Program-made: the position numbers and the translations under genes
The notes under the pieces: model-generated
Seen by the model: only the letters and a program-made list of their open reading frames with translations
Databases searched by the model: none
Told to the model about the DNA's origin: nothing
Part shown: positions 1 to 64,000 of the stretch, piece after piece
How the letters are laid out: each line of letters begins with the position of its first letter
Position numbering within the stretch: position 1 is the first letter of the stretch
Assembly (NCBI GenBank): GCA_016201795.1
Contig: JACQCF010000024.1
Span: forward strand, 2,115 to 66,114
Length of the DNA stretch: 64,000 nucleotides
Direction of reading: 5' to 3'
Source: Candidatus Omnitrophota bacterium
GTDB lineage: Bacteria; Omnitrophota; Gorgyraeia; Zapsychrales; Fredricksoniimonadaceae

Positions 1-638
1 CTTACTACCTACTTGCGTCTATTATTTGTTTGTTAAGAACTATGAGGACTACTCTAAGATCAGAAGCATTTTTAACAGGAATTTTTTTAGGATTATTAGG
101 TTTCTCCAAAGACCATGGTATTTTATTGGCATTTTTATTGCTGATGCTATTTCTGATATATCTTATCAATAATCGTCTTTTTTTTCGTTTAGGGTCATTT
201 TTATTTTTAGGTATTTTAGTGGCGATGCCTTCAGTGGTCTTTGTAAAAATATTGATGTCTTCTAATAAACATGACCTTGTTTATAAATTTAATCTATTTA
301 ATATTCTCATTCTTAATCGATGGTCTTTTATATTGAAATATGTTTTAAAAGATTTACTTTTTAATTTTTATTGGGGAGGAATTTGGACTATTTTTGTCGT
401 AGCCCTGCTGGCCTATAGAAAATATTTTTTGAGAGAATTTATAATTCCTTTTGTATGTATGATTATTTTTTTAGGACTAATATTATTGGGATATGTTATC
501 AGTCAGTTTGATGTAAATTGGTGTTTATCTACAACTTGGGATCGAATATTATTTCAAGTATCGCCTCTTGCAGTATTTATCATGTTTCATTTATTTCACG
601 CTTTTGATAGTGCAATAAGTATTAGGAAAAGTGAATAA
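1..638 (+). CDS. polytopic integral membrane protein; no in-frame stop upstream, so the 5' end may lie before the window
   Basis: ORF 30..638 (TTG start). Very hydrophobic and aromatic/Leu/Ile/Phe-rich with multiple predicted TM segments. Confidence 0.4.
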   Translation, partial: YYLLASIICLLRTMRTTLRSEAFLTGIFLGLLGFSKDHGILLAFLLLMLFLIYLINNRLFFRLGSFLFLGILVAMPSVVFVKILMSSNKHDLVYKFNLFNILILNRWSFILKYVLKDLLFNFYWGGIWTIFVVALLAYRKYFLREFIIPFVCMIIFLGLILLGYVISQFDVNWCLSTTWDRILFQVSPLAVFIMFHLFHAFDSAISIRKSE

Positions 639-695
639 TTTTTTTGGACAGGCTTTTGTATCTTTGATACTCTTGTTATTTTTTATTATTTTTTT

Positions 696-2645
696 ATGTG
701 TCGTCTGATACAACAAGTTCCTTCTATGTTGGATAAATTTTATCAATCCCTTACTGAAGACACCGCTTTAAGGGTTTTATCTTTAAGCGCTGCTATCTAT
801 GCTCTGTTATTTTCTTTGTGGTGTTATCTAAAATATATTAGCTTTGCCTATTATGATTTTGATTTGGCGATTCATGATCAGGTTATTTGGAATATCGGAC
901 GGGGTAGCGCGTATAGCTCTATTTTGGGAATCAATTTTCTTGGCAACCATATTCATTTCATTTCTTTCCTGATTGCTCCTATTTATAAAGTTTTTAATCA
1001 CCCCCTGGCTTTATTATTTTTACAAACCATTGTTTTAGTGTTGGCTGTTTTCCCTCTGTATAAGACAGCAAAAATATTTTTGGGATACCGTTTGGCCTTG
1101 GTTGTGGGCATCATTTATTTGCTCTATCCGGGATTAGGGTATACCAATTTATTTGAATTCCACCCGACAGTATTTGCCACTTTTTTTCTTGCATGGATGT
1201 TTTACTATTTCTATCGATGCGAAACGGGATTGTTTGTCTTGTTTATGCTGTTGTCCATGCTGTGTCAAGAAAATATCGCGTTGATTATTATCGCTTTAGG
1301 AATTTATGGGCTATGCTCAAAAAGAAATAGGCTTTGCGCGTTGATTGCACTAGCATCAGGGTTAGTCTATTTTATCGTTTGTATAAAAATTCTTTTACCT
1401 TATTTCAATCGAGACACCATCCAATTTATAAGGATCTATGGAAAATTAGGAAACTCTTTCACAGAAATTCTTAAAACCATATTTACGCGCCCTTGGGAAG
1501 TATTTCACATTATTGTTCAACCCAAGAAGATACTGTACCTGAAAGATATTTTTTTGCCTTTGTCTTTTGTCCCTTTATTGAGCCCCTTGACTTTACTACC
1601 TTCTTTACCTTTATTGGCTCAACACCTTTTATCCCAACGTGGCAGTGAAATTACTTTATATTATCATTATACGGCGGAATTGATTTCACCGTTATTTTTA
1701 GCTTTTATTGGAGGTATAGCCAGAGCTCGGAATATTGTTTTTTTTAAAAGTAGGGAATGGTTTCTAACCGGAATCCTGTTACTGATGGCTTTAATAAGTA
1801 ATATTATATTAGGTCCTCATTTTGCTTTCTTTAAACAATACAAGACTCTTATACCGGATTATCGAGATGCACAAAAGGTTATGTTGATCAACAAGATTCC
1901 TCAGGACGCCTCTGCCGTTTCCACTTTTGAATTTTTGTCTCATTTATCCCATCGAACCGATTTATATTCTTTTCATCATGTTTATTCAGGATTTTTTACC
2001 TTATCCATGAAGCCGTATCATCTACCAGGTGATGTTCAATATGCTCTGATCGATTTCGATGATTTCCTCACGTTCAGAGGATTTTATGATCTTTATAATT
2101 ATCAGAAAATTGACGAGTTTCTTAAGCAAGGACGATGGGGCGTATTGGATGTGACAGATACCATGGTGTTATTTAAAAAGGGCATCGCAGATCAGCATCC
2201 CTTATTTACTTTTATAGAAGATTTCGTTAAACCTTCACAACAAGTTTCTTTTATTATTGATGACCGATTCCAATGGTACGGTTATGATTTTTATGAACAG
2301 CCGCAACATATTCGTCTTGTTTTCTATTGGAGGCCACTAAAATCAGTAAATAAAGATATTAATATATTCATAGATTTTATGGATCAAGAGGGGGAAGTTG
2401 TTTATAGGCAATACCGTCCTTTGTGTTATAGAATATGGCCGACTCAAGCATGGAAAAAGGCCCAAAATATTCAAGAATATCAATACATATCTATTCCTCC
2501 CCATTTGCAGGGACACATCAAGCGTCTGATGGTTGGTTTTTATGATTACAATACAGGGCAAAGACTTAAAACAACTTCTAAAGATTTTTTAGGCAGAATT
2601 GAGATAGGGCCGATTAACAAGGCGATGGAGGCGTATGTCCAGTAA
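696..2645 (+). CDS. large polytopic membrane protein (~430 aa TM region plus ~220 aa soluble C-terminal domain), GT-C-like/DUF2079-like candidate
   Basis: 649-aa ORF with many hydrophobic helices then a hydrophilic aromatic-rich tail. Overlaps the next gene by 11 bp. Family assignment is a guess. Confidence 0.45.
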   Translation: MCRLIQQVPSMLDKFYQSLTEDTALRVLSLSAAIYALLFSLWCYLKYISFAYYDFDLAIHDQVIWNIGRGSAYSSILGINFLGNHIHFISFLIAPIYKVFNHPLALLFLQTIVLVLAVFPLYKTAKIFLGYRLALVVGIIYLLYPGLGYTNLFEFHPTVFATFFLAWMFYYFYRCETGLFVLFMLLSMLCQENIALIIIALGIYGLCSKRNRLCALIALASGLVYFIVCIKILLPYFNRDTIQFIRIYGKLGNSFTEILKTIFTRPWEVFHIIVQPKKILYLKDIFLPLSFVPLLSPLTLLPSLPLLAQHLLSQRGSEITLYYHYTAELISPLFLAFIGGIARARNIVFFKSREWFLTGILLLMALISNIILGPHFAFFKQYKTLIPDYRDAQKVMLINKIPQDASAVSTFEFLSHLSHRTDLYSFHHVYSGFFTLSMKPYHLPGDVQYALIDFDDFLTFRGFYDLYNYQKIDEFLKQGRWGVLDVTDTMVLFKKGIADQHPLFTFIEDFVKPSQQVSFIIDDRFQWYGYDFYEQPQHIRLVFYWRPLKSVNKDINIFIDFMDQEGEVVYRQYRPLCYRIWPTQAWKKAQNIQEYQYISIPPHLQGHIKRLMVGFYDYNTGQRLKTTSKDFLGRIEIGPINKAMEAYVQ

Positions 2646-4323
2646 AGTATTATGTAATTTGTGCGGATCGGATCATTACAGCGTTGTTTACGATACGCTG
2701 GTCAAAGGGCAGGAGAATAATTTTAGCGATTCCTATAAAATTACGGATCACTCCGTTAATTTAGCGGTAAAGATAGTTAAGTGCTGTAAATGTGGCTTAG
2801 TTTATATGAACCCCAGGCCCGCTCGCGAGAAAGTCCTCTCTAATTATACTCACATGGTGGATGATTTTTATCTACAAGAGGAAGCTGGTCGGCGGGAATC
2901 TGCGCGTTCTATTTTGAAGTACCTTAGGAAAATAAAAAAAACAGGGCGAATTCTGGATATAGGATGCGCCACCGGCTTTTTATTGGATGAAGCCTGTAAA
3001 CAAGGGTGGGAAGTTTACGGGGTTGAGCTTTCAAGCTGGGCTGTTGATTATGCACACAATAAATTACAGTTGCCTAACATTACTCAGGGGCTATTGAAAG
3101 AGGTAAATTATCCCGATAACTTTTTTGATGTAGTTGTTTTAAAAGATGTCATCGAGCATCTTATAGACCCGAAAGCCACCCTGGAAGAGATAAGGCGTAT
3201 CTTAAAACCTACGGGGATTATTTGTTGCAACACTCCGGATATTGATAGCTTGGTCAGCAAAATATTAGGGGCAAAATGGTGGGGGATTAAACAATCCCAC
3301 TTGTTTTATTTTAACAAGTCTAGCCTGAATAAATTGTTTGAAGTCACGGGTTTTGTTCCGTTGAAAATACGTTCCCATGCCAGGACATTTACTCTGGGCT
3401 ATTGGATCTCTAATTTGCTTTCTTATAGGCCCACATTGAGATTCATTCAATCTTTTTTGGATCAAAGGCCACCTTGGGCCAATAAATTGATCCGTGTTGA
3501 TTTGGGGGATCAGGTGGAAATTTTTGCTCGCAAAAGCCGTCAATTGAAATATTTGCACGAGCTGGAGCGGCCCGAAGAAGGAAATGTTCAAAAGCAGCCC
3601 ATGAAAGTGTGTGTTGTTCTTCCCGCTTATAATGCGGCCAAAACATTGCCGCAGACCCTTAAAGACATCCCACGGGATTTGGTCCATGAAATTATTTTAG
3701 TGGATGATGCCAGCTGTGATAATACCGTTGAGGTGGCACGTCAGCTAGGCTTAAAAGTTTTTGTTCATGAGAAAAATAAAGGGTATGGGGGCAATCAAAA
3801 AACTTGTTATAAGAATGCCTTGGAATCGGGTGCGGATGTAGTGGTCATGCTTCATCCGGATTATCAATATGACCCCACAGCTATTCCTCAACTGATAGAG
3901 CCAATTTTAAAAGGAAAAGCAGATGCCGTTTTCGGTTCCCGGATGATGAAGGGGGGAGCTTTGGAAGGGGGGATGCCTTTATGGAAACATAATGCTAATA
4001 TTTTATTAACAGCTTTGGAGAATGTCGTTTTGGGAATTTATTTGACCGAATACCACTCAGGCTTCAGGGCCTACAGTGCCAAATATTTAAGTCAGGTTAA
4101 TTTTGAGGCTAATTCGGATGGTTTTGTATTTGATACAGAAATTATTGTTCAAGGGGTGGCCCAATATATGCGTTTTGAGGAAACTCCTATCCGAACTAGA
4201 TATTTTGATGAGGCCTCTTCCATTAAACTATGGCCTTCTATCCTATATGGTATGGGGATTTTAAAAACACTGGCGAAGTATTTTCTTCATACCCACGGCA
4301 TTGAGTTTAAACAATTCAAATAA
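2635..4323 (+). CDS. bifunctional Zn-ribbon/class I SAM methyltransferase and GT2 (polyprenyl-phosphate sugar synthase-like) glycosyltransferase
   Basis: N-terminus has CxxC...CxxC. SAM motif LDIGCATGFLLDEA. C-terminal half has GT2 motifs VCVVLPAYNAAKTL...VDDASCDNT...DAVFGSRM. Confidence 0.8.
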   Translation: MSSKVLCNLCGSDHYSVVYDTLVKGQENNFSDSYKITDHSVNLAVKIVKCCKCGLVYMNPRPAREKVLSNYTHMVDDFYLQEEAGRRESARSILKYLRKIKKTGRILDIGCATGFLLDEACKQGWEVYGVELSSWAVDYAHNKLQLPNITQGLLKEVNYPDNFFDVVVLKDVIEHLIDPKATLEEIRRILKPTGIICCNTPDIDSLVSKILGAKWWGIKQSHLFYFNKSSLNKLFEVTGFVPLKIRSHARTFTLGYWISNLLSYRPTLRFIQSFLDQRPPWANKLIRVDLGDQVEIFARKSRQLKYLHELERPEEGNVQKQPMKVCVVLPAYNAAKTLPQTLKDIPRDLVHEIILVDDASCDNTVEVARQLGLKVFVHEKNKGYGGNQKTCYKNALESGADVVVMLHPDYQYDPTAIPQLIEPILKGKADAVFGSRMMKGGALEGGMPLWKHNANILLTALENVVLGIYLTEYHSGFRAYSAKYLSQVNFEANSDGFVFDTEIIVQGVAQYMRFEETPIRTRYFDEASSIKLWPSILYGMGILKTLAKYFLHTHGIEFKQFK

Positions 4324-4329
4324 TAAAAC

Positions 4330-5535
4330 TTATAAATGCCGCTCAATCATTCCAGTCAGTTTCTCTATTTGAGAGTTGAGCTTACCTGGCTGACGACCAA
4401 AGCAAATTCCTTGCGCTTCATACATGGCCACTTGATGGGTATTTACATAACGCTGTTTAATCGCTTCTTTAGTTTCCATGTAACGGACTTGACCACCGCT
4501 GATACCGGCAACAGTGACGCCGGTGATACCTTGGTTTAAGAGGATAAAAGCGCCGGCGCCGATTTCTTTGCCGAAATTGACGTCATAAGCACTAGAATGT
4601 CCGCAGCGCACCAAATGGCCGGGGGTGACCGCGCGTACCTCGGGGATTTCATTGATACCTTTGACATACATGCCGGTTTTTTTCATTAAATCCGCAATGG
4701 CGCTATCGGCTTTTAAACGTTTGGTCAATTGCTGGCAGACATAATTGCCGGCACCCGCCAAACGCTTATGACCGAAAGCATCCTCCGGCGAATTTTCATC
4801 GACAATGTCGGCGCCGCTGGCATCTTTAATTCCTTCGGCAACAACCATCAAATAAGCGCCCGCGCGTACATCGGAGTTCATGATGCGTTTGAAATAACGC
4901 GTTTTCATGTGTTGATACAGCACATCGAAATCGCAGGGAATTTCGGGGATGATAATGGCATCCGCATCTGCGGCAACTCCGCCGCGAAAGGCCGTATGTC
5001 CCGCATAACGGCCGAAGACTTCCAGGACAAGGATACGGTTATGCGTATAGGCCGTTGTTTTTAAATCTTCCAGGAAAGCGGCAATGCGGTTGATGGTGGA
5101 ATCCGCCCCGACGGAATAAGTTTGCAAATCCAAATCCATCGTTTTAGGTGCGTGCACGCATTTAATGCCGTGTTCGGTTAAATCCACCATGACGCTGCCG
5201 GAATCATCGCCGCCGCTGATGATCAGCCCCTCGAGCTTAAATTTATCCATGCCCTGCTTGATGCGCTGGTATTTATGGGGATCTTCAATTTTTTTAACTT
5301 TGACACGCGAATGACCGGCTTGCGATCCTGCCAGATTAGCATCGATTTTGTCAATATACTCATCGGTTAGTTCCGTGAGTTTATCGAAGTCAATGAGGTT
5401 ATAAAGGCCGGCATAGCCGTGGGGAATAATAAAGCAGCAAGCGCCCATGGAGCGGGCCATCGAAGCTGCTCCTTTGATGACGCCGTTAAGGCCCCCGCAA
5501 TCACCGCCGGAGGTGATAATACCAATGCGTTTCAT
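4330..5535 (-). CDS. pfp: 6-phosphofructokinase, probably pyrophosphate-dependent
   Basis: MKRIGIITSGGDCGGLNGVI start. The GGDDSG motif (Asp instead of the Gly of ATP-PFK) and the 401-aa length fit PPi-PFK. Confidence 0.8.
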   Translation of the reverse strand: MKRIGIITSGGDCGGLNGVIKGAASMARSMGACCFIIPHGYAGLYNLIDFDKLTELTDEYIDKIDANLAGSQAGHSRVKVKKIEDPHKYQRIKQGMDKFKLEGLIISGGDDSGSVMVDLTEHGIKCVHAPKTMDLDLQTYSVGADSTINRIAAFLEDLKTTAYTHNRILVLEVFGRYAGHTAFRGGVAADADAIIIPEIPCDFDVLYQHMKTRYFKRIMNSDVRAGAYLMVVAEGIKDASGADIVDENSPEDAFGHKRLAGAGNYVCQQLTKRLKADSAIADLMKKTGMYVKGINEIPEVRAVTPGHLVRCGHSSAYDVNFGKEIGAGAFILLNQGITGVTVAGISGGQVRYMETKEAIKQRYVNTHQVAMYEAQGICFGRQPGKLNSQIEKLTGMIERHL

Positions 5536-5725
5536 AGAGAACTCCTGGTAACAATAAGGTTTGAAAAGCGCTTAGAAGGTAATAAATTAGCATAAACATA
5601 GGGATAAATCAATCAGGGTGATTTTTTTCATTTCGTTGGCCAGGAAAGAGGTTATAGAATAGACTATATAAATAAAGTGGTTCATTCGAGAGACTGTCTA
5701 TTTATAAATTTAGAAAGGATATTGT

Positions 5726-6595
5726 ATGAAAGGAATTATACTGGCGGGCGGAAAAGCAACTAGACTTTATCCGGTCACCAAGGGGGTGTGCAAACAGCTT
5801 CTTCCAGTGTATGATAAACCACTCATTTATTATCCGTTATCGGTTCTTATGCTGGCGGGTATTCGTGACATTCTTATCATTTCTACTCCTAAAGATATTT
5901 CGAATTTCCAGTATCTTTTTGATCACGGGAGGCAATTGGGTTTACACATTTCATACAGAATCCAACCTGAACCCAAAGGCATAGCACAAGCTTTATTAAT
6001 TGGGGAGGAATTTATTGGCACCGATCAGGTTGCTCTTATTTTGGGAGATAATATCTTCTACGGAGATAAACTTGGCGAAGTGCTGCGGCAGGCCATGACT
6101 TATAAAGATGGCGCCACTATTTTTGGGTATAAAGTCACGGACCCGCAACGCTACGGTGTTATTAGTTTTAATAAACGTGGTCAGCCAGTCGCCATCATTG
6201 AGAAGCCTAGCAATCCGCCCTCAGACTGGGCTGTGACAGGTCTTTATTTTTATGATTGCCGGGCGGTTCACATTGCAAAGAAATTAAAACCGTCGACTCG
6301 TGGGGAGTTAGAAATAACGGATCTCAACCAATATTATCTCAAGGAGAAAAAGTTAAAGGTCAAGTTATTAAGTAGAGGGTTTGCTTGGTTAGACACAGGA
6401 ACTCATGATTCACTCATGGACGCCTCATTATTTATAAAGATTATCGAGGAGAGGCAAGGTTTAAAAATCGGTTGCATTGAAGAGATTGCATTCCGGATGG
6501 GTTTTATCACAAGACAGAATCTTCTCAAACTTTCTTCTTCAGTGAATACCACTTATGGTTTTTATTTGAAAAGGATTGCTGGTTATGAAAAGTAA
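5726..6595 (+). CDS. rmlA: glucose-1-phosphate thymidylyltransferase
   Basis: MKGIILAGGKATRLYPVTKGVCKQLLPVYDKPLIYYPLS. RmlA length and motifs. Confidence 0.9.
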   Translation: MKGIILAGGKATRLYPVTKGVCKQLLPVYDKPLIYYPLSVLMLAGIRDILIISTPKDISNFQYLFDHGRQLGLHISYRIQPEPKGIAQALLIGEEFIGTDQVALILGDNIFYGDKLGEVLRQAMTYKDGATIFGYKVTDPQRYGVISFNKRGQPVAIIEKPSNPPSDWAVTGLYFYDCRAVHIAKKLKPSTRGELEITDLNQYYLKEKKLKVKLLSRGFAWLDTGTHDSLMDASLFIKIIEERQGLKIGCIEEIAFRMGFITRQNLLKLSSSVNTTYGFYLKRIAGYEK

Positions 6596-7406
6596 GATAC
6601 TTATTTTAGGTGGAGGATATATTGGCTCCAGGCTGGTGCAAGAGCTCGGGTGCCCGGTCTCTACTAAAAAAATTTTATGTTATGAAGATATCCTGGCAGA
6701 AGTGAAAAGGTATCAACCACGTGTACTTATTAATTGCGTGGGTCATGTCGGTAGGAATAATGTTGATGATTGCGAACGTGATATGAATAAAAGTTTGTTA
6801 GCCAATACTTTTCTGCCCATTTGGCTTGGCGAGATAGCTTTTAGAAATGTCATCAAGCTGGTGCACATCAGTAGCGGATGTATCTATCATTATAATTATA
6901 AATGGCAGAAGCCAATTGCAGAGGAAGAAACCCCCGATTACTATACATTATTCTATAGTAGAACAAAAATATACGCGGATTCTGTCTTAAACTCGTTGTC
7001 TCAAAGATGCAATATTTTGATCGTTAGAATCAGAGTTCCATTGGATATTTACCCCCATCCACGCAACATTTTAACTAAATTAATTAACTACAAACGAATT
7101 ATTGATGTGCCCAACTCAATTACCTATATACCGCATTTTCTTAAAGCATTGAGATATTTGATTGATAGGGATGCCAGGGGGACTTTCAACGTCGTTTGTA
7201 AAGGTGGACTAAGATACCCTCAACTCCTGGATGTTTATAAGAAGTATTCTCCGGGTTTTGAGTATGAAGTCATTCCTCTGAAAGATTTAAAACTTAACAG
7301 AACCAATCTGATATTATCGACGAAAAAATTAGAAAAAACAGGATTCGAAGTTTCCAAGATCACAGAGGTTTTAGAAGAATGCGTAAAAAAATATATAAAA
7401 TTTTAG
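6585..7406 (+). CDS. rmlD: NAD(P)-dependent sugar reductase, dTDP-4-dehydrorhamnose reductase-like
   Basis: ILILGGGYIGSRL Rossmann motif and a YSRTK (YxxxK) catalytic motif. Sits between rmlA and rmlB. ATG at 6585 lies inside the TTG-initiated ORF 6576. Confidence 0.5.
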   Translation: MKSKILILGGGYIGSRLVQELGCPVSTKKILCYEDILAEVKRYQPRVLINCVGHVGRNNVDDCERDMNKSLLANTFLPIWLGEIAFRNVIKLVHISSGCIYHYNYKWQKPIAEEETPDYYTLFYSRTKIYADSVLNSLSQRCNILIVRIRVPLDIYPHPRNILTKLINYKRIIDVPNSITYIPHFLKALRYLIDRDARGTFNVVCKGGLRYPQLLDVYKKYSPGFEYEVIPLKDLKLNRTNLILSTKKLEKTGFEVSKITEVLEECVKKYIKF

Positions 7407-8401
7407 TTACCGGTGGAGCAGGTTTTATCGGTAGCGAATTTGTACGTCAGGCCGTGAAGCAGGGCCATCAGATGGTAGTGGTGGATAAACTTACCTATGC
7501 GGGGGATTTGGCTAGATTAAAATCAGTTCAAGGAAAATTTGTATTTTATAAAACGGATATCGCTGATTTACAGAAGGTAATGATTATCTTGAAAAAAGAA
7601 CGACCACGGGCTATTGTACATTTCGCCGCCGAGAGTCATGTGGATCGCAGCATTCTTGATGCTTCGGAATTTGTTTATACTAATATTGGAGGGACCCAAC
7701 AGCTCTTGACCGCTAGTCGGGAAATGGGGATAAAAAGGTTTATTCACGTCTCCACCGATGAAGTCTACGGTGAAATCAGCCGGGGTAAGTTTAAGGAACA
7801 TTTTCCTCTTAATCCCAACTCACCTTATTCGGCAAGCAAGGCCTCTGCCGATTTTCTGGTGAAAGCCTATATCCATACCTTTGGGTTTCCAGCCATCATT
7901 GTTAGGCCTTCGAATAATTATGGGCCTTGGCAGTTCCCGGAGAAATTTATTCCGGTTATTATTTACAAAGCTATTAAAAATCAAAAGATTCCGGTTTACG
8001 CCAAAGGCCTTAATGTACGGGAATGGTTACATATTTCTGATTGTGCACGGGCCGTGTTAGCCACCCTTGAGTTGGGGCAAGAGGGTGAAATCTATAACAT
8101 TGGTTCTGCTTTGGAGTGTAAGAATATTACCCTGGTTAAGATGATTCTTAAAATCCTCGCTCGATCTCAACATCTTATTACTTTTGTAAAAGATCGGCCG
8201 GGACATGATTTTCGTTATGCTTTAGATTCTCATAAAATACAAAATAATCTTTTTTGGAAACCTCATGTTGATTTTGAAGAGGGAATTTTTCAAACAGTGC
8301 AATGGTATCAAGAGAACTTTACGTGGCTTGAGAGGAAGGTTAAGTTTTTAGAAAACTACTGGAAGCAGATTTATAAACCAACTCATGAAGGTGAGCGTTA
8401 G
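7379..8401 (+). CDS. rmlB: dTDP-glucose 4,6-dehydratase
   Basis: ILVTGGAGFIGSEF, STDEVYGE, YSASKA motifs. Confidence 0.9.
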   Translation: MRKKIYKILVTGGAGFIGSEFVRQAVKQGHQMVVVDKLTYAGDLARLKSVQGKFVFYKTDIADLQKVMIILKKERPRAIVHFAAESHVDRSILDASEFVYTNIGGTQQLLTASREMGIKRFIHVSTDEVYGEISRGKFKEHFPLNPNSPYSASKASADFLVKAYIHTFGFPAIIVRPSNNYGPWQFPEKFIPVIIYKAIKNQKIPVYAKGLNVREWLHISDCARAVLATLELGQEGEIYNIGSALECKNITLVKMILKILARSQHLITFVKDRPGHDFRYALDSHKIQNNLFWKPHVDFEEGIFQTVQWYQENFTWLERKVKFLENYWKQIYKPTHEGER

Positions 8402-8456
8402 ACAAATCGATTGAAGTTAAAAATGGGCTATGATATATTTGGTTCCTCGATTTATT

Positions 8457-8529
8457 GCTGGCGTAGCTCAGTTGGTAGAGCAGCTGATTTGTAATCAGCA
8501 GGTCGGGGGTTCAAAGCCTCTCGCCAGCT
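8457..8529 (+). tRNA. tRNA-Thr (anticodon TGT)
   Basis: Cloverleaf read by eye. Acceptor gctggcg/cgccagc, D-arm gctcagttggtagagc, anticodon loop tttgtaa, T-loop ttcaaag. Confidence 0.8.
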
Positions 8530-8555
8530 CATTTTTGTTGATTTTTTAAGTTTTC

Positions 8556-8638
8556 GGGCAGTTACCCAAGTGGTCAAAGGGGGCAGACTGTAAATCTGCT
8601 GCGCTTGCGCTTCGGAGGTTCGAATCCTTCACTGCCCA
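8556..8638 (+). tRNA. tRNA-Tyr (anticodon GTA), long variable arm
   Basis: Acceptor gggcagt/actgccc, anticodon loop ctgtaaa, T-arm ggaggttcgaatccttc. Confidence 0.85.
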
Positions 8639-8652
8639 TTGCATTGTTTACT

Positions 8653-8703
8653 GCGGGAGTAGTTCAGTGGTAGAACTCTAGCCTTCTCCCGCCTTTCTGA
8701 GAT
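8653..8703 (+). pseudogene. internally deleted tRNA-Gly copy (5' half through the anticodon 5' stem joined directly to the 3' acceptor strand)
   Basis: gcgggagtagttcagtggtagaactctagcctt is identical to the first 33 nt of the downstream tRNA-Gly. The following ctcccgc c equals its acceptor 3' strand. The ~31 nt between them are missing. Confidence 0.6.
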
Positions 8704-8770
8704 CATTTTTATTGTAGGCGGGATCCCGCCTACCACAAAAAATAATAGAATGGCGGGACAAGCTGTTGAC

Positions 8771-8844
8771 GCGGGAGTAGTTCAGTGGTAGAACTCTAGC
8801 CTTCCAAGCTAGTAGCGACGGTTCGATTCCGTTCTCCCGCTCCA
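8771..8844 (+). tRNA. tRNA-Gly (anticodon TCC), CCA encoded
   Basis: gcgggag...ctcccgc acceptor, anticodon loop cttccaa, T-arm gacggttcgattccgtt, terminal tcca. Confidence 0.85.
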
Positions 8845-8852
8845 AGATTTTT

Positions 8853-10577
8853 ATGATGGTATCTTTCGCAGAACGCCTCAAACGTCTTTTAGCCAATGAC
8901 TTCTTTGCCGCTTTTCTGTTTTTAATTGCCTACCTGTGTACCCATAGTTACATTTACGGTTGGGACGATCAGCACCTGGAAGTGCCACTTCTAAAACACC
9001 TCATTGATCCTTCCCTTTATAAAGGGGATTATTACGTTGAGAGTTTGGCCAGGCATTTTTCCTCTTATCTTTATCCTGTTTTAGCTAAATTTATAACCGT
9101 TGCGCAGGTTCCGGCCGCTTATTTTATTTTGTTTTTAACAGCGCGTTTCTTCATATTTTTTTGGTTGTATAAACTCTGGCAGCTGATTTCCAAAGATAAA
9201 TTTACCTCTGCCTGCGCCATTTTGATGTTTATGGTGCTGGGCCGTACCGAGGAGTTTCTTTACCGTACCTTTTCGCATCAAATCGCGGGGGAGTGCCTGA
9301 TGTTTGCCGGAATTTATTTTTTTTATAAAGAACGCTTCATGCTGGCGGCGCTTATTTTCGGTTTGGGGGCCAATATCCACGGTCTTTACAATTTGTTTCC
9401 CATGCTTTATATGCTGGTCTTTTTGTTGTTTTTTCATCCCCGGCGATGGAGTATGGTTTTAAAGACGGGATTGATTTTTATTATTTCTTGTTTACCGTTC
9501 TTACTCTGGCAGATCCCGAACTCTTGGCATGATAAGTTAATCGGTGCGCCGGTGCCGGTCAGTGAATGGCTTGCGTTGTATCGGAAACAGTGTCCAGAGA
9601 ATTTCTTATTTTGGAACATACCTTGGCCTGAAGCTCTGGGCCATCCGTCTTTCATACTCCAGAGATTGGAGCCCTATCTTTTTTTAATCATGGTGTATGT
9701 TTTTCTTTTAGTTGTTTATCCCCCTTTTCGAGGGGATCGAAAGACTCATGTCGTGGTGATGACAGCATATGCACTCATTGTTATTTCCTGTGTTTTTACC
9801 TATTTGATTCCCAGCCGTTTTGTTTTGGATTTGTGTTTGTTGCGCAATCAACAATTTGTCCGTCTTCTTCTAATGGGCTATGCAACCATTTGGGCTGTCC
9901 AGACGGTTAAGCAAGCCAATCCCCGGCGGGCTTTTGCGGGGGCTTTGTTATTTCTTTTGATAGGATTCGCGGGGTGGAGTTTCTTTGTTATTAAGCTTCA
10001 GAACAACGGGTGGGTCATTATGGCCATGGCGGTGGTGTTCGGTTTTTTAAGTTTGAGACGATGGCCAAGGCTGGAGCTTTATTTACGACGGGCTTTGATT
10101 ATCATTCCTCTTCTTGGCGCCTTTATCTCATTTTGTAAATTTCATTACGATTATCTTCAGGTCAAAAATCATGGGACTGGTTTCTGGCAATTGCAGCGCA
10201 ATTGGGAAGATATGCAGCGCTATGTGCGCGAGCATACCCCCAAGGATGCGATGATTTTAGCTCCGATTAATATGGACATGGGGGGCTTTCGGATTCATAG
10301 CGAACGCAAAGTCGTCGTCTGTATTCGTGATTGCGGGGTTGGCGGTTTTGATTACGGGGCTCTTGTGGAGTGGGATCAACGTATGCGGGACATGAAAGAT
10401 TTTGTCGTTATAACTAATCATTCGGTGGTTCCGGCGGTATTGACGGCGATCCTCAAATATAAGGTGGATTATATTGTGTTTATGAAGTATTATGAGCCTC
10501 CAGGAAATATTTCGGTTTTAAAGAAAATGTACGCCAATGAAGCTTTTTCTTTATTTAAGGTAATGGTGCACCCATGA
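8853..10577 (+). CDS. large polytopic membrane protein with soluble C-terminal domain (GT-C-like candidate)
   Basis: 574-aa ORF. The first ~420 aa are highly hydrophobic. Same architecture as ORF 696..2645. Confidence 0.5.
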   Translation: MMVSFAERLKRLLANDFFAAFLFLIAYLCTHSYIYGWDDQHLEVPLLKHLIDPSLYKGDYYVESLARHFSSYLYPVLAKFITVAQVPAAYFILFLTARFFIFFWLYKLWQLISKDKFTSACAILMFMVLGRTEEFLYRTFSHQIAGECLMFAGIYFFYKERFMLAALIFGLGANIHGLYNLFPMLYMLVFLLFFHPRRWSMVLKTGLIFIISCLPFLLWQIPNSWHDKLIGAPVPVSEWLALYRKQCPENFLFWNIPWPEALGHPSFILQRLEPYLFLIMVYVFLLVVYPPFRGDRKTHVVVMTAYALIVISCVFTYLIPSRFVLDLCLLRNQQFVRLLLMGYATIWAVQTVKQANPRRAFAGALLFLLIGFAGWSFFVIKLQNNGWVIMAMAVVFGFLSLRRWPRLELYLRRALIIIPLLGAFISFCKFHYDYLQVKNHGTGFWQLQRNWEDMQRYVREHTPKDAMILAPINMDMGGFRIHSERKVVVCIRDCGVGGFDYGALVEWDQRMRDMKDFVVITNHSVVPAVLTAILKYKVDYIVFMKYYEPPGNISVLKKMYANEAFSLFKVMVHP

Positions 10578-11575
10578 TCAAAATTAAAACCATTTCTATT
10601 ATCGGCGACGGCGGCTGGGGAACAACGCTGGCTATTCATTTGGCCAAGAAAAAGTATCCTGTCCTTCTCTGGGGAGCTTTCCCTGATTATATAGCCCAGG
10701 TGGCCAAAGCCCACGAGAATAAAAAATTCCTCCCTGGTTATCGTATTCCCTTATCCGTCGCCTTAACCGCTGATATTCATCGCGCTCTTCAAGGGGGGGA
10801 TTTGATTGTTTTAGCCTGTCCGTCACAATATTTAATGAACGTGCTTGGTAAGATCAAAACCACCCCCTATCAAGGCAAAGTTTTTCTAAGTGTGATTAAA
10901 GGTATTCATCCGGTTTCCTTCAAGCGCATGTCGCAGATTATTAGAGAAGAGTTAGGTGCTGTTGATTTGGCGGTGCTATCCGGACCTACGATTGCCGGGG
11001 AGGTGGCGGCAGGACTGGCCACCACCGCGGTCGTAGCCTGCCTTCAGAGCTCTTTGGCTGGCCAAATTCAAAAAATTTTTCACACCTCGTCTTTTCGTAT
11101 TTACACCAACAATGATGTTATCGGTACAGAAATCGGCGGCAGCATCAAAAATGTGATTGCCATTGCCTGCGGTGTTTGCGACGGATTAGGATTAGGGAGC
11201 AATGCCAAGGCGGCTTTATTAACCCGAGGTTTGGCGGAAATCACACGGTTAGGCATAGCCTTAGGCGGTAAGAAAGAAACTTTTTATGGATTGACCGGAT
11301 TGGGGGATTTGGTGACCACCTGCATCAGCCCTCAAAGCCGTAACCGCAGCGTGGGGGAGGCTTTAGGCAAGGGGCGTAAAATTAAAAGTATTTTGGGTCC
11401 TATGTCAATGGTCGCTGAAGGAATAGTCACTTCCAAGGCGGTTTATCGTCTAAGTCGCAAAATGCGTATTCCCATGCCTATTGGGGAACAGGTCTATAAG
11501 ATTATTTTTGAAGGCAAGAATCCCCGTAAAGCCATGGCGGATTTAATGACCCGCCAGCCCCGTACAGAGGCCTGA
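10574..11575 (+). CDS. gpsA: NAD(P)H-dependent glycerol-3-phosphate dehydrogenase
   Basis: ISIIGDGGWGTTLAIHLA N-terminus plus GSIKNVIAIA-type motifs. Confidence 0.9.
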   Translation: MIKIKTISIIGDGGWGTTLAIHLAKKKYPVLLWGAFPDYIAQVAKAHENKKFLPGYRIPLSVALTADIHRALQGGDLIVLACPSQYLMNVLGKIKTTPYQGKVFLSVIKGIHPVSFKRMSQIIREELGAVDLAVLSGPTIAGEVAAGLATTAVVACLQSSLAGQIQKIFHTSSFRIYTNNDVIGTEIGGSIKNVIAIACGVCDGLGLGSNAKAALLTRGLAEITRLGIALGGKKETFYGLTGLGDLVTTCISPQSRNRSVGEALGKGRKIKSILGPMSMVAEGIVTSKAVYRLSRKMRIPMPIGEQVYKIIFEGKNPRKAMADLMTRQPRTEA

Positions 11576-11595
11576 GGCCTTCTACCCGAAAAAAT

Positions 11596-11623
11596 TTGAC
11601 AATTGCTCGAAAAATGTTATATT
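11596..11623 (+). promoter_or_regulatory. sigma70-type promoter for rplM-rpsI
   Basis: TTGACA, 16-nt spacer, TATATT, about 70 nt upstream of rplM. Confidence 0.5.
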
Positions 11624-11691
11624 TTAACACCTGCTTGTCGGCAGACAGGGTAGGCAGGTTCTTTAAAAATGCTTAAGTAAGGCAGTTAGCG

Positions 11692-12120
11692 ATGAAAACG
11701 TATTTACCTAAAGTTAATGAAATCCAACAGAAGTGTTATCTTATCGATGCCAAAGATAAGATTTTAGGCCGCGTGGCAGCTCGTGCTGCTTCTATTTTGC
11801 GTGGCAAGCATAAACGTATTTATACGCCGTTTTTTGATTGTGGCGATACGGTGGTGATCATCAATGCTGATAAGGTGCGTGTGACCGGCAAAAAGTTAAC
11901 CGATAAAATTTATAGCCGCTATACGGGTTATCCAGGTGGCCGCAGGCAAGTGACTTTAGGCAATATGCTGGCCAAACGTCCGGCTGCGGTATTGGAGTTG
12001 GCGGTTAGCCGTATGATTCCCAGCGGCCCGTTAGGTTATAAACAAAAAGGAAAATTAAGGGTTTACGCGGGCGATAAACATCCGCACGCCGCCCAGAAGC
12101 CAATAGTATTGGAAATCTAG
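11692..12120 (+). CDS. rplM: 50S ribosomal protein L13
   Basis: Canonical L13 sequence. Confidence 0.95.
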   Translation: MKTYLPKVNEIQQKCYLIDAKDKILGRVAARAASILRGKHKRIYTPFFDCGDTVVIINADKVRVTGKKLTDKIYSRYTGYPGGRRQVTLGNMLAKRPAAVLELAVSRMIPSGPLGYKQKGKLRVYAGDKHPHAAQKPIVLEI

Positions 12121-12169
12121 CGTAGGGGCTTGATTAATCAAGCCCGTACAACTAAGGAGAAATATTCAA

Positions 12170-12565
12170 ATGGTTGAGGTCGTCAAGTACGCAGGTACAG
12201 GTCGTCGTAAAAGTTCCGTGGCCCGGGTGGTGTTAACCCCGGGAGAGGGGAGTATTTTTGTCAATCAGCGTGATTTCGCGAATTATTTTCCTCGGGAAAC
12301 GGACCGGCTTTCCATTTTAACTCCTTTAAAATTAGTGAATTTAGAAAAGAAATTTGATATTGCTGTTCGTGTAACCGGCGGCGGATCCACCGGTCAGGCG
12401 GGGGCTTTTAAATTGGGTCTTTCACGGGCGCTGCTCTCCTGCGATCCTCAGACAAGAGCTGTGCTGAAAAAAGCCGGCTGCTTAACTAGAGACAGCAGAA
12501 TGAAAGAAAGAAAGAAGCCGGGTCAGAAGGGAGCGCGCCGTAAGTTTCAATGGGTTAAACGTTAA
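12170..12565 (+). CDS. rpsI: 30S ribosomal protein S9
   Basis: GGGSTGQAGA and C-terminal KKPGQKGARRKFQWVKR. Confidence 0.95.
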   Translation: MVEVVKYAGTGRRKSSVARVVLTPGEGSIFVNQRDFANYFPRETDRLSILTPLKLVNLEKKFDIAVRVTGGGSTGQAGAFKLGLSRALLSCDPQTRAVLKKAGCLTRDSRMKERKKPGQKGARRKFQWVKR

Positions 12566-12653
12566 TGAGGCCACAACTTATGGAACATAAGTTGTAAGGC
12601 CGAATTAATCCCGACCGAAGCGTCAGGATCCAAATAAACATAAATATAATTAC

Positions 12654-12697
12654 AGCCTATCTCCCTTCACAAATGCGTTGACGAGATAGGCTTTTTT
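12654..12697 (+). terminator. hairpin plus T-run after rpsI
   Basis: agcctatctc / gagataggct stem followed by ttttt. Confidence 0.45.
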
Positions 12698-12706
12698 ATT
12701 TATAGT
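12678..12706 (+). promoter_or_regulatory. candidate sigma70 promoter of the arg operon
   Basis: TTGACG, 17 nt, TATAGT, partly embedded in the upstream terminator. Confidence 0.4.
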
Positions 12707-12733
12707 ACTTACTTCCGACGGAGAATATATTAT

Positions 12734-13765
12734 ATGAAAACAGATATGATGCGATGCGCCATTGTTGGCTTAAGTGGTTATACGGGAAAAGAAGTTTTTT
12801 CTCTTTTGCTTAATCATCCTCAGGTGCGGGTAAGTTATGTGGCAGCCCAAAACACCACGGGGCCGGTCTCTGGGATTTGGCCGGAGTTTCTCAACCGTAC
12901 AAGCCTCGTTTGCCAAAAATTTAGCGTCAAAGAAACAGTTAAACACTCTGACATTGTCTTTTTAGCCTTGCCCCATACCGAATCCATGAAGATCGCGGGG
13001 GCTTTGCTCAAAAACGGCCTTAAGGTGATTGATTTAAGCGCGGATTACCGGCTTAAAAACACCCAGACCTATGAGAGTTGGTACGGCCATAAACATGTGG
13101 ATGCTAAAAATATTCATAAGGCGGTTTATGGTTTACCAGAGCTTTATCGGCAAAAGATTAAGAAGGCTGGTTTTATTGCCAATCCTGGCTGCTATCCAAC
13201 GGCCGCGATTTTGGGGCTGGCGCCTCTGGTGGCCACACGTTCAAAGTCCATTGCCTCTATTATTGTAGATGCCAAGTCGGGGGTTTCCGGGGCAGGGCGA
13301 AAAGCGTCGGTGAACCTTCTTTTTAGCGAGGTAGCTGACAATTTCATGGCCTACAAGGTTTTAAGCCATCAGCATACGCCTGAAATTGACCAATGCCTTT
13401 CGCAATTGGCCGGCCATGGTGTATCGGTACATTTTGTGGCGCATTTGTTGCCGATGGATCGGGGTATTTTAGAGACCATGTATGTGCAGCTTAAAGGTCC
13501 GCTCACGCTTAAGCAAGTGCACACACTGTATACGAAATTTTATAAAATTGAACCCTTTGTGCGCGTGCATCCGATGGGGGCGCAGCCGGAAGTTAAGAAT
13601 GTGGCTCACACCAATTTTTGCGATATTGGTTTAGCCCTCAGCAACGATCAGAAGATGGTGGTTATTACCAGCGTCCTTGATAATTTGGTTAAAGGGGCGG
13701 CAGGACAGGCGATACAGAATATGAACATCATGTGCGGATTTCATGAGATTGAGGGCTTGTTATGA
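12734..13765 (+). CDS. argC: N-acetyl-gamma-glutamyl-phosphate reductase
   Basis: CAIVGLSGYTGKE N-terminus and catalytic-Cys region. Confidence 0.9.
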   Translation: MKTDMMRCAIVGLSGYTGKEVFSLLLNHPQVRVSYVAAQNTTGPVSGIWPEFLNRTSLVCQKFSVKETVKHSDIVFLALPHTESMKIAGALLKNGLKVIDLSADYRLKNTQTYESWYGHKHVDAKNIHKAVYGLPELYRQKIKKAGFIANPGCYPTAAILGLAPLVATRSKSIASIIVDAKSGVSGAGRKASVNLLFSEVADNFMAYKVLSHQHTPEIDQCLSQLAGHGVSVHFVAHLLPMDRGILETMYVQLKGPLTLKQVHTLYTKFYKIEPFVRVHPMGAQPEVKNVAHTNFCDIGLALSNDQKMVVITSVLDNLVKGAAGQAIQNMNIMCGFHEIEGLL

Positions 13766-14904
13766 AGGTGATTAAAGGAGGGGTCACAACGCCTCAAGGG
13801 TTTAAGGCCAACGGCCTATCCGCAGGAATTAAACGTTCCGGTAAACCTGATTTAGGGTTGATTTTTTCACCAGTCCCTGCTGTCACTGCCGGTGTTTTTA
13901 CGAAAAATTCCATTAAAGCCGCGCCGCTCATTGTCAGCATGAAGCATATCCAAAAAGGTATTGGCCAGGCGGTGCTGGTCAATAGCGGTAATGCCAACTG
14001 CTATACCGGTGAATTTGGTTTGAAATATGCGCAAGGATCAACGCAGTTGGTTGCCAAGTTTTTAAATATTAAGCCGACGGATGTCATGGTGACCTCAACG
14101 GGTATTATCGGCAAACAATTACCATACAATAAAATTGTTCACGCAGTACCGAATTTAGTGAAGGGTTTATCAGCCAAGGGCGGCGGAAAATTCGCGCGGG
14201 CGATTATGACGACGGATTTAAAACTTAAAGAAATAGCGGTTCGTTTCATCTTAGGGGGCAAGACAGTGACTATCGGTGCCTGTGCCAAAGGCTCGGGCAT
14301 GATTGAGCCAAATATGGCCACCATGCTTGCCTTTATCACCACCGACGCGGCGATTTCTTTGAAAATGTTAAAGCTGGCCTTAAAGCGCGCCACAGATCAG
14401 TCGTTTAATAGTATTACCGTTGACGGCTGTATGAGCACCAATGATATGGTTACTATTCAGGCCAATGCTTTAGCCGGTCATAAGAAGATTGTTCACAGCG
14501 GTGCGGATTTTGGGAAGTTTTATAAGGCTTTGGAGTTGGTGTGCGTTGATCTGGCCAAGAAGATTGTGCTCGACGGAGAAGGGGCCACCAAGTTTATCAC
14601 CATCAATGTTTCAGGCGCTGCCAGTCAGACTCAGGCGAAGAAAATCGCTAAGACCATTGCCAACTCGGCGTTAGTGAAAACTGCGGCATTCGGCAGCAAC
14701 CCCAATTGGGGGCGGGTGGGTGCGGCGGTCGGTTCTTTGGGAATTCATAAGATCACCGAGAAGGATATGAAGATTTCTTTCAGCTCTTTCGATAAGAAAG
14801 ATATTGCGATTAACGTTGAACTTAATTTGGGCAAGGCTAAAGCAACGGTTTATACTTGTGATCTTTCATATGAATACGTAAAAATTAATGGAGAATATAA
14901 TTAA
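13762..14904 (+). CDS. argJ: bifunctional ornithine acetyltransferase/N-acetylglutamate synthase
   Basis: ATMLAFITTDA autocleavage motif. Confidence 0.9.
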   Translation: MKVIKGGVTTPQGFKANGLSAGIKRSGKPDLGLIFSPVPAVTAGVFTKNSIKAAPLIVSMKHIQKGIGQAVLVNSGNANCYTGEFGLKYAQGSTQLVAKFLNIKPTDVMVTSTGIIGKQLPYNKIVHAVPNLVKGLSAKGGGKFARAIMTTDLKLKEIAVRFILGGKTVTIGACAKGSGMIEPNMATMLAFITTDAAISLKMLKLALKRATDQSFNSITVDGCMSTNDMVTIQANALAGHKKIVHSGADFGKFYKALELVCVDLAKKIVLDGEGATKFITINVSGAASQTQAKKIAKTIANSALVKTAAFGSNPNWGRVGAAVGSLGIHKITEKDMKISFSSFDKKDIAINVELNLGKAKATVYTCDLSYEYVKINGEYN

Positions 14905-15758
14905 TGGATCAGATTATTAAAAAAGCGTCAGTGCTGATTGAGGCGATTCCGTACATTCACGCGTTTCGTCGCAAGATTTTTGTCATCAAATACGGCGGCA
15001 GCATTTTGGATGATCCCAAAATTCGCCACAATGTTTTGCAGGACATTGTGTTTTTAAGTTATGTGGGTATTCGCATCATTATTGTCCACGGTGGCGGCCC
15101 GCATATTTCCGCGCGTATGAAAGAACAGGGTTTAAAGTCGGAATTCGTCAACGGCATCCGTGTCACCGACAAAGCCACTTTACAAATTGTGGGAGAAGAA
15201 TTAGAAAAACTCAATGCGCAGATTGTGAAGGAAATCAAAGCCTTCAAAGGTGATGTCACCGGTCTTAAGGGTCAGGAGAATATTATTTTTGTTAAGAAAA
15301 AGAAAGCGGAGAAAGATTTAGGGTTTGTGGGCACCATTACCTCCGTCAATAAAGAGCATTTGGAATCGCATTTAGCCCAAGGGTGTATTACGGTGGTCTC
15401 GCCGATGGGTATGGCGGTTGAGAAGCAGCCGCATAATGTCAATGCGGATGAAGTAGCCGCTGCCATTGCCAATTCCATGAAAGCGGAGAAACTGGTGCTT
15501 TTAACTGATGTGCCAGGGGTCATGCGTGATTTGAAAGACATGAGTACATTGTTTTCAACCTTAACGTTGGCTGAGGTGGATGAGCTGATTAAAAGCGGGC
15601 TGATTGTCGGTGGCATGATTCCTAAAGTGACTTCCTGTGTGGAAGCGTTGCAAGGCGGCGGAGTGCATAAGACCCACATCGTCGATGCCCGTATGCCGCA
15701 TGCGTTATTATTGGAGTTCTTTACCGATCAAGGGGTGGGAACACAAATAATAAAATAA
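14904..15758 (+). CDS. argB: acetylglutamate kinase
   Basis: FVIKYGGS and VHGGGP motifs. Confidence 0.9.
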   Translation: MDQIIKKASVLIEAIPYIHAFRRKIFVIKYGGSILDDPKIRHNVLQDIVFLSYVGIRIIIVHGGGPHISARMKEQGLKSEFVNGIRVTDKATLQIVGEELEKLNAQIVKEIKAFKGDVTGLKGQENIIFVKKKKAEKDLGFVGTITSVNKEHLESHLAQGCITVVSPMGMAVEKQPHNVNADEVAAAIANSMKAEKLVLLTDVPGVMRDLKDMSTLFSTLTLAEVDELIKSGLIVGGMIPKVTSCVEALQGGGVHKTHIVDARMPHALLLEFFTDQGVGTQIIK

Positions 15759-15761
15759 AGG

Positions 15762-15836
15762 GTGTCTTTGCGAGGAGCGAAGCGACGAAGCAATCCTTTA
15801 AAAGATTGCTTCGCAAAAAACGCTCGCAATGACACA
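15762..15836. repeat. ~70-bp palindromic MITE/REP-like repeat, copy A
   Basis: gtgtctttgcgagg...gaagcaatcctttaaaagattgcttcg...cgctcgcaatgacac. The termini gtgtc.ttgcga / tcgcaatgacac are inverted repeats. Near-identical to copy B at 26064..26133. Confidence 0.6.
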
Positions 15837-15841
15837 AACAT

Positions 15842-17047
15842 ATGACACAAGAAGAAATTTTTGACACATATAACGACGGCATTTTAAATACCTACGCCCG
15901 TCTACCGGCGATCTTCGTCAAAGGTAAGGGGTCTGTGTTGACGGATATCCATGGTAAAAAATATTTGGACTTTTTCCCCGGCTGGGGGGTGAGCAATTTA
16001 GGCCATTGTCATCCTAAGGTCATGGGCGCGGTACGGGATCAGATTGGTAAATTGATCCATATACCTAATAATTTGTATCACCCCTTTCAGGCAAAGTTAG
16101 CTAAGGCATTGATGAGGATTTCTTTTGGTGGCAAGATTTTCTTTTGCAACAGCGGGGCTGAGGCTATTGAAGCGGCGATTAAATTCACTCGCGCCTACGG
16201 GCAAGGTCAAAAATTTGAGATTATTACGACGATCAATTCTTTCCATGGACGGACTTCGGGGGCTTTGGCGGCCACCGGCCAAGCGAAACATCAAAAAGGT
16301 TTTGCTCCGTTTCTACCAGGATTTAAGACGGTAGCTTTTAATGATATGGGGGCTCTGAAGGCGGCCATGACCGACAAAACCGTGGCCATTATGCTCGAGC
16401 TTGTGCAGGGCGAGGGTGGCATTAACGTGGCCTCAAAAGAATATGTACAGACCATCCGCCAGATTTGCGATGAGAAGAAAATTCTTTTAATCCTTGATGA
16501 AGTCCAGACCGGCATGGCGCGCACCGGCGAAATTTTTGGCTACAAGCATTACGGCATTACGCCGGATGTCATGTGTTTGGCTAAAGCTTTAGGTGGCGGC
16601 TTGCCTATCGGCGCTATGATCGTCAAAAAAGAATTGGCCGATGTATTTAAGCCCGGCATGCACGGTTCAACGTTTGCGGGCAGCCCTTTGGTTTGCAAAG
16701 CGGCGTTAGGTGTTATTAAAGCCATTTACGCCGAGAAGATTTTGGCCAATGTCAAGAAAATGGGGCCGTATTTGGTGGGTAAACTCGAGGATCTGAAAGC
16801 CAAATATCCCATCATCAAAGAAGTACGGGGGCTTGGGCTGATGATTGGCGTTGAGTTGACTATTAATGGGGAGGATATATTCAAGGAGTGTTTTAATCGC
16901 GGCTTAATTATCAACTGCACGCAGGATAATGTGCTTCGGATTATGCCGGCCTTAAACGTCACCCGTCGACAAATTAATAAGGCCATTTATATTTTGGATG
17001 AAGCCATGGCTGCCGTGGTAGGACAAGAAAATAAGGTAAGTGTATGA
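15842..17047 (+). CDS. argD: acetylornithine aminotransferase
   Basis: Class III aminotransferase, standard ArgD motifs. Confidence 0.9.
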   Translation: MTQEEIFDTYNDGILNTYARLPAIFVKGKGSVLTDIHGKKYLDFFPGWGVSNLGHCHPKVMGAVRDQIGKLIHIPNNLYHPFQAKLAKALMRISFGGKIFFCNSGAEAIEAAIKFTRAYGQGQKFEIITTINSFHGRTSGALAATGQAKHQKGFAPFLPGFKTVAFNDMGALKAAMTDKTVAIMLELVQGEGGINVASKEYVQTIRQICDEKKILLILDEVQTGMARTGEIFGYKHYGITPDVMCLAKALGGGLPIGAMIVKKELADVFKPGMHGSTFAGSPLVCKAALGVIKAIYAEKILANVKKMGPYLVGKLEDLKAKYPIIKEVRGLGLMIGVELTINGEDIFKECFNRGLIINCTQDNVLRIMPALNVTRRQINKAIYILDEAMAAVVGQENKVSV

Positions 17048-17967
17048 AACGCGATTTAATTACCCTGTTGGATTATTCAAGCGTTGAAGTCTTAAGCCTG
17101 ATTGATTCGGCAGATAAACTTAAAAAACAAAAAGATAAACTGCGTACGGATTTAAAAGGCAAGAGCGTGGCGTTGGTTTTTCAAAAGCCTTCGAACCGCA
17201 CCCGCGTGTCTTTTGAAGTCGGTATTCATCAACTGGGAGGCCATTGCCTTTACTTGGGTCCGGATGAAATTAATTTAGGCAAACGGGAAAGCACGCACGA
17301 TGTAGCTAAAACTTTGTCCCGTTATGTGCAGTGCATCGTAGCCCGGGTGTTTGACAATAAAGATATTGTCGAGTTAGCCCGGCATGCGGATGTGCCGGTG
17401 ATTAATGCTCTTTGTGATTTGTATCACCCTTGCCAGGCGCTGGCGGATATTCAAACTATTCGCGAGCAGTTTGGCAAGTTTAAGGGCTTGACTTTGGCGT
17501 ATGTGGGCGACGGCAACAATGTATTTCATTCGCTGATGGTTGCCTGCGTCAAGGTGGGGATTAACGTACGTTTTGCCGGGCCTCAAGGGTATGACCCTAA
17601 TCCTGTGATTGTCAAACGTGCGCAAGAAGTGGCAAAAGCTAATCAATGTGTGATTGAGCCGGGGCGGGATTCCAAGGAAGCGGTGAAGGGCGCGCATGTG
17701 ATTTATTCCGACGTGTGGGTGAGTATGGGCCAGGAAAAAGAAACAGCTAAGCGTATTAAAGACTTTGAGGGTTATCAAATCAACGGTGATTTAGTAAAGC
17801 TTGCGCATAAGGATTATATTTTTATGCATTGTTTGCCCGCGCATCGAGATTTGGAAGTCACGGCGGATGTCATCGACGGTAAACATTCGGTGATTTTTGA
17901 CCAGGCGGAAAATCGTCTGCACGTACAGAAGTCAGTGTTGTTATATTTATTGAAAGGCCGTTCCTGA
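17044..17967 (+). CDS. argF: ornithine carbamoyltransferase
   Basis: STRTR and HCLP motifs. Confidence 0.9.
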   Translation: MKRDLITLLDYSSVEVLSLIDSADKLKKQKDKLRTDLKGKSVALVFQKPSNRTRVSFEVGIHQLGGHCLYLGPDEINLGKRESTHDVAKTLSRYVQCIVARVFDNKDIVELARHADVPVINALCDLYHPCQALADIQTIREQFGKFKGLTLAYVGDGNNVFHSLMVACVKVGINVRFAGPQGYDPNPVIVKRAQEVAKANQCVIEPGRDSKEAVKGAHVIYSDVWVSMGQEKETAKRIKDFEGYQINGDLVKLAHKDYIFMHCLPAHRDLEVTADVIDGKHSVIFDQAENRLHVQKSVLLYLLKGRS

Positions 17968-18027
17968 TGGGACGAGCCTCGTTATTCCTTCTTAAAGGGA
18001 ATAAGGAAAAATGACGGGAAAGGCAAA

Positions 18028-19191
18028 ATGAAAAAGGTGGTTCTGGCGTATTCAGGCGGTTTGGACACATCATGCCTTATTCGATGGTTAAAGAATAAGG
18101 GCTATGAGGTCATTGCGTTCATGGCGGATGTGGGTCAGGGCAGCGATTTTAAATCCATCGAAAAACGTGCTTTAGCCACTGGTGCGTCCAAAGTTTATAT
18201 TTTGGATTTGAAGCAAGAGTTCGTCAGAAATTACGTGTTCCCGGCGATTAAAGCCAATGCGGTGTATGAAGGCAAATATTTTTTGGCGACCGCCTTGTCA
18301 CGTCCGTTGATTGCCAAGCATCAAGTAGCAGTGGCTAAAAAAGAAAAGGCAACGGCGATAGCCCATGGCAGCACGGGTAAGGGTAATGACCAGGTACGTT
18401 TTGAAGTGACGGCCAAAATTTTGGCGCCTCATCTGGAATTGTTAGCGCCTTTGCGCACATGGGAATTAAAAACACGCGGGCAAGAAATCGAATACGCGCA
18501 CAAGCACAAGATTCCCATTGATGTCAGCAAAAAGAGCCCGTATTCGACGGACACTAACCTTTATGGCCGTTCCATTGAATGCGGTTGTTTGGAAAATCCT
18601 TGGGTTGAGCCGCCGGAAGAAATTTATGCGATGACCAAAAATCCGCTCAAGTGTCCGAATAAACCGGAATACGTCGAGGTAGAATTTGCCAAAGGCGTGC
18701 CGGTGAAAGTCAATGGCAAGGCCTATAAGCCGGTGGATTTAGTTATTAAATTGAATGAAATCGGCGGGCGCAATGGGATCGGGCGTGTCGACATGGTGGA
18801 AAACCGTCTGGTCGGGATCAAGTCCCGGGAGATTTATGAAAATCCCGCAGGCACAATTTTGATGACGGCCCATAAGGAATTAGAAGCCATGGTCTTGGAT
18901 CGTGAGACATTGCATTACAAAGAGTTAATTTCTCCGCGCTATGCGGAATTGACCTATTACGGATTATGGGAAACACCGCTCAAACAGCAGTTGGATGCGT
19001 TTATCAATAAGACGCAAGAGCATGTCAGCGGTGTGGTGCGTTTGAAATTATATAAGGGAAGCTGTCATGTGGTCGGCCGCAAATCGCCGTATTCCCGTTA
19101 CAAGGAAGAGTTGGCGACCTACGGTGACAAAGACATCTTTGATCCGAAATTATCCGAAGGCTTTATTCGGATTTGGGGAATGCCGTATTAA
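18028..19191 (+). CDS. argG: argininosuccinate synthase
   Basis: AYSGGLDTS PP-loop. Confidence 0.95.
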   Translation: MKKVVLAYSGGLDTSCLIRWLKNKGYEVIAFMADVGQGSDFKSIEKRALATGASKVYILDLKQEFVRNYVFPAIKANAVYEGKYFLATALSRPLIAKHQVAVAKKEKATAIAHGSTGKGNDQVRFEVTAKILAPHLELLAPLRTWELKTRGQEIEYAHKHKIPIDVSKKSPYSTDTNLYGRSIECGCLENPWVEPPEEIYAMTKNPLKCPNKPEYVEVEFAKGVPVKVNGKAYKPVDLVIKLNEIGGRNGIGRVDMVENRLVGIKSREIYENPAGTILMTAHKELEAMVLDRETLHYKELISPRYAELTYYGLWETPLKQQLDAFINKTQEHVSGVVRLKLYKGSCHVVGRKSPYSRYKEELATYGDKDIFDPKLSEGFIRIWGMPY

Positions 19192-19200
19192 GGAGAAGCT

Positions 19201-20577
19201 ATGAGTAAACTTTGGGGTGCACGGTTTGATAAGAAGTCTCATCCGCTGGCTGATCAATTTACCTTCAGCATTAGCTATGACTATCGTTTGGCCAAGTACG
19301 ACGTGATTGGCTCCATCGCCCATGCGCAAATGCTGGGTAAGCAGGGGATTATTCCCAAAAGCGATGCGACCAAAATCGTCGCTGGGTTAAAGAAGCTGTT
19401 GGCGCAGATTAAGTCGGGTAAGTTTAAATATGACCCTAAAGCTGAAGATATTCATACGGATATTCAAAATCGGCTTAAAGGCCTTATTGGTAAACCCGCG
19501 GATAAGTTGCACACGGCGCGTTCACGCAATGACCAGGTTGTCTTGGATGTGAAGTTATATTGTTTGGATGAAATCAATGGGCTGCTAGTCGCCATCACTG
19601 GTTTGCAAAAAGCCATAGTGGGTTTTGGCAAGAAAAATCAGGAGGTGATTATCCCGGGCTATACGCATTTGCAAGCCGCGCAAGTGGTGTTGTTGGCGCA
19701 TCATATGCTCGCTTACGTTGAAATGCTTGAACGCGACAAAACCCGGCTGCAAGGGTGTTTTATGCGGACGGACGTGACACCTTTAGGTAGTTGTGCTCTA
19801 TCTGGTACGTCACTGAAAACGGATCGCGATTATATCACTAAGCTTTTGGGTTTCGCTCAAACCGCGGTTAATAGCATGGATGCGGTCAGCGACCGAGACT
19901 TTATTGTTGAGTTAATTGCCGATTGTTCTATGGTAGCTATGCATTTATCGCGGATGAGTGAGGATTTGATTCTGTGGGCGACGAAAGAATTCGATTTTAT
20001 TGATATTGATGCTTCATTTTGCACCGGCTCATCCATCATGCCGCATAAGAAAAATCCGGACGTATTGGAATTGATGCGGGGGACATCCGGTAAAATTTTC
20101 GGCCATTTGACTGAAATCTTGGTTTTATTAAAGGGTTTGCCATTGGCCTATAATCGGGATTTACAGTTGGATAAGCCGCCGTTATTTGATACGGCGGAAA
20201 CCACACAAAATATGCTTAGCGTTATGGCGGAATTATTTGCTAATTTGAAAGTCAAAAAGGACAAGGTAGCCAAGCGCATCCATGATGAGAGTTTCTTTAC
20301 GGTGGATGTGATGGAGTATTTAATCAAAAAGGGCGCGTCTCATCGGGACGCCCACGATGTTTTAGGCAAAATGGTTAAGGAGTGTTTGGACAAAGGCATT
20401 GCCTTATCATCGTTAAGTACTGTTCGTTTAAAAAGTTATCACCCGTATTTTGCCGAGGATGTAAAAAAACTTTTCAATCCTCAAACGTCTGTTAAAATTA
20501 AAATTTCGTTGGGATCGACGAATCCTAATTTAGTTGCTCAACAATTACAACAGTGGAGTAAGAAATTACATGCATGA
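19201..20577 (+). CDS. argH: argininosuccinate lyase
   Basis: Fumarate-lyase signature SIMPHKKNPD. Confidence 0.95.
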   Translation: MSKLWGARFDKKSHPLADQFTFSISYDYRLAKYDVIGSIAHAQMLGKQGIIPKSDATKIVAGLKKLLAQIKSGKFKYDPKAEDIHTDIQNRLKGLIGKPADKLHTARSRNDQVVLDVKLYCLDEINGLLVAITGLQKAIVGFGKKNQEVIIPGYTHLQAAQVVLLAHHMLAYVEMLERDKTRLQGCFMRTDVTPLGSCALSGTSLKTDRDYITKLLGFAQTAVNSMDAVSDRDFIVELIADCSMVAMHLSRMSEDLILWATKEFDFIDIDASFCTGSSIMPHKKNPDVLELMRGTSGKIFGHLTEILVLLKGLPLAYNRDLQLDKPPLFDTAETTQNMLSVMAELFANLKVKKDKVAKRIHDESFFTVDVMEYLIKKGASHRDAHDVLGKMVKECLDKGIALSSLSTVRLKSYHPYFAEDVKKLFNPQTSVKIKISLGSTNPNLVAQQLQQWSKKLHA

Positions 20578-21832
20578 TTTTCATTTTAAAAATAATGAAT
20601 TATTTTGTGAGAACGTGAAGGTGTCGGCGGTCGCCAAATCCGTCGGTACGCCGTTTTATTTGTATAGTTACAAGACTTTAACGGATCATTTCTTAAAGAT
20701 GCAGAGGGCTTTTGCAAGGATAAATCCAATGATCTGCTTTGCCATGAAATCCAATGGCAATTTGGCCGTCATTAAAAGTTTGGTGGATTTAGGCGCAGGC
20801 ATTGATATTGTTTCCGTTGGTGAGCTTAAGAAAGCATTGCGGGTAGGGGCTGATTCTAAAAAGATTGTTTTCGCATCCGTCGGAAAAACCGAGGAAGAAA
20901 TTGCCTTTGCCATCAAAGCAGGCATTTTGCTTTTTAACGTGGAAAGCGAGCCTGAGCTTTTAGAAATCAACCGCATTGCCAGGAGAATGAAAAGACAAGT
21001 GCAGGCGGCCTTGCGTATCAATCCCGATGTGCCGGCGCCGACGCATGAATATACCAACACTGGATCTTTAAAAAAGAAGTTTGGAATTGATTTAAGGACA
21101 ACGAGGCAGATTTTTAGGTCCCAGAAGAAATATTCCAACGTTAAGATGAGCGGCGTGCATATTCACATCGGTTCACAGATTACTTCAGGGGGGCCGTTTG
21201 TCGGCGCTATCAAGAAGGTGGCAGCGTTTATTGATGACTTACGTGAGGAAGGAATTGATATCGAGTATTTGGATATTGGTGGGGGCCTGGGGATTATTTA
21301 TAAGGATGAAACGCCGCAAACCGCCCAGGAATATGCCAATAAAGTACTCCCTATCCTGGAGAAGACGGGCTTGAAGATTATTATGGAGCCGGGCCGTTTC
21401 ATTGTCGGTAATGCCGGCATCTTTGTGACCAAGGTGCTTTATTTGAAAGACAATGGGTATAAGAAATTTTTTATCGTTGACGGGGGTATGAATGATTTAA
21501 TCCGTCCGTCGCTTTACGATGCTTATCACGAAATTGTACCGGTTAAGCAAACCAGGGCGTCTAAGATTAAGGTGGATGTGGTCGGGCCCATCTGCGAAAG
21601 TGGGGATTTTTTTGCGCATGATCGCTTGCTGGCGAAGGTCAACAAGGGTGATTTGCTGGCGGTCATGAGCGCCGGGGCTTACGGTTATGTGATGGCCAGC
21701 AATTATAATATCAGAGGCCGCGTGCCGGAAGTGATGGTTCGCGGTAACAAATTTGAAATTGTCAAAGAGCGTGAGACGTTTAAAGATTTAATGCGAGGGG
21801 AAAGACTCCCTCGATTTTTACGAACCTCGTAG
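20570..21832 (+). CDS. lysA: diaminopimelate decarboxylase
   Basis: PLP fold-III decarboxylase motifs. ATG at 20570 overlaps the argH stop by 8 bp (the track starts at a TTG at 20534). Confidence 0.9.
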   Translation: MHDFHFKNNELFCENVKVSAVAKSVGTPFYLYSYKTLTDHFLKMQRAFARINPMICFAMKSNGNLAVIKSLVDLGAGIDIVSVGELKKALRVGADSKKIVFASVGKTEEEIAFAIKAGILLFNVESEPELLEINRIARRMKRQVQAALRINPDVPAPTHEYTNTGSLKKKFGIDLRTTRQIFRSQKKYSNVKMSGVHIHIGSQITSGGPFVGAIKKVAAFIDDLREEGIDIEYLDIGGGLGIIYKDETPQTAQEYANKVLPILEKTGLKIIMEPGRFIVGNAGIFVTKVLYLKDNGYKKFFIVDGGMNDLIRPSLYDAYHEIVPVKQTRASKIKVDVVGPICESGDFFAHDRLLAKVNKGDLLAVMSAGAYGYVMASNYNIRGRVPEVMVRGNKFEIVKERETFKDLMRGERLPRFLRTS

Positions 21833-21903
21833 GTTCGGAGAGGCTATACGTACGAACGGGTGGCCGAGGGAGGGGATCCCCATCGACCACAGGGACGAGG
21901 ACG

Positions 21904-22794
21904 ATGGGGAAGCCCGAGGACAGGACCCGTAAGATAGGCGCTATGATCAAAATACCTTTTGTAAAGATGGTCGGGGCGGGCAATGATTTTATTGTTATCG
22001 AAGCTCAGCCTAAGTTAGATTATACCAAGTTAGCTAAAGAGGCCTGTGCCCGTCAAACCGGCATTGGTGCCGACGGAGTTTTGATTTTTGAGAAATCCAA
22101 GACTTCGGATTATCGCATGCGCATCATCAATGCCGACGGCTCTGAGGCCGAGATGTGCGGCAACGGGGCCCGTTGCATGGCAGCCTATATTGTGGCCAAT
22201 GATAAGCCGACCAAAGTTTTGTTTGGCATGGAAACGTTGGCCGGGGAAGTTTTAGGAGAAGCTCAAGGCGAGCTGGCCAGAGTACGTCTATCTAATCCCA
22301 AAGATTATATGGCAGGTTTAAATATTACGGTGGCTGGCAGAAAAATGACGGTGGACCACATTGATACCGGTGTTCCGCACACGATTGTTTTTGTCGATGG
22401 ATTGCAGGAAGTGGACGTTAACACTTTAGGCCGCTTGATTCGCAATCATCCGCGGTTTGCGCCGCGCGGTACTAACGTGAATTTTGTCGAGGTTGCTTCT
22501 CCGGCAGGCGGGAAGTCTTCCAATAGCATGGTGGCGGTGCGTACCTACGAGCGTGGAGTGGAGGGGGAAACTTTAGCTTGTGGCACAGGGGCAGTGGCCG
22601 CGGCGATTGTGTCCTATCTGCACACGCACCCGAAAGTTAAAGAACAAAAAGGTGCAGTGATGAAGGTGTCGACCACCGGCAAGGAAATTTTGGAAATCAC
22701 CTTTGATTTGCATGAAGGAAACAAGATTGATAATGTGTGGCTTAAAGGCACGGCGAAGGTCATCGCCAGAGGAGAATATTATTACCATGGATAG
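21904..22794 (+). CDS. dapF: diaminopimelate epimerase
   Basis: GAGNDFIVIE and CGNGARC motifs. The true start may be an internal Met (e.g. near 21943). Confidence 0.85.
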   Translation: MGKPEDRTRKIGAMIKIPFVKMVGAGNDFIVIEAQPKLDYTKLAKEACARQTGIGADGVLIFEKSKTSDYRMRIINADGSEAEMCGNGARCMAAYIVANDKPTKVLFGMETLAGEVLGEAQGELARVRLSNPKDYMAGLNITVAGRKMTVDHIDTGVPHTIVFVDGLQEVDVNTLGRLIRNHPRFAPRGTNVNFVEVASPAGGKSSNSMVAVRTYERGVEGETLACGTGAVAAAIVSYLHTHPKVKEQKGAVMKVSTTGKEILEITFDLHEGNKIDNVWLKGTAKVIARGEYYYHG

Positions 22795-23677
22795 AACGAA
22801 ATTTCACGGTGCAATCACGGCTCTGGTAACACCATTTATGAGCAACGGTATTGATGAGGCTGCTTACAAAAAGCTCATTGAGTGGCAGATATCGCAAGGC
22901 ATTCATGGTTTGGTGCCTTGCGGTACAACAGGCGAATCTCCCACACTTTCCGAGAAGGAGCATGAGCGGGTGATTGAAATTTGTGTGCAAGCTGCCGGTA
23001 AAAGAGTGCCTGTGATTGCCGGTACAGGTTCTAACTCGACGGCAGAAGCCGTGCATATGACCAAACATGCAGCTAAGGTTGGTGCGGATGCAGTCTTGGT
23101 AGTTACTCCGTATTACAATAAACCCACCAGTAAGGGTATTTATTTGCATTATAAGGCCATCGGCGAATGCACCAATATTCCTATCATTCTCTATAATATC
23201 GCCGGACGCACAGGCAAGAATATAGATCCGGAGTTGATGGCCAGGCTTGCCGGTATAAAAAATATTATCGGCGTTAAAGAAGCTTCGGGGAATCTGGAAC
23301 AGATCAAGCGCATCCGTGAGTTGTGTCCTAAGGATTTTCTATTGATTTCAGGAGACGATGGCTTGACTTTGCCCATTATGTCCATGGGTGGAGTAGGAGT
23401 TATCTCGGTGGCCTCCAACATTGTGCCTAAAGATGTGGCAGGGCTGGTTAATGCTTTTAACAAAGGTGATAGGCCTAAAGCTGAAGCTATCAATACAAAA
23501 CTGCTTCCCTTGATAGAGGTTTTATTTATTGAAACCAATCCTATTCCGGTCAAGACAGCAACAGCGCTGATGGGCTTATGTTCTGGGACGATGCGTTTGC
23601 CGATGTGTGATATGGAAGAGGAGAATCTTGTTAAATTGAAAGCTGCGTTAATCAATTACGGTTTGTTGAAAAAATAG
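22787..23677 (+). CDS. dapA: 4-hydroxy-tetrahydrodipicolinate synthase
   Basis: TALVTPF and GTTGE motifs. ATG at 22787 overlaps the dapF stop. Confidence 0.9.
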   Translation: MDRTKFHGAITALVTPFMSNGIDEAAYKKLIEWQISQGIHGLVPCGTTGESPTLSEKEHERVIEICVQAAGKRVPVIAGTGSNSTAEAVHMTKHAAKVGADAVLVVTPYYNKPTSKGIYLHYKAIGECTNIPIILYNIAGRTGKNIDPELMARLAGIKNIIGVKEASGNLEQIKRIRELCPKDFLLISGDDGLTLPIMSMGGVGVISVASNIVPKDVAGLVNAFNKGDRPKAEAINTKLLPLIEVLFIETNPIPVKTATALMGLCSGTMRLPMCDMEEENLVKLKAALINYGLLKK

Positions 23678-23785
23678 ATGTATTTCCCTCCCTTGATGGG
23701 AGGGATTAAGGGAGGGTGATTAAAAAGCTTATCACCCCCACCTAGCCTCCCCCATTAAGGGGAAGGAAAAAGGTAAGGAATTCAA

Positions 23786-24505
23786 ATGATTAGACTCGCT
23801 GTTTCCGGTTGCCAGGGCCGTATGGGCCAAAGAATCACTGCTTTGGCTCTCAACGATAAAATGTTTAAAATATCGACCCTGTTAGAGAATAAGGATCGCC
23901 CTGATGTGCCTGAGATGGTCTGCCATATCCCTGTTAGTTTTGATTCAGACAAACTCAAAGGCTCTGATGTGTTGATTGAATTTACCTCACCTGAAGCCAC
24001 TCTGGAGCATTTGAAGGCTTGCCAGAAGTACGGCGTCAACATGGTTATCGGCACCACGGGTTTGACTCCAGCTCAAATAACTCAGGTTAAAAAAGCGGCC
24101 AGTAAGATTGCTATTGTGTTTTCTTCCAATATGTCTGTCGGCGTGAATCTGGTGTTTGCTCTCATCCGACGTACGGCGCAGGTGACGGGCAAGAATTATG
24201 AAATCCGTTTGACGGAAACCCATCACGTTCATAAGAAAGATGCGCCTTCCGGGACAGCCAAGACCATGGCGGGAATCGCCGGGCAGTTTTCCAAAGCCAA
24301 GGTCAAAGATATCGAATCTATCCGCGAGGGCGAGGTCATCGGTGATCATACGATTTCTTTTGAAAGCCCGGTGGATTTGATTTCCATTCATCACCATGCT
24401 AAAACCCGCGACATTTTTGCCGAAGGGTCATTGGTTGCTGCGAAATTCCTTTCTAAGAAAAAGAAGGGGTTATATAACATGCAAGATGTGTTAGGGGTTA
24501 TATGA
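23786..24505 (+). CDS. dapB: 4-hydroxy-tetrahydrodipicolinate reductase
   Basis: MIRLAVSGCQGRMGQRI N-terminus and EXHHXXKXDXPSGTA-type motif. Confidence 0.9.
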   Translation: MIRLAVSGCQGRMGQRITALALNDKMFKISTLLENKDRPDVPEMVCHIPVSFDSDKLKGSDVLIEFTSPEATLEHLKACQKYGVNMVIGTTGLTPAQITQVKKAASKIAIVFSSNMSVGVNLVFALIRRTAQVTGKNYEIRLTETHHVHKKDAPSGTAKTMAGIAGQFSKAKVKDIESIREGEVIGDHTISFESPVDLISIHHHAKTRDIFAEGSLVAAKFLSKKKKGLYNMQDVLGVI

Positions 24506-25659
24506 TTGAATTTTCCGATCGTTTAAAAGCATTGCCGCCGTATTTATTCGTTGAGATTGACAAAGCCAAGCGTGAGGCCATAGCGCAGGGCCGTGATGTG
24601 ATCAATTTAGGCGTGGGGGACCCCGACCAGCGTACCCATCAGCCCATTATTGACGCGATGAAAAAGGCCCTTGAGGATGCTAACAATCATCACTATCCTT
24701 TTGACGCCGGCGTGCCGCAGCTAAGAGTTGAGATTGCTCAATGGTTTAAGAAACGTTTTGGGGTGGATTTGGATCCAGCGACGGAGCTTTATCCCTTAAT
24801 CGGCTCCAAAGAAGGCATTGCCCATTTGCCGTTGGGGGTTATCAATGGCGGCGACAAAGTGCTTTTGACTCAACCGGCTTATCCGGCGTACCAGGCGGCT
24901 GTGACCTTTGCCGGCGGTAAAATTCAATATTTGTCCTTAAAAGCCGGCAACGGGTGGTTGCCTAAGATGGAAGATATTGAGAAGGCCAAAAATGCCAAAG
25001 CGATTTTTGTCTGCTATCCGAATAATCCTACGTCGGCGACCGTAGATAAAAAGTTTTATGAGGATTTGGTGGCGGTTTGCCGCGCCAAAGGCATGATCAT
25101 TGTTTCTGATTTGGCTTATTCTGAAGTCTATTACGATGGTATTAAGCCGCCCAGTATATTAGAGGTAGACGGGGCCAAGGATATTGCCATCGAATTCCAT
25201 TCGTTCTCCAAGACTTATTACATGACCGGCTGGCGCCTGGGCTGGGCCTGCGGCAATTCGATGCTGGTGGCGGCTTTGGCGAAAGTCAAGTCCAACTGCG
25301 ATTCAGGAGTTTTTAATGCCGTTCAATACGCCGGTATCGCGGCTTTGCATATGGATGGGCGTGATATCGACGATATGCGTGCCGAATACCAAACCCGCCG
25401 TGAAGCGCTCATCAATGGTTTACGCTCTATTGGCTGGAAAATAGCTGCGCCTCAAGCAACCTTTTACGTCTGGGCCAAAATTCCGTCGAAATTCAACGAT
25501 TCCATGGAATGCGCTAAAGTATTTCTGGATCAAGCCGATATCGTGGTCACGCCTGGCATTGGTTTCGGAAAGGCCGGTGAGGGTTATGTGCGTATGGCCC
25601 TGACCGTATCAACACAACGCATTCATCAAGCTGTTGAGCGGATCAAGAAAATTTTATGA
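24502..25659 (+). CDS. dapL: LL-diaminopimelate aminotransferase
   Basis: FSDRLKALPPYLF, GVGDPD, LIGSKEGIAH, FHSFSKTYYMTGWRLGW, KVKSNCDSGVF. Sits in a dap context. Confidence 0.8.
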   Translation: MIEFSDRLKALPPYLFVEIDKAKREAIAQGRDVINLGVGDPDQRTHQPIIDAMKKALEDANNHHYPFDAGVPQLRVEIAQWFKKRFGVDLDPATELYPLIGSKEGIAHLPLGVINGGDKVLLTQPAYPAYQAAVTFAGGKIQYLSLKAGNGWLPKMEDIEKAKNAKAIFVCYPNNPTSATVDKKFYEDLVAVCRAKGMIIVSDLAYSEVYYDGIKPPSILEVDGAKDIAIEFHSFSKTYYMTGWRLGWACGNSMLVAALAKVKSNCDSGVFNAVQYAGIAALHMDGRDIDDMRAEYQTRREALINGLRSIGWKIAAPQATFYVWAKIPSKFNDSMECAKVFLDQADIVVTPGIGFGKAGEGYVRMALTVSTQRIHQAVERIKKIL

Positions 25660-26084
25660 TGGCCACTGTTTATCTTGCCCTTGGTTCCAATCTTGGTGAT
25701 CGTCGTCGATATCTTCAAAGAGCTATTGAGGAACTAAAAAGCAACGGCGTGGTGGTGCGTAAAGTTTCTACTATCATTGAGACTTTTCCGGTGGGCGGCC
25801 CGCCGCAAGACAAATACCTCAACGCCGTCTTAAAAGCGTACACATTCTTGTCGCCCGAAGAATTATATGTCACCACTCGATCCATCGAGCATAAACTCGG
25901 ACGCGTGCGCGAGATCAAAAACGGCCCACGGGTTATTGATATCGACATTCTGCTTTACGGAGATTTGAAATTGGTCAGCCGTCGTCTGGTCATTCCGCAT
26001 CCGTATATGATCGAGCGCGAATTTGTGATGAAACCTTTGGAAGAAATTGATCCTAATATAGTTGTGTCATTGCGAACGAAGTGA
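25656..26084 (+). CDS. folK: hydroxymethyldihydropterin pyrophosphokinase (HPPK)
   Basis: VYLALGSNLGDR start. The last codons overlap repeat copy B. Confidence 0.85.
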   Translation: MMATVYLALGSNLGDRRRYLQRAIEELKSNGVVVRKVSTIIETFPVGGPPQDKYLNAVLKAYTFLSPEELYVTTRSIEHKLGRVREIKNGPRVIDIDILLYGDLKLVSRRLVIPHPYMIEREFVMKPLEEIDPNIVVSLRTK

Positions 26085-26133
26085 AGCAATCTTTTAAAAG
26101 ATTACTTCGTCGCTCCGCTCCTCGTAATGACAC
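26064..26133. repeat. ~70-bp palindromic MITE/REP-like repeat, copy B
   Basis: gtgtcattgcgaacgaagtgaagcaatcttttaaaagattacttcgtcgctccgctcctcgtaatgacac. It supplies the C-terminal VSLRTK codons and stop of folK. Confidence 0.6.
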
Positions 26134-26142
26134 TATAAATTT

Positions 26143-27012
26143 ATGCGCATCATTACTTCGATAACACAACTGCGAAAAGTTTTGAATCAAGTCCGTCGTA
26201 AAGGCAAAACCATCGGCTTTGTTCCGACGATGGGGTATTTCCACGAAGGCCATTTGTCTTTGATGCGTCAGGCCAAAAGGGATACTGATCTGTGCGTAGT
26301 GAGTATTTATGTGAATCCTGCCCAATTTGGCCCCCAGGAAGATTTTAAGAAATACCCTCGAGACCTTAAGCGTGACTCGTCGATGGCACGAAAAGAAAAT
26401 GTTGACATTCTTTTTGTTCCGTCGGATAATGTCATCTACTCTGAAGGCTATTTGACATACATCGACGTAGAAAAAATTTCCCAATGGCTGTGCGGTCGTT
26501 TTCGCCCTGGGCATTTTAAAGGGGTAGCGACGATTGTCGCTAAACTTTTGAACATCGTTTGGCCGGATGTCCTGTATCTGGGACAAAAAGATGCCCAACA
26601 GGTGGCGGTGCTTAAGGCGATGGTGCGGGATTTGAATTTCCCCCTGAAAGTTAAGGTGGTGGCAACCAAGCGCGAAGCCGACGGGCTGGCGATGAGCTCG
26701 CGTAACAAGTATCTTTTGTCTGACCATCGCCGGCAAGCCCCCGTGCTTTACCGGGCGCTGCAACAAGCCAGGAGGATGGTTAAATCCGGCGAGCATTCAT
26801 CGGCAAAAATTAAAGCGATGATTCAATCCATGATCAAGCACCAATCATCGGGGAAAATTCAATACGTCGCATGTGTGCATACGGATACTCTTCAAGAGCT
26901 TAAAACTCTTGAAGGAAAAATATTGATTGCTTTAGCGGTCTTCTTCGGTAAAACCAGACTCATTGATAATGTGGTTATTCGCCTTCATGCACGCAAGCAA
27001 CACAAAAGTTAG
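26143..27012 (+). CDS. panC: pantoate--beta-alanine ligase
   Basis: GFVPTMGYFHEGHLSLM. Confidence 0.9.
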   Translation: MRIITSITQLRKVLNQVRRKGKTIGFVPTMGYFHEGHLSLMRQAKRDTDLCVVSIYVNPAQFGPQEDFKKYPRDLKRDSSMARKENVDILFVPSDNVIYSEGYLTYIDVEKISQWLCGRFRPGHFKGVATIVAKLLNIVWPDVLYLGQKDAQQVAVLKAMVRDLNFPLKVKVVATKREADGLAMSSRNKYLLSDHRRQAPVLYRALQQARRMVKSGEHSSAKIKAMIQSMIKHQSSGKIQYVACVHTDTLQELKTLEGKILIALAVFFGKTRLIDNVVIRLHARKQHKS

Positions 27013-27814
27013 AATCGGTATATTGGGCTGCGGGGCCATCGGCTCGAGAATCGCCCGCAGCATCAAGACAGAATGCAAAGATTTAGCTTCTGTCACGGCG
27101 CTGTTCGACATCAATCCCGCCAAATCTGTCAATCTTCAAAAATATCTTCCTCAAAAAAATATTGTTCAACATTCCTACGCGCAATTGTTAGACCATTGCA
27201 ATTTGGTGGTGGAAGCGGTCAATGCGCCGGATACCTACGAATTAATTCGCGGTGCGCTGCTTGCCAAAAAAGATATTTTGGTGATGAGTGTGGGTAAACT
27301 TCTTGACGGGCAAGCTATTTTGAAATTAGCCCAGGTCCAAGGCTGCCGTCTGTTAATCCCCTCAGGCGCTATTGCTGGCATTGATGCTATCAAAGCCGCC
27401 AGCCTCGGCAGAATTCAACAGCTTACGCTCACCACGCGCAAACCCATTTATGGTTTTGCCGATAATACCTATATTCAGCACAAACGCATTAACCTTTCGC
27501 GGATTAATAGAGAAACGGTTTTATTCAACGGCAATGTCAAGGAAGCCGTGCGATGTTTTCCGCAGAATATCAATGTGGCGGCCACCATTGCGCTGGCTTC
27601 TTCGGCGAAAGATAAAATGCGTATTCGCATTACGACATCGCCGGAATTTAAAGTTAATTCCCATGAGATTGAGATGGTCGGCGAATTCGGCAGGCTTTTG
27701 ACCAGGACGGAAAATGTGGTCTGCCCGGATAACCCCAAGACTAGTTATCTGGCTGTTTTATCGGCGATTGTGACGCTCAAGCAGTATTTGGGACAGGTGA
27801 GAATTGGTACTTAA
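26987..27814 (+). CDS. nadX: L-aspartate dehydrogenase
   Basis: GILGCGAIGSRIA, FPQNINVAATIAL and PDNPKTSYLAVLSAI resemble Thermotoga-type NadX. ATG ~26987 lies within the TTG-initiated ORF 26963. Confidence 0.75.
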   Translation: MHASNTKVRIGILGCGAIGSRIARSIKTECKDLASVTALFDINPAKSVNLQKYLPQKNIVQHSYAQLLDHCNLVVEAVNAPDTYELIRGALLAKKDILVMSVGKLLDGQAILKLAQVQGCRLLIPSGAIAGIDAIKAASLGRIQQLTLTTRKPIYGFADNTYIQHKRINLSRINRETVLFNGNVKEAVRCFPQNINVAATIALASSAKDKMRIRITTSPEFKVNSHEIEMVGEFGRLLTRTENVVCPDNPKTSYLAVLSAIVTLKQYLGQVRIGT

Positions 27815-27862
27815 TCATCTGTGTCATTATGTAAGTTAATAAACAGAAAGGGGGGTGAATGT

Positions 27863-28132
27863 ATGGCTTCAAAAAAAGTTGCTAAAGTCGGTATCAAGAA
27901 GGCAAAAGGTTACCTGTACTTCTTGGACAAGCACGGGGATATCTCCTGTGCCAAAATGGCCCGCGGTGGCAGCAAAGGCGGTGCATCTAAGAAAGTCGCC
28001 AAGGTCGGTGTGAGAAGAGAAGAAGGTTATCTTTATTTCATCGATAAGCAAGGAGACGTTTCCTGTGCCAAAATGGTTCGCGGTGGGACACGCAAAAAGA
28101 AGTCCGCTAGAAGGACCAAGAGACGTAAATAA
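27863..28132 (+). CDS. small basic protein made of two ~35-aa tandem repeats plus a Lys/Arg tail, function unknown
   Basis: ASKKVAKVGIKKAKGYLYFLDKHGDISCAKMARGG / ASKKVAKVGVRREEGYLYFIDKQGDVSCAKMVRGG. SD aggggggtg lies upstream of ATG 27863. Confidence 0.55.
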   Translation: MASKKVAKVGIKKAKGYLYFLDKHGDISCAKMARGGSKGGASKKVAKVGVRREEGYLYFIDKQGDVSCAKMVRGGTRKKKSARRTKRRK

Positions 28133-28156
28133 TCTCGCTATGGCGTGATTATCCCA

Positions 28157-28196
28157 TAACCCCTGTACTTTTTTATGGTACAGGGGTTATTCTTTA
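28157..28196 (+). terminator. rho-independent terminator
   Basis: Perfect 12-bp stem taacccctgtac / gtacaggggtta with a T-rich loop and tail. Confidence 0.6.
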
Positions 28197-28212
28197 TATA
28201 GAATAGGCCTCT

Positions 28213-31011
28213 ATGAAATCCGAAGCTATCATCATCCGCGGAGCCAGGGAGCATAATCTTAAGAACATTGATTTGACGATCCCCCGCAATCAATTTGTGG
28301 TGGTCACGGGCTTAAGCGGTTCGGGGAAATCGTCGCTGGCGTTTGATACAATTTATGCGGAAGGCCAGCGCCGTTACGTGGAAAGCCTGTCCGCTTACGC
28401 CCGCCAGTTTTTGGATCAAATACAAAAGCCGCAAGTGGAGCATATCGATGGCCTTTCGCCGACGATTTCCATCGAACAGAAAACCGTCAGCCGCAATCCG
28501 CGCTCAACGGTGGCGACTCAAACGGAAATTTATGATTACCTGCGCCTTTTATTTGCCCGTATTGGCGAACCTTACTGTTATGTCTGTGGTAAAAAAATTG
28601 AACAGCAAAGCGCTCAGCAAATCGTCGAGCGAATTTTGGGTTTTTCACAAGGTGCGAAGATTAATATTTTAGCGCCTCTGATCCGCGGCCGCAAAGGGGA
28701 ATACCGCAACATCCACACTCAGGTGGTCAAAAGCGGTTTTGCCCGCCTTCGCGTCGACGGAAAAATTTACGACGTGCAGGACAAAATGAAGCTGGATAAA
28801 TACAAGGTGCATCACATTGAAGTGGTGGTGGACCGTTTAAGCATCCGGCCGGATATCCGCAAGCGCCTGTTTGATTCCGTCGAGACAGCCCTGAAAGTCG
28901 GCGAAGGTATGATGATCGTTGATTTTAACGCAACCAGGCCCGATCAGACTTTTAGCGAGCGTTACGCGTGTGTGGATTGCGGTACTTCTTTGAGCGAAAT
29001 CGAACCGCGCATTTTTTCTTTTAACTCACCCTATGGGGCTTGTCCGCAATGCAATGGTTTAGGAACGAAGATGGAAATCGATCCGGAGGTCTTGGTGCCG
29101 GATCCCGCCAAACCCTGGACCACGGCGATTGTTCCCTGGAAAAGAGGCCGGCACGGATACATGATGTATTACCGGGCTGTCCTGCGCGAGATCGCGCATA
29201 TTTATAAGGTCGATCCGCGGCTGCCTTTTAGCCAATTGGATAAAAAATTTAAACATATTATTTTGTATGGATCCGACGATGAGATTTGGAATCGACTTTT
29301 CGAGGGGGTGGTCAAATACCTGGAACGTTTGTTTCAAGAAACCGATAGCGATTGGCTAAAAGAAGAAATTTCTTCTCTGATGTCCGTTTCCGCCTGTCCG
29401 GCCTGTGAAGGTAAACGTCTCAAGAAAGAATCACTGGCGGTTAAAATTGCCGATTGCAATATCGCGGATGTCACAGCGCTTTCGATCACAGAGGCCAAAG
29501 AATTCTTTAATGGCCTTAAGCTTTCGAAAGGTCAACAAACCATCAGCTCCGAGATCCTTAAGGAAATCCGCCGCCGTTTGGATTTTTGTATCAATGTCGG
29601 TTTGGAATATTTAACTTTGGAGAGACGAAGCGCGACCCTCTCCGGCGGGGAGGCGGAGCGCATTCGCCTGGCCACTCAAGTCGGCTCAGGTCTGGTGGGG
29701 GTGATTTATGTGCTCGATGAACCCAGCATCGGCCTTCATCAAAAAGACAATGACCGGCTCCTGTCGACTTTGCACGCGCTGCGGGATTTAGGCAACACCT
29801 TGATCGTCGTTGAACATGATGAGGACACTATTCGCCGGGCGGATTATGTGATTGATTTAGGCCCTGGCGCCGGCGAGCACGGCGGCCACCTCATTTACGC
29901 AGGAGATGTTCAGGGTCTGATGGCCTGTCAGGATTCGCTGACAGGCAAATACCTTAACGGTTCTTTAAAGATTCACCCGCCGCAACAGCGCCGTGATATC
30001 GTTAATACTAAATTTTTGAAGATCATCGCGGCTAAAGAACATAATTTAAAAAATATTGATGTTGTCATTCCTCTAGGGACTTTTGTGTGCGTCACCGGCG
30101 TCTCCGGCTCCGGGAAATCGACGCTGGTGGAAGATGTTTTGCATAAGGCTTTAAGTCACAAATTACACGGGGTTAAACAAAAGGCGGGAACGTATAAAAA
30201 AATAGAAGGTTTGCAGTATATCGATAAAGTCATTGTGGTGGATCAGTCGCCCATCGGTCGCACGCCGCGGTCGAATCCAGCCACCTATACGGGGATGTTT
30301 TCCGATATCCGTGCGCTGTTTAGTCAATTGTCCGCATCCAAAATGCGCGGCTACAAACCCGGCCGTTTTAGTTTTAATGTCAAAGGCGGCCGTTGTGAAG
30401 CCTGCAGCGGCGACGGGATTAAAAAGATAGAAATGCATTTTTTGCCGGATGTGTACGTGCAATGCGAGGTCTGTCATGGCCGGCGGTTTACCGATCAGAC
30501 CCTAGAGGTGGAATTTAAAGGTAAAAATATTGCTGATGTGTTAAATTTATCGGTTGAAGAATCCATGATGATATTCGATAATATCCCGCGGATTAGAACG
30601 ATCCTGCAGACGCTCTATGACGTGGGTCTAGGTTATATACGTCTGGGACAGTCGGCCACCACCTTATCAGGGGGTGAAGCCCAGCGGGTGAAGTTAGCCA
30701 GCGAATTGTGTAAACCGGCCACCGGCAAAACTTTTTATATTCTTGATGAGCCCACGACCGGCCTGCATTTTGCCGATGTGGATAAATTGCTGAACGTCCT
30801 GCAAAGACTGGTGGACAGAGGCAATACGGTGCTTGTCATCGAACACAACTTGCATGTGATCCAAAACGCGGATTACCTGATTGATTTAGGGCCCGACGGC
30901 GGAGACAAAGGGGGCGAGGTTGTTTTTAGCGGTTCGGTACAGGAAATTATCCAACACCCTTCTTCGCATACAGGCAGATATTTAAAACCATTTTTAAAAT
31001 CACGGAATTGA
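28213..31011 (+). CDS. uvrA: excinuclease ABC subunit A
   Basis: 932 aa with two ABC modules, [12 protein letters not shown] and zinc fingers. Confidence 0.95.
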
Positions 31012-31014
31012 TTT

Positions 31015-33471
31015 ATGCGAAAGCTGATATTGATTCTTTTATGTTTATGGGCGGGAGGATTTTTTTCACCAGCGCAGATGGCTTATGCCCAGAATCAGCA
31101 GGAGGAATTATATTCAACGGCCCTGCGCGCCTTCGACGACGGTTTTCACGATGTGGCCATTCGCTATTTAGAGCAGTTTTTACAAGACTTTCCGCAGGAC
31201 CCCAAAGTCAACCAGGTCAAATTTCTTTTGGGGCAATGTTATTTTTTCAAGAATCAATTACCCAAAGCACTAGATTTATTCAACAGCCTCAGTGACACTT
31301 ATGACAATAAAGAACTGCTACTATTTTGGCTGGGGGAAGTGTATTTAAAAATTCCCGATTATGCGCATGCGCAAAAGGAATATCGAGAACTTATTCATAC
31401 CTATCCAGACTCCGTTTATATTCCACAGGCCATTTATTCTCTGGGCTGGTCCTATTTCGACCAGAAAAAATATACCCAGGCTAAAGATATTTTTGATCAA
31501 TTGGTGGCTCAATTTCCCAAACATCAACTGAGCGAAGATGCTTTACTTAAAAGCGGTCAGTGTCTTTATGACGCGGGAGATTATCGAGGAGCTTTGACGA
31601 GATTTATGAAATATCTCACGCGCTATCCTCAATCGTCTCATCAATGGGAAGTGTATTTGAATATAGCCGATGCGTATTACTATATGGAAGATTATACCAA
31701 CTCAAAAGATTTTTATCATAAATCCCTTAAAGCCCCCGATCCCAAACTGGTTTTCACCGCTTATATTGGTAAAATATGGAGCTCTTTAAAGGCAAAAGAT
31801 TTTAATAGCGCTGAGAAAACATTGAAAGAAGCGCAGGATTTTAGCAAAGACAAAAATTTGGTCGATGATGACCTGCTATTAGTGAAAGCCAATGTGTTTA
31901 TCGAAAAAGGAGATTTGCAGACGGCGGTAGGGGTTTATGATGAGCTGATTAAGAATTTTCCGCAAGGGCAGCATTATTCGGAGGCTCATTTAGGACGGGC
32001 CAATGCTTATTTTATTTTAAAAAAATTTGATGAGGCATTGGGAGATTATCGTTTTGTGGTTGATCGTGGCGGTCAGGAGGAGCTGTTATTAAAGGCCAAT
32101 TTGGGGATGGCCTGGACCTATGTAAAATTAAATAATCTGGCCCAAGCCCAGGCGCGTTTTCAAAGTATTGTTGAGCATACCGACAAAGCGGAAGTGAAGG
32201 TCAATGCTCTAGTACAGATGGCCGATGCCTTAGCCGATGCCGACAAGATGGAGGAGGCCGTTCGCCTTTACGATGACGTTATTAAAAATTATCCCGATAA
32301 TACCATAGCCGATTATGTGCAGCACCGTCAGGCTATCGCGCTTTTGAAGATGGGCAATATTCAAGCGGCGGTGGTGGCTTTTGAAAACCTTCAGGCCAGT
32401 TTCCCTCAAAGCCATTATTTAGACGACGTGAATTATTATTTGGGACTAGCCGCTTTTAAGAAGGGTAATTGGAAAACCGCCTCTGGGCGGATGGAAGAGT
32501 TCTTAAAAAGTCTTTCTCATCCTAGCGGTTTTACCCCTGAGGCCAATTATATTCTGGCGTTGTCTTACCTGAATTTGAAACAGTCGGAGGAGGCTTTAAA
32601 AATATTTCAGAAAATTTTGCGGCTTTATCCCGATGATGTAGCGGTGGCCAAAAATTCCGATATCGGGATTGCCAAATGTCAGTATGAGTTAGGCCAGATC
32701 AAGGAAGCGGTCAAACGATTCAGATTGATTATTTACAAATATCCTAAAACGGAAGCGGAATTTGAATCTTTATTGTGGCTGGCCCAGTATTATTTGAAGG
32801 ATTCGGACTACACGCAGGCGGGAGATTTTTATCAGCAGATTTTGGATCGTTTTGCGGATCACATAGGGATTGATCAAATTCATTATGAAATGGGCCAGGT
32901 TTATGAAATTCAGGGAATGTATGATCAGGCCCTGGTTCAATACCAACAAATTTCCCGGCAAGATACCACTCTTTACTCAAAAGTGAAGTTAGCCATTGCC
33001 GGTATATTTGTCAAAGAATTTGATATTCACAAGGCGGTGAAGGCTTATGAAAATATTGCGGCCACATCGCCGGAGTTAGCCCGTGAATCTTATTTGAAAA
33101 TGGCTCAACTCTACCGCAACAATCAAACCTATGACAAAGAGATGGAATGCTATCAAAAGGCTTTAAGCCTCCCAGAAAGGGGGCAGGTCAGTAATGTGGA
33201 ACTCTTGTTTGATATTGCTGATACGTATGAAGTCATGGGACGCTTGGATGAGGCGGTAGGCGACTATTTAAAAATACCGGGGCAGTATTCTAACCAGTTA
33301 AGCTGGGTGGCCAAGGCTTATCTTCGGGTGGCGAAAATTTTTGAAGATCGCCAAGATTGGGCCGGCGCCGCTGTGACGTATCAAAAGATCATTCAATTAA
33401 ATACGGAGGAATCTAAATTCGCCCAGGAACGTTTGGATTGGGTTAACTCTAACACAGGAGCCAAAAAATGA
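31015..33471 (+). CDS. periplasmic TPR-repeat protein with signal peptide
   Basis: MRKLILILLCLWAGGFFSPAQMAYAQ signal peptide. Repeated Y/A/L-rich 34-aa units throughout. Confidence 0.7.
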   Translation: MRKLILILLCLWAGGFFSPAQMAYAQNQQEELYSTALRAFDDGFHDVAIRYLEQFLQDFPQDPKVNQVKFLLGQCYFFKNQLPKALDLFNSLSDTYDNKELLLFWLGEVYLKIPDYAHAQKEYRELIHTYPDSVYIPQAIYSLGWSYFDQKKYTQAKDIFDQLVAQFPKHQLSEDALLKSGQCLYDAGDYRGALTRFMKYLTRYPQSSHQWEVYLNIADAYYYMEDYTNSKDFYHKSLKAPDPKLVFTAYIGKIWSSLKAKDFNSAEKTLKEAQDFSKDKNLVDDDLLLVKANVFIEKGDLQTAVGVYDELIKNFPQGQHYSEAHLGRANAYFILKKFDEALGDYRFVVDRGGQEELLLKANLGMAWTYVKLNNLAQAQARFQSIVEHTDKAEVKVNALVQMADALADADKMEEAVRLYDDVIKNYPDNTIADYVQHRQAIALLKMGNIQAAVVAFENLQASFPQSHYLDDVNYYLGLAAFKKGNWKTASGRMEEFLKSLSHPSGFTPEANYILALSYLNLKQSEEALKIFQKILRLYPDDVAVAKNSDIGIAKCQYELGQIKEAVKRFRLIIYKYPKTEAEFESLLWLAQYYLKDSDYTQAGDFYQQILDRFADHIGIDQIHYEMGQVYEIQGMYDQALVQYQQISRQDTTLYSKVKLAIAGIFVKEFDIHKAVKAYENIAATSPELARESYLKMAQLYRNNQTYDKEMECYQKALSLPERGQVSNVELLFDIADTYEVMGRLDEAVGDYLKIPGQYSNQLSWVAKAYLRVAKIFEDRQDWAGAAVTYQKIIQLNTEESKFAQERLDWVNSNTGAKK

Positions 33472-34151
33472 TTGTGGTTGTCTTTAATCTATGGCAGTTG
33501 ATTCTTAAAGGTGGCCCGATGATGTGGCCGATTATTCTTTTATCGCTGGTGGCGCTGGCGGTAGGGATGGAGAGGATAGCCTATTTATCATCGATGGAGA
33601 AAATCGTCAGAGCCCACAAGGCCCATCTGTTGCGTTCCCTACAGCAAGGTCATATTCAACAGACATTGAGTTTGTGTGAATCCACCAACAGTCCTTTTAG
33701 CCGCATTTTCAAAGCGGCGCTTCTTAAATTCGGCACCTCGGCTCAGGTCATTACGACAGCCATGGAAGAAGTTTTTATTTATGAGACTCATAGACTCAAA
33801 GAGCGTATGAGTATTTTATCTTTTGCCATCAACGCCTCGGTGTTGATGGGTTTATTAGGGACGGCAGTAGGCTTGACGGTGGTGTTTCACGCCGTGCAGG
33901 TGCGCTCGAATGTGCTCAATCCTTTAAGTGTGGGGGACATGGCTCAGGGGATATGGCAGGCGCTGTTTTCGACCATCGCGGGATTGATGGTTTGTATTTT
34001 TACTTTTACGGTTTATAGTTTTTGCATTTCAAGAATCAATAATATCATGGCTGATCTGGAACTTGCCATGGCCCAGAGCGCCCATATGTTGGTCCAGTTG
34101 GCCGAATTAAATGAAAGGGTTGAGCAACGCGGTGAGGGAGGATCTACCTAA
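33468..34151 (+). CDS. exbB: MotA/TolQ/ExbB proton-channel protein
   Basis: KGGPMMWPIILLSLVALAVGMER N-terminus and three TM helices. Confidence 0.75.
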   Translation: MIVVVFNLWQLILKGGPMMWPIILLSLVALAVGMERIAYLSSMEKIVRAHKAHLLRSLQQGHIQQTLSLCESTNSPFSRIFKAALLKFGTSAQVITTAMEEVFIYETHRLKERMSILSFAINASVLMGLLGTAVGLTVVFHAVQVRSNVLNPLSVGDMAQGIWQALFSTIAGLMVCIFTFTVYSFCISRINNIMADLELAMAQSAHMLVQLAELNERVEQRGEGGST

Positions 34152-34154
34152 GTT

Positions 34155-34559
34155 ATGAAAACCAATAATTTGACCCCAGCTTTTGTGCCTTTGCATCCGG
34201 TTTTAGCGGTGGCCGCGATGAATTTATTTTTGTTATTTTTGTTAGTTTTGATTTTTTTCTCGTCGCTGGCTAAACCGTCTGGTTTTGAAATTCGTATGCC
34301 GCGTGCGGTTGTCAGCGAAGGTTTGCAGGGGGCTCAAACGATTACCATCACTGCTGAAAACGTGTTGTATCTAAACGGCAAGGTCATCATTCTTAATGAG
34401 CTCAAGAGAGATTTAGCCAAGGTTAATTTTAAAGATCAGAATATTTTTATTCGTGCTGACCGGCGATCATCGATGGGCAGAGTCATGGATGTGTGGGATT
34501 TATGCCGGGCTTTGGGCGGCAGCCGCGTTCATATTTTGGCCTCCGAAGAAGAAAAGTGA
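34155..34559 (+). CDS. exbD: ExbD/TolR biopolymer transport protein
   Basis: Single N-terminal TM then ITITAENVLYLNGKVI...IFIRADRRSSMGRVMDV. Confidence 0.7.
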   Translation: MKTNNLTPAFVPLHPVLAVAAMNLFLLFLLVLIFFSSLAKPSGFEIRMPRAVVSEGLQGAQTITITAENVLYLNGKVIILNELKRDLAKVNFKDQNIFIRADRRSSMGRVMDVWDLCRALGGSRVHILASEEEK

Positions 34560-34813
34560 TGCGTTATTTTTTTATTTCTATTTTAACCCATATTCTTGTG
34601 ATTAGTTCTTTTTGGGTAGGGCTTTCTGTGCCGGTGGGGCGGGATCAGAATTCGTTTACTTATCTGGGAACATTGCTGAGCCCCGAGCAAACCAAGAGCG
34701 ATGCTCTCCAGCGTCAGCAGGTCAAGGGCTTCGAGGCCGTGGGATTTGAAGAATCCGAGTCAGCTTTCTTTACGCCATGGCTGAAGATGCGTCAGATGGA
34801 TAAACCGCGGTAA
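34559..34813 (+). CDS. small membrane-anchored protein (~85 aa), unknown
   Basis: ATG overlaps the exbD stop (TGATG). One N-terminal TM helix. Too short for a canonical TonB. Confidence 0.35.
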   Translation: MRYFFISILTHILVISSFWVGLSVPVGRDQNSFTYLGTLLSPEQTKSDALQRQQVKGFEAVGFEESESAFFTPWLKMRQMDKPR

Positions 34814-34866
34814 ATGAGGGGTCATTTATCTTTATCTGGGATTTTAATGCCATTTTTGCCGTTGCT

Positions 34867-35052
34867 TTGATTTTTGGGGTGGGTCTTGTTTTGACCCTAT
34901 GGATCATCTATACTTTAAATAGGGACCGGCAGCAAAAGCAGGAAACGATTATCGAGTATTTCCGGCATTGTCTCTATTGCGGATATGTGTATTTGGATTA
35001 TTTTCGAAACAACCCCTGCCGGTGCCCGCGGTGTTTAAGTTATCATGACTAA
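34867..35052 (+). CDS. small membrane protein with C-terminal zinc ribbon
   Basis: TM helix then HCLYCGY...CRCPRC. Confidence 0.3.
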   Translation: MIFGVGLVLTLWIIYTLNRDRQQKQETIIEYFRHCLYCGYVYLDYFRNNPCRCPRCLSYHD

Positions 35053-35061
35053 AGGACTTTT

Positions 35062-35379
35062 ATGTGGCCTCAATTACGTAAAACGGCCCAAGAATCAGGT
35101 ATTGTGATGGTGATTGTTTTGCTCATCGTCATGGTGATGATGATTTTTGCTGTGACCATTCTCTCCCAAAGTATGAGCCAGAGCAAAACTAGCCGTTCTG
35201 CGGTGGATCAAATTGTGGGGGACCAATTGGCCAAGGGTCTCTTCTGGAATTCTTATGCTAGTGGATCATGCTTTGGTAGCTTGACCGTACCTTTAAACAG
35301 TCGTACTTACACTGCAACGATTACCAACGTATTAATTTCCCCCAACATCAGCAACTGTACCATTAACATTAGCTATTAA
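35062..35379 (+). CDS. PilX-N-like minor pilin/pilus assembly protein
   Basis: ESGIVMVIVLLIVMVMMIFAVTILSQS resembles a PilX N-terminal hydrophobic segment. Confidence 0.35.
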   Translation: MWPQLRKTAQESGIVMVIVLLIVMVMMIFAVTILSQSMSQSKTSRSAVDQIVGDQLAKGLFWNSYASGSCFGSLTVPLNSRTYTATITNVLISPNISNCTINISY

Positions 35380-35470
35380 GTTTTTTTATATTATATTGAC
35401 AACACCTGTCGACTATAGTCTAATAAAATTTAATCTTAATAAAAAAATTCTTAATAGCTAAAAGAAACCC

Positions 35471-36970
35471 ATGTCTCATTCTTCAAGAATAGGTATTTTT
35501 CTGAGCGATGACAAAGTGGTGGTGGTGGAGTCGGATCGCAACAAGCCGCAGAAAATTATCTCTGCCCCTCTAGCTTCATCAACAGAATCGCCTTTTCGTT
35601 CTGATATTACCGATGAAATTCAGACAGTCGCCTTGCTACAAAAACTGTTCAGGGAGAATAAAATCAGCCTTGGCCCTGCCTGCGTTTCTATTCCCCTCAA
35701 AGAAGTGATTTTGCGTTCCTTCGTGATTCCCTGGATGCCAGCGTATGAATTAAATAACGGGGTGTATTATGAAGCCAAAAAATATGTGCCGTTTGATCTT
35801 AAGGATGTAGATTTTGTTTATCAGCCTGTGGCGTTTGCAGAAAATAAACAAAGACGTTGGCGGATTATTTTATATGCCGTACGCAAACAAACAGTGGAAA
35901 AATACGACCGTATTTTAAAACAGATTGGCTGTAAACCGTTTGTTTATGAACCATCACCGGTGAGTTTGATCAAAGAGCTAATCGCCAGAAATGATTTGAA
36001 GCCGGATCAGAACATAGCGGTTGTTTATGTACAGCAGCGTCACGGCCAGATTATTTTCTATGAGAAAGGCAGTTCTTATTTTGTGCGTGAATTTTTTTTA
36101 CCTGTACCTGAAGGTAATGACCCGCAGGCCGCGGTTCACTCGATGCGTACGAGCCTTTTCAGTGAGATAAAAAAATCGTTTCAATATTATAACCGACAAT
36201 TTTCGCAGCAGAAGATAGAGGAAGCTCTGGTGCTTTCAGACGCTGCGGATGAAAAATTGGGGGGAATTTTAATGGAAGAATTATCCGTTAAAGCCAGAAC
36301 GGTTGATTCTTCCGTGGTTGCAGGCCAACAGACGTTGAGGGGATTGGAGATCATGTGTGCTTGCGGTGTCTGTCTGACCAATGTTCCATCAGCGCTTACT
36401 TCGTTTAATTTTTTACAGAAAAAAGGAATTTCTCAGTCCTCAACGGCGGTTCTCTCGTGGGATCTCAAGGAACTATGGCCAGCCCTGCACACGGCCGTCA
36501 TTGGCGTGCTGGTGTTAGCAGGCGCTTTTGTTTTTGGTCAGCTGAAACTGCGGGATATACACCAACAGCTCGATCGTGTGGTGTTGCGGCAGGGGTCTTT
36601 TGCCAACACACCGCTGGAAGATATCCAAACCAGGATTAAAGCCAATAAGGATGACTTAAACGGATATAAAAATATACCGCTTCATACCCATATGGCATCG
36701 CTGTTGGTGAAAGTGACCAAAGCATTACCGGACGGTGTTTGGTTAAAAGAGCTGAATATTCATTACGGTCAAAGCGATCGGGTTGTTCTGAGCTTGGACG
36801 GCTATGTCTATTCCGCAGATACTGAGGCGCAATTTAAGATCGTCAATGAGCTGTTGTCGAATTTGAAGGCACAGAAATCTTTTTCGTCACAAGACTTACA
36901 AGTGACGACGATGCAAAGGCAAAAATTGCATAATCGGCAGGTCGTTTATTTTCAAATCAAAACTTCTTAA
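35471..36970 (+). CDS. pilM: type IV pilus PilM-PilN fusion protein
   Basis: ~330-aa actin-like PilM region, then a TM helix (ALHTAVIGVLVLAGAFVF) and a PilN-like periplasmic region. Confidence 0.7.
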   Translation: MSHSSRIGIFLSDDKVVVVESDRNKPQKIISAPLASSTESPFRSDITDEIQTVALLQKLFRENKISLGPACVSIPLKEVILRSFVIPWMPAYELNNGVYYEAKKYVPFDLKDVDFVYQPVAFAENKQRRWRIILYAVRKQTVEKYDRILKQIGCKPFVYEPSPVSLIKELIARNDLKPDQNIAVVYVQQRHGQIIFYEKGSSYFVREFFLPVPEGNDPQAAVHSMRTSLFSEIKKSFQYYNRQFSQQKIEEALVLSDAADEKLGGILMEELSVKARTVDSSVVAGQQTLRGLEIMCACGVCLTNVPSALTSFNFLQKKGISQSSTAVLSWDLKELWPALHTAVIGVLVLAGAFVFGQLKLRDIHQQLDRVVLRQGSFANTPLEDIQTRIKANKDDLNGYKNIPLHTHMASLLVKVTKALPDGVWLKELNIHYGQSDRVVLSLDGYVYSADTEAQFKIVNELLSNLKAQKSFSSQDLQVTTMQRQKLHNRQVVYFQIKTS

Positions 36971-36973
36971 AAT

Positions 36974-37543
36974 ATGCCTGATTTATCTCATTTTAAGTTT
37001 GATATCCAACAGATGGACTTGAATAAAGTCTTTGAGAAACTTTTCGAGAAGAAAAGTCTTCTGGCGGCGGTTGCGGTATTGGTGTTGGTATCGGTCGTGG
37101 CCATGGCATTATTAAAGGACTATTCCTCTAAGGCGGCTAATTATCAAAATCAGATGCAGCAAATGCACCAAAAAATAGATATGATTGCCCGGCATGAGGA
37201 GTCTCTTAAACAGTTGAATCAATTGACCTCTTCCTTGCCTAAACCGATGAGCACACAGAAGCTCATCAATCAATTAACGGATTACGCAACTCAAAATCAG
37301 GTGGATATTCTTGACATCACACCCAAAGAGACCAAGAGGGAGAATCTTTATACGATCACCGTTGTGCATTCGAGCGTTAATGCCAGCAGTTTCAAGAATT
37401 TACTTCTTTTTCTGCGCGCGGTGGAAACTTCGCCTTACGCGCTCAGAGTAGAATCCTGGTCGGGAAAATCGCAGGAGAGCGATTTGGGTACAGGCGCTGT
37501 TAGCTGTGAAATAGATATTGCCTCTATTGAGATTAAAACATGA
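36974..37543 (+). CDS. pilO: type IV pilus assembly protein PilO
   Basis: N-terminal TM helix plus coiled coil. Position after pilMN. Confidence 0.6.
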   Translation: MPDLSHFKFDIQQMDLNKVFEKLFEKKSLLAAVAVLVLVSVVAMALLKDYSSKAANYQNQMQQMHQKIDMIARHEESLKQLNQLTSSLPKPMSTQKLINQLTDYATQNQVDILDITPKETKRENLYTITVVHSSVNASSFKNLLLFLRAVETSPYALRVESWSGKSQESDLGTGAVSCEIDIASIEIKT

Positions 37544-38001
37544 TACCTTGGCTGGTGATGATGTTAGCAGTCGGATATTTAATGTCTTCATCCGTTTTAG
37601 CAGATCAGGCAGAGAAGAATGCCTCTGGTGAGACGGCCGAGGCAGAGGATGCCTCGCTGATTGAATCTTTAGCGAATTCTAAAAGTCCTTTTGTATCCCT
37701 TGTACCTAAAATAGAGCCTGTGACCCAAGCTCCGGTACCGGTTCCCATTCCATCGAAGCCCCAGCCGTTGTTGGTGGCCCCTGCGATGCCGACTTTGTCT
37801 TCGGAGGACCAGGAGAAAACATTTTCGAATTTAAAAGTTAACGGTATCGTTTGGGGCGGTGAGAGACCGCAGGCGATTATCAATGATCAAGTGGTTAGTC
37901 TCGGTGAGACCGTTCAAGAAGCGAAAGTGGTAGCGATTAGTGAACAGGGCGTGGGCTTGCAGTATAAAGGTAGAAAAATTACTTTAACTGTAGATCGCTA
38001 A
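37540..38001 (+). CDS. pilP: PilP-like periplasmic protein
   Basis: Signal/anchor, Pro-rich linker, C-terminal beta domain. Sits between pilO and pilQ. Confidence 0.5.
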   Translation: MIPWLVMMLAVGYLMSSSVLADQAEKNASGETAEAEDASLIESLANSKSPFVSLVPKIEPVTQAPVPVPIPSKPQPLLVAPAMPTLSSEDQEKTFSNLKVNGIVWGGERPQAIINDQVVSLGETVQEAKVVAISEQGVGLQYKGRKITLTVDR

Positions 38002-38033
38002 AATATGAGTTATCATTTTAACGGGAGAAGATT

Positions 38034-39503
38034 ATGGTTTTTTATCGTATGAGTTTACTGTTATGGACGTTGGTCGTGTCTGCGTCATTCTGCCGGGCTG
38101 CAACCCAGGACAATGACATTGAAAGTCGTTTTATTTATCCCGAGTATTCCAAAAAAGTGTCGATGGATTTTAAAGACGCCTCTTTAACCGATGTGTTAAA
38201 AATTTTTTCCCGGCAGGCGGGGATGAACTTCATCGCCGCGCAGGATGTATCAGGCAAGAAAGTGACCCTGTTTTTAGATAATATTCCTGTGGAGGATGCT
38301 CTGGGTAAAATTTTGGAGGCCAATGATTTAACCTATGAAATGGCCCCCGGCAGTGATGTATTTATTGTCAAAGCCAAACCTAAGGGGCAGATGATGACTA
38401 AAGTTTTTCCTTTGAAGTATGCGACCGTATTTTCTTCCAAACTTAATAGCACGATTACAATTGCGGCCGGTTCGTCTTCCAGCGGTAGTTCCGCCTCGTC
38501 TTTATCCTCGGGGGGCATTATGGCCGCGGTAAAGACGGTATTATCTAAAGACGGGAAAATGGTAGAGGACCCTAGAACCAATAGTTTGATGATTACCGAT
38601 GCTCCTGAACAGTTTCCCCTGATTGAAGAAACCATTGCTAAATTAGATGTGCCGGTTTTACAAATCCTCATTGAAGTGGAGATGCTGGATGTATCCAAGT
38701 CTACGGGAGATAAGCTGGGCATTAATTTTTCCTCACTGGGTGGTTCCTTTGCTCCTTTAACCATTACCGAGGCTGCTAAAGCTACCTGGAGCCACGACAA
38801 AACCATGAAGGTCATGACTAATAATTTCAGTAACGCTTATGATATGACGGCGGTTTTGGATTTTTCAAGACAGCAAACGGATACGCGCACTTTGGCCAGG
38901 CCGCGGATTTTGACCTTAAACAATCAATCCGCGGAAATTAAGATTTCAACTAATGAGGCTATTTCTATCCAGAGTATTCAAGCTTCCACTGGCTCCACTT
39001 CATCCCAGACCGCGGTAACCCCGGAACGCGCGCAAACCGGCGTTTTTTTGACGGTCACACCGCAGGCGAATTTGTTAACAGGGGAAATTTTAATGGCTGT
39101 GTACCCTAAGGTCATTCAAGCGTCGGCCTCGACCCTTAAATTGCCTGCCGGAGCATCACCGATCAAAGATACCGAAGAGCGGGGCTCCCAATCCATTTTA
39201 AAAGTGAAAAACGGTGAGACTATTGCGCTGGGTGGTTTACTGCGGGAGGAAACCAGCAATACGATTGATAAGCTGCCGATTTTAGGCGATATCCCTTTAC
39301 TGGGGGCAGCTTTTCGTCATAAAGATAAAAGTACCGAGGAACGCGAGTTGATTATTTTTATTACCCCCTATATTCTCAATGATAAGGTTAAAGAGAAGTT
39401 TGACAGCAAGGCCGCTCTTCATTTTAACCGCGAGGTTAATCGACCGGTCGATCTTAATACCGTCAGTCAGCAGCTGAATTCCATGGAAAAGAGCAAACCA
39501 TAA
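38034..39503 (+). CDS. pilQ: type IV pilus secretin
   Basis: Signal peptide, an STN-like N domain, and the secretin C-domain LPILGDIPLLGAAFR. Confidence 0.85.
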   Translation: MVFYRMSLLLWTLVVSASFCRAATQDNDIESRFIYPEYSKKVSMDFKDASLTDVLKIFSRQAGMNFIAAQDVSGKKVTLFLDNIPVEDALGKILEANDLTYEMAPGSDVFIVKAKPKGQMMTKVFPLKYATVFSSKLNSTITIAAGSSSSGSSASSLSSGGIMAAVKTVLSKDGKMVEDPRTNSLMITDAPEQFPLIEETIAKLDVPVLQILIEVEMLDVSKSTGDKLGINFSSLGGSFAPLTITEAAKATWSHDKTMKVMTNNFSNAYDMTAVLDFSRQQTDTRTLARPRILTLNNQSAEIKISTNEAISIQSIQASTGSTSSQTAVTPERAQTGVFLTVTPQANLLTGEILMAVYPKVIQASASTLKLPAGASPIKDTEERGSQSILKVKNGETIALGGLLREETSNTIDKLPILGDIPLLGAAFRHKDKSTEERELIIFITPYILNDKVKEKFDSKAALHFNREVNRPVDLNTVSQQLNSMEKSKP

Positions 39504-41242
39504 TGGCGCATCAAAAACTGGGTGAAATTCTTATTAAACAGGGCCTGATCACCGAAAACCAATTGCACGAAGCCATTAATATGCAGAAGCTGCAAAAGGG
39601 ACGTATCGGTGAGGTCTTTCTTAAACTGGGTATGCTGACAGAAAGTGATTTGGCTGCTACTTTGGGCACGCAGCTGGCGATCCCTTATGCTTCCCATATG
39701 ACCGGCCTGCTTAAACCCCGTTATGATCAGGGGTTGGATAAAATCGTGCCTTATGAATTTGCCCAGAAGAACCTGGTGCTTCCGCTGTCGAAAAATATGA
39801 ATTCCTTAACCTGCGCGGTGTTTGATCCTCTGGATCTTATCATGCTGGATAATTTGAAAATACTCACCCGTTGTGATCTGAATTTGGTGATTGCCACCAA
39901 GACAGATTTGAACAAGGCCATCAATGAATTTTATTTGACGCAGGGTAGCGATGAAAAAACAACCATGCTGGGTAAAGAGGTGGAAAAATCCTATACCGAT
40001 TCTGAGCCATCGGCTCTCATGCCAGAGACAGCGTATGCCAGGGAAAGCGCAGGGTCGGAACTCAGTATTGAGCGTCTCGTGGCCAGGGCGGAAGAAGCGC
40101 CGGTGGTCAAGCTGGTGGATTTAATTATCCGTCAGGCCATTGATGAGAGAGCCAGCGATATTCATATTGAACCGTTTAGAGACAAACTGGAAATCCGTTA
40201 CCGTATTGACGGTGTGCTGTATCAGGTTCCGCCGCCGGCGGCGCACCTGCATTTGCCTATTGTTTCGCGTATTAAAATTTTAGCCAAACTGGACATTGCT
40301 GAGAAACGTCTGCCTCAGGACGGCGCTATTTCCGCCAGGCTTGAAGACAGGGTGGTGGATTTGCGTATTTCCACGATTCCAACGGTCTGGGGGGAGAAAG
40401 TCGTTATGCGTCTTTTGGATAAAAACGCTGTTAAGCTGGATCTGACGAGTTTGGGTTTTGATTCCAAACAACTGACTTTAATCCGCAAAGCTTTGGATTC
40501 CTCTTACGGTTTATTTTTTGTCACCGGCCCCACGGGAAGCGGTAAATCAACGACGTTGTATGCAGCCCTTCAGGAGATCAAGGATTCCTCTAAAAACATT
40601 ATGACCTGTGAAGACCCCGTAGAGTTTAAAATTGAAGGGATCAATCAGGTGGGGGTTCGCAGCGACATAGGGCTTACCTTTGCTACCGCGCTTCGGGCTT
40701 TTTTACGCCAGGACCCGGATATTGTCATGGTGGGGGAAGTGCGTGATCTTGAGACCGCTCAGATTTGCGTGCGCGCGGCTTTGACCGGGCATTTGGTGTT
40801 AAGCACCCTTCACACCAATGACGCCCCCTCGGCCATCACGCGTTTGATGGATATCGGCATCCACAATTATCTGTTAACGCCGTCGCTGGTGATGATTATT
40901 GGCCAGCGCCTGGCCAGACGGCTATGCACCAAATGTAAAGAACCTTACGAGGCTAACGGTCAGCAAGTCATTGATTATAAAATCAAAAGTGATTTGATTT
41001 ATCGGGCCAAGGGGTGCGACGAATGCAATCAAACGGGTTATAAAGGCCGTCTGGTAGTGGCGGAGGCGATGGCGATTAACGAACAAATACGCACTTTAAT
41101 ATCGAACAATGCCAGTTACGACGAGCTTAAAGATGCCGCCCGCAAAAACGGCATGGATACGATGTTTGAATCGGGTATGAAGAAAGTCGAAGAGGGCTTG
41201 ACTAGCATCGAGGAAATTTTAGGGGTAACAGCCACGGGTTAA
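39503..41242 (+). CDS. pilB: type IV pilus assembly ATPase (GspE family)
   Basis: T2SSE_N domain, Walker A GPTGSGKSTTL, tetracysteine CxxC...CxxC. Confidence 0.9.
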   Translation: MAHQKLGEILIKQGLITENQLHEAINMQKLQKGRIGEVFLKLGMLTESDLAATLGTQLAIPYASHMTGLLKPRYDQGLDKIVPYEFAQKNLVLPLSKNMNSLTCAVFDPLDLIMLDNLKILTRCDLNLVIATKTDLNKAINEFYLTQGSDEKTTMLGKEVEKSYTDSEPSALMPETAYARESAGSELSIERLVARAEEAPVVKLVDLIIRQAIDERASDIHIEPFRDKLEIRYRIDGVLYQVPPPAAHLHLPIVSRIKILAKLDIAEKRLPQDGAISARLEDRVVDLRISTIPTVWGEKVVMRLLDKNAVKLDLTSLGFDSKQLTLIRKALDSSYGLFFVTGPTGSGKSTTLYAALQEIKDSSKNIMTCEDPVEFKIEGINQVGVRSDIGLTFATALRAFLRQDPDIVMVGEVRDLETAQICVRAALTGHLVLSTLHTNDAPSAITRLMDIGIHNYLLTPSLVMIIGQRLARRLCTKCKEPYEANGQQVIDYKIKSDLIYRAKGCDECNQTGYKGRLVVAEAMAINEQIRTLISNNASYDELKDAARKNGMDTMFESGMKKVEEGLTSIEEILGVTATG

Positions 41243-41247
41243 TACGC

Positions 41248-42486
41248 ATGGCGATGTTTACTTATACAGCCAGAGACATGAGTGGTAAGATAAAGACTGA
41301 TATGATTGAGGCGCCCAACGAGCAGGGGCTGGTGGATAAACTTCAGGCACAGGGGTTATTTATCATCAAGGTGGCGGCCATGGCGGAAATGATGCAGGAA
41401 AAATCCGTGCAAAAGCCGGCGGAGGCCATTAAATTCCATCATGATAAAGTTAAACTGGAGGATTTGTTGACCTTTTCCCGACAGTTAGCCACCATGCTTG
41501 AGGCGGGGGTGGCGCTTTTGCGCAGTTTGAATGTCATTATTCCCCAGGTGCAGAGCCGGCAGTTAACCAGCATTTTAAAGCAGGTGCGCACGGACGTGGA
41601 AGCCGGTAAATCATTAAGTCAAAGCTTGAGCAAACATCCTAAAGTATTCGGGCAGTTCTGGGTGTCTTTGGCTGAGGTGGGGGAGGCTTCCGGCACCATG
41701 CCTCATGTTTTAAATAAGCTGGCCAATCACGTTCAAGAACAGGCGGAGTTTCGTTCAACGATTATCTCGGTGGCCATTTATCCGGCCATTCTTTTTACCG
41801 TATGCATCGGGGCGGTGGTTTTTTTTGCGCTGGTGGTGGCTCCTCGCTTTGAAGAAATTTTTACAGCCATGCACGCGCATCTTCCGGTCATGACACAAGT
41901 TCTGCTGGCAGTCTTTAAATTTATTAAAACAAATCTTATCCTTCTGTTGGCCGGGGGCGTGGGAGGATTCTTTGTGTTGAGAGCCTATTTATCTACGCCC
42001 CAAGGCGGTTTGATGGGAGAACGACTTATGTTTAGACTTCCCGTGGTGGGGGATGTGGTTAAGTTAATTATCGTGGAGCGTTTCAGTTCTCAGATGGCCA
42101 TTTTAGTGGACTCCGGTGTGCCCATTCTTTTGGCGCTGGAGATTACCGGACGTCTGGTGGAGAATCAAATCTGTGGTTCTTTAATCGCGCGAATCCAGGA
42201 AGAAGTGCGCGCGGGTAAAGGTATTGCGGATTCCATGGCCCAAGAAGGCTTTTTCCCGGTGATGGCGGTGCAGATGATCAAGGTGGGTGAAGAAACCGGG
42301 GAACTGGCTAAAATGCTCAATCATGTGGCGGCCTATTATAAAAGTAATGTGGAGGCTTTTGTGAAGCGTTTCGGCACCATTATCGAGCCGTTTATGCTGG
42401 TATTCATGGCTGCTGTTATCGGGGTTATAGTTGTATCTATCTTTTTGCCTTTATTTAAGTTGGGACAAGGCGGCGCGCCACATTAG
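41248..42486 (+). CDS. pilC: type IV pilus platform protein (GspF family)
   Basis: Two GspF repeats. Confidence 0.9.
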   Translation: MAMFTYTARDMSGKIKTDMIEAPNEQGLVDKLQAQGLFIIKVAAMAEMMQEKSVQKPAEAIKFHHDKVKLEDLLTFSRQLATMLEAGVALLRSLNVIIPQVQSRQLTSILKQVRTDVEAGKSLSQSLSKHPKVFGQFWVSLAEVGEASGTMPHVLNKLANHVQEQAEFRSTIISVAIYPAILFTVCIGAVVFFALVVAPRFEEIFTAMHAHLPVMTQVLLAVFKFIKTNLILLLAGGVGGFFVLRAYLSTPQGGLMGERLMFRLPVVGDVVKLIIVERFSSQMAILVDSGVPILLALEITGRLVENQICGSLIARIQEEVRAGKGIADSMAQEGFFPVMAVQMIKVGEETGELAKMLNHVAAYYKSNVEAFVKRFGTIIEPFMLVFMAAVIGVIVVSIFLPLFKLGQGGAPH

Positions 42487-42605
42487 TCTGTGAGCACAAA
42501 ATTTTAGGGGCAAGACTTGACAACGGCAGGGTAAAGATGTTAATCTTTAAGCGAAAGGATAGTTATCATACTTAAACCGTTATAAATAAAATAAGGAGAA
42601 AGATT

Positions 42606-43046
42606 ATGACTAGGTTAACCAGGAAAAGAAGCGGTTTTACGCTCATTGAAATCATCGTTGTTTTGATTATCGTTGGTGTACTGGCAGCTATTGCTTTGCC
42701 GAACCTTTTTAGAAACGTGATTAAAAGCAGGGCCCAGGAAGCATTACAGGCTATGAGCCCATATAGAAGTGCTGTGGAAGGCTGTATTGTGGCGCATCCT
42801 GCAAGTACTAGTACGAGTTGTACTAATGCTATTTTGAATAATGGAAATTGGACCACGACTAATTTTACCTATACTCTTACTGCACCTGCAGCCGCCACGG
42901 ATACCGGTTATGCTATTTTGGCAACCGGTCAAGCAGCGGTTCCTGCCACCGATACTATAACGATAACGCGTGCCGCAGCTGCTTCTCCTGCAGTGGGGGC
43001 CGTTACTTGTACAGGCGCTGGTCAGGATTTCCTAGGCATTTGTTAG
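42606..43046 (+). CDS. pilA: type IV pilin (major pilin 1)
   Basis: Class III leader KRSG|FTLIEIIVVLIIVGVLAAIALPN. Strong SD aaggaga. Confidence 0.85.
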   Translation: MTRLTRKRSGFTLIEIIVVLIIVGVLAAIALPNLFRNVIKSRAQEALQAMSPYRSAVEGCIVAHPASTSTSCTNAILNNGNWTTTNFTYTLTAPAAATDTGYAILATGQAAVPATDTITITRAAAASPAVGAVTCTGAGQDFLGIC

Positions 43047-43067
43047 TTTTTGATAGTTCAAATCAAA

Positions 43068-43101
43068 AGGCAACATCGAAGTCTGATGTTGCCTTTTTTT
43101 A
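43068..43101 (+). terminator. rho-independent terminator after pilA1
   Basis: aggcaacatc gaagtct gatgttgcct followed by ttttttt. Confidence 0.8.
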
Positions 43102-43170
43102 AATACCGCGTTTGACATTTAGTTACTAAGGATATATACTTATCATAAATGATAAGGACACCTTCTTAGT

Positions 43171-43758
43171 ATGAAATTGTCTCGACTGGAACAACTGGTC
43201 AAACGTCTGTATTTTAGCAGCGCCGATGTCGGCTCATTGTTTGAGCTTGCACCGGCATCCGCCCATCTGTTATGCAGCCGCTATACGGCCAAAAACGTCT
43301 TTATCCGTCTTAAAAAAGACTGTTACACTTTAAGCCAAAGGTGGAATTCGTTGCAAGGCAAAGATATCTTTCGCCTGGCTAATATCCTTCAGGTGCCTTC
43401 TTATATTTCCCTCATGAGTGCTCTTTCTTTTTTTCAGGTCACCACTCAAATGCAACAAAATTATATCGAAAGCGTCGCCTTGAAAAGGTCGGTCACATTT
43501 CATATTAAAGAAACGGATTTTAAATTTTATAAAATTGCTCCTGCTTTCTATGGAGATTTCGTTCGTCAAGACGAATTTTTTATCGCCACCAAAGAAAAAG
43601 CTTTCCTGGACTGTGCTTATTTGACATCTTTCGGCAAGTATCGTTTTGATGTTGCCTCCATTGATATTGATAAATTAGATAAAAAGAAAATTAAACAGGG
43701 ACTTAAACCTTATCCTAAAAAAACCCAAATGTTGGTGGAGCGTTTATGCAAGATTTAA
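43171..43758 (+). CDS. AbiEi-family antitoxin (type IV toxin-antitoxin/abortive infection)
   Basis: N-terminal wHTH-like LYFSSADVGSLFELAPASAHLLCSRYTAKNVFIRLKKDCYTL. Overlaps the downstream AbiEii gene by 13 bp. Confidence 0.55.
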   Translation: MKLSRLEQLVKRLYFSSADVGSLFELAPASAHLLCSRYTAKNVFIRLKKDCYTLSQRWNSLQGKDIFRLANILQVPSYISLMSALSFFQVTTQMQQNYIESVALKRSVTFHIKETDFKFYKIAPAFYGDFVRQDEFFIATKEKAFLDCAYLTSFGKYRFDVASIDIDKLDKKKIKQGLKPYPKKTQMLVERLCKI

Positions 43759-44417
43759 TCAAACAGGAACAATTTGAAATCGAAGTTCTGCAATACCTTA
43801 ACAGTAAAAGACTGCTGGGCAACCTTGTCTTTGGCGGCGGAACCATGCTGCGGCTGTGCTGGGGCCTCAACCGTTTTTCGGTCGACCTCGACTTTTGGCT
43901 GATCAAAAAAGCCGATCCCAAGGGCCTCTTTAAAGGATTGAAAGAACATTTACAACGCTCCTATGCTATCCGGGACGCCGCTATGAAATTCCATACCCTG
44001 CTTTTTGAAATTAAATCTCCCCGGTATCCGCGGGCCTTAAAAATAGAAATCCGTAAAGAATTAAAGAACGTCGAAACCGAAGGGGCCATCGCCTATAGCC
44101 CGCACACCTCAATCCAGGTCATACTTAAAACCATCACTTTAGAGGAAATGATGAAGGCAAAAATAGAGGCCTTGGTCGAGCGAAAGGAAATCCGTGACGC
44201 CTTTGATATCGAATTTCTTTTTAAAAAGTCCATCGCCATTAAAGCCTCCCCCAGGGTGCTCAAAAATGCGCTCACCATCATTCAAGGGTTTACCGCGAAA
44301 GATTATACCGTGAAACTGGGAAGCCTATTGGAGGCATCACAAAGGAAGTATTATGCCTCCTCTCATTTTAAAATTCTGCAATCGGCTATCAACGAACAGC
44401 TGGCGGATAAGGCATGA
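43746..44417 (+). CDS. AbiEii/AbiGii nucleotidyltransferase toxin (DUF1814)
   Basis: LVFGGGTMLRLCWGLNRFSVDLDFWL matches the GGTAL..RFSEDIDF signature. Confidence 0.75.
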   Translation: MQDLIKQEQFEIEVLQYLNSKRLLGNLVFGGGTMLRLCWGLNRFSVDLDFWLIKKADPKGLFKGLKEHLQRSYAIRDAAMKFHTLLFEIKSPRYPRALKIEIRKELKNVETEGAIAYSPHTSIQVILKTITLEEMMKAKIEALVERKEIRDAFDIEFLFKKSIAIKASPRVLKNALTIIQGFTAKDYTVKLGSLLEASQRKYYASSHFKILQSAINEQLADKA

Positions 44418-44445
44418 AACCGACATTGGACATATGGTCACGTAG

Positions 44446-44474
44446 TTGACATCGTACAGAGGGAATGTTATATT
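44446..44474 (+). promoter_or_regulatory. sigma70-like promoter giving a leaderless or very short-leader pilA2 transcript
   Basis: TTGACA, 17 nt, TATATT, ending 6 nt before ATG 44481. No SD. Confidence 0.45.
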
Positions 44475-44480
44475 TTAAAT

Positions 44481-44939
44481 ATGAGAGCTAAAAGAGGCTT
44501 TACGTTAATTGAAATTATAGTAGTTCTTGTCATCGTTGGAGTGTTGGCTACGATAGCTGTTCCCAATTTTGTCAACATGATAAACCAGTCCTATGCCCAG
44601 GATGCGATGCGTAATCTCATGGCCATTTACGCGGCGCAGGTCAGTAATCAACAAAATAGCGGTAGTTATTGTACGGCAAGCTGTGCAAACACAGGGTCAA
44701 TTAATAGCAACTTAGGAGTAAGCATTGTCACCAGCGGTGGTACGGGTTACAATTGTAATGTTATATGTACTGGGGGGACGCAGTGCTGTATTGCAGCAGG
44801 TCAAGGTTCTTTTACGATGCAGCTTGTACTGAGCAATCCTGTTAATGTCGGTACAGCTCCTGTATATTGTGGCCCAGCCAATCCTCCTCCTACTAATCCC
44901 TGCTGTCAGGGAGGGAATGCTGGTGATACTTGTCCATAG
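44481..44939 (+). CDS. pilA: type IV pilin 2, cysteine-rich C-terminal domain
   Basis: KRG|FTLIEIIVVLVIVGVLATIAVPN leader. 10 Cys in the 110-aa head domain, including CC pairs. Confidence 0.8.
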   Translation: MRAKRGFTLIEIIVVLVIVGVLATIAVPNFVNMINQSYAQDAMRNLMAIYAAQVSNQQNSGSYCTASCANTGSINSNLGVSIVTSGGTGYNCNVICTGGTQCCIAAGQGSFTMQLVLSNPVNVGTAPVYCGPANPPPTNPCCQGGNAGDTCP

Positions 44940-44942
44940 CCT

Positions 44943-45305
44943 ATGTTAAAAATTAATACCCAGGGCATGAGTCTTCTCGAGGCATTTTTAGCCGCGGTTA
45001 TTTTTGTGATCTCGGTGGCCGCGGTTTTTACCACCCTCATCGGTACACGCCGGCCGGCGGTGAATAATGATCAGATGACCACTGCCGCGCTGGTGGCCAA
45101 AAATGTTTTGGAAGATTTGCGTTCTAAAGTCGATGCCCTCGATTACCCTACTGGCAATTTAAGTAGTGGTACTCATACACTTACCGGTCAAGGCCCATCA
45201 GGTCTTTACAACGTCTATTACAATGTAACTTTACTCAATGCCTTGGATCCTAATTCCGCCAGGCAGGTGAACTTGACGGTTACTTGGCCGGATGCCGTAC
45301 CATAA
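44943..45305 (+). CDS. minor pilin/pseudopilin
   Basis: G|MSLLEAFLAAVIFVISVAAVF prepilin-type N-terminus. Confidence 0.55.
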   Translation: MLKINTQGMSLLEAFLAAVIFVISVAAVFTTLIGTRRPAVNNDQMTTAALVAKNVLEDLRSKVDALDYPTGNLSSGTHTLTGQGPSGLYNVYYNVTLLNALDPNSARQVNLTVTWPDAVP

Positions 45306-45307
45306 AT

Positions 45308-45934
45308 ATGAAAATTCTTAGTCATTTGGCCCTCAGTCTCATGGAACTTATTGTCGCCTCCGTTGTCGTTATTATTATTTTACTCGGGATTGCCTCTTCA
45401 CAGCTTATTTTTCAGAGAAACAGCAATTATTTCGGCAGCAACTATTTTGTCAGCGCCATGACCGATAATATGCTTAACCATATCCTCACCAGCGCGTCCA
45501 TGGCCATTGGAAGCGGTATAGCGAATGATAAAGGAATTCTGATTGGTTTAGCAGAGACCGGGGATGCTAATACCTTCTGCATTCATCAGGATGTTCAAAA
45601 GACGTTAGGGCCGGGAGTCGATTATCCGGGGACGGTGAATGGCGACCTTTTTACTACGGCAAATCACCGCTGGCTCTGTTATACGCTTGATTCCACTACT
45701 CATCAGCTTACTTATTGCGACCGTACATATACTTCAGGTGCGGCCAAGTGCCCTCCCGGTAACGGTATCGTTTTAGGTACAGCATTGAATGTAGGCCCCC
45801 CCAGTTTCACAAATGGTCTATTTTCGATAGCTATTACCAATTGCATGGACCCAACCCAGAGTACCTGTGGGACCACCTCTAATCCCTCTGTCACAAAAAC
45901 AGGAAGCGTGTCACCCTCCGCGCACAGCCTTTAA
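45308..45934 (+). CDS. minor pilin/pseudopilin-like protein
   Basis: LALSLMELIVASVVVIIILLGIA N-terminus with Glu at +5. The track ORF starts at 45284. Confidence 0.45.
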   Translation: MKILSHLALSLMELIVASVVVIIILLGIASSQLIFQRNSNYFGSNYFVSAMTDNMLNHILTSASMAIGSGIANDKGILIGLAETGDANTFCIHQDVQKTLGPGVDYPGTVNGDLFTTANHRWLCYTLDSTTHQLTYCDRTYTSGAAKCPPGNGIVLGTALNVGPPSFTNGLFSIAITNCMDPTQSTCGTTSNPSVTKTGSVSPSAHSL

Positions 45935-46040
45935 CGGTCTGTTTTGATTTGACACACCTCGTCGATTACGCTACCATACGCCATTATGTTGACGGCTTTA
46001 AATACTTCCAAGCCGTCATGCCGAGGAACGAGGGATTTCC

Positions 46041-47333
46041 ATGTTAGATTTAAAATTTATCCGCGAAAATGTTGACAAAGTCAAAGCCGCCTTGGAGGCC
46101 AAAGGAGCTCAGGTGGACTTGAGCCGTCTTTTGAAGCTGGATGCCGACCGAAGGCGTTTGATCGTCGAACTTGATGAGCTCAAAGCCAAGAAGAATACGG
46201 CCAATGAAGACATCGGCCGCATGGTCAGGGAAAAGCGCGACCCTAAAGTTAAAATTGCCTTCATGAGGACAATTGCCTCTGGCATTGATGCTCTGGAACC
46301 GGCCATTAAAAAGGTGGAAGAAGAGCTCGGCCAGATTTTAATGATGATCCCCAATATCCCGCACCCGTCGGTGCCGGTGGGAGGTCCCGAAGCCAATCAA
46401 GAAGTTGCCCGTTGGGGAAAAACTCCCGTCTTCGATTTTAAACCCAAGACGCATATCGAAATCGCCGAAAGTTTGGATATTATTGATTTTAAACGCGCCG
46501 CTAAACTCAGCGGCTCCAATTTTGTTCTTTATAAAGATTCAGGCGCGCGCCTGGTGAGGGCTTTGTATAATTTCATGCTGGATTTGCATACGGCCAAGCA
46601 TGGCTACCGCGAGATGTTTCCGCCGGTGGTGGTCAACAGCGCCGCCATGACAGGCACCGGCCAGCTACCTAACATGAAAGAGGATATGTATAAACTCGAG
46701 GGGGATGATTTGTATTTGATTCCCACCGCCGAGGTGCCTCTGACCAATATTCACCGCGATGAACTTCTTAATGAAGAAGACCTGCCTTTGTATTATACGG
46801 CGTATACGGCCTGTTTCCGTCGGGAAGCCGGCTCTTACGGGAAAGATACGCGCGGCCTGATGAGGGTGCATCAATTTGATAAGGTGGAGTTGGTCAAGTT
46901 CGTCAAAGGGCAAGATTCTTATCAAGAGTTGGAAAGTTTGCTGGCTGATGCCCGTCGGGTGTTTGAACTGCTGGGGATTCCTTATCGGGTGTTGATGTTG
47001 GCCAGCGGCGATTTGAGTTTTGCAGCCGCCAAATGTTATGATATTGAAGTGTACGCGGCAGGTCTGGATAAATGGCTGGAAGCGTCCAGCTGTTCGAATT
47101 TTGAAGATTTTCAGGCCCGCCGGGCCAATATCGCCGTCAGGGGCAAAGACGGCAAGAAGAAAGGTTTTGTGCATACCCTCAACGCCTCCGGCGTGGCCTT
47201 GCCGCGCACCATGATTGCTATCCTGGAGAATTATCAAACCAAAGACGGCGATGTGATGGTCCCTGAAGCCCTGCGTCCTTATATGGGTGGGGTGGAAGTT
47301 ATTAAGAGGAAAAATAATCAGAAGAGTTCTTAA
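46041..47333 (+). CDS. serS: seryl-tRNA synthetase
   Basis: N-terminal coiled-coil arm plus class II catalytic motifs. Confidence 0.95.
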   Translation: MLDLKFIRENVDKVKAALEAKGAQVDLSRLLKLDADRRRLIVELDELKAKKNTANEDIGRMVREKRDPKVKIAFMRTIASGIDALEPAIKKVEEELGQILMMIPNIPHPSVPVGGPEANQEVARWGKTPVFDFKPKTHIEIAESLDIIDFKRAAKLSGSNFVLYKDSGARLVRALYNFMLDLHTAKHGYREMFPPVVVNSAAMTGTGQLPNMKEDMYKLEGDDLYLIPTAEVPLTNIHRDELLNEEDLPLYYTAYTACFRREAGSYGKDTRGLMRVHQFDKVELVKFVKGQDSYQELESLLADARRVFELLGIPYRVLMLASGDLSFAAAKCYDIEVYAAGLDKWLEASSCSNFEDFQARRANIAVRGKDGKKKGFVHTLNASGVALPRTMIAILENYQTKDGDVMVPEALRPYMGGVEVIKRKNNQKSS

Positions 47334-47413
47334 AGGAGAGTCCGCCTCATCAAAATGACTATGTCATTTTGATGGGCGAGACTTCTCCGGAAGAATTTCT
47401 CTGAAATTCTTCC

Positions 47414-47501
47414 GGAGAGGTGGCTGAGCGGTTGAAAGCGGCGGTCTTGAAAACCGTTATGGGCGCATAGTCCATCGTGAGTTCGAATCTCACCCTCTCC
47501 G
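47414..47501 (+). tRNA. tRNA-Ser (anticodon TGA)
   Basis: ggagaggtggctgagcggttgaaagc..., anticodon loop cttgaaa, long variable arm, ttcgaat T-loop. Confidence 0.85.
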
Positions 47502-47518
47502 TTGTTATTCAAATCTTC

Positions 47519-48163
47519 ATGGGTCAAATTCGCAAAATAGGGGAACTTTATTATATTGAATTTTACGCCCGTGGGCTTTTGTATGCGCAGGCCGCCGGGC
47601 ATGACGAACAAGCCGCCCAAAAGATGCTTGAGCACATCGAAGCTAAAATTGCCCACGGCGAGGCCTTGACCGTTGTGCGAGAAATTGATTTGAGCGCTTT
47701 CTTTGAACAGTTTTTAGCTCATGCTAAAGAGCAGTTTTCCGCCAAAAGTATGGGGCGTTTTGTGCAAATGTGGGAGCATTGGAAGGCTTTTCTTCAAGAG
47801 ACTCATCCTCATCTTAATAGCTTATCGCAAATAACCCCATCGGTGGTGGAGTCGTATAAAACCATTTTAGTCAAAACCTTTAGACCCAAAGTGGTTAACC
47901 TGACGATTTTGCTTTTGCGGGAAGTTTTAGAATATGGGATCAACATTGGTTTTATCAATGATAATCCCACGCTGCACCTGTGCCTGTTGGAAATGCCCAG
48001 GCAGCCTGTCGGAAGAGGTCAACGTTTGAATATGGCTAAAGATTTGTTAGCGCGGGGGGTGGGTTTGGGAAAGGTTTGTCAAATTCTTAAACTTAAAGAT
48101 GTAGCCCAGATCATGTATTGGGCAAATTTCATTCCCTTGCAAAGGGAAGATGTGTATAATTGA
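47519..48163 (+). pseudogene. tyrosine-integrase remnant (N-terminal arm/core-binding region only, no catalytic domain)
   Basis: GELYYIEFYARG... parallels GRYYIDYRVNG... of the intact integrase at 54000. No R..HxxR..Y catalytic region. Abuts the tRNA-Ser 3' end. Confidence 0.5.
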
Positions 48164-48187
48164 CCCCCTAGTCTTTGTAATTTTTTG

Positions 48188-48274
48188 GAGAAGTGGCTGA
48201 GTGGTTGAAAGCGGCGGTCTCGAAAACCGTTATCCCGCTTTGCGGGATCGAAGGTTCGAATCCTTCCTTCTCCG
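48188..48274 (+). tRNA. tRNA-Ser (anticodon CGA)
   Basis: ggagaagtggctgagtggttgaaagc..., anticodon loop ctcgaaa, long variable arm. Confidence 0.85.
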
Positions 48275-48295
48275 CAGTTCATTTAAGATTAAATT

Positions 48296-48829
48296 ATGGA
48301 CATTCAAGAAGCTTTCGAAAAAGCATTGAAAGAAACCGAAATCATCCGCAGCCGCGTGCTGTCCCTGCAGACCTTTGCGGACACGCACGTGCCGTATATT
48401 CTTTTGTCCGCCTCCTCCATTAATATGGGTGATACCGTCGTGCGCAGCGGAGAAGTACTGGTGCAAAAACCATCTTTGATCCTGCCGCCGAATATCCCGC
48501 AATTGGAAGGCTTTGAGATGGAGGATCAGCCGGTTTTAGATACGGATGCCATGATCAATTTTCTTTTAGTCAGGGGGGTCTCTTTGCCGTCGATGAAATA
48601 CAACAATAAAACATCGTCTCTGGACATTTTTGAAGGCCGGCTGGATGAAGCCATTAAACATTATAACAATCAGCTGCAGGCTCATGAGAATACCACGACC
48701 GGATTATTGATCGGCCCGCAGGAGGTGTGGCCTTTTTCTTTGATGATTTTTATCTGTAGCCAAATCGCGAAAAATTCTTCTGCCGACATCCGTAAATTAT
48801 TAGATCAATGGCATCGAAAAAATAATTAA
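48296..48829 (+). CDS. hypothetical protein
   Basis: 177-aa ORF immediately upstream of, and contiguous with, the M16 peptidase. No recognisable motifs. Confidence 0.4.
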   Translation: MDIQEAFEKALKETEIIRSRVLSLQTFADTHVPYILLSASSINMGDTVVRSGEVLVQKPSLILPPNIPQLEGFEMEDQPVLDTDAMINFLLVRGVSLPSMKYNNKTSSLDIFEGRLDEAIKHYNNQLQAHENTTTGLLIGPQEVWPFSLMIFICSQIAKNSSADIRKLLDQWHRKNN

Positions 48830-51430
48830 ATGAAACTCAAATTCATTATTTTTAGCCTTTTATCGTTGATCTGTCCGGGCCTTGCCCTGGCTCATCAGCC
48901 CCAGATTTTTAAAACAGTTTTAGACAACGGCCTGACCGTACTCATCCAGGAGGTGCCCTCCAGTGAAGTTATTTCCATTGATGCCTGTGTGAAAACCGGC
49001 TCTGCCGTCGAAGACCGCTATTTGGGCACGGGTATTTCGCATTTTATCGAACATATGCTTTTTAAAGGGACCTCCAAACGACCGGTGGGGGCCATTGCCC
49101 GCGAGGTCCAAAGTTTGGGCGGTACCATCAATGCTTCTACGTCGCACGATTATACGATTTATACACTGGACTTACCCCAAGGTTTCTTGAGTCAGGGACT
49201 GGATATTATCAGCGATATGCTCACAAACTCGAGCTTTGATGCCGACCAAATGCAGAAAGAACGCAAAGTCATCCACGGGGAAATGCGTCTTTATCGTGAC
49301 CGTCCTCATCGGTTTTTAAGTGATTTGGTCTTTCGTCATGTCTATATCCGCCATCCCTACCAGCATCCGATGATCGGTTATCCGATGCTTTTTGATTCCA
49401 TTACTCACGACGAGCTTTATGGTTATTATCAAGAACGTTATATTCCTAACAATATGGTGCTTTCCGTCGCCGGGCCGCTGAAAGCGGATGAAATTTTGCC
49501 GTTGATTAAAGCAGCGTTTAAAGACTTTAAATCCCGTCCTTTTGTACAGCGCCATCTGCCTGCGGAGCCACCTCAATTATTTGGGCGTTATGAGGAGGTT
49601 TATTACCCGACACCATTGATGCATTTTTCTTTGGCTTACCAGGGAGTCAGCGTTTCGGATCCAGATTTGTACGCGCTGGATGTTTTATCCATGGCCTTGG
49701 GCCAGGGGGAGAGCTCGCGGCTTTACAAAGACGTCTACAAAACTAAACATTGGGTAGAGAGTATTTCTGCTTCGAATTTTACGCCGCAGGATCAAGGTTT
49801 TTTTGAAATTGAAGGGGTGATGTCGAAGGATCATCTTCCAGAGGTCCTAGCGTCCTTAAAGGCGACTATCGACGATATTCAAAAACGCGGTCTGTCAGCT
49901 GTAGAGTTAGAAAAAACCAAACGCCAGGTTTCGGCCCAATTTATCTTTGGCAATCAAACCGCCCCCAGCCTGGCCTATCGGGCCGCTACTGATGAAGCAA
50001 TGACCGCAGATGCCAATTTTTCCCGTCATTATGTTGAGCAGGTGAAGCAAGTCACCAACCAAGATATTCAAAGAGTAGCCAACCGTTATTTACAGGATTC
50101 TCATTTAAGCGTGACCGTGTTAAAACCTAAAGCCATGGCCCCTGCGCCGTCAGTGCAGCCACCAGCCGCCGCGCCCGAGAAAATCAAAAAAGTTGTTTTG
50201 GATAATGGCTTAACTATTCTTCTGCACGAAGATCACAGTGTGGCCGTGGTTGCGGTCAAGCTGCTGATGTATGGCGGTACAAGGCAAGAAGACCCTGCCC
50301 GGGGCGGTATTGCTCATTTAACCGCTGATGTCTGGACTAAAGGCACAGGGCGTATGTCCGAAGAACAAATAGCCCAGGCCATGGAACAAAGGGGCGGTTC
50401 ATTAGACAGTTCTTCAGGACACAATACCATGACGGTTAGTATGGATGTTTTATCCGATGACCTGCTTTTTGCTTTGGATCTGCTGGAGGATGTGGTCAAA
50501 AATCCTTCCATGCCACCGGAGGCTATTGACCGCCAGCGTCAAGCGATGTTGACGGCCATGCAAGAGCGCGACGATGATATTATGGACGCTTCTTCCAGGG
50601 CTTTACTTGAAACGCTTTACTTAAAACACCCTTTACGTCTTGATCCTTTAGGTACCAAAGAAAGTCTTTCTAAAATGACTCGTGGGGACATCATCGATTT
50701 TTATCATCGTCTGATGTATGGAAATAATATGGTGATAGCTGTTTTTGGGGACTGTGATTCACCAAAAGTTTTACAGGATTTGAAGAAAAAGTTTGGCTCT
50801 TTAAAGAAAGGACAGGTACAGGTTAAATTATTTTCTGAACCGCCTCCCGAGAAGACCAGATTCAAAGATTTGCGGATGGACAAAGAGCAGGCTTTATTGA
50901 TGATGGCTTTCCGGGCACCAGCCTTCAGGGACCCGGACCGTTTTGGGATGGAAGTGCTGGACACGATTTTAGGAGCCAGTTTAAGCGGAAGGCTTTTTGT
51001 GAAAATCCGCGACCAGTTGGGCCAGGCCTACACCATAAGCTCCAGTTATAGCCCTGATCTAGATACGGGGACTTTTACGCTTTATGTGTTGACGAAGCCG
51101 GATAAAATTGATAGCGTTAAAGGCATTATAATCCAAGAGTTGGAAGATTTAAGAACGAGGGATGTGTCGGCCGAAGAGTTGCAAAGCGCCAAGAATTATT
51201 TAAAGGGTACATTCAAAGGGGAATTATTGACCAACAGCGCCTTGGCTTCCATGAGCAGTCTTGATGAGCTCTACGGTCTGGGTTATAATTTTTACCGTCA
51301 ATTCGACGGGGATGTGGATCAAATTACGGTCCAAGATGTTCGTCGTATGGCCAATCAATATTTAGATATTTCCAAAGCGGCGGTCGTTATTACAAAACCT
51401 AAAACAGCGGACACGAACACTCATGAATAG
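48830..51430 (+). CDS. secreted two-module M16 (pitrilysin/insulinase family) zinc peptidase
   Basis: Signal peptide. Inverted zinc motif HFIEH (HxxEH) in module 1. Second inactive-type M16 module. Confidence 0.8.
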   Translation: MKLKFIIFSLLSLICPGLALAHQPQIFKTVLDNGLTVLIQEVPSSEVISIDACVKTGSAVEDRYLGTGISHFIEHMLFKGTSKRPVGAIAREVQSLGGTINASTSHDYTIYTLDLPQGFLSQGLDIISDMLTNSSFDADQMQKERKVIHGEMRLYRDRPHRFLSDLVFRHVYIRHPYQHPMIGYPMLFDSITHDELYGYYQERYIPNNMVLSVAGPLKADEILPLIKAAFKDFKSRPFVQRHLPAEPPQLFGRYEEVYYPTPLMHFSLAYQGVSVSDPDLYALDVLSMALGQGESSRLYKDVYKTKHWVESISASNFTPQDQGFFEIEGVMSKDHLPEVLASLKATIDDIQKRGLSAVELEKTKRQVSAQFIFGNQTAPSLAYRAATDEAMTADANFSRHYVEQVKQVTNQDIQRVANRYLQDSHLSVTVLKPKAMAPAPSVQPPAAAPEKIKKVVLDNGLTILLHEDHSVAVVAVKLLMYGGTRQEDPARGGIAHLTADVWTKGTGRMSEEQIAQAMEQRGGSLDSSSGHNTMTVSMDVLSDDLLFALDLLEDVVKNPSMPPEAIDRQRQAMLTAMQERDDDIMDASSRALLETLYLKHPLRLDPLGTKESLSKMTRGDIIDFYHRLMYGNNMVIAVFGDCDSPKVLQDLKKKFGSLKKGQVQVKLFSEPPPEKTRFKDLRMDKEQALLMMAFRAPAFRDPDRFGMEVLDTILGASLSGRLFVKIRDQLGQAYTISSSYSPDLDTGTFTLYVLTKPDKIDSVKGIIIQELEDLRTRDVSAEELQSAKNYLKGTFKGELLTNSALASMSSLDELYGLGYNFYRQFDGDVDQITVQDVRRMANQYLDISKAAVVITKPKTADTNTHE

Positions 51431-52781
51431 GATCAAAACACTGGAATTAGAAGTCCTGGTTTTAGCCAAATTAAAAGGGAGAATGGCTTTGCTGGCCTCC
51501 CAAGAAGATCGTGAGCTGATGGTGGCCTCTGCCCTGGAACAAGTGTTAAAGGAGGACCATTCCCAAGAGTTTAAACCAGACCTTTCTTCCGTCGCAGAGA
51601 AAACACGTTTTATTAAAGGGTTTCTTTCGTATGGCGTTATCGAAGAGCTTTTATGTGATCCGGACATCGAAGATATTATCATCAATGCTTTAAAGCCCCT
51701 TTATATTCACCACGCGCAAAAAGGCTTTATCGCCACCGACAAAAAATTCTCCTCCCATCGGGAATTGGAGGTTTTTATTTTGAAGCTCGTTGTTTTTTCT
51801 GGCCGCCATGGTTATAACAAAATCGCCAATTTAGAATTAGCGAATTTAGCCGGGCGGGTCAATATCGTGGATACTCCTCTGGGGCCGCAGTTAACCATTA
51901 GTAAGGCCAAAATTGATCCGTTAAGTATTATCGATTTAATCAAATGCGGCAGCATGAGTTATGAGGTGGCAGGACAGTTGTGGCTTTATATGGAAGGTTT
52001 ATCTATTCGTCCGGCGAATGTGATTATTGCTGGCGGCCCGGGAACCGGCAAAACGACCCTGTTAAATGCCATGTTGAGTTTTATTCCGCCTAAAGACCGC
52101 TTGGTGGTTATTGAAGATACGCTGGAACTCAATACATTTCTGGAAGACAGCTGTTCTCGTCTGGAAACGGATGAAGATTTAGACCTTTCGGATTTGGTCA
52201 AAAACAGCCTGCGCATGCGCCCGGAGAGGGTGATTGTCGGTGAGGTGCGCGGGGCTGAAGCGCGGGATATGATCACGGCCGTTAATATCGGCAAATACTG
52301 TATGAGTACCATCCACGCATTAAGCGCAAGGGAGGCCATTTTACGTTTGGGCAATGAACCCATGAATGTGCCGGATATGCTCATTAATCTTATTGATGTT
52401 TTTATTATTCTTAAACGCTATCATGTGGACGGAAAACTCTTTCGCGTGGTGGAGGAGGTTTCCGAGACCAGCGGCATGGAAAACACAAAAATTTTATTGT
52501 CGCAGGTTTTTAAATACAATTATGAGCAAAAACGCGTGGTAGCGGTCTCGCCGAGCACAATTTACCGCGACCGCCTGGCCCGGGAGACTGGTCTGACGCC
52601 CAGGGAGATTATTGCCGAAACCTGGATCCGTGCCAGTGTGCTTAAGAATTTAGCCGATCGTGGTGTGAATACCATGAAAGAAGTCGCTATGTTCTGTCAT
52701 TATTACACCCACAATCCCGCGGAAGCCATGCATAAAATCGGTTTGGACCGCCAGCGCATGTTGAAGGAAATCAACAAATAA
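51423..52781 (+). CDS. CpaF/TadA/FlaI-like type II/IV secretion-family ATPase (orphan)
   Basis: N-domain GVIEELLCDPDIEDIIIN...GRVNIVDTPLGPQLTISK, Walker A GGPGTGKTT, Asp box RPERVIVGEVRGAEA, His box MSTIHALSAREAILRL. Overlaps the M16 stop by 8 bp. Confidence 0.75.
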   Translation: MNRIKTLELEVLVLAKLKGRMALLASQEDRELMVASALEQVLKEDHSQEFKPDLSSVAEKTRFIKGFLSYGVIEELLCDPDIEDIIINALKPLYIHHAQKGFIATDKKFSSHRELEVFILKLVVFSGRHGYNKIANLELANLAGRVNIVDTPLGPQLTISKAKIDPLSIIDLIKCGSMSYEVAGQLWLYMEGLSIRPANVIIAGGPGTGKTTLLNAMLSFIPPKDRLVVIEDTLELNTFLEDSCSRLETDEDLDLSDLVKNSLRMRPERVIVGEVRGAEARDMITAVNIGKYCMSTIHALSAREAILRLGNEPMNVPDMLINLIDVFIILKRYHVDGKLFRVVEEVSETSGMENTKILLSQVFKYNYEQKRVVAVSPSTIYRDRLARETGLTPREIIAETWIRASVLKNLADRGVNTMKEVAMFCHYYTHNPAEAMHKIGLDRQRMLKEINK

Positions 52782-52849
52782 TATGGCTTTGACAGCAAAA
52801 GGCGGTTTTGATATAAAAGTAGACTTTATTTTTGAGAAAATTTTGACGG

Positions 52850-52926
52850 GCGCCTGTAGCTCAACTGGATAGAGCATCAGTCTACGGAACTGAGGGTTGC
52901 AGGTTCGAGCCCTGCCAGGCGCGCCA
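52850..52926 (+). tRNA. tRNA-Arg (anticodon ACG), CCA encoded
   Basis: gcgcctg/caggcgc acceptor, anticodon loop ctacgga, T-arm gcaggttcgagccctgc. Confidence 0.85.
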
Positions 52927-52935
52927 GATTTCGTT

Positions 52936-53226
52936 ATGAGAACAAATCCTAAGTCTAATCCCAGCGAATCTTTTACTTTATTAGCCGGTTTTGCCCGAGA
53001 AATCAACACTCCTCTTCAATCGCTACTATTAAGCTCTCAAAAACTTTTAGATACCTATAAGCGTAAAGATTTTGAATATATTTCTTACAAAGATTTTCAA
53101 CGGATGCTGACGATGTTAGAACAGATCAATCAACAGATCAAACGTTGTTATGAGATTAGTGAGCGTCTGAAGGGTCTTGGTAAATCTAAAAGGAATCCTC
53201 GTGCGTATTTTACTTCCTGCGATTAA
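52936..53226 (+). CDS. small HisKA (DHp)-like protein lacking the phospho-accepting His
   Basis: FAREINTPLQSL aligns to the H-box sHELRTPL with His replaced by Arg. Confidence 0.35.
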   Translation: MRTNPKSNPSESFTLLAGFAREINTPLQSLLLSSQKLLDTYKRKDFEYISYKDFQRMLTMLEQINQQIKRCYEISERLKGLGKSKRNPRAYFTSCD

Positions 53227-53229
53227 GTC

Positions 53230-53715
53230 ATGACCAAATTCGATGAAATGTTGATGCAAGAGGCCATTCGTGAGGCTAAAAAAGCAGCTGAGGCCGGTGA
53301 GGTACCTGTGGGGGCGGTGGTGGTGCACGAAAACAAGATCATTGCCCGCGCCTATAATCAGGTGGAGATGCTCAAAGACCCCACCGCGCATGCCGAAATG
53401 ATTGCATTGACGGCAGCCACCAGTTATTTGTCATCGAAGTGGTTGCAGGAGTGTACCCTCTATGTTACAATCGAGCCCTGTTCGATGTGCACCGGAGCGA
53501 TGGTGTTGGCTCGTCTGGGGTGTGTGTGTTTTGGCGCCGAAGACCCCAAAGCCGGTGCCTGCGGATCAGTTTTAAATATTGCCAATCACCAAGGATTAAA
53601 TCACCGTCTGAATATTCAAGGGAATATTTTAGCTGCCCCCTGTGCTAGTCTTTTGAGTGAGTTTTTTAAGAAGAAGCGAAAGAATGTACCACGTTTACAT
53701 AGAAAGAATGTTTAA
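53230..53715 (+). CDS. tadA: tRNA-specific adenosine(34) deaminase
   Basis: HAEMIAL...PCSMCTGAM zinc-binding deaminase motifs. Confidence 0.9.
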   Translation: MTKFDEMLMQEAIREAKKAAEAGEVPVGAVVVHENKIIARAYNQVEMLKDPTAHAEMIALTAATSYLSSKWLQECTLYVTIEPCSMCTGAMVLARLGCVCFGAEDPKAGACGSVLNIANHQGLNHRLNIQGNILAAPCASLLSEFFKKKRKNVPRLHRKNV

Positions 53716-53790
53716 GAAGACTATTAGTGGAGAGTCCACCAAAATCTTTGATTTTGGTGAGACTTCTCCAAAATTTACTACGTAAATTTT

Positions 53791-53880
53791 GGAGAGGTGG
53801 CAGAGTGGCTGAATGCAACTGCCTGCTAAGCAGTTGGCCGGGCAACTGGCCCCCGGGTTCGAATCCCGGCCTCTCCGCCA
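53791..53880 (+). tRNA. tRNA-Ser (anticodon GCT), CCA encoded
   Basis: ggagaggtggcagagtggctgaatgc..., anticodon loop ctgctaa, long variable arm. Confidence 0.85.
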
Positions 53881-53999
53881 GATTTTTGTTGTGTTCTGTA
53901 ACATAATGTAATTAAATGAGTTAGATACATCTTAACTCCCCTTTAAGATGGTGGTGCCCAAAATGCGCCCATGTTAAAACCATCAACAAGGAGGGAGTT

Positions 54000-55034
54000 A
54001 TGGCAAGTCTAAGATTCAGAAGCGGGCGGTACTACATTGATTATCGGGTCAATGGCCAAAGGTTTCGCAAGGCCACCGGTAAATCGAAACGGATCGCTGA
54101 ACTCGCACTCAAAGACATTGAAGTAAAAATTGAACGCAATGACCTTGGGTTCATAGAAAAAGACGTTGAGTTAAACAAGCTCTTCGAAGAATTCCTCGCC
54201 TACGGCATCACCCACCACGCACCCAAAACACAAAAACGCTACAAAGGCATTCTCGATAATTTTAAAGAATTCCTCAAGAAGTTTCCGTTTATCAAAAAAG
54301 CTTCCCAATTGGATTCAAAATTTTTTGAAGACTATCAAACCTTCCGCAAAGTCAAAGGCGTTAGCAATAAAACAGTCAATATAGAACTCATCTGTTTGAA
54401 GGCCATGTTTAATCTGGCCATCAAATGGAATTACATTTGGGCCAGTCCCACCAAAAATGTCACGCCATTAAAAGAAGAAAACAACAAGAAGCCGCGATTT
54501 TTGAGCAAGGAGGAGTGCAAGATTTTGCTTGAGAATTGTGATGAATGGTTTTATCCAATTCTTTATACTTTTCTGCACACGGGCATGCGTAAAAGTGAAT
54601 TGGAGAATTTGACATGGAGTGATGTTGATTTCGAACGTAAAAAAATCAAAATCCGCTACAAGGATGATTGGAGTCCTAAAACATCCGAGCGCGAAATCCC
54701 CATCAGTAATGGCCTTTTTGAGTTGTTAAAGAAGCGGAAGGAAACCAACCAAATCCGCTCATGCCCGTATGTCTTTCACTTAAAAGGGGACAAGATAGAG
54801 GCCAATTATTTAAGGAAAAAATATCTGCCTTTAACCAAACAGTGCGGCTTCCCGGATGTAACTAAAATCCACAGCCTGCGCCATACTTTTGCCAGCCACC
54901 TGGTCATGAGCGGGGTGGACTTACCAACAGTCAAGAAGCTCATGGGCCATGCGGATATTGAAACAACCATGATCTATTCCCACCTGGCCGATGAGCATGT
55001 GGATAAGGCGGTGGAAAAATTGAGTTTAATTTAA
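54000..55034 (+). CDS. tyrosine recombinase/phage-type integrase
   Basis: C-terminal HSLRHTFASHLVMSGVDLPTVKKLMGHADIETTMIYSHL carries the R-HxxR-Y catalytic residues. Confidence 0.85.
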   Translation: MASLRFRSGRYYIDYRVNGQRFRKATGKSKRIAELALKDIEVKIERNDLGFIEKDVELNKLFEEFLAYGITHHAPKTQKRYKGILDNFKEFLKKFPFIKKASQLDSKFFEDYQTFRKVKGVSNKTVNIELICLKAMFNLAIKWNYIWASPTKNVTPLKEENNKKPRFLSKEECKILLENCDEWFYPILYTFLHTGMRKSELENLTWSDVDFERKKIKIRYKDDWSPKTSEREIPISNGLFELLKKRKETNQIRSCPYVFHLKGDKIEANYLRKKYLPLTKQCGFPDVTKIHSLRHTFASHLVMSGVDLPTVKKLMGHADIETTMIYSHLADEHVDKAVEKLSLI

Positions 55035-55099
55035 TATGAAAAGTTCTCTTGACTATACAAGTTATATGTTGTACACTTTTAGTGTACGGAAAGGCAACA

Positions 55100-55453
55100 A
55101 TGTTAAAGTCTATCTATTATTTTGTTGATATTCGTGGGAATAATCCGGTTAAGGAATTCATTAATAATCTGCCATTGAAAGAGCAAACGAAAATTGATGC
55201 CTATATTGAGGAGCTTAAAAATCAAGGCCATAATTTGCGCAGACCCATGGCTGACTATATAAGGGAAGGAATATATGAATTAAGGCCGGGTCATCATCGA
55301 GTATTTTATTTTTTCTTTTATCGAGAGAGCGCTGTTCTGCTCCATGCGATAAGGAAAAAAACGGACAAAATACCATCGAATGATTTAGATTTATGCCTTA
55401 AAAGAAAAAAAGAATTTGAACATCTTTGGGATATTAATAAACTTGATTCTTAA
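55100..55453 (+). CDS. Gp49/HigB-like RelE/ParE-family toxin
   Basis: MLKSIYYFVDIRGNNPVKEFINNLPLKEQTKIDAYIEEL...GIYELRPGHHRVFYFF...AVLLHAIRKKTDKIP pattern. Confidence 0.7.
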   Translation: MLKSIYYFVDIRGNNPVKEFINNLPLKEQTKIDAYIEELKNQGHNLRRPMADYIREGIYELRPGHHRVFYFFFYRESAVLLHAIRKKTDKIPSNDLDLCLKRKKEFEHLWDINKLDS

Positions 55454-55467
55454 CAGGGAGGTGTAAC

Positions 55468-55794
55468 ATGGCAAACATTCGGTTAGAAAGATTTGAAGAT
55501 CATCTTCAAGAAAAGCTTAAAGATAAAGAATTCCGCCGTCTTTATGAAATTGAGCGGGCCAAGGTGGCTTTAGCTCAAAAGATTGCAGAAATGCGGCAGG
55601 ACAAGCATCTTAACCAAAAGGCCTTGGCCGTTAAGCTTGGGGTATCCCAGCAATTTGTTTCACAAATAGAGACCGGTGAAGGCCGTAATCTGACTTTGGA
55701 TACGCTTATCCGCATAGCCGCATCTTTAGGACATAAAGTACGCCTCTCTTTTCCTAGAAATGTGGGTAACGGCGCGCATCTTGAAGTAGCTTAG
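55468..55794 (+). CDS. XRE-family HTH antitoxin (HigA-like)
   Basis: QKALAVKLGVSQQFVSQIETGEGRNLTLDTLIRIAASLG helix-turn-helix. Confidence 0.7.
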   Translation: MANIRLERFEDHLQEKLKDKEFRRLYEIERAKVALAQKIAEMRQDKHLNQKALAVKLGVSQQFVSQIETGEGRNLTLDTLIRIAASLGHKVRLSFPRNVGNGAHLEVA

Positions 55795-55984
55795 CGAAAA
55801 GGAAGATTACCTATGTTAGATTGGGGCCGTGATCACAGGAAGCATAGCTTTTTTCATGGGTGTTAAAATTCATGTCAACGGTTTAAAATGGCAGTGGGAT
55901 GAGGTGGTGTGCCGCCATGATGATTCCATCGAATGGAAAAGAATGACATGGAGCGGGGCAAACGCAAGCCGGCATCCGTTAAAC

Positions 55985-56210
55985 ATTTAAAATTTGGTTT
56001 TAAAAATCATTACGAATGGCATTACCAATGGCGTTACAATTTTGTAACGCCATTCGTAATTTTAGGGCTCTTTAACTCTCTTATTTGCAACGGTTTTTTG
56101 GGCGAAAGCGGCCCAAAATCGTTCAAGACCCCTCTCTCCCAACCATAGGTTAAGCAGGGAGACAGGGGTCTTGAACTAACCGTTGCAATAGGAGAGAGTG
56201 ATTAGATATC
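55985..56210. repeat. long structured non-coding region: nested inverted repeats and a ~140-nt imperfect hairpin
   Basis: attacgaatggc..ggcgttacaattttgtaacgcc..attcgtaat. Then ctctcttatttgcaacggtt [gggcgaaagcggccc] gttcaagacccctctctcc ... gggagacaggggtcttgaac taaccgttgcaataggagagag. Confidence 0.5.
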
Positions 56211-56287
56211 AATTATCTTGAGGTTTATTATTTAAAGAGTAAGATGTTAAAAAATGTGGGATCAATTAAAAAGAGGGGTAGTTGTTT

Positions 56288-58093
56288 ATGAGGTTATTTA
56301 AAGGTCTGGTAATTGGGAATATTTGGGGTGGGATTTATGGTTTTGTTGTCGTCAGTTTCTTTTGCAAGATGAGCAACCTCCCCATATTGAAAAATAAAAA
56401 TTTGATCGTATTGTTTTTATTCTTCTTTTGTTTTTGTTCTCGCACCTGGGCTGTGGATCTGCCGGCAGGGCAGGATGCCGCCGCTCAAGCAGAGCGCTAC
56501 AGGTATAATGTTGAGAACCAGAAAAAAATTTTGGAATATAAAAAACCAAAAGGGCTGAAGATAGGGCCCGAGAAAGAAAAAGTCAAACCTGTAAGCAAGG
56601 GGCCGTCTTTTCTACTTAATGGAGTCAATGTGACCGGCTCGAGTGTCTTTAAACCGGAGGATTTCCGGAAAATTTACGGGCTCTACCTCAAAAGACAAGT
56701 CACATTTCAGGATATGCAGGAGGTCGCCGGCAAGATTGAGTCAAAATATAAACAGGAAGGGTACTATACGACGACAGTTTATATCCCTCAACAGAACATC
56801 CAGAATGGGGTCATAGAAATCCGCGTCGCCGAAGGGGAAATGGGGAACTTGAGCATAGAAGGCAACAGATGGTTTTCCGCTGATTTCATAAAAAGATTCA
56901 TTCACGTCAACAGAGGCGAAATACTGAACATTAAAAAGCTGGCGAGGGACATCTTGCGTTTAAACAAGAACCCGGATTTACAAGTCAAGGTGGTGCTTTC
57001 CCAAGGCAGGGTTGCGCAGACCACGGATATTTCATTGAAAGTGGAGGGCCGGCGGCCCTGGCACGTGGGTGTGCAGGTGGATAACAGTGGGACACGCCTG
57101 ACAGGAAAAGTCCGTCCCATGCTTTTTACCCGTTCTTCCAACGTTTCCGGACGGGGGGATATGATTTTTATCAATTCCCTTTACACGGGTGACTCTTTGG
57201 GTGAATCCGTAAGCTATAGCGTACCGGTGGGGACCAATGGCACAAAATTCGGACTTGATGTGACTTATTTCCGGTTGAAAGTGGGCAAGGAATTCAAATC
57301 TTTTAATATTACCGGTGTCTCGCAGATTTATACGCCCCACCTTTCCTGGGAGCTTGCGTTAACGGAAGATTTTGAAGCTTATTATGATCTTGGGATCAAT
57401 ATCAAATCCATAAACAAAAAGCAGGCTGGTACTGTTACGGACAATGGCCAAATGCGCATCCCGTATTTTGCCTTTGATTTTATAAAGACAGACTCCGAGG
57501 GGGTCACGACATTTAGTCCAAAATTTGATTTTGGCACTTCCGGATTTTGGGGCTCTTCCAGACGGAATTATAGCCCTTCCAGCAGGGCGAATACGGGGGG
57601 ATCATTTTTCAAATATCAGCAGTCATTAAACCGGACGCAAAAGATGTTTTTCGACAGCTATGTGACGATACGCACGCAATTACAGCTTGCGTCACATACC
57701 CTCGCGCCATCAGAACAACTTCAGCTTGGCGGGGCGGATTCTATCCGTGGTTATCCCGAAGGAGATTATTCGGCAGATAACGGAGGATATATGAATTTTG
57801 ACTGGTTTTTCCCGTCCTATGTCATTCCTGAAACTTGGAAATTGCCGGGGCAGGAGGCACCCTTACGCCGCCAGATACAACCTGTGTTTTTTGTTGATTT
57901 AGGCGGCGGCAAATTAAAGGAAACTCAGTCAGGGGAAACAAAGGATAAGTTTCTTGCTGGAATTGGAGGTGGCTTAAGTATGAATTTTAAGTCGTTTTCG
58001 CTACGTTTAGATTGGGCCAAATCTATCGGCGATAAACAATCCTCAGGTTCAGGCCCTTCCACATTTTATTTCACTTTCCGGTCGGAAATATAA
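56288..58093 (+). CDS. ShlB/FhaC/HecB-family two-partner-secretion outer-membrane transporter
   Basis: POTRA region LLNGVNVTGSSVF...IEIRVAEGEMGNLSIEGN plus C-terminal beta-barrel ending in aromatic residues. SD agagggg before ATG 56288. Confidence 0.8.
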   Translation: MRLFKGLVIGNIWGGIYGFVVVSFFCKMSNLPILKNKNLIVLFLFFFCFCSRTWAVDLPAGQDAAAQAERYRYNVENQKKILEYKKPKGLKIGPEKEKVKPVSKGPSFLLNGVNVTGSSVFKPEDFRKIYGLYLKRQVTFQDMQEVAGKIESKYKQEGYYTTTVYIPQQNIQNGVIEIRVAEGEMGNLSIEGNRWFSADFIKRFIHVNRGEILNIKKLARDILRLNKNPDLQVKVVLSQGRVAQTTDISLKVEGRRPWHVGVQVDNSGTRLTGKVRPMLFTRSSNVSGRGDMIFINSLYTGDSLGESVSYSVPVGTNGTKFGLDVTYFRLKVGKEFKSFNITGVSQIYTPHLSWELALTEDFEAYYDLGINIKSINKKQAGTVTDNGQMRIPYFAFDFIKTDSEGVTTFSPKFDFGTSGFWGSSRRNYSPSSRANTGGSFFKYQQSLNRTQKMFFDSYVTIRTQLQLASHTLAPSEQLQLGGADSIRGYPEGDYSADNGGYMNFDWFFPSYVIPETWKLPGQEAPLRRQIQPVFFVDLGGGKLKETQSGETKDKFLAGIGGGLSMNFKSFSLRLDWAKSIGDKQSSGSGPSTFYFTFRSEI

Positions 58094-58117
58094 TTATATA
58101 AATATTTTGTTATAGCC

Positions 58118-58145
58118 TTGATTTCTTATCAATATCAGCTATACT
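58118..58145 (+). promoter_or_regulatory. sigma70-like promoter driving the riboswitch leader
   Basis: TTGATT, 16 nt, TATACT. Confidence 0.45.
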
Positions 58146-58171
58146 TTAATTGGTTTTTTGTAAGACAAGAA

Positions 58172-58290
58172 GTTACGATAAAGGTAAACTATTCGAAAGA
58201 ATGGGGCACAAAGCTATGAGGGCCTTCGAACGCTAACACATTGTAGCGGACAAGGTTGCCAGTTGCCGAGCTAATTTAAGCTATGTTTAT
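58172..58290 (+). promoter_or_regulatory. c-di-GMP-I (GEMM) riboswitch aptamer
   Basis: AAAGGUAAACUAUUCGAAAGAAUGGGGCACAAAGCUAUGAGGGCC...UUGUAGCGGACAAGGUUGCC closely parallels V. cholerae Vc2 GGCAAACCAUUCGAAAGAGUGGGACGCAAAGCCUCCGGCC...GUAGCGGGGUUACC. Confidence 0.7.
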
Positions 58291-58342
58291 TAAGCGCAAT
58301 TTAACACTTATTTTGTTGGGCCCAATGCGCGGGTTAAGTTTA

Positions 58343-58376
58343 AACCCCATTTCTGGTTTCAGAAGTGGGGTTTTTT
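58343..58376 (+). terminator. rho-independent terminator (riboswitch expression platform)
   Basis: ccccatttct ggtttc agaagtgggg followed by tttttt, 50 nt before the Cache-protein ATG. Confidence 0.7.
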
Positions 58377-58428
58377 GTTGGAACCAAACTCATTGGATTT
58401 ATAAGAGTTATATTATATAGGACATGGA

Positions 58429-59652
58429 ATGGATTTTCTAAAAAATTTATTACTTGCCAAGCAAGAAATAAACCAGAGAACCCTACGCCTTAAATTAAAG
58501 ATCACGCTATTTGTATCTCTTGCCGCGGTTATATTTTTTTGTATTTTTATAGTTGTTACTTTTTACGTGGGGAAAACGGGACTGCTGGACAAGGCCGTGG
58601 AAAGCCAGAGCGGAATGACCCAGACCCTGGCCTCCGCGGTAAGCGTGGCAATTGAGAAGCAGGTAGAGCTGTTAAAGTTAAACGCGAACTCACAATTTGT
58701 CATCGATGCCGTAAAACAAAATAATTTAAAGTACCGCGTCATGGGCGAGAAGGAGATACGGCGTTACTTGATGGATGAGGACCAAAGGTGGATTGAGGCC
58801 CCTGATGACCATCCCTTGATCAAACAATATTCCGAAAACAAACTTAGCGCGCAATTAAAGGCATTCAAAGTGGAGAATGACGAGGCGGTCAATCTTCTCG
58901 TTACCGATAAATTCGGCGGTTTAGTCGGCTTCACATCAAGGACATCGGGGTTTTATAGTTTTGACAAGGATTGGTGGCTGGGTTCATACGCGGATGGCCG
59001 CGGCAAGCCCTTTATCGGCAACGTGGAATATGATGAACAAAGCAGTTTATGGGCTATGCCCTTTGCCGTTCCCATTGAGGATGAAACAAGGGCCATTATT
59101 GGAATCTATAAAGAACTCATCAGAATCAATACCTTTTTCAAGCCGTTGATGAATTTCAGAATAGGCAGGACCGGAGACGCTGTTGTGGTCGATGATAAAG
59201 CGTATCTGGTGTATCATCCCAAAGCCGCGCCTTTCGCCAATAAATACTGTGAATATGAAGAGCTGCAGAATACCCTGCAGAACGCCAAAAAATGGGGAAT
59301 ACTCAACAGCGCCTATCTTAATCACGGCAAAAAGTTGGCGGCCTACGCGGAGATTAACGTCACTTCTTTGCCGGCATTGGGAGTTAACTGGTTTGTGTTC
59401 GTAGAGCGGGATTTGAGTGAAATATTTATGCCTTTAAATAAGTTGATTTTTATGATGATTCTTATCGGGATCGCGCTGACGATCATATTGGCTTTGTCTG
59501 TATTTATCTTAAGCGCGGTGGAACGTCCCGGTTCCATCCTGCAGGTGATCAAGGACGCGCCGGCACTAAAGACCCATGAAGAAAGCCCTGGCGCTGTTGA
59601 AAAAAGAAGGATGACGCGTTTGCCGAGTGAACAGAAAGAAGAAAATAAATGA
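58429..59652 (+). CDS. Cache-domain-only membrane protein (TM, periplasmic Cache-like sensor domain, TM, short tail; no output domain)
   Basis: TM1 ITLFVSLAAVIFFCIFIVVTFYV. Cache-like motifs FGGLVGFTS...FDKDWWL and PFAVPIEDETRAIIGIYKELI. TM2 LIFMMILIGIALTIILALSVFIL. Confidence 0.6.
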   Translation: MDFLKNLLLAKQEINQRTLRLKLKITLFVSLAAVIFFCIFIVVTFYVGKTGLLDKAVESQSGMTQTLASAVSVAIEKQVELLKLNANSQFVIDAVKQNNLKYRVMGEKEIRRYLMDEDQRWIEAPDDHPLIKQYSENKLSAQLKAFKVENDEAVNLLVTDKFGGLVGFTSRTSGFYSFDKDWWLGSYADGRGKPFIGNVEYDEQSSLWAMPFAVPIEDETRAIIGIYKELIRINTFFKPLMNFRIGRTGDAVVVDDKAYLVYHPKAAPFANKYCEYEELQNTLQNAKKWGILNSAYLNHGKKLAAYAEINVTSLPALGVNWFVFVERDLSEIFMPLNKLIFMMILIGIALTIILALSVFILSAVERPGSILQVIKDAPALKTHEESPGAVEKRRMTRLPSEQKEENK

Positions 59653-62600
59653 GATTGAAAAGAATAAAATACTTTGTATTTATAACCGCGTTTGTTTTCC
59701 TGCAAGTAGGGCTTGTCTTTGCCTTGCCGCAAAATGGGCAAGTGGAATCGGGCAGTGCCGATTTCAGCGAGCCTGACCCTTACACTTTAGTCATCACGGC
59801 CGCGAACAATACCGTCATTAATTTTTCTTCTTTTGGGATTGCCCAGAATGAAACCGTAAAATTTATCCAACCCAGCTCCAGCGCCTCACTCCTGGCCCGT
59901 GTTAACGGACAAACAGCGAGTTATATCAATGGCGGCCTTGCGGCCAACGGCATCTTTTATCTGGTGAACCCCAACGGGATCAATTTCGGACCTTCGGCGC
60001 GGCTCAACGTCAATAGTTTCGTTGCCTCGACTCTGGATATTTCCACGGAGAATTTCCTGGCGCAGAGATATATCTTTGAGCATAAGAACGGCGATCCTTA
60101 CAGCCAAATTATTAATCAAGGGATCATCACTGGCAATAATATCGCTTTTATCGCCAGCGCGGTCGATAACCAGGGCACCGTGATCGGCCGCTTAGGTAAC
60201 GTATTTTTTATATCCGGAGATAGGTCTACTGTCAGCTTTGATACGAAAGGCCTAATTCAGGTGGAAGTTAATAGCCAGACAAGCGGTAAAGTATTTGATA
60301 AAAATGGAGTTGAGGTTAAAGACGCGATAAAAAATTCCGGCACGGTCCAAGGGGCACAGGTGGTCATGGAGGCAAAGACCGCCTCGAATATCTTCAAGAA
60401 TGCCGTTAATCAGGAAGGCATTGTTAAAGCGACCGGATTTAATGTGCAGAATGGCGTCATCAGGGTTGTTGCTGATGGGGATATCCAGGTTTCAGGAAAG
60501 ATGGAGATAGAGAATAACCCATCCGGCCAGCAAATCCAGATTTCCTCTTTGTTTGGCTCTGTAACAGTCAATGCCGAGTTTGATTCCACAGGAAACACGA
60601 CGATCAGCGCCTTTAATGATGTGGTGGTCAATGCGGATATTAAAACGGACTCCGGTAACCTTAACCTTTTAGCAGACGCAGATTTCAATGGCAATGGTTC
60701 TTTCCAGCAGGCAGCAGGGACTGTTATTGCGACGAATAATCCTAACAATGAAGTCGATACCGAGGGTAATCCGATTGGCAATATCACTATTCAGGCCTCA
60801 GGGGCAAGCACGCTGGCAAATATTAATTCCGCAGGTGACTTAATCCTTAGACAGGCAGGTGCACCGGTCACATTCATTCAGCAGCCCGGTTCCACCGTGA
60901 TCACACAAGGTTCACTCATCATCGGTGGCGGTGTTACGCTTGATGCGTCGGATACTATATATCAAACAGGCAAGGACTGGGTTAATTTAGGGACGTTTAA
61001 CCCGGATATCTCCAGCGTGTCTTTGACCTCAAGTCAAAAGGCCAAAGTTATCGGAGATAACACCTTTTATGATTTGACTATTTATGTCCCTGGAAAGGAG
61101 GTGGACTTCGATACTCTTTGGGCGATTACCGTTAATAACAGACTTGAGCTCAAAGGAGGGTATGGGAATTTGTTAGTTTTAAAGTCTTTGAATCCCGGTA
61201 CGCAGTGGCAAATCAATGTAGGAGACTACGACATAGAATACGTGTTGATAGCAGATAGCATTAGTGTTCGCGGGCCCCCTCTGAACCCCATTCATAGCTC
61301 TTCGCTCGGAAACCTCACCAATTGGAACATTGATCCCTATTGGGTTGGGGCCGGGTCAGACAATAATTGGTCTACCGGCGCCAACTGGGATACCGGCACA
61401 GCGCCCACCTCCTTTGACGCAGTTACCTTTGATGGCACAGCCCACGGCGTCAGCGGCGCCAATCCCAATAAAAACTCCTTCATCGACACAGATTTCACCA
61501 TCGCTTCTTTAACTATCAACGGCTATACAGGCACCCTCACCTTAGCAGGCAATTTGAACGTTACAGGTGATATAACTATCAATAGCGGTACAGTAATTGC
61601 CGCAACCCCTAGCGCATTTACCATAACAGCCCAGAATGGCGGCATTTCTATCGGACAAGGCGTTTTAATCTCTGCAGATAGTCTTGCCCTAGTTGCCAAT
61701 AAAAACATTGATATTTCAGGCACTCTTCAGGGGAATTTCATTTCGCTCAATAGTTTAAACGGCCTTACACTTTTAGAAAATGGAAGTTTAATCGATGTTT
61801 CTACCAATGAAGCCGGAGGTATCGGCGGTACAGTGGAGGTTTTAGGTAACCAGGTCGAGCTGCTCGGCACCCAAATCAACGCTTCAGGGCCTAACGGCGG
61901 CGGCACGGTTTTAATTGGCGGAGACTTCCAGGGTAAGGGCACAGTGGCGAATTCCACCATTGTCTATGTGAGCAGAAATGCCCATATTTACGCTGATGCC
62001 ATAGCCCAAGGCAACGGCGGCAAGGTGATTGTTTGGTCTGACTCAACCACGTCTTATTATGGGCATATCAGCGCCAGAGGCGGCCCCCAGGGAGGCGATG
62101 GCGGATTTGTTCAGGTTTCAAGCGCCCTACCATTATTATTTAACGGGTTTGTTGATGCGCTTGACGCCAACGGCAATCCCGGCACATTCATTCTTAATCC
62201 TAACGGCACTACCGGCTATGCGGCAAGCCTTGCAACTGACCTGATCGATTATAATCCAGGAGAAACAGCTACCATTATGGGTTCTGGCTGGAAGCCAGGT
62301 GAGACGGTTTCGCTTGTCATTCAACCAGGTAAGCCTGACTTACAGAACATAACGCTTACCGCTGTTGCTGATGCAAACGGCAATTTTTCTATTTCTGGAT
62401 TCACCCTTCAGCAGGAAGATTTCGGCGTGGCGTTTAGTCTTACAGGAACGGGGCAGTCTTCGGGTCTTGCTGCACAGGCGGCCTTTACGGATACGACCGG
62501 TGTAGCGAGTGTAACCGGAAACTGGGGTAACACCGCGACATGGGGCGGGTCAGCAGTCCCAACAGCCAGTACCGCTGTTACCATTAATCAAGGAATCACC

Positions 62601-64000
62601 GTTACAGTTGCCGATACCGGATCTACTGATGTCGCTGCTTCAGTTGTCATAGGAACGGCTACAGGCAGCGGAACGGCTGTGCTGACATTCAGCACTACTA
62701 GTGACCAGTTAACTGTTTCGGGAACTGTAACTATCGGATTTTCATCAGGGTCTGCGGCCGCTACTCTTAGCATGGTAAGCGGAAGCATTTTAATTTGTAA
62801 CGGTTTTGCACTTGGCGCTACTAGTGGCACAAAAACTTGGACTCCAAGTACGGGTACTGTCCAGCTGGCTGCTACTAATACTTTACCTGCAACCATTTTT
62901 ACTTCATTCGGGAATTTGACTATTACAGGTGGGACAACTTCGTTAGGAGTCGCCGTAATTATTAATAACACCCTGACCATTAACGGCAGCACTGCCTTAA
63001 CTACTACCGCAAGCAATTTCCAATTGACCTTGGATGGAGACTTTACAAACAGCGGTACATTCACCGCCAACGCCTCACCGATCGTTATTGCGGGCACGGC
63101 AACGACTCAGACCATCGCCGGCTTTACTACCACGGGATTAGTTTCCATGACAAAGACTGCCGGCACGGCAACACTTCAAGGTAACGTGGGCGGCGCCGGC
63201 CTGACCATCAACGGTTCGGGTGGAACGCTGAACTTAGGCACAAGCCTGACGCATACATTTACCGGTGTAGTTACCCTTACAGCCGGAACATTAAACGGCG
63301 GATCAAGCACTCTCAAGGAAAACGCCACCAGCACCACGGCCTGGAATGGGACCGGATCATTATTCACCGCAAGCACCTCAACAGTAAGCTTTGGCGGAGT
63401 GGCTCAGACTATTTCTGCAACTTCTACGACATTCAACAATTTGACACTTGCCGGTACGGGTGCTGTAACTTTTTCTACCGGTGATACAATCAACGGAATT
63501 TGGATTATAGGAAACGGGACCAATGCTAATACATACACAGTAACGCCCACCTTGGGCGCTAGCGCCACGCTTGAATATAGCGCCGGTTCATCGGCGCGTA
63601 CTGTAGTCACAGCAGAATGGCCGGCTACGTTCACTTCAACCGGTGGCGTCATTATCGCAGGTACCGGTGCCATTACAATGGGTGCTTCAAAGCAAATGGG
63701 AAATGGTACGGCAAACGTTCCCTTACAAATTAATTCCGGTGCCACATTAACACCCGGTACAAACACCATCACCCTGGAAGGAGATTTTATCAACAACGGT
63801 ACCATAACGAGCGCGGCAACTCCTTATACAATTGCCGGGGCATTAGCCACACAATCCATCGGCGGCTTCACCACAACTGGTTTGGTATCCATGACCAAGA
63901 CCGGAGGCACAGCCACATTTACTGCCGCCGGCTCAACCACCGGTAATGTCAGCGCCGCTGGATTGACCATCAACGGTTCGGGTGGAACGCTGAACTTAGG
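59649..64000 (+). CDS. giant TpsA exoprotein (filamentous-haemagglutinin-like adhesin), 3' end beyond the window
   Basis: ATG overlaps the upstream stop (ATGA). Signal peptide. TPS domain with LVNPNGINFG motif. More than 1450 codons of Gly/Thr/Ala/Asn-rich repeats with no stop before the window end. Confidence 0.8.
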   Translation, partial: MRLKRIKYFVFITAFVFLQVGLVFALPQNGQVESGSADFSEPDPYTLVITAANNTVINFSSFGIAQNETVKFIQPSSSASLLARVNGQTASYINGGLAANGIFYLVNPNGINFGPSARLNVNSFVASTLDISTENFLAQRYIFEHKNGDPYSQIINQGIITGNNIAFIASAVDNQGTVIGRLGNVFFISGDRSTVSFDTKGLIQVEVNSQTSGKVFDKNGVEVKDAIKNSGTVQGAQVVMEAKTASNIFKNAVNQEGIVKATGFNVQNGVIRVVADGDIQVSGKMEIENNPSGQQIQISSLFGSVTVNAEFDSTGNTTISAFNDVVVNADIKTDSGNLNLLADADFNGNGSFQQAAGTVIATNNPNNEVDTEGNPIGNITIQASGASTLANINSAGDLILRQAGAPVTFIQQPGSTVITQGSLIIGGGVTLDASDTIYQTGKDWVNLGTFNPDISSVSLTSSQKAKVIGDNTFYDLTIYVPGKEVDFDTLWAITVNNRLELKGGYGNLLVLKSLNPGTQWQINVGDYDIEYVLIADSISVRGPPLNPIHSSSLGNLTNWNIDPYWVGAGSDNNWSTGANWDTGTAPTSFDAVTFDGTAHGVSGANPNKNSFIDTDFTIASLTINGYTGTLTLAGNLNVTGDITINSGTVIAATPSAFTITAQNGGISIGQGVLISADSLALVANKNIDISGTLQGNFISLNSLNGLTLLENGSLIDVSTNEAGGIGGTVEVLGNQVELLGTQINASGPNGGGTVLIGGDFQGKGTVANSTIVYVSRNAHIYADAIAQGNGGKVIVWSDSTTSYYGHISARGGPQGGDGGFVQVSSALPLLFNGFVDALDANGNPGTFILNPNGTTGYAASLATDLIDYNPGETATIMGSGWKPGETVSLVIQPGKPDLQNITLTAVADANGNFSISGFTLQQEDFGVAFSLTGTGQSSGLAAQAAFTDTTGVASVTGNWGNTATWGGSAVPTASTAVTINQGITVTVADTGSTDVAASVVIGTATGSGTAVLTFSTTSDQLTVSGTVTIGFSSGSAAATLSMVSGSILICNGFALGATSGTKTWTPSTGTVQLAATNTLPATIFTSFGNLTITGGTTSLGVAVIINNTLTINGSTALTTTASNFQLTLDGDFTNSGTFTANASPIVIAGTATTQTIAGFTTTGLVSMTKTAGTATLQGNVGGAGLTINGSGGTLNLGTSLTHTFTGVVTLTAGTLNGGSSTLKENATSTTAWNGTGSLFTASTSTVSFGGVAQTISATSTTFNNLTLAGTGAVTFSTGDTINGIWIIGNGTNANTYTVTPTLGASATLEYSAGSSARTVVTAEWPATFTSTGGVIIAGTGAITMGASKQMGNGTANVPLQINSGATLTPGTNTITLEGDFINNGTITSAATPYTIAGALATQSIGGFTTTGLVSMTKTGGTATFTAAGSTTGNVSAAGLTINGSGGTLNL

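What the first reader, a model, noticed from the sequence alone, without database searches (positions are those of the whole stretch)
43171..44417. AbiEi/AbiEii abortive-infection toxin-antitoxin module inserted between two major-pilin genes
A DUF1814 nucleotidyltransferase toxin (GGTMLRL...RFSVDLDF) and an overlapping AbiEi-like antitoxin sit exactly between pilA1 (which has its own terminator) and pilA2 (which has its own promoter). Type IV pili are common phage receptors. A phage-defence or addiction module embedded in the pilin locus suggests the pilin region is a recombination and defence hot spot, or that the TA pair stabilises a variable pilin cassette.
Basis: partly seen in the sequence, partly recalled or inferred. 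Interest (0 to 1): 0.6.

Follow-up and report, generated by a model that had tools for sequence, protein, structure and literature searches.

The report
AbiE toxin–antitoxin cassette between pilin genes
A self-contained 1.3-kb AbiEi/AbiEii toxin–antitoxin (phage-defence-type) cassette has been acquired in the gap between two type IV pilin genes of an uncultured Omnitrophota bacterium; the module is an ordinary member of a very large known family, and only its position, seen again in a second, unrelated pilin locus, is unusual.

Summary
ORFs 43171-43758 (195 aa) and 43746-44417 (223 aa) overlap by 13 nt and lie between two prepilin genes.

**Toxin.** It is a DUF1814/AbiEii nucleotidyltransferase: Pfam PF08843 66.9 bits against a cut-off of 22.5, a full-length PADLOC hit of 309 bits, all four catalytic motifs, and a fold like JHP933/MenT3.

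**Antitoxin.** It is an AbiEi/COG5340-type winged-helix protein: PADLOC E 3e-23, and 22 of 30 homologues hit PF13338. The window protein itself misses Pfam and NCBIfam thresholds.

**Acquired cassette.** It has its own promoter and palindromic operator. It is absent from the pilB-pilC-pilin clusters of about 20 Omnitrophota relatives. Its 53-67% homologues sit in unrelated neighbourhoods, so it was acquired horizontally.

**New finding.** A groundwater contig (L093) carries the same cassette: 95% DNA identity over exactly 1,331 bp, window 43096-44426. There it also lies between a pilin terminator and a pilin promoter, but the flanking genes are non-syntenic and the pilins only 39-53% identical. 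dN/dS of 0.14-0.26 shows both genes are maintained.

**Verdict.** This is a new member of a known kind, and NCBI already annotates the toxin. A functional link to pili or phage receptors is untested. The recurring pilin-spacer position is the only mildly novel aspect.

The parts
42606..43046 (+). pilin 1 (146 aa prepilin; first pilin after pilC, probable major pilin). It is a neighbour of the cassette, not part of it.
   Evidence: PF07963 N_methyl E 1.6e-8 and NCBIfam IV_pilin_GFxxxE. It is 42-56% identical to the first pilins after pilC in relatives.
43065..43104 (+). Intrinsic terminator of pilin 1: 13-bp perfect stem, 7-nt loop, U-run. It is native to the pilin locus.
   Evidence: Inverted repeat I4. 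dG -18.6 kcal/mol, z -6.0. A homologous hairpin lies in the L008 pilin spacer.
43096..44426 (+). The discrete 1,331-bp AbiE cassette: promoter, operator, abiEi and abiEii. It runs from 16 nt upstream of the -35 box to 9 nt past the abiEii stop codon.
   Evidence: Ungapped 95.0% DNA identity to L093 1396-2726, with homology ending abruptly at both ends. The 67 mismatches are spread evenly.
43112..43140 (+). Cassette promoter, TTGACA-17-TATACT.
   Evidence: Matches 11 of 12 consensus positions. The same architecture lies upstream of abiEi in homologous modules L084, L085 and L087, and with a TTGGCA -35 variant in L090. Only 2 of 75 mismatches to L093 in the non-coding leader.
43139..43156 (.). 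Perfect palindrome CTTATCAT-AA-ATGATAAG overlapping the end of the -10 box. It is the candidate AbiEi operator.
   Evidence: Palindromes with 6-13-nt arms lie at the equivalent position in the four other modules examined. S. agalactiae AbiEi binds inverted repeats in its own promoter (PMC3985639).
43171..43758 (+). abiEi: 195-aa antitoxin and autorepressor of COG5340/AbiEi type, with an N-terminal winged helix-turn-helix.
   Evidence: PADLOC AbiEi PDLC02241 E 3.3e-23 over residues 1-179, plus 16 other AbiEi models. 22 of 30 homologues hit PF13338. The AF2 model has an H-H-H-strand-strand N-terminus, and the top PDB hit is AbiEi 6y8q, though weak at E 0.042. dN/dS 0.14 against L093.
43746..44417 (+). 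abiEii: 223-aa DUF1814 nucleotidyltransferase toxin.
   Evidence: PF08843 66.9 bits, PADLOC PDLC02330 308.7 bits. Motif residues G30-G31, R43, S45, D47, D49, K139, R146 and R150-D151-x-x-D154 are all present; all are invariant in 32 homologues except G30, which is replaced in a few. AF2 pLDDT 94.8. Foldseek hits JHP933 at E 6e-8 and MenT3/TglT at E 1e-5. dN/dS 0.26.
44446..44474 (+). Promoter of pilin 2, TTGACA-17-TG-TATATT. It lies outside the cassette and is native to the pilin locus.
   Evidence: Matches 11 of 12 positions with an extended -10. The same promoter type lies upstream of pilins in relatives and in L093.
44481..44939 (+). pilin 2: 152-aa prepilin with 10 Cys. It is followed at 4 nt by minor-pilin-like genes 44943-45305 and 45284-45934. 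It is a neighbour of the cassette.
   Evidence: PF07963 E 8.9e-9. Orthologues lie just before the minor pilins in relatives. Cys count.

Best explanation
**What it is.** A horizontally acquired, self-contained AbiE-type toxin-antitoxin cassette of 1,331 bp (window 43096-44426). It sits in the non-coding spacer between the terminator of the first pilin gene and the promoter of the next pilin operon, in the type IV pilus cluster of a Candidatus Omnitrophota bacterium.

**Shown here.**
- The identity of both genes.
- Intact catalytic motifs in the toxin.
- The cassette's own promoter plus a palindrome.
- A conserved 13-nt gene overlap.
- Absence from relatives' pilus clusters.
- Sharp cassette boundaries.
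- Purifying selection on both genes.

**Inferred by homology to S. agalactiae AbiE and M. tuberculosis MenAT.**
- AbiEi binds the palindrome at the -10 box and represses the bicistronic operon.
- AbiEi also contacts AbiEii and induces auto-phosphorylation of the toxin. The likely acceptor is S45, the positional equivalent of T65 in S. agalactiae AbiEii. This keeps the toxin inactive.
- When antitoxin control is lost, for example during phage infection or after loss of the cassette, unphosphorylated AbiEii uses NTPs to add nucleotides to tRNA 3' acceptor ends. Translation is blocked and growth arrested, which gives abortive infection or post-segregational addiction.

**Position.** The placement between pilins is most simply a tolerated landing site in a terminator-promoter gap of a locus that is variable in this phylum.
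For: **Gene identity.**
- HMM assignments.
- 2,719 AbiEii and 786 AbiEi homologues.
- The motif residues hG[G/S]-x15-DhD, R43, K139, R146 and RDxxD are present; alignment A1 shows all invariant except G30, which is replaced in a few. They match motifs I-IV, whose mutation abolishes toxicity in S. agalactiae (PMC3985639).
- R43-x-S45-x-D47-x-D49 mirrors R63/T65/D67/D69, where T65 is the phospho-acceptor (bioRxiv 10.64898/2026.01.19.700257).
- The AbiEii model has pLDDT 94.8 and its fold matches DUF1814 toxins.

**Module organisation.**
- AbiEi lies directly upstream in 84 of 89 homologous loci; the other 5 contigs are too short to tell.
- The gene sizes and the 13-nt overlap are identical in the called genes.
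- A conserved promoter plus palindrome is present in all five modules compared.

**Acquisition.**
- The cassette is absent from about 20 Omnitrophota pil clusters.
- Homologues sit in unrelated contexts.
- Homology to L093 is a sharp 1,331-bp block at 95%.
- dN/dS is 0.14 and 0.26, and the promoter differs at 2 of 75 positions.
- The same junctions are seen in two sequencing runs for the window type and in several independent assemblies for the L093 type.
Against: - The window's AbiEi gets no Pfam hit (none at E <= 0.1) and scores only 20 bits on the NCBIfam AbiEi equivalog against a cut-off of 150.
- Its structural match to AbiEi 6y8q is weak: E 0.042, TM 0.32, model pLDDT 78.
- Toxicity, neutralisation, phosphorylation, tRNA targeting and operator binding are all inferred from systems that share less than 20-30% identity.
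- Not all COG2253/COG5340 pairs use phosphorylation; MenT4 does not.
- S. agalactiae AbiE gave no protection against 32 coliphages in E. coli, so phage defence is not guaranteed.
- The mechanism that moves a cassette with no recombinase and no terminal repeats is unknown. No target-site duplication was found.
- No cassette-free allele of this exact locus was found.
Confidence: 0.82

Rival explanations
1. Pilus-linked defence. The cassette is in pilin spacers for a functional reason, not by accident. One version is that it provides abortive infection against pilus-dependent phages. Another is that it acts as an addiction module that stabilises or hitch-hikes with exchangeable pilin cassettes. 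In either case the pilin region would be a true recombination and defence hot spot.
For: - The only two known members of this cassette clade at 94% identity or more are both between a pilin terminator and a pilin promoter. The genetic backgrounds differ: pilC-pilin1 in the window and TPR protein-pilin in L093, with pilins 39-53% identical.
- Pilin copy number varies from 1 to 5 in relatives.
- Other small mobile genes occupy or follow the pil clusters of 4 of about 20 relatives: AAA_14/DUF4143 in L004, DUF2442 in L009, a transposase in L012 and TraL-like genes in L003.
- TA pairs and type IV pilus genes are both listed among laterally transferred cargo in Omnitrophota (bioRxiv 10.64898/2026.05.20.726742).
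Against: - None of 88 other loci carrying 52-67% homologues has a pilin next to the module, so there is no family-wide association.
- Two occurrences could stem from a single ancestral insertion.
- No baseline rate of such insertions elsewhere in these genomes was measured.
- No phage or receptor data exist for this uncultured lineage.
- No literature precedent was found.
Confidence: 0.15
2. History variant. The cassette was inserted once and is static. The pilin transcription units (promoter, pilin, terminator) on either side are what recombine and get replaced, which leaves the sharp homology boundaries. The alternative is two independent insertions of a mobile cassette.
For: - It explains parsimoniously why both copies lie between pilins, without a targeting mechanism.
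- Pilin genes are highly divergent and vary in copy number among relatives.
- Homology ends at the end of a terminator on the left and before a pilin promoter on the right.
- The cassette has no recombinase, terminal repeats or target duplication.
Against: - The gene upstream of the pilin differs: pilC in the window and a TPR membrane protein in L093. The pilC-pilin adjacency is conserved in about 20 relatives, so the two sites may be different loci.
- The boundaries coincide with the functional unit, 16 nt before the -35 box and 9 nt after the stop codon, as expected if the cassette itself is the exchanged unit.
- More distant modules clearly occupy many different sites.
Confidence: 0.4
3. 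Regulatory co-option. With no terminator after abiEii, transcription from the AbiEi-repressed promoter reads into pilin 2 and the minor-pilin genes. AbiEi would then also modulate pilus gene expression.
For: - No terminator-like structure lies between 44417 and 44481 (z +1.5).
- The same holds for the arrangement in L093.
- AbiEi homologues can regulate other genes, as in M. huakuii (PMC8436566) and S. suis.
Against: - Pilin 2 has its own strong consensus promoter of the type conserved in relatives that lack the cassette.
- An autorepressed TA promoter would contribute little transcription.
- There are no expression data.
Confidence: 0.08
4. The two ORFs are conserved pilus accessory genes, or a decaying non-functional remnant.
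For: They are co-oriented with the pilus genes, and their GC content is only mildly atypical: AbiEi 0.39 and AbiEii 0.45 against a window value of 0.45.
Against: - They are absent from all about 20 related pil clusters.
- They have strong AbiE HMM hits.
- Their reading frames and motifs are intact.
- dN/dS is 0.14-0.26.
Confidence: 0.02

Closest known systems
AbiE (AbiEi/AbiEii) of Streptococcus agalactiae and Lactococcus lactis
   Same: - A bicistronic operon with the antitoxin first and overlapping genes.
- A DUF1814 (PF08843) nucleotidyltransferase toxin with motifs I-IV.
- A Ser/Thr two residues before the DhD motif.
- A winged-HTH COG5340-type antitoxin.
- Inverted repeats at an autoregulated sigma-70-type promoter (PMC3985639; bioRxiv 10.64898/2026.01.19.700257).
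   Different: - The toxin is shorter: 223 aa, with S45 against T65 at the acceptor position, so it lacks about 20 N-terminal residues.
- The overlap is 13 nt rather than 4 nt.
- The operator is a single 8-2-8 palindrome at the -10 box rather than two 23-bp repeats spanning the promoter.
- Sequence identity is too low for phmmer to connect either protein to the S. agalactiae structures.
- No phenotype has been tested.
MenAT systems of Mycobacterium tuberculosis (MenT3/TglT Rv1045 with MenA3; MenT1; MenT4)
   Same: - The toxin fold is the same: Foldseek E 1e-5 and probability 1.0 to 6j7q, 6y5u and 8xhr.
- A weak profile hit to MenT4 6y56 covers the GG...DLDF motif.
- The antitoxin partner is of COG5340 type.
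- The expected mechanism is tRNA 3'-end nucleotidylation controlled by antitoxin-induced toxin phosphorylation.
   Different: - Identity is 13-15%.
- The window toxin is about 65 residues shorter.
- Nucleotide and tRNA specificity are unknown.
- MenT4 shows that phosphorylation control is not universal.
JHP933 of Helicobacter pylori (PDB 4o8s/4ok0), a DUF1814 nucleotidyltransferase
   Same: It is the closest solved structure by both sequence and fold: profile E 2e-7 and Foldseek E 6e-8, TM about 0.5. Its length is similar (232 aa).
   Different: Identity is 19-20%. JHP933 lies in a plasticity zone, and its partner and function are not established (the last point is from my own knowledge).
Accessory genes in type IV pilin loci (for example the Pseudomonas aeruginosa pilA allele groups with tfp accessory genes next to tRNA-Thr)
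   Same: Pilin alleles are highly divergent, and non-core genes are lodged immediately next to the major pilin in a variable locus (from my own knowledge; not tested here).
   Different: Those accessory genes modify or assist the pilin. Here the lodged genes are a TA/defence cassette with no pilus-related domain.

Membership tests
AbiEii / DUF1814 nucleotidyltransferase toxins (PF08843, COG2253) | Significant match to the family HMM above the curated threshold. | tested here: met
   PF08843 66.9 bits against a gathering score of 22.5, E 3.3e-18. PADLOC AbiEii PDLC02330 308.7 bits over residues 1-218 of 219 profile positions. There is no NCBIfam hit, because no matching model exists there.
AbiEii / DUF1814 nucleotidyltransferase toxins (PF08843, COG2253) | Motif I hG[G/S] and motif II DhD spaced by about 15 residues with an Arg inside motif II; motif III (Lys...Arg); motif IV (+DxxD). 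These are the residues whose mutation abolishes toxicity (PMC3985639). | tested here: met
   F29-G30-G31, x15, D47-L-D49 and R43; K139...R146; R150-D151-A-F-D154. These were read from the sequence; all are invariant in 32 homologues except G30, which is replaced in a few.
AbiEii / DUF1814 nucleotidyltransferase toxins (PF08843, COG2253) | Pol-beta-like NTase fold with a C-terminal helical domain, as in MenT3 and JHP933. | tested here: met
   AF2 model with pLDDT 94.8 and pTM 0.90. The top 12 PDB hits are all JHP933 or MenT3/TglT, E 6e-8 to 9e-5, probability 1.0.
AbiEii / DUF1814 nucleotidyltransferase toxins (PF08843, COG2253) | Phospho-acceptor Ser/Thr at the position of S. agalactiae T65 or MenT3 S78 (type VII control). 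| tested here: inconclusive
   S45 occupies the R-x-[ST]-x-D-h-D position and is invariant in A1. The equivalence is by motif register only, and phosphorylation itself is not testable here.
AbiEii / DUF1814 nucleotidyltransferase toxins (PF08843, COG2253) | Growth inhibition on expression, neutralised by the cognate antitoxin; tRNA 3'-end nucleotidylation. | not testable with these tools
   This requires expression and biochemical assays.
AbiEi / COG5340 antitoxin-repressors (PF13338 AbiEi_4; NCBIfam NF047376) | Match to the family HMMs. | tested here: inconclusive
   - Pfam gives no hit for the window protein.
- NCBIfam TAA_AbiEi scores 20.3 bits against a cut-off of 150.
- PADLOC AbiEi PDLC02241 gives E 3.3e-23 over residues 1-179, and 16 further AbiEi models also hit.
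- 22 of 30 full-length homologues (48-61% identical) hit PF13338, best E 5e-8.
AbiEi / COG5340 antitoxin-repressors (PF13338 AbiEi_4; NCBIfam NF047376) | Two-domain architecture: an N-terminal winged helix-turn-helix and a C-terminal antitoxin domain (PDB 6Y8Q). | tested here: inconclusive
AbiEi / COG5340 antitoxin-repressors (PF13338 AbiEi_4; NCBIfam NF047376) | Encoded immediately upstream of, and overlapping, a DUF1814 toxin gene in one operon. | tested here: met
   The overlap is 13 nt in the window. The same 195-aa gene and the same 13-nt overlap appear. AbiEi lies upstream in 84 of 89 loci.
AbiEi / COG5340 antitoxin-repressors (PF13338 AbiEi_4; NCBIfam NF047376) | Negative autoregulation through inverted repeats in its own promoter. 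| tested here: inconclusive
   A perfect 8-2-8 palindrome lies at 43139-43156, abutting the -10 box. Palindromes occupy the same position in four other modules. The leader has only 2 of 75 substitutions against a dS of 0.12-0.18. DNA binding and repression are not testable here.
Abortive-infection phage defence system | Reduces phage propagation by killing or arresting infected cells. | not testable with these tools
   The host is uncultured and has no known phages. Note that S. agalactiae AbiE did not protect E. coli against 32 phages.

The most novel reading that the evidence does not exclude
The 1.33-kb AbiE cassette is specifically associated with pilin-pilin spacers in Omnitrophota. It would either insert preferentially just downstream of pilin terminators or be co-selected and exchanged together with variable pilin units. 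Receptor (pilin) diversification and an abortive-infection or addiction module would then form one evolutionary unit, a minimal 'defence cassette in a receptor locus' that moves without any recombinase of its own.
Probability: 0.12. Interest if true: 0.6.

Novelty: new member of a known kind. Interest (0 to 1): 0.3.

Why it matters
As a gene pair this is routine. AbiE/DUF1814-COG5340 modules number in the thousands, and NCBI already labels this toxin. Three things are modestly useful.

1. The antitoxin is annotated only as 'hypothetical protein' and can now be named.
2. The comparison with L093 delimits a complete, minimal, recombinase-free TA cassette to the base pair (1,331 bp: promoter, operator and two genes). 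It also shows that the cassette is under purifying selection in two different hosts. This is a clean natural example of how such modules travel as units.
3. Both known copies sit between a pilin terminator and a pilin promoter in loci whose pilins are highly divergent. If this proved non-random, it would link surface-receptor variation and abortive-infection cassettes in a poorly known, possibly host-attached phylum.

None of this overturns current understanding.

Tried and rejected
- **Cassette-free allele.** Exact-protein look-ups of pilin 1, pilin 2, AbiEi and AbiEii found only contigs with the same junctions. The L093-type contigs are all 100% identical to each other. No empty site was found.
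- **Target-site duplication or terminal inverted repeats.** None was found at the cassette ends.
- **Compositional foreignness.** It is weak. AbiEi GC is 0.39 and AbiEii 0.45, against a window value of 0.448 with sd 0.042 among long ORFs. Composition is therefore not used as evidence.
- **Direct sequence link to solved AbiEi/AbiEii structures.**
  - phmmer and a profile search for AbiEi found nothing meaningful.
  - AbiEii reached only JHP933 and, marginally, MenT4.
  - Fold comparison was needed for the rest.
- **Phage or plasmid carriage.** There were no viral-contig relatives and no phage hit. Plasmid hits were only about 31% identical.
- **ncRNA.** Rfam found none in 40-50 kb apart from two tRNAs.
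- **Second AbiE pair in the window.** None was found.
- **Remnant of the nearby tRNA-Ser/integrase island.** This idea was rejected, because core genes (pilin 2, the minor pilins and serS) lie between them.
- **Literature.** A search for AbiE in pilin loci found no relevant paper.
Full report
**1. Observation**

The window holds two co-oriented ORFs at exactly the stated coordinates: 43171-43758 (195 aa) and 43746-44417 (223 aa). They overlap by 13 nt, and a GGAG lies 7 nt before the second ATG.

The ORFs are flanked by 42606-43046 (146 aa) and 44481-44939 (152 aa). Both carry the prepilin N-terminal methylation motif: PF07963 E 1.6e-8 and 8.9e-9, plus NCBIfam IV_pilin_GFxxxE.

- Upstream are PilM-like, secretin, PilB (PF00437, 463 bits) and PilC (PF00482) genes.
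- Downstream are two minor-pilin-like ORFs, then serS and tRNA-Ser.

A perfect 13-bp hairpin with a U-run follows pilin 1 at 43065-43104. Its dG is -18.6 kcal/mol, z -6.0.

Two near-consensus sigma-70 promoters are present:
- one before abiEi at 43112-43140, matching 11 of 12 positions;
- one before pilin 2 at 44446-44474, matching 11 of 12 positions with an extended -10.

No terminator follows abiEii.

The only loose point is the phrase 'two major pilins'. The two proteins share just their first 45 residues. Pilin 2 is followed at 4 nt by minor-pilin-like genes, so it may head a minor-pilin operon.

**2. Identity of the genes**

*Toxin.*
- It scores 66.9 bits on Pfam PF08843 (AbiEii/DUF1814; gathering score 22.5).
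- It scores 308.7 bits over the full length of PADLOC model PDLC02330.
- It has 2,719 database homologues at E <= 1e-5.
- In an alignment of 32 homologues (A1), the residues that define the family are invariant, except G30, which is replaced in a few. They are G30-G31, x15, D47-L-D49 (motifs I and II, with the family-specific R43), K139...R146 (motif III) and R150-D151-x-x-D154 (motif IV).
- These are the positions whose mutation abolishes toxicity and GTP binding in S. agalactiae AbiEii (PMC3985639).
- S45 lies two residues before D47. This matches the phospho-acceptor T65 relative to D67 in S. agalactiae AbiEii (bioRxiv 10.64898/2026.01.19.700257).
- An AlphaFold model (pLDDT 94.8) finds only DUF1814 proteins at the top of the PDB: JHP933 at E 6e-8 and MenT3/TglT at E 1e-5.

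*Antitoxin.* The call is less direct.
- Pfam gives no hit, and NCBIfam's AbiEi equivalog scores 20 bits against a cut-off of 150.
- PADLOC AbiEi models hit strongly, with the best at E 3.3e-23 over residues 1-179.
- 22 of 30 full-length homologues (48-61% identical) carry PF13338 AbiEi_4.
- The model shows a winged-helix N-terminus. Its best PDB match is AbiEi 6y8q, but weakly (E 0.042).
- The strongest argument is the pairing. In 84 of 89 homologous loci an AbiEi homologue lies immediately upstream; the other five contigs are too short to tell. In the loci with called genes, the gene sizes and the 13-nt overlap are identical.

*Public annotation.* NCBI already annotates the toxin as 'AbiEii/AbiGii toxin family protein' (MBI3602499.1). 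It annotates the antitoxin only as 'hypothetical protein HY209_06365'.

**3. A self-contained cassette with its own control region**

I compared the 160 nt upstream of abiEi in five modules: the window, L084, L085, L087 and L090. The layout is a -35 box (TTGACA, or TTGGCA in L090), a roughly 17-nt spacer and a TATATA-like -10 box. It is overlapped or followed by a palindrome with 6-13-nt arms.

In the window the palindrome is CTTATCAT-AA-ATGATAAG at 43139-43156. This matches what is known for AbiEi, which represses its promoter by binding inverted repeats (PMC3985639; PMC7319586).

**4. It is an insert**

The organism is a Candidatus Omnitrophota. The best PilC relatives are 67-68% identical.

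In about 20 Omnitrophota loci the order pilB-pilC-[1-5 pilins]-minor pilins is conserved, and none contains an AbiEi or AbiEii homologue.

In relatives, pilin genes are commonly separated by a terminator and a TTGACA-N17-TGTTAnnnT promoter. The L008 spacer even carries a hairpin homologous to the window's. The cassette therefore sits in a terminator-promoter gap that is native to the locus.

Homologous modules (53-67% identity) occur in Omnitrophota, Nitrospirae, Smithellaceae and others. Their neighbourhoods are unrelated: carbamoyl-phosphate synthase, a CCA/polyA-polymerase-family gene, inside the 3' end of manC, and among AAA_14/DUF4143 genes. This indicates horizontal spread.

Composition is only mildly atypical.

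**5. The same cassette in a second pilin locus**

A metagenome scan found L093 (OBEQ011717048.1, groundwater), whose AbiEi and AbiEii are 94% identical to the window's.

- At DNA level the similarity is one ungapped block of 1,331 bp at 95.0% (window 43096-44426 = L093 1396-2726). It stops abruptly 16 nt upstream of the -35 box and 9 nt past the abiEii stop codon.
- In L093 the block also lies between a pilin with its own terminator (dG -19.1) and a pilin with the conserved pilin promoter.
- The flanks are otherwise unrelated. The upstream pilin is 39-52% identical. The gene before it is a TPR membrane protein rather than pilC, and that protein has no close homologue in the window.
- The L093 arrangement is assembled identically in several independent samples, so it is not a chimera.
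- Within the block the 67 mismatches are evenly spread. dN/dS is 0.14 for abiEi and 0.26 for abiEii. The leader has 2 of 75 changes, and no motif residue differs. Both genes and the control region are therefore maintained by selection.
- In a collection of about 15 billion proteins, the 90% cluster holds only these two alleles. The next relative is 67% identical.

A 5% divergence cannot turn into unalignable sequence at a sharp edge by drift alone, so recombination defined the edges. There are two possibilities:
- the cassette was inserted independently at two analogous sites; or
- it was inserted once, and the pilin units on both sides were later replaced.

I cannot decide between these. The different upstream genes favour the first. 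Parsimony and the lack of any recombinase, terminal repeat or target duplication favour the second.

**6. Hot-spot idea**

Support is suggestive only.
- Pilin copy number varies from 1 to 5.
- Four of about 20 relatives carry other small mobile-type genes in or right after the pil cluster:
  - AAA_14/DUF4143 between pilC and the pilin in L004;
  - DUF2442 between pilB and pilC in L009;
  - an HTH/rve transposase after the pilin in L012;
  - TraL-like genes after the pilins in L003.

Against it:
- None of 88 other AbiE-family loci is pilin-adjacent.
- No background rate was measured.
- No paper in the library links AbiE to pilin loci.

**7. Mechanism**

This is inferred from S. agalactiae AbiE and the M. 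tuberculosis MenAT systems.
- AbiEi represses the operon at the palindrome.
- AbiEi induces auto-phosphorylation of AbiEii, probably at S45.
- De-repressed, unphosphorylated AbiEii adds nucleotides to tRNA 3' ends and arrests translation. The result is abortive infection or addiction.

None of this can be tested here. Whether it defends against phage is open even for the model system.

**8. Verdict**

This is a genuine, intact AbiE-type cassette. It is a new member of a very large known family and its toxin is already annotated. The notable points are a well-delimited 1.33-kb unit and a recurrent, unexplained position between pilin genes. Interest is low to moderate.

Noticed in passing
L087 4300-5800 (also L088, L089): A homologous AbiE module sits at the 3' end of a manC-like gene. 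A diverged duplicate (about 85% identical) of the last ~50 nt of manC flanks the module, and a 33-aa MannoseP_isomer fragment ORF is left downstream. This suggests the module arrived together with a replacement 3' gene end, for example by one-sided homologous recombination.
   Followed up: partly
L085 995-3528 and L086: In a Nitrospirae contig the AbiE module is followed 43 nt later by a PolyA_pol/CCA-adding-enzyme-family gene (PF01743). This may be coincidence, but DUF1814 toxins act on tRNA 3' ends, which that enzyme family repairs.
   Followed up: no
L084 4426-7610: An Omnitrophota contig carries two different AbiEi/AbiEii pairs and a DUF2442 gene within 3.2 kb, forming a small TA cluster.
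   Followed up: no
L004 3067-4230; L009 7429-7767; L012 11597-12691; L003 12366-12680: Other relatives have unrelated small mobile-type genes in or next to their pil clusters:
- AAA_14/DUF4143 ATPase between pilC and the pilin in L004;
- DUF2442 between pilB and pilC in L009;
- an HTH/rve transposase after the pilin in L012;
- a TraL-like protein after the pilins in L003.

In L090 the same AAA_14/DUF4143 gene type lies immediately upstream of an AbiE module.
   Followed up: partly
window 47413-48275: Two tRNA-Ser genes (tga and cga) bracket a 228-aa ORF (47477-48163, GTG start). The ORF overlaps the first tRNA by 26 nt and has only a weak Phage_int_SAM_5 N-terminal domain hit (E 5e-4) with no catalytic domain. 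It is possibly a truncated integrase remnant.
   Followed up: partly
window 53791-55453: tRNA-Ser(gct) is followed directly by an intact tyrosine integrase (54000-55034, PF00589 E 7.5e-31) and a Gp49/HigB-like toxin-type gene (55049-55453). This is probably the start of an integrated element, about 10 kb from the AbiE cassette.
   Followed up: no
window 44481-44939: Pilin 2 is unusually Cys-rich, with 10 Cys in 152 aa, mostly in the C-terminal half including CC pairs. Pilin 1 has 4. It also gave a spurious weak Gallidermin hit.
   Followed up: no
window 1-2500: The first ~2.5 kb of the window has markedly low GC (0.30-0.36 in 1-kb windows against a window mean of 0.448). It was not examined.
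   Followed up: no
window 51423-52781: A second T2SSE-family ATPase (452 aa, PF00437 E 1.4e-31, possibly PilT-like) lies about 6 kb downstream of the pilin genes, separated from the main pil cluster by serS, tRNAs and an M16 peptidase.
   Followed up: no

Follow-up and report, generated by a model that had tools for sequence, protein, structure and literature searches.

The hyp177, M16 peptidase and ATPase genes constitute an intact operon, located in the core chromosome and kept by many Omnitrophota. Its conserved core consists of hyp177 and the ATPase, and the M16 peptidase gene is a frequent, dispensable middle gene. As for its function, we tentatively favour the explanation that the ATPase of this core operon is an accessory or second motor of T2SS/type IV pilus-like machinery, with hyp177 as its lineage-specific partner and M16 co-transcribed. 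The analysis covered a 64-kb stretch of a 66.7-kb contig (referred to as the window, Table 1) and 102 unique Omnitrophota loci, some of them on short contigs. Unless all 102 are named, counts of hyp177 and M16 refer to the 61 loci whose ATPase was at least 59% identical and whose flanks were long enough. Group A comprised 50 loci for the T2SS count (36 with enough flank for hyp177 and M16 counts), group B 36 loci with 59-68% ATPase identity, and group C three loci below 59%.

Table 1. Module genes and neighbouring features, with positions counted from the first nucleotide of the window
Feature	Position	Strand	Description or basis
Type IV pilus/T2SS-like cluster	35471-45934	+	Pfam; candidate partner machinery
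serS	46041-47333	+	Translation; synteny in relatives, 62-88% identity
tRNA-Ser(CGA)	48187-48275	+	tRNA scan; ancestral upstream neighbour
hyp177	48296-48829	+	177 aa; cytoplasmic; uncharacterised family
M16 peptidase	48830-51430	+	866 aa; fused tandem M16B-type zinc peptidase, Sec signal peptide
ATPase	51423-52781	+	452 aa; archaeal-type (GspE2/FlaI/CpaF-branch) type IV filament ATPase
tRNA-Arg(ACG)	52850-52926	+	tRNA scan; ancestral downstream neighbour
tadA (tRNA adenosine deaminase)	53230-53715	+	Domain assignment; synteny in relatives

The three-ORF layout and the 8-bp M16/ATPase overlap described in the initial annotation were both reproduced. The taa stop codon of hyp177 directly abuts the atg of M16, while the end of M16 and the beginning of the ATPase gene share exactly 8 bp (ATGAATAG); in one relative (L001), module genes overlap by 4-8 bp. 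Such overlapping and abutting codons suggest translational coupling of M16 and ATPase. All three genes are real, because their conserved homologues number hundreds to thousands. For the ATPase, 7209 homologues were found, the best 120 of which were all at least 69% identical. The ATPase appears to be under purifying selection, given its 55-81% identity to relatives over 102 unique loci, comparable with that of serS (62-88%).

The hyp177 gene was present upstream of the ATPase in all 61 loci that reached 59% ATPase identity and extended far enough upstream. Its 878 homologues at 65-88% identity, wherever a source name was given, came from Omnitrophica/Omnitrophota. No Pfam, NCBIfam or PADLOC match was obtained for hyp177, and no transmembrane segment was predicted. 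Its AF2 model (pLDDT 74) displays an alpha/beta fold with a long C-terminal helix, for which neither PDB nor BFVD contained an informative fold match; there was no PDB sequence match either. Homologues at 23-44% identity occur away from such an ATPase: in Chloroflexota MAGs they adjoin DUF6657 or a HAD hydrolase, and in two other MAGs they stand beside unrelated genes.

The ATPase belongs to the T2SSE superfamily (PF00437, 109.9 bits against a gathering threshold of 24.9). In an alignment of 33 orthologues, its Walker A (GGPGTGKTT), Asp box (VVIEDTLEL) and Walker B with the catalytic Glu (RPERVIVGEVRG) were near-invariant. In the His box (NIGKYCMSTIHA), the second His is kept (TIHA), and the first is replaced by Lys in 33/33 orthologues. 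The earlier claim that all signature boxes are present therefore holds except for the first His of the His box. A search of PDB returned A. fulgidus GspE (2OAP, 1.1e-52) over residues 27-439, C-terminal helical domain included, followed by CpaF (4.5e-40) and FlaI (3e-36). The best NCBIfam match was FlaI (NF058587), whose 204 bits lie under the equivalog cut-off of 550 bits. Thus, assignment to the CpaF/FlaI branch was borne out by the T2SSE, FlaI-model and PDB matches, and the motifs indicate a catalytically intact enzyme. Judging from these matches, the ATPase is closer to archaeal GspE2/FlaI than to bacterial CpaF. The N-terminal, RecA-like and C-terminal helical domains of A. fulgidus GspE2, the best sequence match, are all covered, and GspE2/FlaI share with the window ATPase both Walker motifs, the Asp box and the second His. 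It differs from them in its bacterial host, in the Lys in place of the first His, and in its partners, hyp177 and M16. From archaellum FlaI it is further set apart by its score and its surroundings, as neither the window nor the annotated flanks of relatives yielded FlaJ, FlaH or archaellin genes.

The initial annotation considered the ATPase an orphan with no pilin or secretin partners nearby. However, a type IV pilus/T2SS-like cluster containing PilM/N, PilO-like, T2SSC-like, secretin, GspE/PilB, GspF/PilC and four pilin-like genes lies 2.4-13 kb upstream of the module on the same strand, and pilus/T2SS genes are adjacent to the ATPase in at least 15 relatives. The cluster is broken by an AbiEii-containing insertion; serS, two tRNA genes and an integrase-domain gene are located between it and the module. 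Counted from the start of the ATPase gene, a complete T2SS operon begins 1.2-1.7 kb further downstream in at least 15 of the 50 loci in group A. This is represented for example by L125, where JGI gene calls give the order p145, hyp177, ATPase, GspC-like, secretin, GspE, GspF, GspG, three unannotated ORFs, GspK and PilM/N. Other arrangements were observed as well: in L024, pilins, secretin, an ExeA-like AAA_22 protein and a Wzy_C protein precede p145, hyp177 and ATPase; in L021, a GspE-like ATPase is encoded just upstream; and pilins are found just before serS in both the window and L010. Pilus or T2SS genes were not detected in the flanks of groups B and C, and the T2SS adjacency could therefore be secondary.

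In 24 of the 36 group A loci, hyp177 is preceded by a gene for a membrane protein, p145. Its model (pLDDT 92.8) shows a GspJ-like pseudopilin fold, with the 12 best PDB matches all being T2SS minor pseudopilin GspJ/EpsJ/XcpW complexes. The window's own lineage is devoid of p145. The module resembles multi-ATPase T2SS/T4aP systems (GspE; PilB with PilT/PilU) in that it heads a GspC-D-E-F-G...K operon in at least 15 relatives and is accompanied by a gene for a protein with a pseudopilin-like fold. Unlike in T4aP, the extra ATPase is of archaeal type and not a member of the PilT/PilU family. Two-ATPase pilus systems are well established; we know of no T2SS with a second ATPase.

According to the favoured explanation, the ATPase, which is an intact hexameric-type motor, would be accessory or second to the cell's T2SS/T4P-like machinery. 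The platform (GspF/PilC), secretin and pilins would be supplied by the upstream cluster, whose counterpart directly follows the ATPase gene in many relatives. Hyp177 would serve as a cytoplasmic partner, possibly an adaptor or regulator, and M16, Sec-exported as well as co-transcribed and translationally coupled with the ATPase, could belong to the machinery as a cargo or as a processing enzyme in the periplasm. While gene content, intact motifs, conservation, synteny and the p145 fold in relatives are shown by the analysis, we infer the physical interactions, the docking of the ATPase on GspF/PilC and the role of M16 in secretion, as well as, from relatives, the link between cluster and ATPase in the window. 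Speaking for this explanation are the ATPase family with its intact motifs, the serS-like conservation, the abutting and overlapping genes, the T2SS operon adjacency, the other pilus-gene arrangements, the p145 fold and the known pattern of cargo genes beside T2SS operons, e.g. pulA. Speaking against it are the lack of a dedicated platform gene adjoining the ATPase, the groups B and C without pilus/T2SS genes, the ATPase-free hyp177 homologues, the absence of p145 from the window lineage, and the docking itself, as no FlaI-type ATPase is known to us to dock on GspF/PilC.

The Omnitrophota, nanobacteria not yet in culture, are suspected to be predators or parasites, a hypothesis in which pili and secretion systems are central (PMC10066038). 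As a strongly conserved archaeal-type motor with hyp177, often with an exported M16 and sometimes heading a T2SS, the module offers a definite and testable case of a possible two-motor secretion/pilus machine of unusual type, or of this ATPase family being put to a new use. The analysis also defines two protein families that were without annotation, hyp177 and p145 with its GspJ-like fold, and corrects the automatic 'TadA/CpaF/FlaI' labels on thousands of database entries.

The M16 protein contains two Peptidase_M16 and two Peptidase_M16_C domains (Pfam), and together with the T2SSE match of the ATPase this confirms the earlier domain assignments. HFIEH at residues 71-75 of its N-terminal half corresponds to the HxxEH zinc motif of family M16, while the second half is degenerate (HLTAD at 496); the former half is predicted to be active and the latter inactive. 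A Sec-type signal peptide (MKLKFIIFSLLSLICPGLALA, followed by HQ) would be cleaved after ALA. Two M16 plus M16_C modules, one half with HxxEH and the other degenerate, resemble fused or heterodimeric M16B peptidases (PqqL-like, YmxG/YfmH-YfmF-like). However, the window protein is below the cut-off of every equivalog model (YfmF/YfmH, PqqF, pitrilysin), and its gene sits between hyp177 and a secretion-type ATPase.

The co-occurrence check indicated that the pairing of peptidase and ATPase is real and evolutionarily conserved, as M16 immediately precedes the ATPase in 48 of the 102 unique loci, short contigs included. We found no description of a hyp177-M16-ATPase module in the searchable literature, in agreement with the earlier statement that the pairing is not a described system. 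M16 lay between hyp177 and ATPase in 35/61 loci (12/36 in group A and 23/25 in group B), and it was probably ancestral in loci with at least 59% ATPase identity. M16 is missing here from a large derived clade as well as from L009/L010, so that at least two losses have to be assumed. These losses are consistent with M16 being just a co-transcribed passenger, i.e. a periplasmic housekeeping protease mechanistically unlinked to the ATPase. The signal peptide, which puts M16 into another compartment than ATPase and hyp177, points the same way, as do genes for other secreted proteins near other loci (S53 pro-kumamolisin in L022, a serpin in L099). Nevertheless, the middle position has been kept from 59% to 81% ATPase identity (35/61 loci) and the abutting and overlapping codons suggest translational coupling, so that we regard the passenger role as quite possible, if somewhat doubtful.

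Rather unlikely, in our opinion, is that the ATPase was taken over for a core function without filament or platform, working with hyp177, and that its T2SS association arose secondarily in one subclade. In the deepest lineages (group C), only the ATPase gene is found between tRNA-Ser(GGA) and tRNA-Arg(ACG), inside the serS/tRNA/tadA cluster. A platform gene adjoined the ATPase in 0/102 loci, except for GspF of T2SS operons with their own GspE, which agrees with the earlier statement that no TadB/TadC-type platform adjoins it. The sole T2SSF-family protein in the window, a 412-aa GspF/PilC, is encoded beside its own GspE/PilB; no T2SSF gene was present in the flanks of L001 and L003, and L125 possessed only GspF of its own T2SS operon. 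The first His of the His box being Lys in 33/33 orthologues, the housekeeping level of ATPase conservation and the lack of a known fold for hyp177 also fit a platform-free function. Against it stands the recurrent linkage, in several arrangements, to T2SS/T4P genes and to a protein with a pseudopilin-like fold. Moreover, to our knowledge every characterised member of this ATPase branch powers a type IV filament machine via a polytopic platform. In older lineages, a small two-TM protein could be an extra partner of a platform-free ATPase. A more specific version seems unlikely to us, namely that the archaeal-derived ATPase forms a platform-free core Omnitrophota machine with hyp177 (in some lineages also with small membrane or pseudopilin-like proteins), which exports, activates or delivers M16. 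If true, this version would add a so far unrecognised system for export or processing to a phylum whose members are probably predators or parasites.

We consider it improbable that the ATPase powers a split Tad pilus, with TadB/TadC, Flp, RcpA and TadZ encoded elsewhere in the genome. The idea draws on the NCBI names ('Flp pilus assembly complex ATPase component TadA' for the window protein, 'CpaF family' for relatives), on membership of the same ATPase branch and the match to CpaF structures, and on the TadBC/RcpA genes of some Omnitrophota (PMC10066038). However, archaeal GspE/FlaI models outscore CpaF/TadA, and the CpaF match ends at residue 367 of the window ATPase; the C-terminal domain is therefore not common to CpaF and aligns only with the archaeal protein. 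TadB/C, Flp, RcpA and TadZ genes were absent from the window and from the annotated flanks of relatives. Tad is patchy in the phylum, being present in 74/116 Velamenicoccia species, rarer elsewhere and missing from most Gorgyraia (PMC10066038), whereas the ATPase gene has a fixed core-genome position in all loci sampled and is not part of a Tad locus. Furthermore, the Tad locus of V. archaeovorus was described as complete (PMC10066038), from which it can be inferred that it should carry its own ATPase.

The order serS, tRNA-Ser genes, module, tRNA-Arg(ACG), tadA and tRNA-Ser(GCU) was found in every tRNA-scanned relative (55-81% ATPase identity). A tRNA-Ser gene was immediately 5' of the module in most of them, and tRNA-Arg directly followed the ATPase in 15/24. 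tRNA-Arg(ACG) is the substrate of the deaminase TadA, whose gene adjoins it. Although the flanking tRNA-Ser(CGA) and tRNA-Arg genes are present as initially annotated, together with an upstream ORF bearing an integrase domain and, 1.2 kb downstream past tadA and tRNA-Ser(GCU), an intact integrase, a mobile cassette targeted to tRNAs or a remnant of a decayed Tad locus is hardly credible: the tRNA flanks are common to the scanned relatives, the module GC (0.45-0.46) is like that of the surroundings, no flanking direct or att-like repeats were found beyond the similarity of tRNA-Ser paralogues, the intact integrase is part of a separate insertion, and all genes are intact and strongly conserved, the ATPase to a degree similar to serS and with near-invariant catalytic boxes. 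A tRNA-targeted genomic island was rejected on the same grounds, the arrangement being kept in about 100 loci. PADLOC defence models yielded only an 18-bit P-loop match to mad8. The upstream ORF, which the initial annotation called an integrase remnant, has a SAM-like N-terminal domain only, yet it is kept at 54-70% identity in five relatives.

Exact matches to the proteins came from a 66.7-kb MAG contig of Candidatus Omnitrophica. The neighbours of the ATPase were mapped by tblastn in 34 genome loci and 80 metagenome loci, which were reduced to 102 unique loci and divided by ATPase identity to the window protein. In group A (at least 69% identity, 63 loci), hyp177, the 177-aa protein of the module, was encoded upstream of the ATPase in all 36 loci with enough flank, the M16 peptidase gene lay between the two in 12 of them, and p145, a protein of about 145 aa, preceded hyp177 in 24. 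In group B (59-68%, 36 loci), hyp177 was again upstream in 25/25 loci and M16 was present in 23/25, with no p145. The three loci of group C (below 59%) contained neither hyp177 nor M16, and the ATPase stood alone after a small, conserved ORF predicted to have two TM segments. This ORF, which also occurred upstream of hyp177 in several group B loci, had no Pfam match (examples are L032, L033 and L034). Altogether 7209 ATPase homologues were found, the best 120 at 69% identity or more. The literature searched contained no description of the module, of FlaI in Omnitrophica or of orphan archaeal-type ATPases, in agreement with the initial annotation, which had called the pairing of peptidase and secretion ATPase undescribed.

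Coordinates of the features discussed, in the window unless the locus of a relative is named
Feature	Locus	Position	Strand	Remark
Type IV pilus/T2SS-like cluster	window	35471-45934	+	
Insertion in pilin cluster	window	43171-44417		two genes
Translation-related supercluster	window	46041-53880		
tRNA-Ser(UGA)	window	47413-47502		ARAGORN
SAM-like-domain gene	window	47519-48163		
tRNA-Ser(CGA)	window	48187-48275		ARAGORN
hyp177	window	48296-48829	+	177 aa
M16	window	48830-51430	+	866 aa
ATPase	window	51423-52781	+	452 aa
ATPase residue 291	window	about 52293-52295		His box
tRNA-Arg(ACG)	window	52850-52926		ARAGORN
HisKA-only ORF	window	52936-53226		about 96 aa
tRNA-Ser(GCU)	window	53791-53880		ARAGORN
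Tyrosine integrase	window	54000-55034		intact
Integrase region	window	54000-58093		probable integrated element
59-nt repeats	window	63180-64000		762-nt spacing
p145	L021	9021-9458		one of 24 loci, with L022, L001 and 21 others
p145	L022	9023-9460		
p145	L001	4460-4894		
Two-TM ORF	L032	9413-9688		
Serpin	L099	3409-4635		
Pro-kumamolisin/fn3 protein	L022	11471-14341		956 aa
Distant hyp177 relatives	L039/L040	7231-7935 and 8001-8705		
Distant hyp177 relative	L041	8001-8693		

Within the module, the TAA of hyp177 directly abuts the ATG of the M16 gene, and the M16 and ATPase genes share the previously noted 8-bp overlap (ATGAATAG). A search for promoters and terminators gave the same counts as in shuffled sequence and was thus uninformative. 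The HMM search proposed at that stage (T2SSE, Peptidase_M16, M16_C) matched all domains. A secreted tandem M16 peptidase was confirmed by two Peptidase_M16 + M16_C pairs and a predicted Sec signal peptide; HFIEH is found at residues 71-75, while the second half is degenerate (HLTAD). In a neighbour-joining tree of the ATPases, M16-containing loci were basal and also fell in the window's own clade, whereas the M16-less loci were one large derived clade and, besides it, L009 and L010. From this placement, the ancestral arrangement of groups A and B was probably hyp177-M16-ATPase, with two or more losses of M16 from the locus. That M16 is a mere passenger is a real, if somewhat improbable, possibility, compatible both with a platform-independent role of the ATPase and with a split Tad system. 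Further protease-related secreted proteins adjoin the module in relatives, namely a serpin just upstream of hyp177 and, right after the ATPase, a pro-kumamolisin/fn3 protein.

No match to hyp177 was found in Pfam, NCBIfam or PADLOC. Its model (pLDDT 74) shows an alpha/beta fold that has a long helix at the C-terminus, and neither model nor profile searches returned an informative match. There were 878 homologues at 65-88% identity, and all those with a source name came from Omnitrophica/Omnitrophota. Distant relatives of 225-235 aa (23-26% identity by tblastn), with an extra C-terminal segment, adjoin a DUF6657 protein or HAD hydrolase in Chloroflexota/Dehalococcoidales MAGs, and two further MAGs contain relatives at 33-44% identity. 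No T2SSE ATPase was present beside any of these distant relatives, which indicates that the hyp177 family is broader than its pairing with the ATPase. The idea of hyp177 as an obligate ATPase partner is weakened by these homologues in unrelated contexts.

The 452-aa protein belongs to the T2SSE family of ATPases. Among NCBIfam models, archaellum FlaI scored best, although its 204 bits fall well short of the 550-bit cut-off, and the TadA-conjugal, TrbB and VirB11 models came next; PF27713 (UCP018868) was flagged on many orthologues. The best solved-structure match was the archaeal GspE of A. fulgidus (2OAP, 1.1e-52, residues 27-439), whose alignment takes in the C-terminal helical domain, whereas that with CpaF (4.5e-40) ends at residue 367; FlaI matched at 3e-36. 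The initial annotation had found all signature boxes present. Walker A, the Asp box and Walker B are indeed intact; in the His box, Lys (NIGK) replaces the first His at residue 291 in 33 of 33 aligned orthologues. Judged from this alignment, the Lys is a family-specific signature.

The reported lack of pilin or secretin partners nearby was not upheld, since a complete type IV pilus/T2SS-like cluster lies on the same strand, comprising a PilM/N fusion, PilO/GspM-like and T2SSC-like genes, a secretin, GspE/PilB with an MshEN domain, GspF/PilC and four pilin-like genes. Between the pilin-like genes at 42606 and 44481, the cluster is interrupted by two inserted genes, an unannotated ORF of 195 aa and an AbiEii-type toxin gene that overlaps it. 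Pilins are situated just 5' of serS both in the window and in L010. Of 50 group A loci, at least 15 have a T2SS operon directly downstream of the ATPase, with a GspC-like gene beginning 1.2-1.7 kb past the ATPase start and then secretin, GspE, GspF and pseudopilin genes. In L125 (JGI gene calls), one strand encodes serS, a 179-aa protein, p145, hyp177, the ATPase, a 164-aa protein, secretin, GspE (MshEN + T2SSE), GspF, GspG, three unannotated ORFs, GspK and PilM/N. In L024, p145-hyp177-ATPase is immediately preceded by genes for three pilins, PilX-like, secretin, ExeA-like AAA_22 and Wzy_C proteins, and in L021 a 438-aa T2SSE ATPase precedes p145. The p145 protein is restricted to Omnitrophota, always encoded immediately 5' of hyp177, and missing from the window and its closest relatives. 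Its confidently predicted, pilin-like model (pLDDT 92.8) consists of a long N-terminal helix and a seven-stranded sheet, and its 12 best PDB matches were all T2SS minor pseudopilin GspJ/EpsJ/XcpW complexes (probability 0.95-1.0, TM-scores 0.44-0.52); the canonical prepilin Gly(-1)/Glu(+5) motif is absent.

We tentatively favour, as a joint reading just short of probable, a conserved and intact module in which the archaeal-type ATPase would serve as an accessory motor of T2SS/T4P-like machinery, hyp177 would act as its cytoplasmic partner and M16 would be a co-expressed exported peptidase, possibly cargo or processing enzyme. The module is phylum-specific, strongly conserved and testable, and involves two unannotated protein families. 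A platform-independent, non-filament function of the ATPase appears unlikely. In favour of such a function, no platform gene was adjacent to the ATPase at any locus except GspF belonging to T2SS operons. Less likely still is a split Tad system. As had been stated, no TadB/TadC platform is nearby, the only T2SSF-family gene among the scanned window ORFs being GspF/PilC of the cluster. In published surveys, some Omnitrophota have TadBC/RcpA and others do not (PMC10066038), which does not agree well with the constant location of the ATPase gene.

A mobile or decayed cassette is extremely improbable. The described position between tRNA-Ser(CGA) and tRNA-Arg was correct, and every relative scanned for tRNAs shared a common order, in which not all elements were present in each locus: serS, tRNA-Ser(UGA), tRNA-Ser(CGA), often tRNA-Ser(GGA), module, tRNA-Arg(ACG), sometimes a PAS or histidine kinase gene, tadA, tRNA-Ser(GCU). 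The tRNA flanks are ancestral. GC content does not deviate, and no direct repeats flank the module other than the tRNA-Ser paralogues (94% identical over the first 47 nt in the two flanking the SAM-like-domain gene). On composition, repeats and synteny the island hypothesis was rejected, and the module is not a mobile cassette. A defence system was likewise rejected by PADLOC search. The window is ordinary chromosome, with arginine and lysine biosynthesis genes, uvrA and serS. Of the supposed integrase remnant, for which the listed ORF has its start within tRNA-Ser(UGA), at 47477, only the N-terminal SAM-like integrase domain was borne out; it is kept at 54-70% identity in five relatives (L008, L010, L023, L035, L037), which suggests that the fragment may have been domesticated and kept, and is not simply decaying. 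The real integrated element is probably the region beginning with the intact tyrosine integrase, which adjoins tRNA-Ser(GCU) on its far side from the module. After this integrase come a Gp49-family (HigB-like) protein, an HTH protein and then a ShlB/FhaC-type two-partner secretion transporter.

The translation-related supercluster around the module is conserved across Omnitrophota (also in L032-L034, L084, L099 and L112), with serS, three tRNA-Ser isoacceptors (UGA, CGA and GGA, the last absent in the window) and the secretion-type ATPase in its middle in every lineage sampled. In it, tRNA-Arg(ACG) is directly beside tadA, encoding the enzyme that edits this tRNA, and tRNA-Ser(GCU) is next. 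The HisKA-only ORF just past tRNA-Arg ends 3 nt before tadA; it looks like a truncated copy, as relatives have full kinases at this position (in L001 one of 243 aa that includes HATPase_c, in L099 a PAS kinase of 415 aa). Finally, the 59-nt repeats point to a large, repetitive gene at the window end.

Follow-up and report, generated by a model that had tools for sequence, protein, structure and literature searches.

Two-partner secretion, with its single cargo and single transporter, passes for the simplest of secretion pathways; what, then, would a riboswitch and an additional membrane protein be doing between the two? The window, by which we mean the whole 64,000-nucleotide stretch of DNA that was analysed, comes from a Candidatus Omnitrophica MAG and raises this question on its forward (+) strand, where tpsB, a promoter, a c-di-GMP-I aptamer, an intrinsic terminator, a gene for a Cache protein and tpsA follow one another in this order. 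The initial annotation had called the order TpsB, riboswitch, Cache-only protein, TpsA unusual; that order is real, and every element was recovered at or near the position given there. We propose that the locus is a three-gene module, specific to one Omnitrophota clade and with a two-partner (type Vb) secretion system as its basis, in which a riboswitch controls entry into the operon and a Cache protein of kinase-like descent acts locally on secretion. Taken as a whole, this explanation seems to us to have an even chance of being right.

The transporter and the cargo are the least problematic parts. The longest tpsB open reading frame (56282-58093, +) opens at a TTG at 56282, and the start chosen in the initial annotation, 56288, is an in-frame ATG upstream of the probable true start, the ATG at 56369, which stands ahead of the signal peptide MSNLPILKNKNLIVLFLFFFCFCSRTWA and gives a gene of 56369-58093 (+). 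The product matches Pfam ShlB (E 3.5e-23, 83 bits against a gathering score, GA, of 22.7), POTRA_2 (E 3.7e-17, 62.4 bits, GA 24) and POTRA (36.8 bits), its loop-6 (V/I)RGY motif reads SIRGY in translation, and its homologs at 50-74% identity are 566-585 aa long. With its predicted POTRA domains and ShlB-type barrel, it qualifies as an Omp85-family transporter of type Vb. The window holds the 5' part of tpsA (59649-64000, +; 1450 codons, open to the window end), which encodes a signal peptide (MRLKRIKYFVFITAFVFLQVGLVFA, followed by LP), a TPS domain and beta-helix-like repeats. The TPS domain (aa 51-284, about nt 59799-60500) scores 91.2 bits in Pfam (GA 33.5, E 1.4e-25), and the NPNG motif reads LVNPNGINF (NPNGI); a predicted Sec signal peptide together with an N-terminal TPS domain bearing this motif is what one expects of a type Vb cargo. 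ShlB, POTRA_2 and TPS thus all stand above gathering score, in agreement with the first assignment of transporter and cargo. Related products measure no less than 8830 and 10006 aa, contig ends cutting both short. TpsA is presumably an adhesin. The distance from tpsB to tpsA is 1.55 kb on the same strand, cargo and transporter thus sharing one locus, within which tpsB is a unit of its own.

Among about 25 distinct related loci, all from Omnitrophota, the order tpsB–Cache–tpsA is kept wherever the flank suffices, with one exception: Cache and tpsA adjoin in 17/17 class-1 loci with downstream flank, and tpsB lies upstream of Cache in all but one (L036) of the 17 class-1 loci with enough upstream flank. 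Because the same order recurs in this way, the arrangement is far beyond chance, and the Cache–TpsA adjacency, for which a survey of other genomes had been suggested, is conserved. The cargo gene is indeed translationally coupled to the Cache gene, as first described, by an ATGA overlap (59649-59652, +; tpsA ATG 59649-59651, Cache TGA 59650-52). Across the nine class-1 loci inspected in detail the two genes are spaced by -11 to +3 nt, five of these loci showing the ATGA overlap of 4 nt; one locus (L027) carries an in-frame Cache–TpsA fusion, and two (L021 and L033) carry the Cache gene as a tandem duplicate. In the HK-like class of loci the sensor gene is coupled to tpsB instead, with a gap of 8-15 nt. 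Since the HK-like class couples its sensor to tpsB and the Cache-only class to tpsA, the sensor gene always stays inside the TPS locus. The Cache protein can be ruled out as a universal partner of Omnitrophota TpsB; L049, L050 and L051 have no Cache gene.

The leader between tpsB and the Cache gene appears to be regulated. A sigma-70-like promoter located by consensus scan, TTGATT-16-TATACT (58118-58145, +), would serve the riboswitch–Cache–tpsA unit, and related class-1 leaders carry TTGAC(A/T)-17-TATA(T/C)T at the equivalent position. The riboswitch-gated leader that the initial annotation had placed between TpsB and its cargo is borne out by a c-di-GMP-I aptamer (58173-58270, +), which the RF01051 covariance model recovers above gathering score (56.6 bits, GA 35, E 2e-8) in an alignment that includes the GAAA tetraloop hairpin, with a terminator downstream. 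A GGC-variant riboswitch is ruled out by an A at the variant position and a score of 55.3 bits against the variant model RF03167, under its GA of 59. Aligned by hand to Vc2, 58173-58270 has the canonical G20 in AAGGUAAAC, A47 in CACAAAGC and C92 in UUGCCGA, which we take, in Vc2 numbering, to be the ligand-contacting nucleotides, their equivalents here presumably serving the same role. An expression-platform linker (58271-58341, +), conserved in an alignment of 12 leaders (CTATGTTTAYYAAGCGC ... AATGCGCGGGTTAAG) and holding a GCGC/GCGC stem found by RNAalifold, leads to the intrinsic terminator (58342-58379, +) found by terminator scan, a 14-bp hairpin (58342-58373) with a U tract. In the 12-leader alignment the terminator GGGGTTTTTTGTTGG is invariant and its stem shows compensatory changes between loci; in L010 a group II intron is inserted exactly after the terminator position.

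The riboswitch is found in roughly half of the loci, where it invariably heads the transcription unit of tpsA and is followed by the terminator, and L051 has the order tpsB–riboswitch–tpsA with no Cache gene. The riboswitch is thus not bound to the Cache gene, heading the tpsA unit with or without it. It has been deleted several times, independently, across the loci, and four leaders have lost the aptamer and retained the terminator. Because the promoter directly after tpsB would drive a leader holding both aptamer and intrinsic terminator, we propose that c-di-GMP would determine at an early point whether RNA polymerase goes on into the very long operon downstream, in which an inner-membrane double-Cache protein is translationally coupled to the giant TpsA exoprotein.

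The direction in which c-di-GMP would act is the least certain step of this proposal. We lean slightly towards an OFF switch, in which c-di-GMP would promote termination, because RNAduplex predicts a strong antiterminator helix, formed by pairing of the aptamer core with the 5' arm of the terminator, in L003 (-26.5 kcal/mol, 0/500 shuffles) and L015 (-26.8 kcal/mol, 3/500 shuffles). In the window the corresponding complementarity is within chance (RNAduplex, -16.3 kcal/mol, 106/500 shuffles), and no significant switching helix came out of nested-length MFE folds, RNAalifold with and without the terminator 3' arm, additive-energy comparison, or RNAduplex against shuffles. The reverse arrangement, an ON switch in which the high c-di-GMP of the attached or sessile state would block termination and thereby induce the Cache protein and the giant TpsA adhesin, falls in our estimate a little short of an even chance. 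It would be expected by analogy with other c-di-GMP-induced adhesins and pili, such as V. cholerae Vc1–gbpA, C. difficile CD2831/pilA1 and B. thuringiensis Bc2–cap. CdrAB, too, is induced by c-di-GMP, via FleQ (PMC6584795). Since no significant aptamer-involving antiterminator appears in the window, L013, L021 or L027, the terminator, which is present in every thermodynamic fold, looks like the default state, as an ON switch would have it; yet none of it falls within the aptamer, from which it lies 70 nt downstream in class 1, the folds reveal no sequence that would let the folded aptamer prevent it, and the strong helices of L003 and L015 are of the OFF type. Loss of the aptamer with the terminator kept is accounted for by neither model. 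Two pairings found by hand, CUUAAC/GUUAAG and that of the 5' leader with post-terminator sequence, do not hold in all leaders and were dropped, as was GGUAAAC/GUUUAYY, which fails likewise and is perfect only as a remnant hairpin in L011.

The Cache gene (58429-59652, +) encodes a 407-aa inner-membrane protein with a short N-terminal cytoplasmic segment, TM1, a double-PDC (dCache) periplasmic domain, TM2 and a 46-aa tail. A single-sequence AlphaFold2 model was uninformative (pLDDT 41), and the prediction was rerun with a 50-sequence alignment. The architecture first claimed, nothing but a periplasmic Cache-like domain between two TM helices, is real, with a long stalk helix and two PDC modules between the helices, while the match to Pfam dCache_1 (PF02743) itself stays below gathering score (33.7 bits, GA 45, E 3.6e-8); HK-like relatives reach 55-60 bits. 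After TM2 no domain follows, neither the HisKA/DHp nor the HATPase_c of a sensor histidine kinase, only the tail. In the Cache-only family conservation is highest in TM2 (majority frequency 0.83) and 0.78-0.79 in the PDC modules, and because of these values we consider that purifying selection probably acts on the entire protein. The amino-acid motif is partial, K180-x-W182-W183 and Y201-x-E203 being present and the last-position Asp absent in a weak Mlp37 alignment (E about 0.03); with R/K-x-W-Y, Y-x-D and distal D incomplete, an amino-acid sensor (dCache_1AA) was rejected. The periplasmic domain resembles an ordinary small-molecule dCache sensor, and nearly all of the closest 168 sequence clusters carry output domains, as do >90% of Cache domains in general (PMC12889525).

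Because proteins of 30-46% identity that occupy the same slot have HAMP and HATPase_c following their dCache_1 domain, the Cache-only protein is seen to descend from a Cache–HAMP–kinase-like protein of this slot in sister lineages, with the output lost. In a neighbour-joining (NJ) tree the Cache-only proteins come out as a single clade inside a grade of HK-like proteins from the same locus. The kinase part had degenerated before its loss, most kinase-like relatives being already without a recognisable HisKA/H-box: HisKA is detected in one of eight, the most distant (L019), L007 and L041 have no H-box His, and several have a degenerate G2 box. No response regulator or GGDEF gene occurs among the neighbouring genes examined beside HK-like loci. 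The initial annotation had held that relatives with an output domain would indicate simple truncation. Such relatives do exist, but simple truncation does not follow, as the Cache-only proteins are a conserved clade of >40 full-length sequences at 50–74% identity, with a common end point and a conserved TM2 and tail motif. Conservation and monophyly rule out a simple or recent truncation or pseudogene.

What would an output-less sensor do in a secretion locus? We infer that its conserved function resides in the periplasmic sensor domain and membrane helices and not in phosphotransfer, and our best guess is that it serves the secretion system locally, as a sensor or partner in the periplasm; the initial annotation had suggested that it might be a ligand-sensing periplasmic partner or chaperone for the adhesin. 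Most likely it would be a periplasmic partner that binds a ligand, is produced together with TpsA and gates or assists the passing of the giant cargo from Sec to TpsB. Against such a role stand the Omnitrophota TPS loci L050 and L051; because these related loci work with no Cache gene, secretion does not in general require the protein. Transmembrane signalling to another partner would explain the strong conservation of TM2 equally well. The Cache-only protein could, in that case, be a co-sensor passing a periplasmic ligand signal via TM2 to an unlinked membrane signalling protein, a histidine kinase or a diguanylate cyclase, and would regulate TPS rather than assist it; it could even close a feedback loop onto the c-di-GMP pool read by the riboswitch. 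We regard this as rather unlikely. TM2 as the most conserved segment, the typical dCache domain, nearest clusters made up almost wholly of multi-domain signalling proteins, ancestors with HAMP and HATPase_c, and K-x-W-W and Y-x-E residues like part of known ligand-binding motifs are all consistent with it; yet no linked partner gene occurs in any locus inspected, a gene so tightly coupled in translation to a giant structural gene, and in one case fused to it in frame, would more typically encode a stoichiometric partner, and phosphotransfer signalling would seem dispensable, because the kinase-like relatives had already lost HisKA/H-box.

A bolder form of the local-partner reading, which we hold to be doubtful, would make this type Vb system a 'three-partner' one, with the dCache protein as its dedicated third member: a pseudokinase-derived, ligand-binding inner-membrane periplasmic gatekeeper coupling an external or host-derived cue to the Sec–TpsB hand-over of a >10,000 aa cargo, with the riboswitch as a second, cytoplasmic checkpoint before a >30 kb transcript. 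That the 407-aa gene is a functionless decaying remnant of a truncated histidine kinase, as the HAMP and HATPase_c of same-slot relatives might suggest, is highly improbable and already contradicted by the conservation pattern, the many full-length homologs forming a single clade with one shared end, start, stop and tpsA coupling all conserved, and tandem duplicates retained.

In the literature searched, no paper joins TPS with a riboswitch or a Cache protein, and the view that the configuration is undescribed for two-partner secretion stands. CdrA/CdrB of Pseudomonas aeruginosa is likewise a TpsA-type adhesin with its TpsB, and its production is c-di-GMP-dependent (PMC6584795). There, c-di-GMP acts via the transcription factor FleQ and LapD/LapG proteolysis, whereas the Omnitrophota locus has a leader RNA aptamer; the order is cdrA–cdrB, in contrast to tpsB … tpsA, and the CdrAB locus has no Cache gene. 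No LapD/LapG-like genes occur in the Omnitrophota locus flanks examined. LapD–LapG–LapA resembles the present system in that it, too, combines c-di-GMP with a giant adhesin at the surface and an inner-membrane protein whose periplasmic domain is PAS/PDC-like; a LapD-like receptor is ruled out by a weak structural match and the absence of GGDEF/EAL, the Cache protein not having a HAMP-GGDEF-EAL module with a LapD_MoxY_N periplasmic domain. In Bordetella, the FhaB/FhaC adhesin locus adjoins the bvgAS locus, whose periplasm-sensing kinase BvgS contains VFT domains, forms a working phosphorelay with BvgA and is divergently transcribed. The resemblance is that a TPS adhesin locus stands physically beside a gene for a periplasm-sensing kinase, but the Omnitrophota sensor is a dCache protein inside the operon, kinase-like with no recognisable H-box or output-less, and no response regulator is nearby. 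With the c-di-GMP-I (GEMM-I) riboswitches of Vc1–gbpA and Bc2–cap the leader shares the aptamer family, the terminator platform and a surface-protein gene downstream; the controlled gene here is, however, a giant type Vb TpsA preceded by a Cache membrane protein, an association absent from the literature searched. Unlike the dCache_1 sensors of histidine kinases and chemoreceptors (DctB, PctA, Tlp3 and PscC), the Omnitrophota protein has no cytoplasmic output module and only part of the amino-acid motif.

Omnitrophota are ultra-small, host-dependent bacteria. Their published giant genes (West-Roberts et al. 2023 preprint; 2026 complete-genome preprint) are flanked by type II/IV secretion-like loci and PilZ genes, and the TpsA relatives belong to the same phylum and, like them, have ORFs of great length (at least 10,006 aa); TPS, ShlB/POTRA, Cache and riboswitch are nowhere mentioned in either preprint. 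TPS would appear to handle some of the very long Omnitrophota proteins, which suggests an export route in addition to the type II/IV-like loci considered until now. The riboswitch would link c-di-GMP to a type Vb system directly at the RNA level, for which we found no prior report, and repeated aptamer loss across loci provides ready-made natural variants for probing the role of the RNA. The loci form a clear evolutionary series within one operon, from sensor kinase to pseudokinase to output-less sensor, and two-partner secretion would gain a component, and perhaps a point of control, in a conserved sensor-fold protein of the inner membrane that is produced together with the cargo.

The window is 64 kb of DNA from a metagenome-assembled Candidatus Omnitrophica genome. 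The initial annotation had described the locus at its end as an unusual two-partner secretion arrangement in the order tpsB, riboswitch, Cache-only protein and tpsA, and each of these elements proved correct in the Pfam and Rfam matches, the ORF coordinates and the ATGA overlap. By domain criteria this is a type Vb secretion locus, with all of its elements on the + strand. The Omp85-family transporter gene tpsB (ORF 56282–58093; Pfam ShlB 83 bits, POTRA_2 62 bits) likely starts at the ATG at 56369, with a typical signal peptide right behind it, and its product contains the loop-6 motif SIRGY. The cargo gene tpsA (from 59649, still open at base 64000) encodes a signal peptide and an NPNGI motif as well as a TPS secretion domain, which scores 91 bits against a gathering score of 33.5. 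The cargo operon, preceded by a sigma-70-like promoter (TTGATT-16-TATACT, 58118–58145), is headed by a c-di-GMP-I aptamer (58173–58270) that scores 56.6 bits against RF01051 (E 2e-8; gathering score 35), followed by a terminator consisting of a 14-bp hairpin and a U tract (58342–58379). The Cache ORF (58429–59652, 407 aa) comes next; its product, an output-less dCache membrane protein, is co-transcribed and, with an ATGA overlap at 59649–59652, translationally coupled with the cargo. Positions 53791–55794 look like a small integrated element between a tRNA and the secretion locus, where the tRNA gene (53791–53877) is followed by a tyrosine integrase (54000–55034) and, behind it, a Gp49/HigB-like toxin (55049–55453) and an HTH antitoxin (55468–55794); the related locus L001 has a tRNA, a 71-aa ORF and tpsB without this integrase/toxin-antitoxin element. 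Upstream of the tRNA, an M16 peptidase pair fused in an 866-aa ORF and a T2SS-E/PilB-like ATPase occupy 48830–52781, and more tRNA genes lie at 8457–8841, 47414–47501, 48187–48274 and 52850–52923.

The NCBI entry identical to the 407-aa protein is named 'cache domain-containing protein'. Because its Pfam dCache_1 match (E 3.6e-8, 33.7 bits) falls under the curated cut-off of 45 bits, the fold was tested by structure prediction. In the model (50 homologs in the alignment; pLDDT 81.6, pTM 0.73), a long helix begins at the N-terminus, crosses TM1 and continues as a stalk; two PDC modules follow, then another long helix (334–361) and a disordered 46-residue tail, with no domain after TM2. By this model the protein is a true double-Cache sensor fold that lacks any output module. 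Its amino-acid-sensor motif is incomplete, with K-x-W-W and Y-x-E present and the distal Asp absent.

Protein searches returned 45 homologs of the Cache-only protein at 50–74% identity, all of about 400 aa. By looking up contigs and by scanning genome and metagenome collections for patterns, we gathered 45 loci, of which about 25 are distinct and every one can be assigned to Omnitrophota; their gene content was scored by a phmmer screen of all their ORFs. Among the Cache-only loci with enough flank, tpsB lies upstream in 16 of 17 (the exception is L036) and an ORF with a TPS domain follows in 17 of 17, so that the Cache–TpsA adjacency is indeed conserved. The distance from the Cache stop to the tpsA start is −11 to +3 nt in the nine loci inspected in detail. 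Two TpsA relatives of 8,830 and 10,006 aa, lower bounds since both end at contig ends, indicate giant genes, and one relative has 14 PATR repeats. In the exceptional locus (L036 212–4328), the Cache gene has its own promoter and is preceded by a further beta-helix giant ORF, of which the proline-rich C-terminus is seen, and by a 140-aa ORF, with no tpsB within 3 kb; this layout may represent tandem Cache–TpsA units. Two tandem Cache-only paralogs lie between riboswitch and tpsA in two further loci (L021 4776–7206 and L033 157–1693). In another (L027 3889–11061), Cache and TpsA form a single ORF with no stop, the Cache tail running into the TpsA signal peptide. This could be an assembly error or else a fusion that occurs naturally, whose topology would be viable provided that signal peptidase cuts. 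The Cache gene is absent from L051 and from the tpsB relatives L049 and L050, and the latter two restrict the Cache link to one TpsB sub-clade. In L049, tpsB (61% identity) is an orphan with no tpsA nearby, and the stretch 7131–7603 has a c-di-GMP-I riboswitch on the opposite strand (7521–7603), upstream of a 98-aa gene.

More distant relatives (30–46% identity) are kinase-like proteins of 635–660 aa with dCache_1 (55–60 bits, above threshold), HAMP and HATPase_c, and they fill the slot of the Cache-only protein between tpsB and tpsA. In a neighbor-joining tree of the sensor and TM region, built with no bootstrap, the Cache-only proteins form one clade nested within a kinase-like grade, so the output would have been lost once; these comparisons indicate that the Cache-only protein descends from a kinase-like protein of the same slot. 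The kinase-like relatives themselves were already degenerate. HisKA was detected in L019 alone, the most distant of them, with a canonical SHELRTPL; the H-box lacks its His in L007 and L041, the G2 box is degenerate in several, and there is no response regulator in the flanks examined near the kinase-like loci. L019 (2121–5221) has a canonical Cache histidine kinase after tpsB (HisKA 63.7 bits) and, behind it, the start of a second Cache protein like those of the kinase-like loci; kinase and kinase-like genes may at one time have stood side by side as paralogs. When the library was clustered at 50% identity, the entire Cache-only clade fell into one cluster, and the other clusters at E ≤ 1e-30, 168 in number, were almost without exception of 550–1300 aa; outputs are thus the norm for this sensor subtype. 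According to a recent preprint, over 90% of Cache domains are joined to signalling modules (PMC12889525). The initial annotation had taken relatives with a normal output domain as a sign of simple truncation: such relatives exist, with HAMP and HATPase_c, and simple truncation did not hold. A second, unrelated Cache-only membrane family of about 376 aa (20–27% identity) occurs in non-TPS contexts (L009 6455–7582 and proteins P0050–P0069).

What the protein would do without an output is perhaps best considered from what has been retained. The Cache-only clade is constrained in every region, most of all in TM2 (majority frequency 0.83), and a short S-x-LQVIK motif is retained in the tail. Phosphotransfer would have become dispensable, with the sensor domain, the TM helices and the position in the locus kept; the Cache or kinase-like gene is always coupled to transporter or cargo, and once, in L027, possibly by assembly error, is fused in frame to the cargo. 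For these reasons we consider it most likely that the Cache protein has a local role in the secretion system, as a periplasmic partner or gate that binds a ligand. In the main rival reading it would be a co-sensor signalling via TM2 to an unlinked partner, which suits the high TM2 conservation just as well. Such a pattern of conservation rules out a remnant without function.

In Rfam scans of the loci, the aptamer, where present, always heads the transcription unit ending in tpsA: it lies between tpsB and Cache in the window, L003, L013, L015, L021 and L027 (in L023, part of a copy stands where the contig begins), between the kinase-like gene and tpsA in L007, L041, L042 and L044, and directly between tpsB and tpsA in the Cache-less L051. 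There (6546–16125), tpsB (50% identity) is followed by a c-di-GMP-I riboswitch (8406–8491), a terminator and a tpsA of 2553 aa, so the riboswitch is linked with TpsA more widely than Cache is. The window RNA has what we take to be the equivalents of the canonical G20, A47 and C92 by hand alignment to Vc2, and the GGC-variant model stayed below its threshold on it. An alignment of 12 leaders of Cache-only loci shows a shared promoter, 5' leader, aptamer and linker of about 70 nt, then an invariant GGGGTTTTTTGTTGG terminator with a covarying stem and a post-terminator leader of about 55 nt. The aptamer is missing from about half of the loci. It was lost by different internal deletions in L001 (9724–10000), L011 (5738–6000), L016 (5764–6000) and L024 (5721–6000), all of which keep the promoter, invariant terminator, post-terminator leader and intact ORFs; aptamer and terminator are both lost in L043, and a sub-clade (L005, L012, L014, L028, L029, L032) has merely a short promoter-bearing spacer. 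In L010 (1–470), a group II intron RNA (Rfam D1–D4 matches) ends at the exact site of the terminator U tract of other leaders (junction …CTACTCGAT|GGAATGAAAGCC). Class C introns home to intrinsic terminators, and this one resembles them; its site independently hints that the hairpin does act as a terminator. Upstream of the aptamer, the leader of the kinase-like locus L042 has three tandem 21-nt repeats (AGTTAGGAATAAAAAGTTGT; 8070–8133), which recur in the leaders of L041, L044 and L043, the last of these without an aptamer; leaders of Cache-only loci repeatedly show a related AGTTAG motif, and these elements may be protein-binding sites. In L044 (7952–9724, − strand), the riboswitch is separated from the kinase-like gene by an inserted IS200-like transposase gene.

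The direction of switching is the weakest step of our whole account. In thermodynamic folding, the terminator forms in every case. The aptamer P2-3'/J2-3/P3-5' strand of L003 and L015 is strongly complementary to the terminator 5' arm (−26.5 kcal/mol vs −15.5 for shuffles, 0/500, and −26.8 vs −17.4, 3/500, respectively), these helices being stronger than the loci's own terminators. Such pairing is, as modelled, an OFF-switch architecture, in which the folded, ligand-bound aptamer would let the terminator form. The same register in the window gives −16.3 kcal/mol (106/500 shuffles), which is not significant. An ON switch can be argued for by analogy with other adhesins; we lean slightly towards OFF. 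The aptamer-less leaders that keep the terminator fit neither model; leakiness of the terminator, or antitermination by a factor acting in trans, might account for them.

Bordetella fhaB also adjoins sensory genes, bvgAS, which, unlike those of the Omnitrophota locus, constitute a working phosphorelay. The nearest functional analogue is CdrAB, a two-partner secretion adhesin controlled by c-di-GMP through FleQ and LapD/LapG (PMC6584795), whereas in the Omnitrophota locus the c-di-GMP sensor would be an RNA. Published Omnitrophota giant genes are flanked by type II/IV-like secretion loci and PilZ genes, and the terms Cache, riboswitch, ShlB, POTRA and two-partner are absent from both papers on them; nor did any such case turn up when full texts were searched for a c-di-GMP riboswitch together with two-partner secretion or hemagglutinin. 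Two-partner secretion with a Cache protein and a riboswitch is a real and conserved arrangement, and apparently one undescribed so far.

Follow-up and report, generated by a model that had tools for sequence, protein, structure and literature searches.

Identification of a c-di-GMP-I riboswitch in Candidatus Omnitrophota

In a metagenome-assembled genome of Candidatus Omnitrophota, the leader of a two-gene unit for a putative dCache membrane protein and the giant exoprotein TpsA carries an element that, with a probability we put at about 80%, acts as a functional class-I c-di-GMP riboswitch, an assignment that draws on sequence comparison. A scan of the complete 64-kb stretch of DNA that was analysed (hereafter the window) against Rfam at curated thresholds returned seven tRNAs and a single riboswitch, c-di-GMP-I (Table 1). 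The match to RF01051 spans model positions 1–87 of 87 and scores 56.6 bits against a gathering score of 35 (E = 2.1e-8 for the whole window, both strands), a significant covariance-model result that bears out the original prediction of a GEMM aptamer at this site. Every sequence block quoted in that prediction was recovered in its place, namely GGTAAAC (58183–58189), TATTC (58190–58194), GAAAG (58195–58199), AATGGGGCAC (58200–58209), AAAGC (58210–58214), GTAGCGG (58243–58249) and GGTTGCC (58254–58260). The conserved positions that had been named, G20, A47 and C92 in Vc2 numbering, align in the model with G58183, A58210 and C58266, respectively, A47 being presumably a ligand contact, as in the Vc2 crystal structures.

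In the Vc2 riboswitch, G20 and C92 contact the two guanines of the ligand and the pair G14-C93 closes P1, with further roles described for the inter-helix pair C44-G83 and for the GAAA tetraloop and its receptor (PMC11705072). The Omnitrophota element shares with this Vibrio cholerae aptamer G20, C92, the G14-C93 closure of P1, the GAAA tetraloop of P1b and possibly the C44-G83 pair, the positions of which are occupied by C58207 and G58258 in the model alignment; it differs in carrying U22-A45 instead of C22-G45, an A at position 19 and a P2 receptor other than the canonical 11-nt motif.

Proximal P1 is formed by G58177-C58267 (equivalent to G14-C93) and C58176-G58268 (equivalent to C13-G94), while the distal part of the 5' strand pairs with 58272–58277; in the related locus L005 the distal helix carries two compensatory changes as read from the alignments (GUUUA:UAAAC versus AGUUA:UAACU). 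P1b consists of a 6-bp stem (58189–58194/58199–58204) capped by the GAAA tetraloop at 58195–58198, and the junction contains the pairs G58184-C58209 and U58185-A58208, the latter replacing the usual C22-G45. Of the predicted tetraloop and receptor elements, the tetraloop is therefore in place, whereas the receptor region of P2 reads CCUUCG...ACAAGG against the canonical CCUAAG...UAUGG; the RF01051 model itself marks non-standard pairs in this region. Compensatory changes were found in seven of the eight P1b and junction pairs across 11 Omnitrophota aptamers. The P2 helix (58212–58264) is present and its pairs are mostly supported in a 6-sequence alignment, which was used for this helix because MAFFT misaligned two groups and RNAalifold on the 11 aptamers consequently lost P2. 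Given the compensatory changes in P1b and the junction and the support for the pairs of P2, the aptamer is under structural selection in this lineage. By sequence, the leader element is thus a genuine class-I c-di-GMP riboswitch of the canonical G20/A47/C92 type, and it belongs to RF01051 by all sequence-testable criteria except the canonical receptor motif.

Table 1. Predicted features of the tpsB-cache-tpsA locus (window coordinates).
Feature	Position	Strand	Basis
tpsB, ShlB/FhaC-type transporter with POTRA domain	56282–58093	+	Pfam ShlB 83 bits, POTRA_2 62 bits
Sigma-70-type promoter: -35 TTGATT 58118–58123, 16-nt spacer, -10 TATACT 58140–58145	58118–58145	+	consensus scan
P1 5' strand AAGUUACG	58170–58177	+	C58176-G58268 and G58177-C58267 pairs (RF03167 alignment)
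c-di-GMP-I (GEMM-I) aptamer	58173–58270	+	RF01051 alignment; covariation in P1b, junction pairs, P2
P1 3' strand, then conserved motif UUAA(G)CUAUGUUUAYY	58267–58291	+	near-invariant among leaders
Platform hairpin H, GCGC 58294–58297 with GCGC 58327–58330	58289–58334	+	RNAalifold consensus, 6 and 11 leaders
Intrinsic terminator, 14-bp stem 58342–58355/58360–58373, loop GUUU	58342–58376	+	free energy, shuffles
Post-terminator hairpin AACUC...GAGUU, 5' UTR	58387–58409	+	conserved; pairings read directly
RBS AGGA 58419–58422 and ATG 58429–58431 of cache	58419–58431	+	sequence, ORF
cache, first putatively regulated gene, 407-aa putative dCache membrane protein	58429–59652	+	ORF, Pfam dCache_1
tpsA, second putatively regulated gene	59649 to beyond window end (64000)	+	Pfam TPS domain 91.2 bits

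Genomic context and predicted gene products

According to the gene map, tpsB lies 5' of the riboswitch promoter and is for this reason placed outside riboswitch control. TpsB, an Omp85-type protein with a POTRA domain, and TpsA, with its N-terminal TPS domain, together constitute a two-partner secretion (type Vb) system. The tpsA frame remains open for at least 1450 codons up to the window end, and as orthologues reach 8097, 10006 and 8257 aa, the term "giant" is justified. Haemolysins and contact-dependent toxins belong to the TpsA family as well, so that the label "adhesin" should be read as putative; the operon had been predicted to encode a Cache protein and a giant adhesin, of which the order of a Cache-type protein followed by a very large TPS-domain protein stands. 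The start codon of tpsA overlaps the stop codon of cache (ATGA), and the two genes are translationally coupled.

The 407-aa product of cache is predicted to be composed of a transmembrane helix, a dCache module, a second transmembrane helix and a short disordered tail, without an output domain. Its score for dCache_1 (PF02743) is 33.7 bits, under the Pfam cut-off of 45, and a search of PDB sequences with the Cache family profile gave no match. AlphaFold gave a model of only moderate quality (pLDDT 67.8), in which the membrane-distal module is badly resolved; a Foldseek search with this model retrieved the dCache ligand-binding domains of Tlp3, PctA and McpH with probability 1.0 and E ~1e-8, at a TM-score to target of ~0.6 versus the solved domains. 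All three of these proteins are chemoreceptors.

The module adjoins tRNA-Ser(GCU) (53791–53880), a tyrosine integrase and a Gp49/HTH toxin-antitoxin-like pair, which suggests that tpsB, cache and tpsA sit in an integrated island. The intergenic region 58094–58428 is free of overlapping ORFs with a length of at least 60 aa. A simple motif scan, which yields only a weak negative, found no GGDEF or EAL signatures in the 64-kb window.

Architecture of the leader outside the aptamer

The predicted sigma70-like promoter matches the consensus at only 9/12 positions, yet a TTGAC/TTGAT...TATAnT promoter recurs at the same position in all related tpsB-cache spacers, with or without a riboswitch, so that its comparative support is good; transcription is predicted to start at ~58152. 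Sequence conservation in this unusually long leader extends past the aptamer, and over 277 alignment columns the mean column identity is 78%. Within the conserved motif, GUUUAUU (58285–58291) is, as read from the sequence, complementary to the aptamer core GGUAAAC (58183–58189), a complementarity that may have a role in the leader. Hairpin H follows, in which AUU..GCGC (AYY..GCGC in the consensus) pairs with GCGC..GGU. All sequences are compatible with this hairpin in the alignments of 6 and of 11 leaders, their changes being one-sided only with zero compensatory pairs, and the platform helices as a whole show almost zero two-sided covariation. As the changes are almost all one-sided, the support for hairpin H and for the terminator is to be read as compatibility and not as proof.

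The intrinsic terminator combines six G-C pairs in its stem with a T6 run (58371–58376) and has a predicted free energy of −21.4 kcal/mol (z = −6.3), with none of 200 shuffles being as stable. The stem and U6 run had thus been recognised correctly, whereas the distance of 50 nt given for them needs revision, since the stem begins 71 nt past the last aptamer base. The terminator is kept in every leader that carries a sensor domain. The post-terminator hairpin, the upper stem of which varies, is shared by class A and class B leaders and by those with a deleted aptamer, and the ribosome binding site and start codon of cache follow 52 nt past the U run. Taken together, the predicted order of promoter, aptamer, terminator, ribosome binding site and operon is real and is kept in relatives.

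The platform itself gave only chance-level hits to Rfam families (PyrR, rli38, SprD, mir-451), all far under their gathering scores. The possibility that the terminated leader serves as an sRNA was discarded, as complements of the conserved motif occur four times in the window versus 6.3 expected and hence without excess.

Leaders of related loci

The dCache protein is identical to a protein annotated in a Candidatus Omnitrophica MAG. Approximately 45 orthologue-like relatives of it with 50–72% identity were found, and ~50 loci, many of which are redundant, were collected from genome and metagenome collections. The gene order tpsB, cache, tpsA is found in essentially all collected loci, and ~30 related loci show the arrangement tpsB, leader, cache, tpsA. 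According to Rfam, an aptamer lies directly 5' of cache in L005/L020, L007, L010/L046, L013, L015/L016, L017, L035 and L041. In a distant group (L028, L029 and L031), a Cache protein of ~655 aa abuts tpsB, and the aptamer lies directly 5' of tpsA.

Counted as unique leaders, nine carry an intact aptamer (the window, L005, L007, L010, L013, L015, L017, L035 and L041), and five have a deleted or decayed aptamer with platform and terminator kept (L003, L014, L049, L054 and L055). In three further leaders (L012, L033 and L042), designated class B, an unrelated conserved segment of ~120 nt without any Rfam match at E ≤ 1 is found, together with the promoter, terminator and post-terminator hairpin shared with the aptamer leaders. 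The remaining seven (L004, L006, L018, L019, L022, L038 and L053) have a promoter-only spacer, of 75–214 nt in six loci, the contig of L053 being too short for measuring. In the deleted or decayed leaders, the end points of the deletions differ by locus, and Rfam reports no match or one of only 25 bits; the platform has outlasted at least three independent aptamer losses. L049, whose protein is the one most closely related to that of the window, lacks just the 9 nt ACAAAGCUA covering C46 and A47. A reading of the deletion variants as "locked" states was rejected, as L055 folds a 5' hairpin, an extended hairpin H and the terminator, a fold that does not point to constitutive read-through. These leaders also raise the idea, which we offer as a doubtful suggestion, that the AACUAUGUUUAYY motif, hairpin H, terminator and post-terminator hairpin form an autonomous exchangeable cassette in Omnitrophota TPS operons, with the class B segment as a possible new sensor. 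Should this be true, the cassette would represent natural aptamer swapping on a fixed expression platform that controls giant secreted proteins.

Proposed mechanism and direction of control

Binding of c-di-GMP, control of termination and the direction of that control are predictions from the leader. Transcription would start from the promoter, and the aptamer would be made first. Its ligand-dependent fold would lock the P1 strands (58170–58177 with 58267–58277) and the core GGUAAAC, strands that could otherwise pair with parts of the long conserved platform (58275–58334) and of the terminator's 5' arm. Depending on the outcome, RNA polymerase would either stop at the terminator, leaving a leader RNA of ~225 nt, or continue into cache and tpsA.

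For a working switch, we lean slightly towards OFF control, in which c-di-GMP would lock the aptamer, free the terminator arm and thereby cause termination; this leaning draws on folding and complementarity in some lineages and on equilibrium folding. It follows from two observations: formation of the terminator is compatible with a folded aptamer, and all plausible candidate anti-terminators use aptamer strands, which would be sequestered on ligand binding. When the aptamer junction was enforced, the minimum free energy (MFE) structure retained the terminator in 6/6 leaders, and the ligand-bound fold is therefore compatible with termination. The terminator forms in both full-length states, with the aptamer enforced or free, and whole-leader MFE folding gave no clean two-state switch.

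Several strands could compete with the aptamer fold. The P1 5' strand AGUUAC has, as read from alignments, the alternative partners GUAAAC in the aptamer core and UAACU in the P1 3' strand, while the P1b 3' strand GAAUGGGG (58199–58206) is complementary to CCCCAUUU (58345–58352) in the terminator 5' arm. Relative to dinucleotide shuffles, the aptamer-terminator complementarity reaches z = −2.1 to −2.7 in L007, L015 and L035 and z = −1.55 in the window (−12.5 kcal/mol), and in four of eight leaders (L005, L010, L017 and L041) it does not exceed that of shuffles. In L005 and L017, the P1 3' strand CCGAAAU is complementary to AUUUCGG of the terminator arm. Accessibility of the terminator 5' arm, computed just before the 3' arm is made and with L005 and the compact leaders left out, was much higher with the aptamer enforced than free in L007 (0.66/0.26), L015 (0.64/0.11) and L035 (0.46/0.15) and about equal in the window (0.34 enforced versus 0.44 free). 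As universal anti-terminators, the pairing of the P1b 3' strand with the terminator 5' arm, found only in half of the leaders, and CCGAAAU:AUUUCGG, present in L005 and L017 only, were both dismissed; GGGUU:AACCC was rejected as a strong anti-terminator with just 3–5 bp, and GGUAAAC:GUUUAYY, conserved but without covariation, was likewise not retained. None of the candidates is both universal and strong.

Alternative readings and comparison with known riboswitches

The same riboswitch might instead work as an ON switch, with c-di-GMP blocking termination and inducing the dCache protein and the giant TpsA. Given a working switch, we regard this as the minority expectation, and as an account of the whole locus it is rather unlikely. 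Both directions have precedents, as class-I riboswitches of Clostridioides difficile such as Cdi-1-3 (flgB) are OFF switches (PMC6200980), while Bc2, a class-I riboswitch with a terminator 5' of the collagen adhesion protein gene cap in Bacillus thuringiensis, was found experimentally to be ON (PMC4933901). Like Bc2-cap, the locus has a class-I aptamer and an intrinsic terminator ahead of a gene for a large surface protein, and induction would suit the general observation that c-di-GMP more often induces surface proteins, high levels of the messenger favouring surface attachment. A relay can also be drawn, since the distal 3' strand of P1 (CUUAAC in L007, L015, L023 and L035; UUUAA in the window) finds a complement in the conserved GUUAAG at 58333–58338, and formation of P1 could free GGGUU for pairing with AACCC at the terminator base; the slightly lower accessibility of the window's terminator arm with the aptamer enforced points the same way. 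This anti-terminator would, however, have to compete with a terminator stem of 14 bp and −21 kcal/mol, in L005 and L017 the loop of the anti-terminator is nearly gone, and no strong shift of accessibility in the ON direction was seen among the leaders compared. The geometry differs as well: in Bc2 the terminator abuts the aptamer and the terminated RNA measures ~121 nt (PMC4933901), whereas here the two are 71 nt apart, with a long conserved platform between them, and form together in every enforced-aptamer fold. Phylum (Omnitrophota) and cargo (a dCache protein and TpsA) distinguish the two systems further. With the C. difficile switches, of which Cdi-1-2 precedes the calcium-binding putative adhesin CD630_27970 (PMC6200980), the element shares the class-I aptamer, the presumed action on transcription of surface-structure genes and the OFF direction favoured here; those switches come from Firmicutes, have platforms of unrelated sequence, in no case stand before a two-partner-secretion system and were shown to be functional in vivo, whereas the function of the present leader is predicted from sequence.

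Two readings question the ligand or its role altogether. That the aptamer is a specificity variant for 3'3'-cGAMP (GEMM-Ib) or a c-di-GMP-I-GGC ligand is hardly credible. Clan competition in an E-value scan of 451 nt did return the GGC variant RF03167 at the same site with 55.3 bits, and relatives differ at contact positions, with A at position 20 in L031 and U at position 92 in L010, L035 and L041. The RF03167 score is nevertheless under that family's gathering score of 59, its consensus reads GCGAAG, with a G in place of the A47 found in the window (ACAAAG), and the threshold of RF01051 is exceeded by 21 bits. An A at position 20 is typical of cGAMP-selective GEMM-Ib; here the position is G58183, and position 92 is a C. 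Only a little less improbable is the view that the aptamer is a relic on a conserved platform controlled by a protein or another RNA, with little or no part left to c-di-GMP. It would account for the five relatives that lost the aptamer by different deletions with platform and terminator nearly unchanged, and for the different conserved segment that the three class B leaders bear on the same platform; in view of those five, the platform may respond to another signal too. Against a relic, the window aptamer is intact at all conserved core positions and scores equal to the best relatives, the nine intact copies evolve by compensatory changes, which implies selection on structure, and the platform has neither an Rfam family nor, in the window, a complementary target of its conserved motif beyond expectation. 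A functional class-I c-di-GMP riboswitch thus remains the reading that we adopt for this leader.

Implications for Omnitrophota

Riboswitches of the c-di-GMP-I class are well understood, and what is new here is an example in a little-studied phylum with an unusual cargo. In the literature consulted, no paper links c-di-GMP riboswitches with two-partner secretion, and those on giant genes of Omnitrophota make no mention of TPS, Cache or c-di-GMP. The sequence evidence now ties c-di-GMP in an uncultivated Omnitrophota bacterium to a giant two-partner-secretion protein and a dCache membrane protein. The collected loci form a natural series of intact, decayed, deleted, replaced and absent sensors on one platform, which may be used to study the gain and loss of riboswitches. 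Members of the phylum are thought to live attached to other cells or to prey on them, and the riboswitch points to a timing of the production of such costly proteins.

Natural variation among the leaders

Comparison of the related tpsB-cache-tpsA loci (L-numbers) revealed that the segment between terminator and ribosome-binding site recurs across leader types (Table). Its hairpin, whose upper stem is variable, was found in class A leaders, the aptamer-bearing type, as well as in aptamer-deleted and class B leaders. The hairpin is followed by a conserved GAGUUAGAUUAnAUAGRGGA, and the GUUGG immediately 3' of the terminator U run is invariant.

Five loci are natural cases of aptamer loss, all of them retaining platform and terminator. 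The internal deletions in L003, L054 and L055 differ from one another, and each leaves GGUAAAC and GUUUACC behind as a perfect 7-bp hairpin. In L014, the stretch from G21 (Vc2 numbering) through the middle of aptamer helix P2 is missing. The closest relative of the window's protein is encoded at L049, where the only missing stretch is ACAAAGCUA, which includes C46 and A47, and where P2 is remodelled.

Class B leaders have promoter, terminator and post-terminator hairpin in common with the window's leader, as well as the 5' start CAAGACAAGAGGTTRCGA. Aptamer and platform hairpin H are replaced by an unrelated segment of ~120 nt that is well conserved and carries, in order, the blocks ACYAGRTGAATTSATTRAGAAA, CCAGAAGGTTTG, AAAGCATTTCTTTT and AAATACGGGTTAAG. 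A search of this segment against Rfam returned no match at E <= 1; it could represent a different sensor domain.

The distant group (L028-L031), in which the aptamer of L028, L029 and L031 precedes tpsA, carries three to four direct repeats of ~20 nt each (e.g. AAAGTTGTAGTTAGGA) upstream of the riboswitch. In L030, aptamer and terminator are precisely absent, with the repeats and the downstream leader kept. At L002/L009, from a MAG labelled Syntrophales, matches to group II intron domains (positions 1-256; RF02001, 90.7 bits; RF01998, 68.7 bits) occupy the place of the leader, directly 5' of the cache gene.

Variation was also observed at ligand-contact positions. The C92 position is a U (UGUCGA) in L010, L035 and L041, which retain G20, and position 20 is an A in L031 (AAGAGCAAAC), the signature of cGAMP-selective GEMM-Ib riboswitches. 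These TPS-linked riboswitches may differ in ligand specificity.

Coordinates of leader and neighbourhood features
Feature	Location	Remark
Aptamers with contact-position variants	L010 4519-4616; L035 2245-2342; L041 2246-2343; L031 10176-10257	
Aptamer-loss leaders	L003 5735-6000; L014 5718-6000; L049 644-976; L054 1-391; L055 1238-1503	
Conserved hairpin AACUC...GAGUU	window 58387-58409	between terminator and RBS
Class B leaders	L012 2180-2398; L033 2285-2503; L042 2283-2503	
Direct repeats	L028 2640-2720; L029 8060-8150; L030 8060-8150; L031 10080-10160	
tRNA-Ser(GCU), integrase, Gp49/HigB-like and HTH genes	window 53791-55794	immediately 5' of tpsB
Tyrosine integrase gene	window 54000-55034	
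Gp49/HigB-like gene	window 55049-55453	
HTH gene	window 55468-55794	

Gene content around the riboswitch

As in the window, tpsB is flanked by tRNA genes in L018, L029 and L030, and the TPS module may reside on an integrative island whose far end lies outside the window. A simple motif scan of ORFs of at least 120 aa across window 1-64000 detected no GGDEF, EAL, HD-GYP or PilZ signatures; enzymes that would synthesise or break down the riboswitch ligand must be encoded elsewhere in the genome.

The first regulated gene (58429-59652) and its orthologues (alignment A1) encode a predicted dCache protein that has two TM helices and lacks an output domain, and in L010/L046 this gene is tandemly duplicated. 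Its equivalent in the distant group encodes a protein of ~655 aa, and the presence of HAMP and HATPase_c domains in P0046 and P0048, homologues close to it in length, suggests a sensor kinase. In these Omnitrophota TPS operons, the dCache protein is conserved as a third component.
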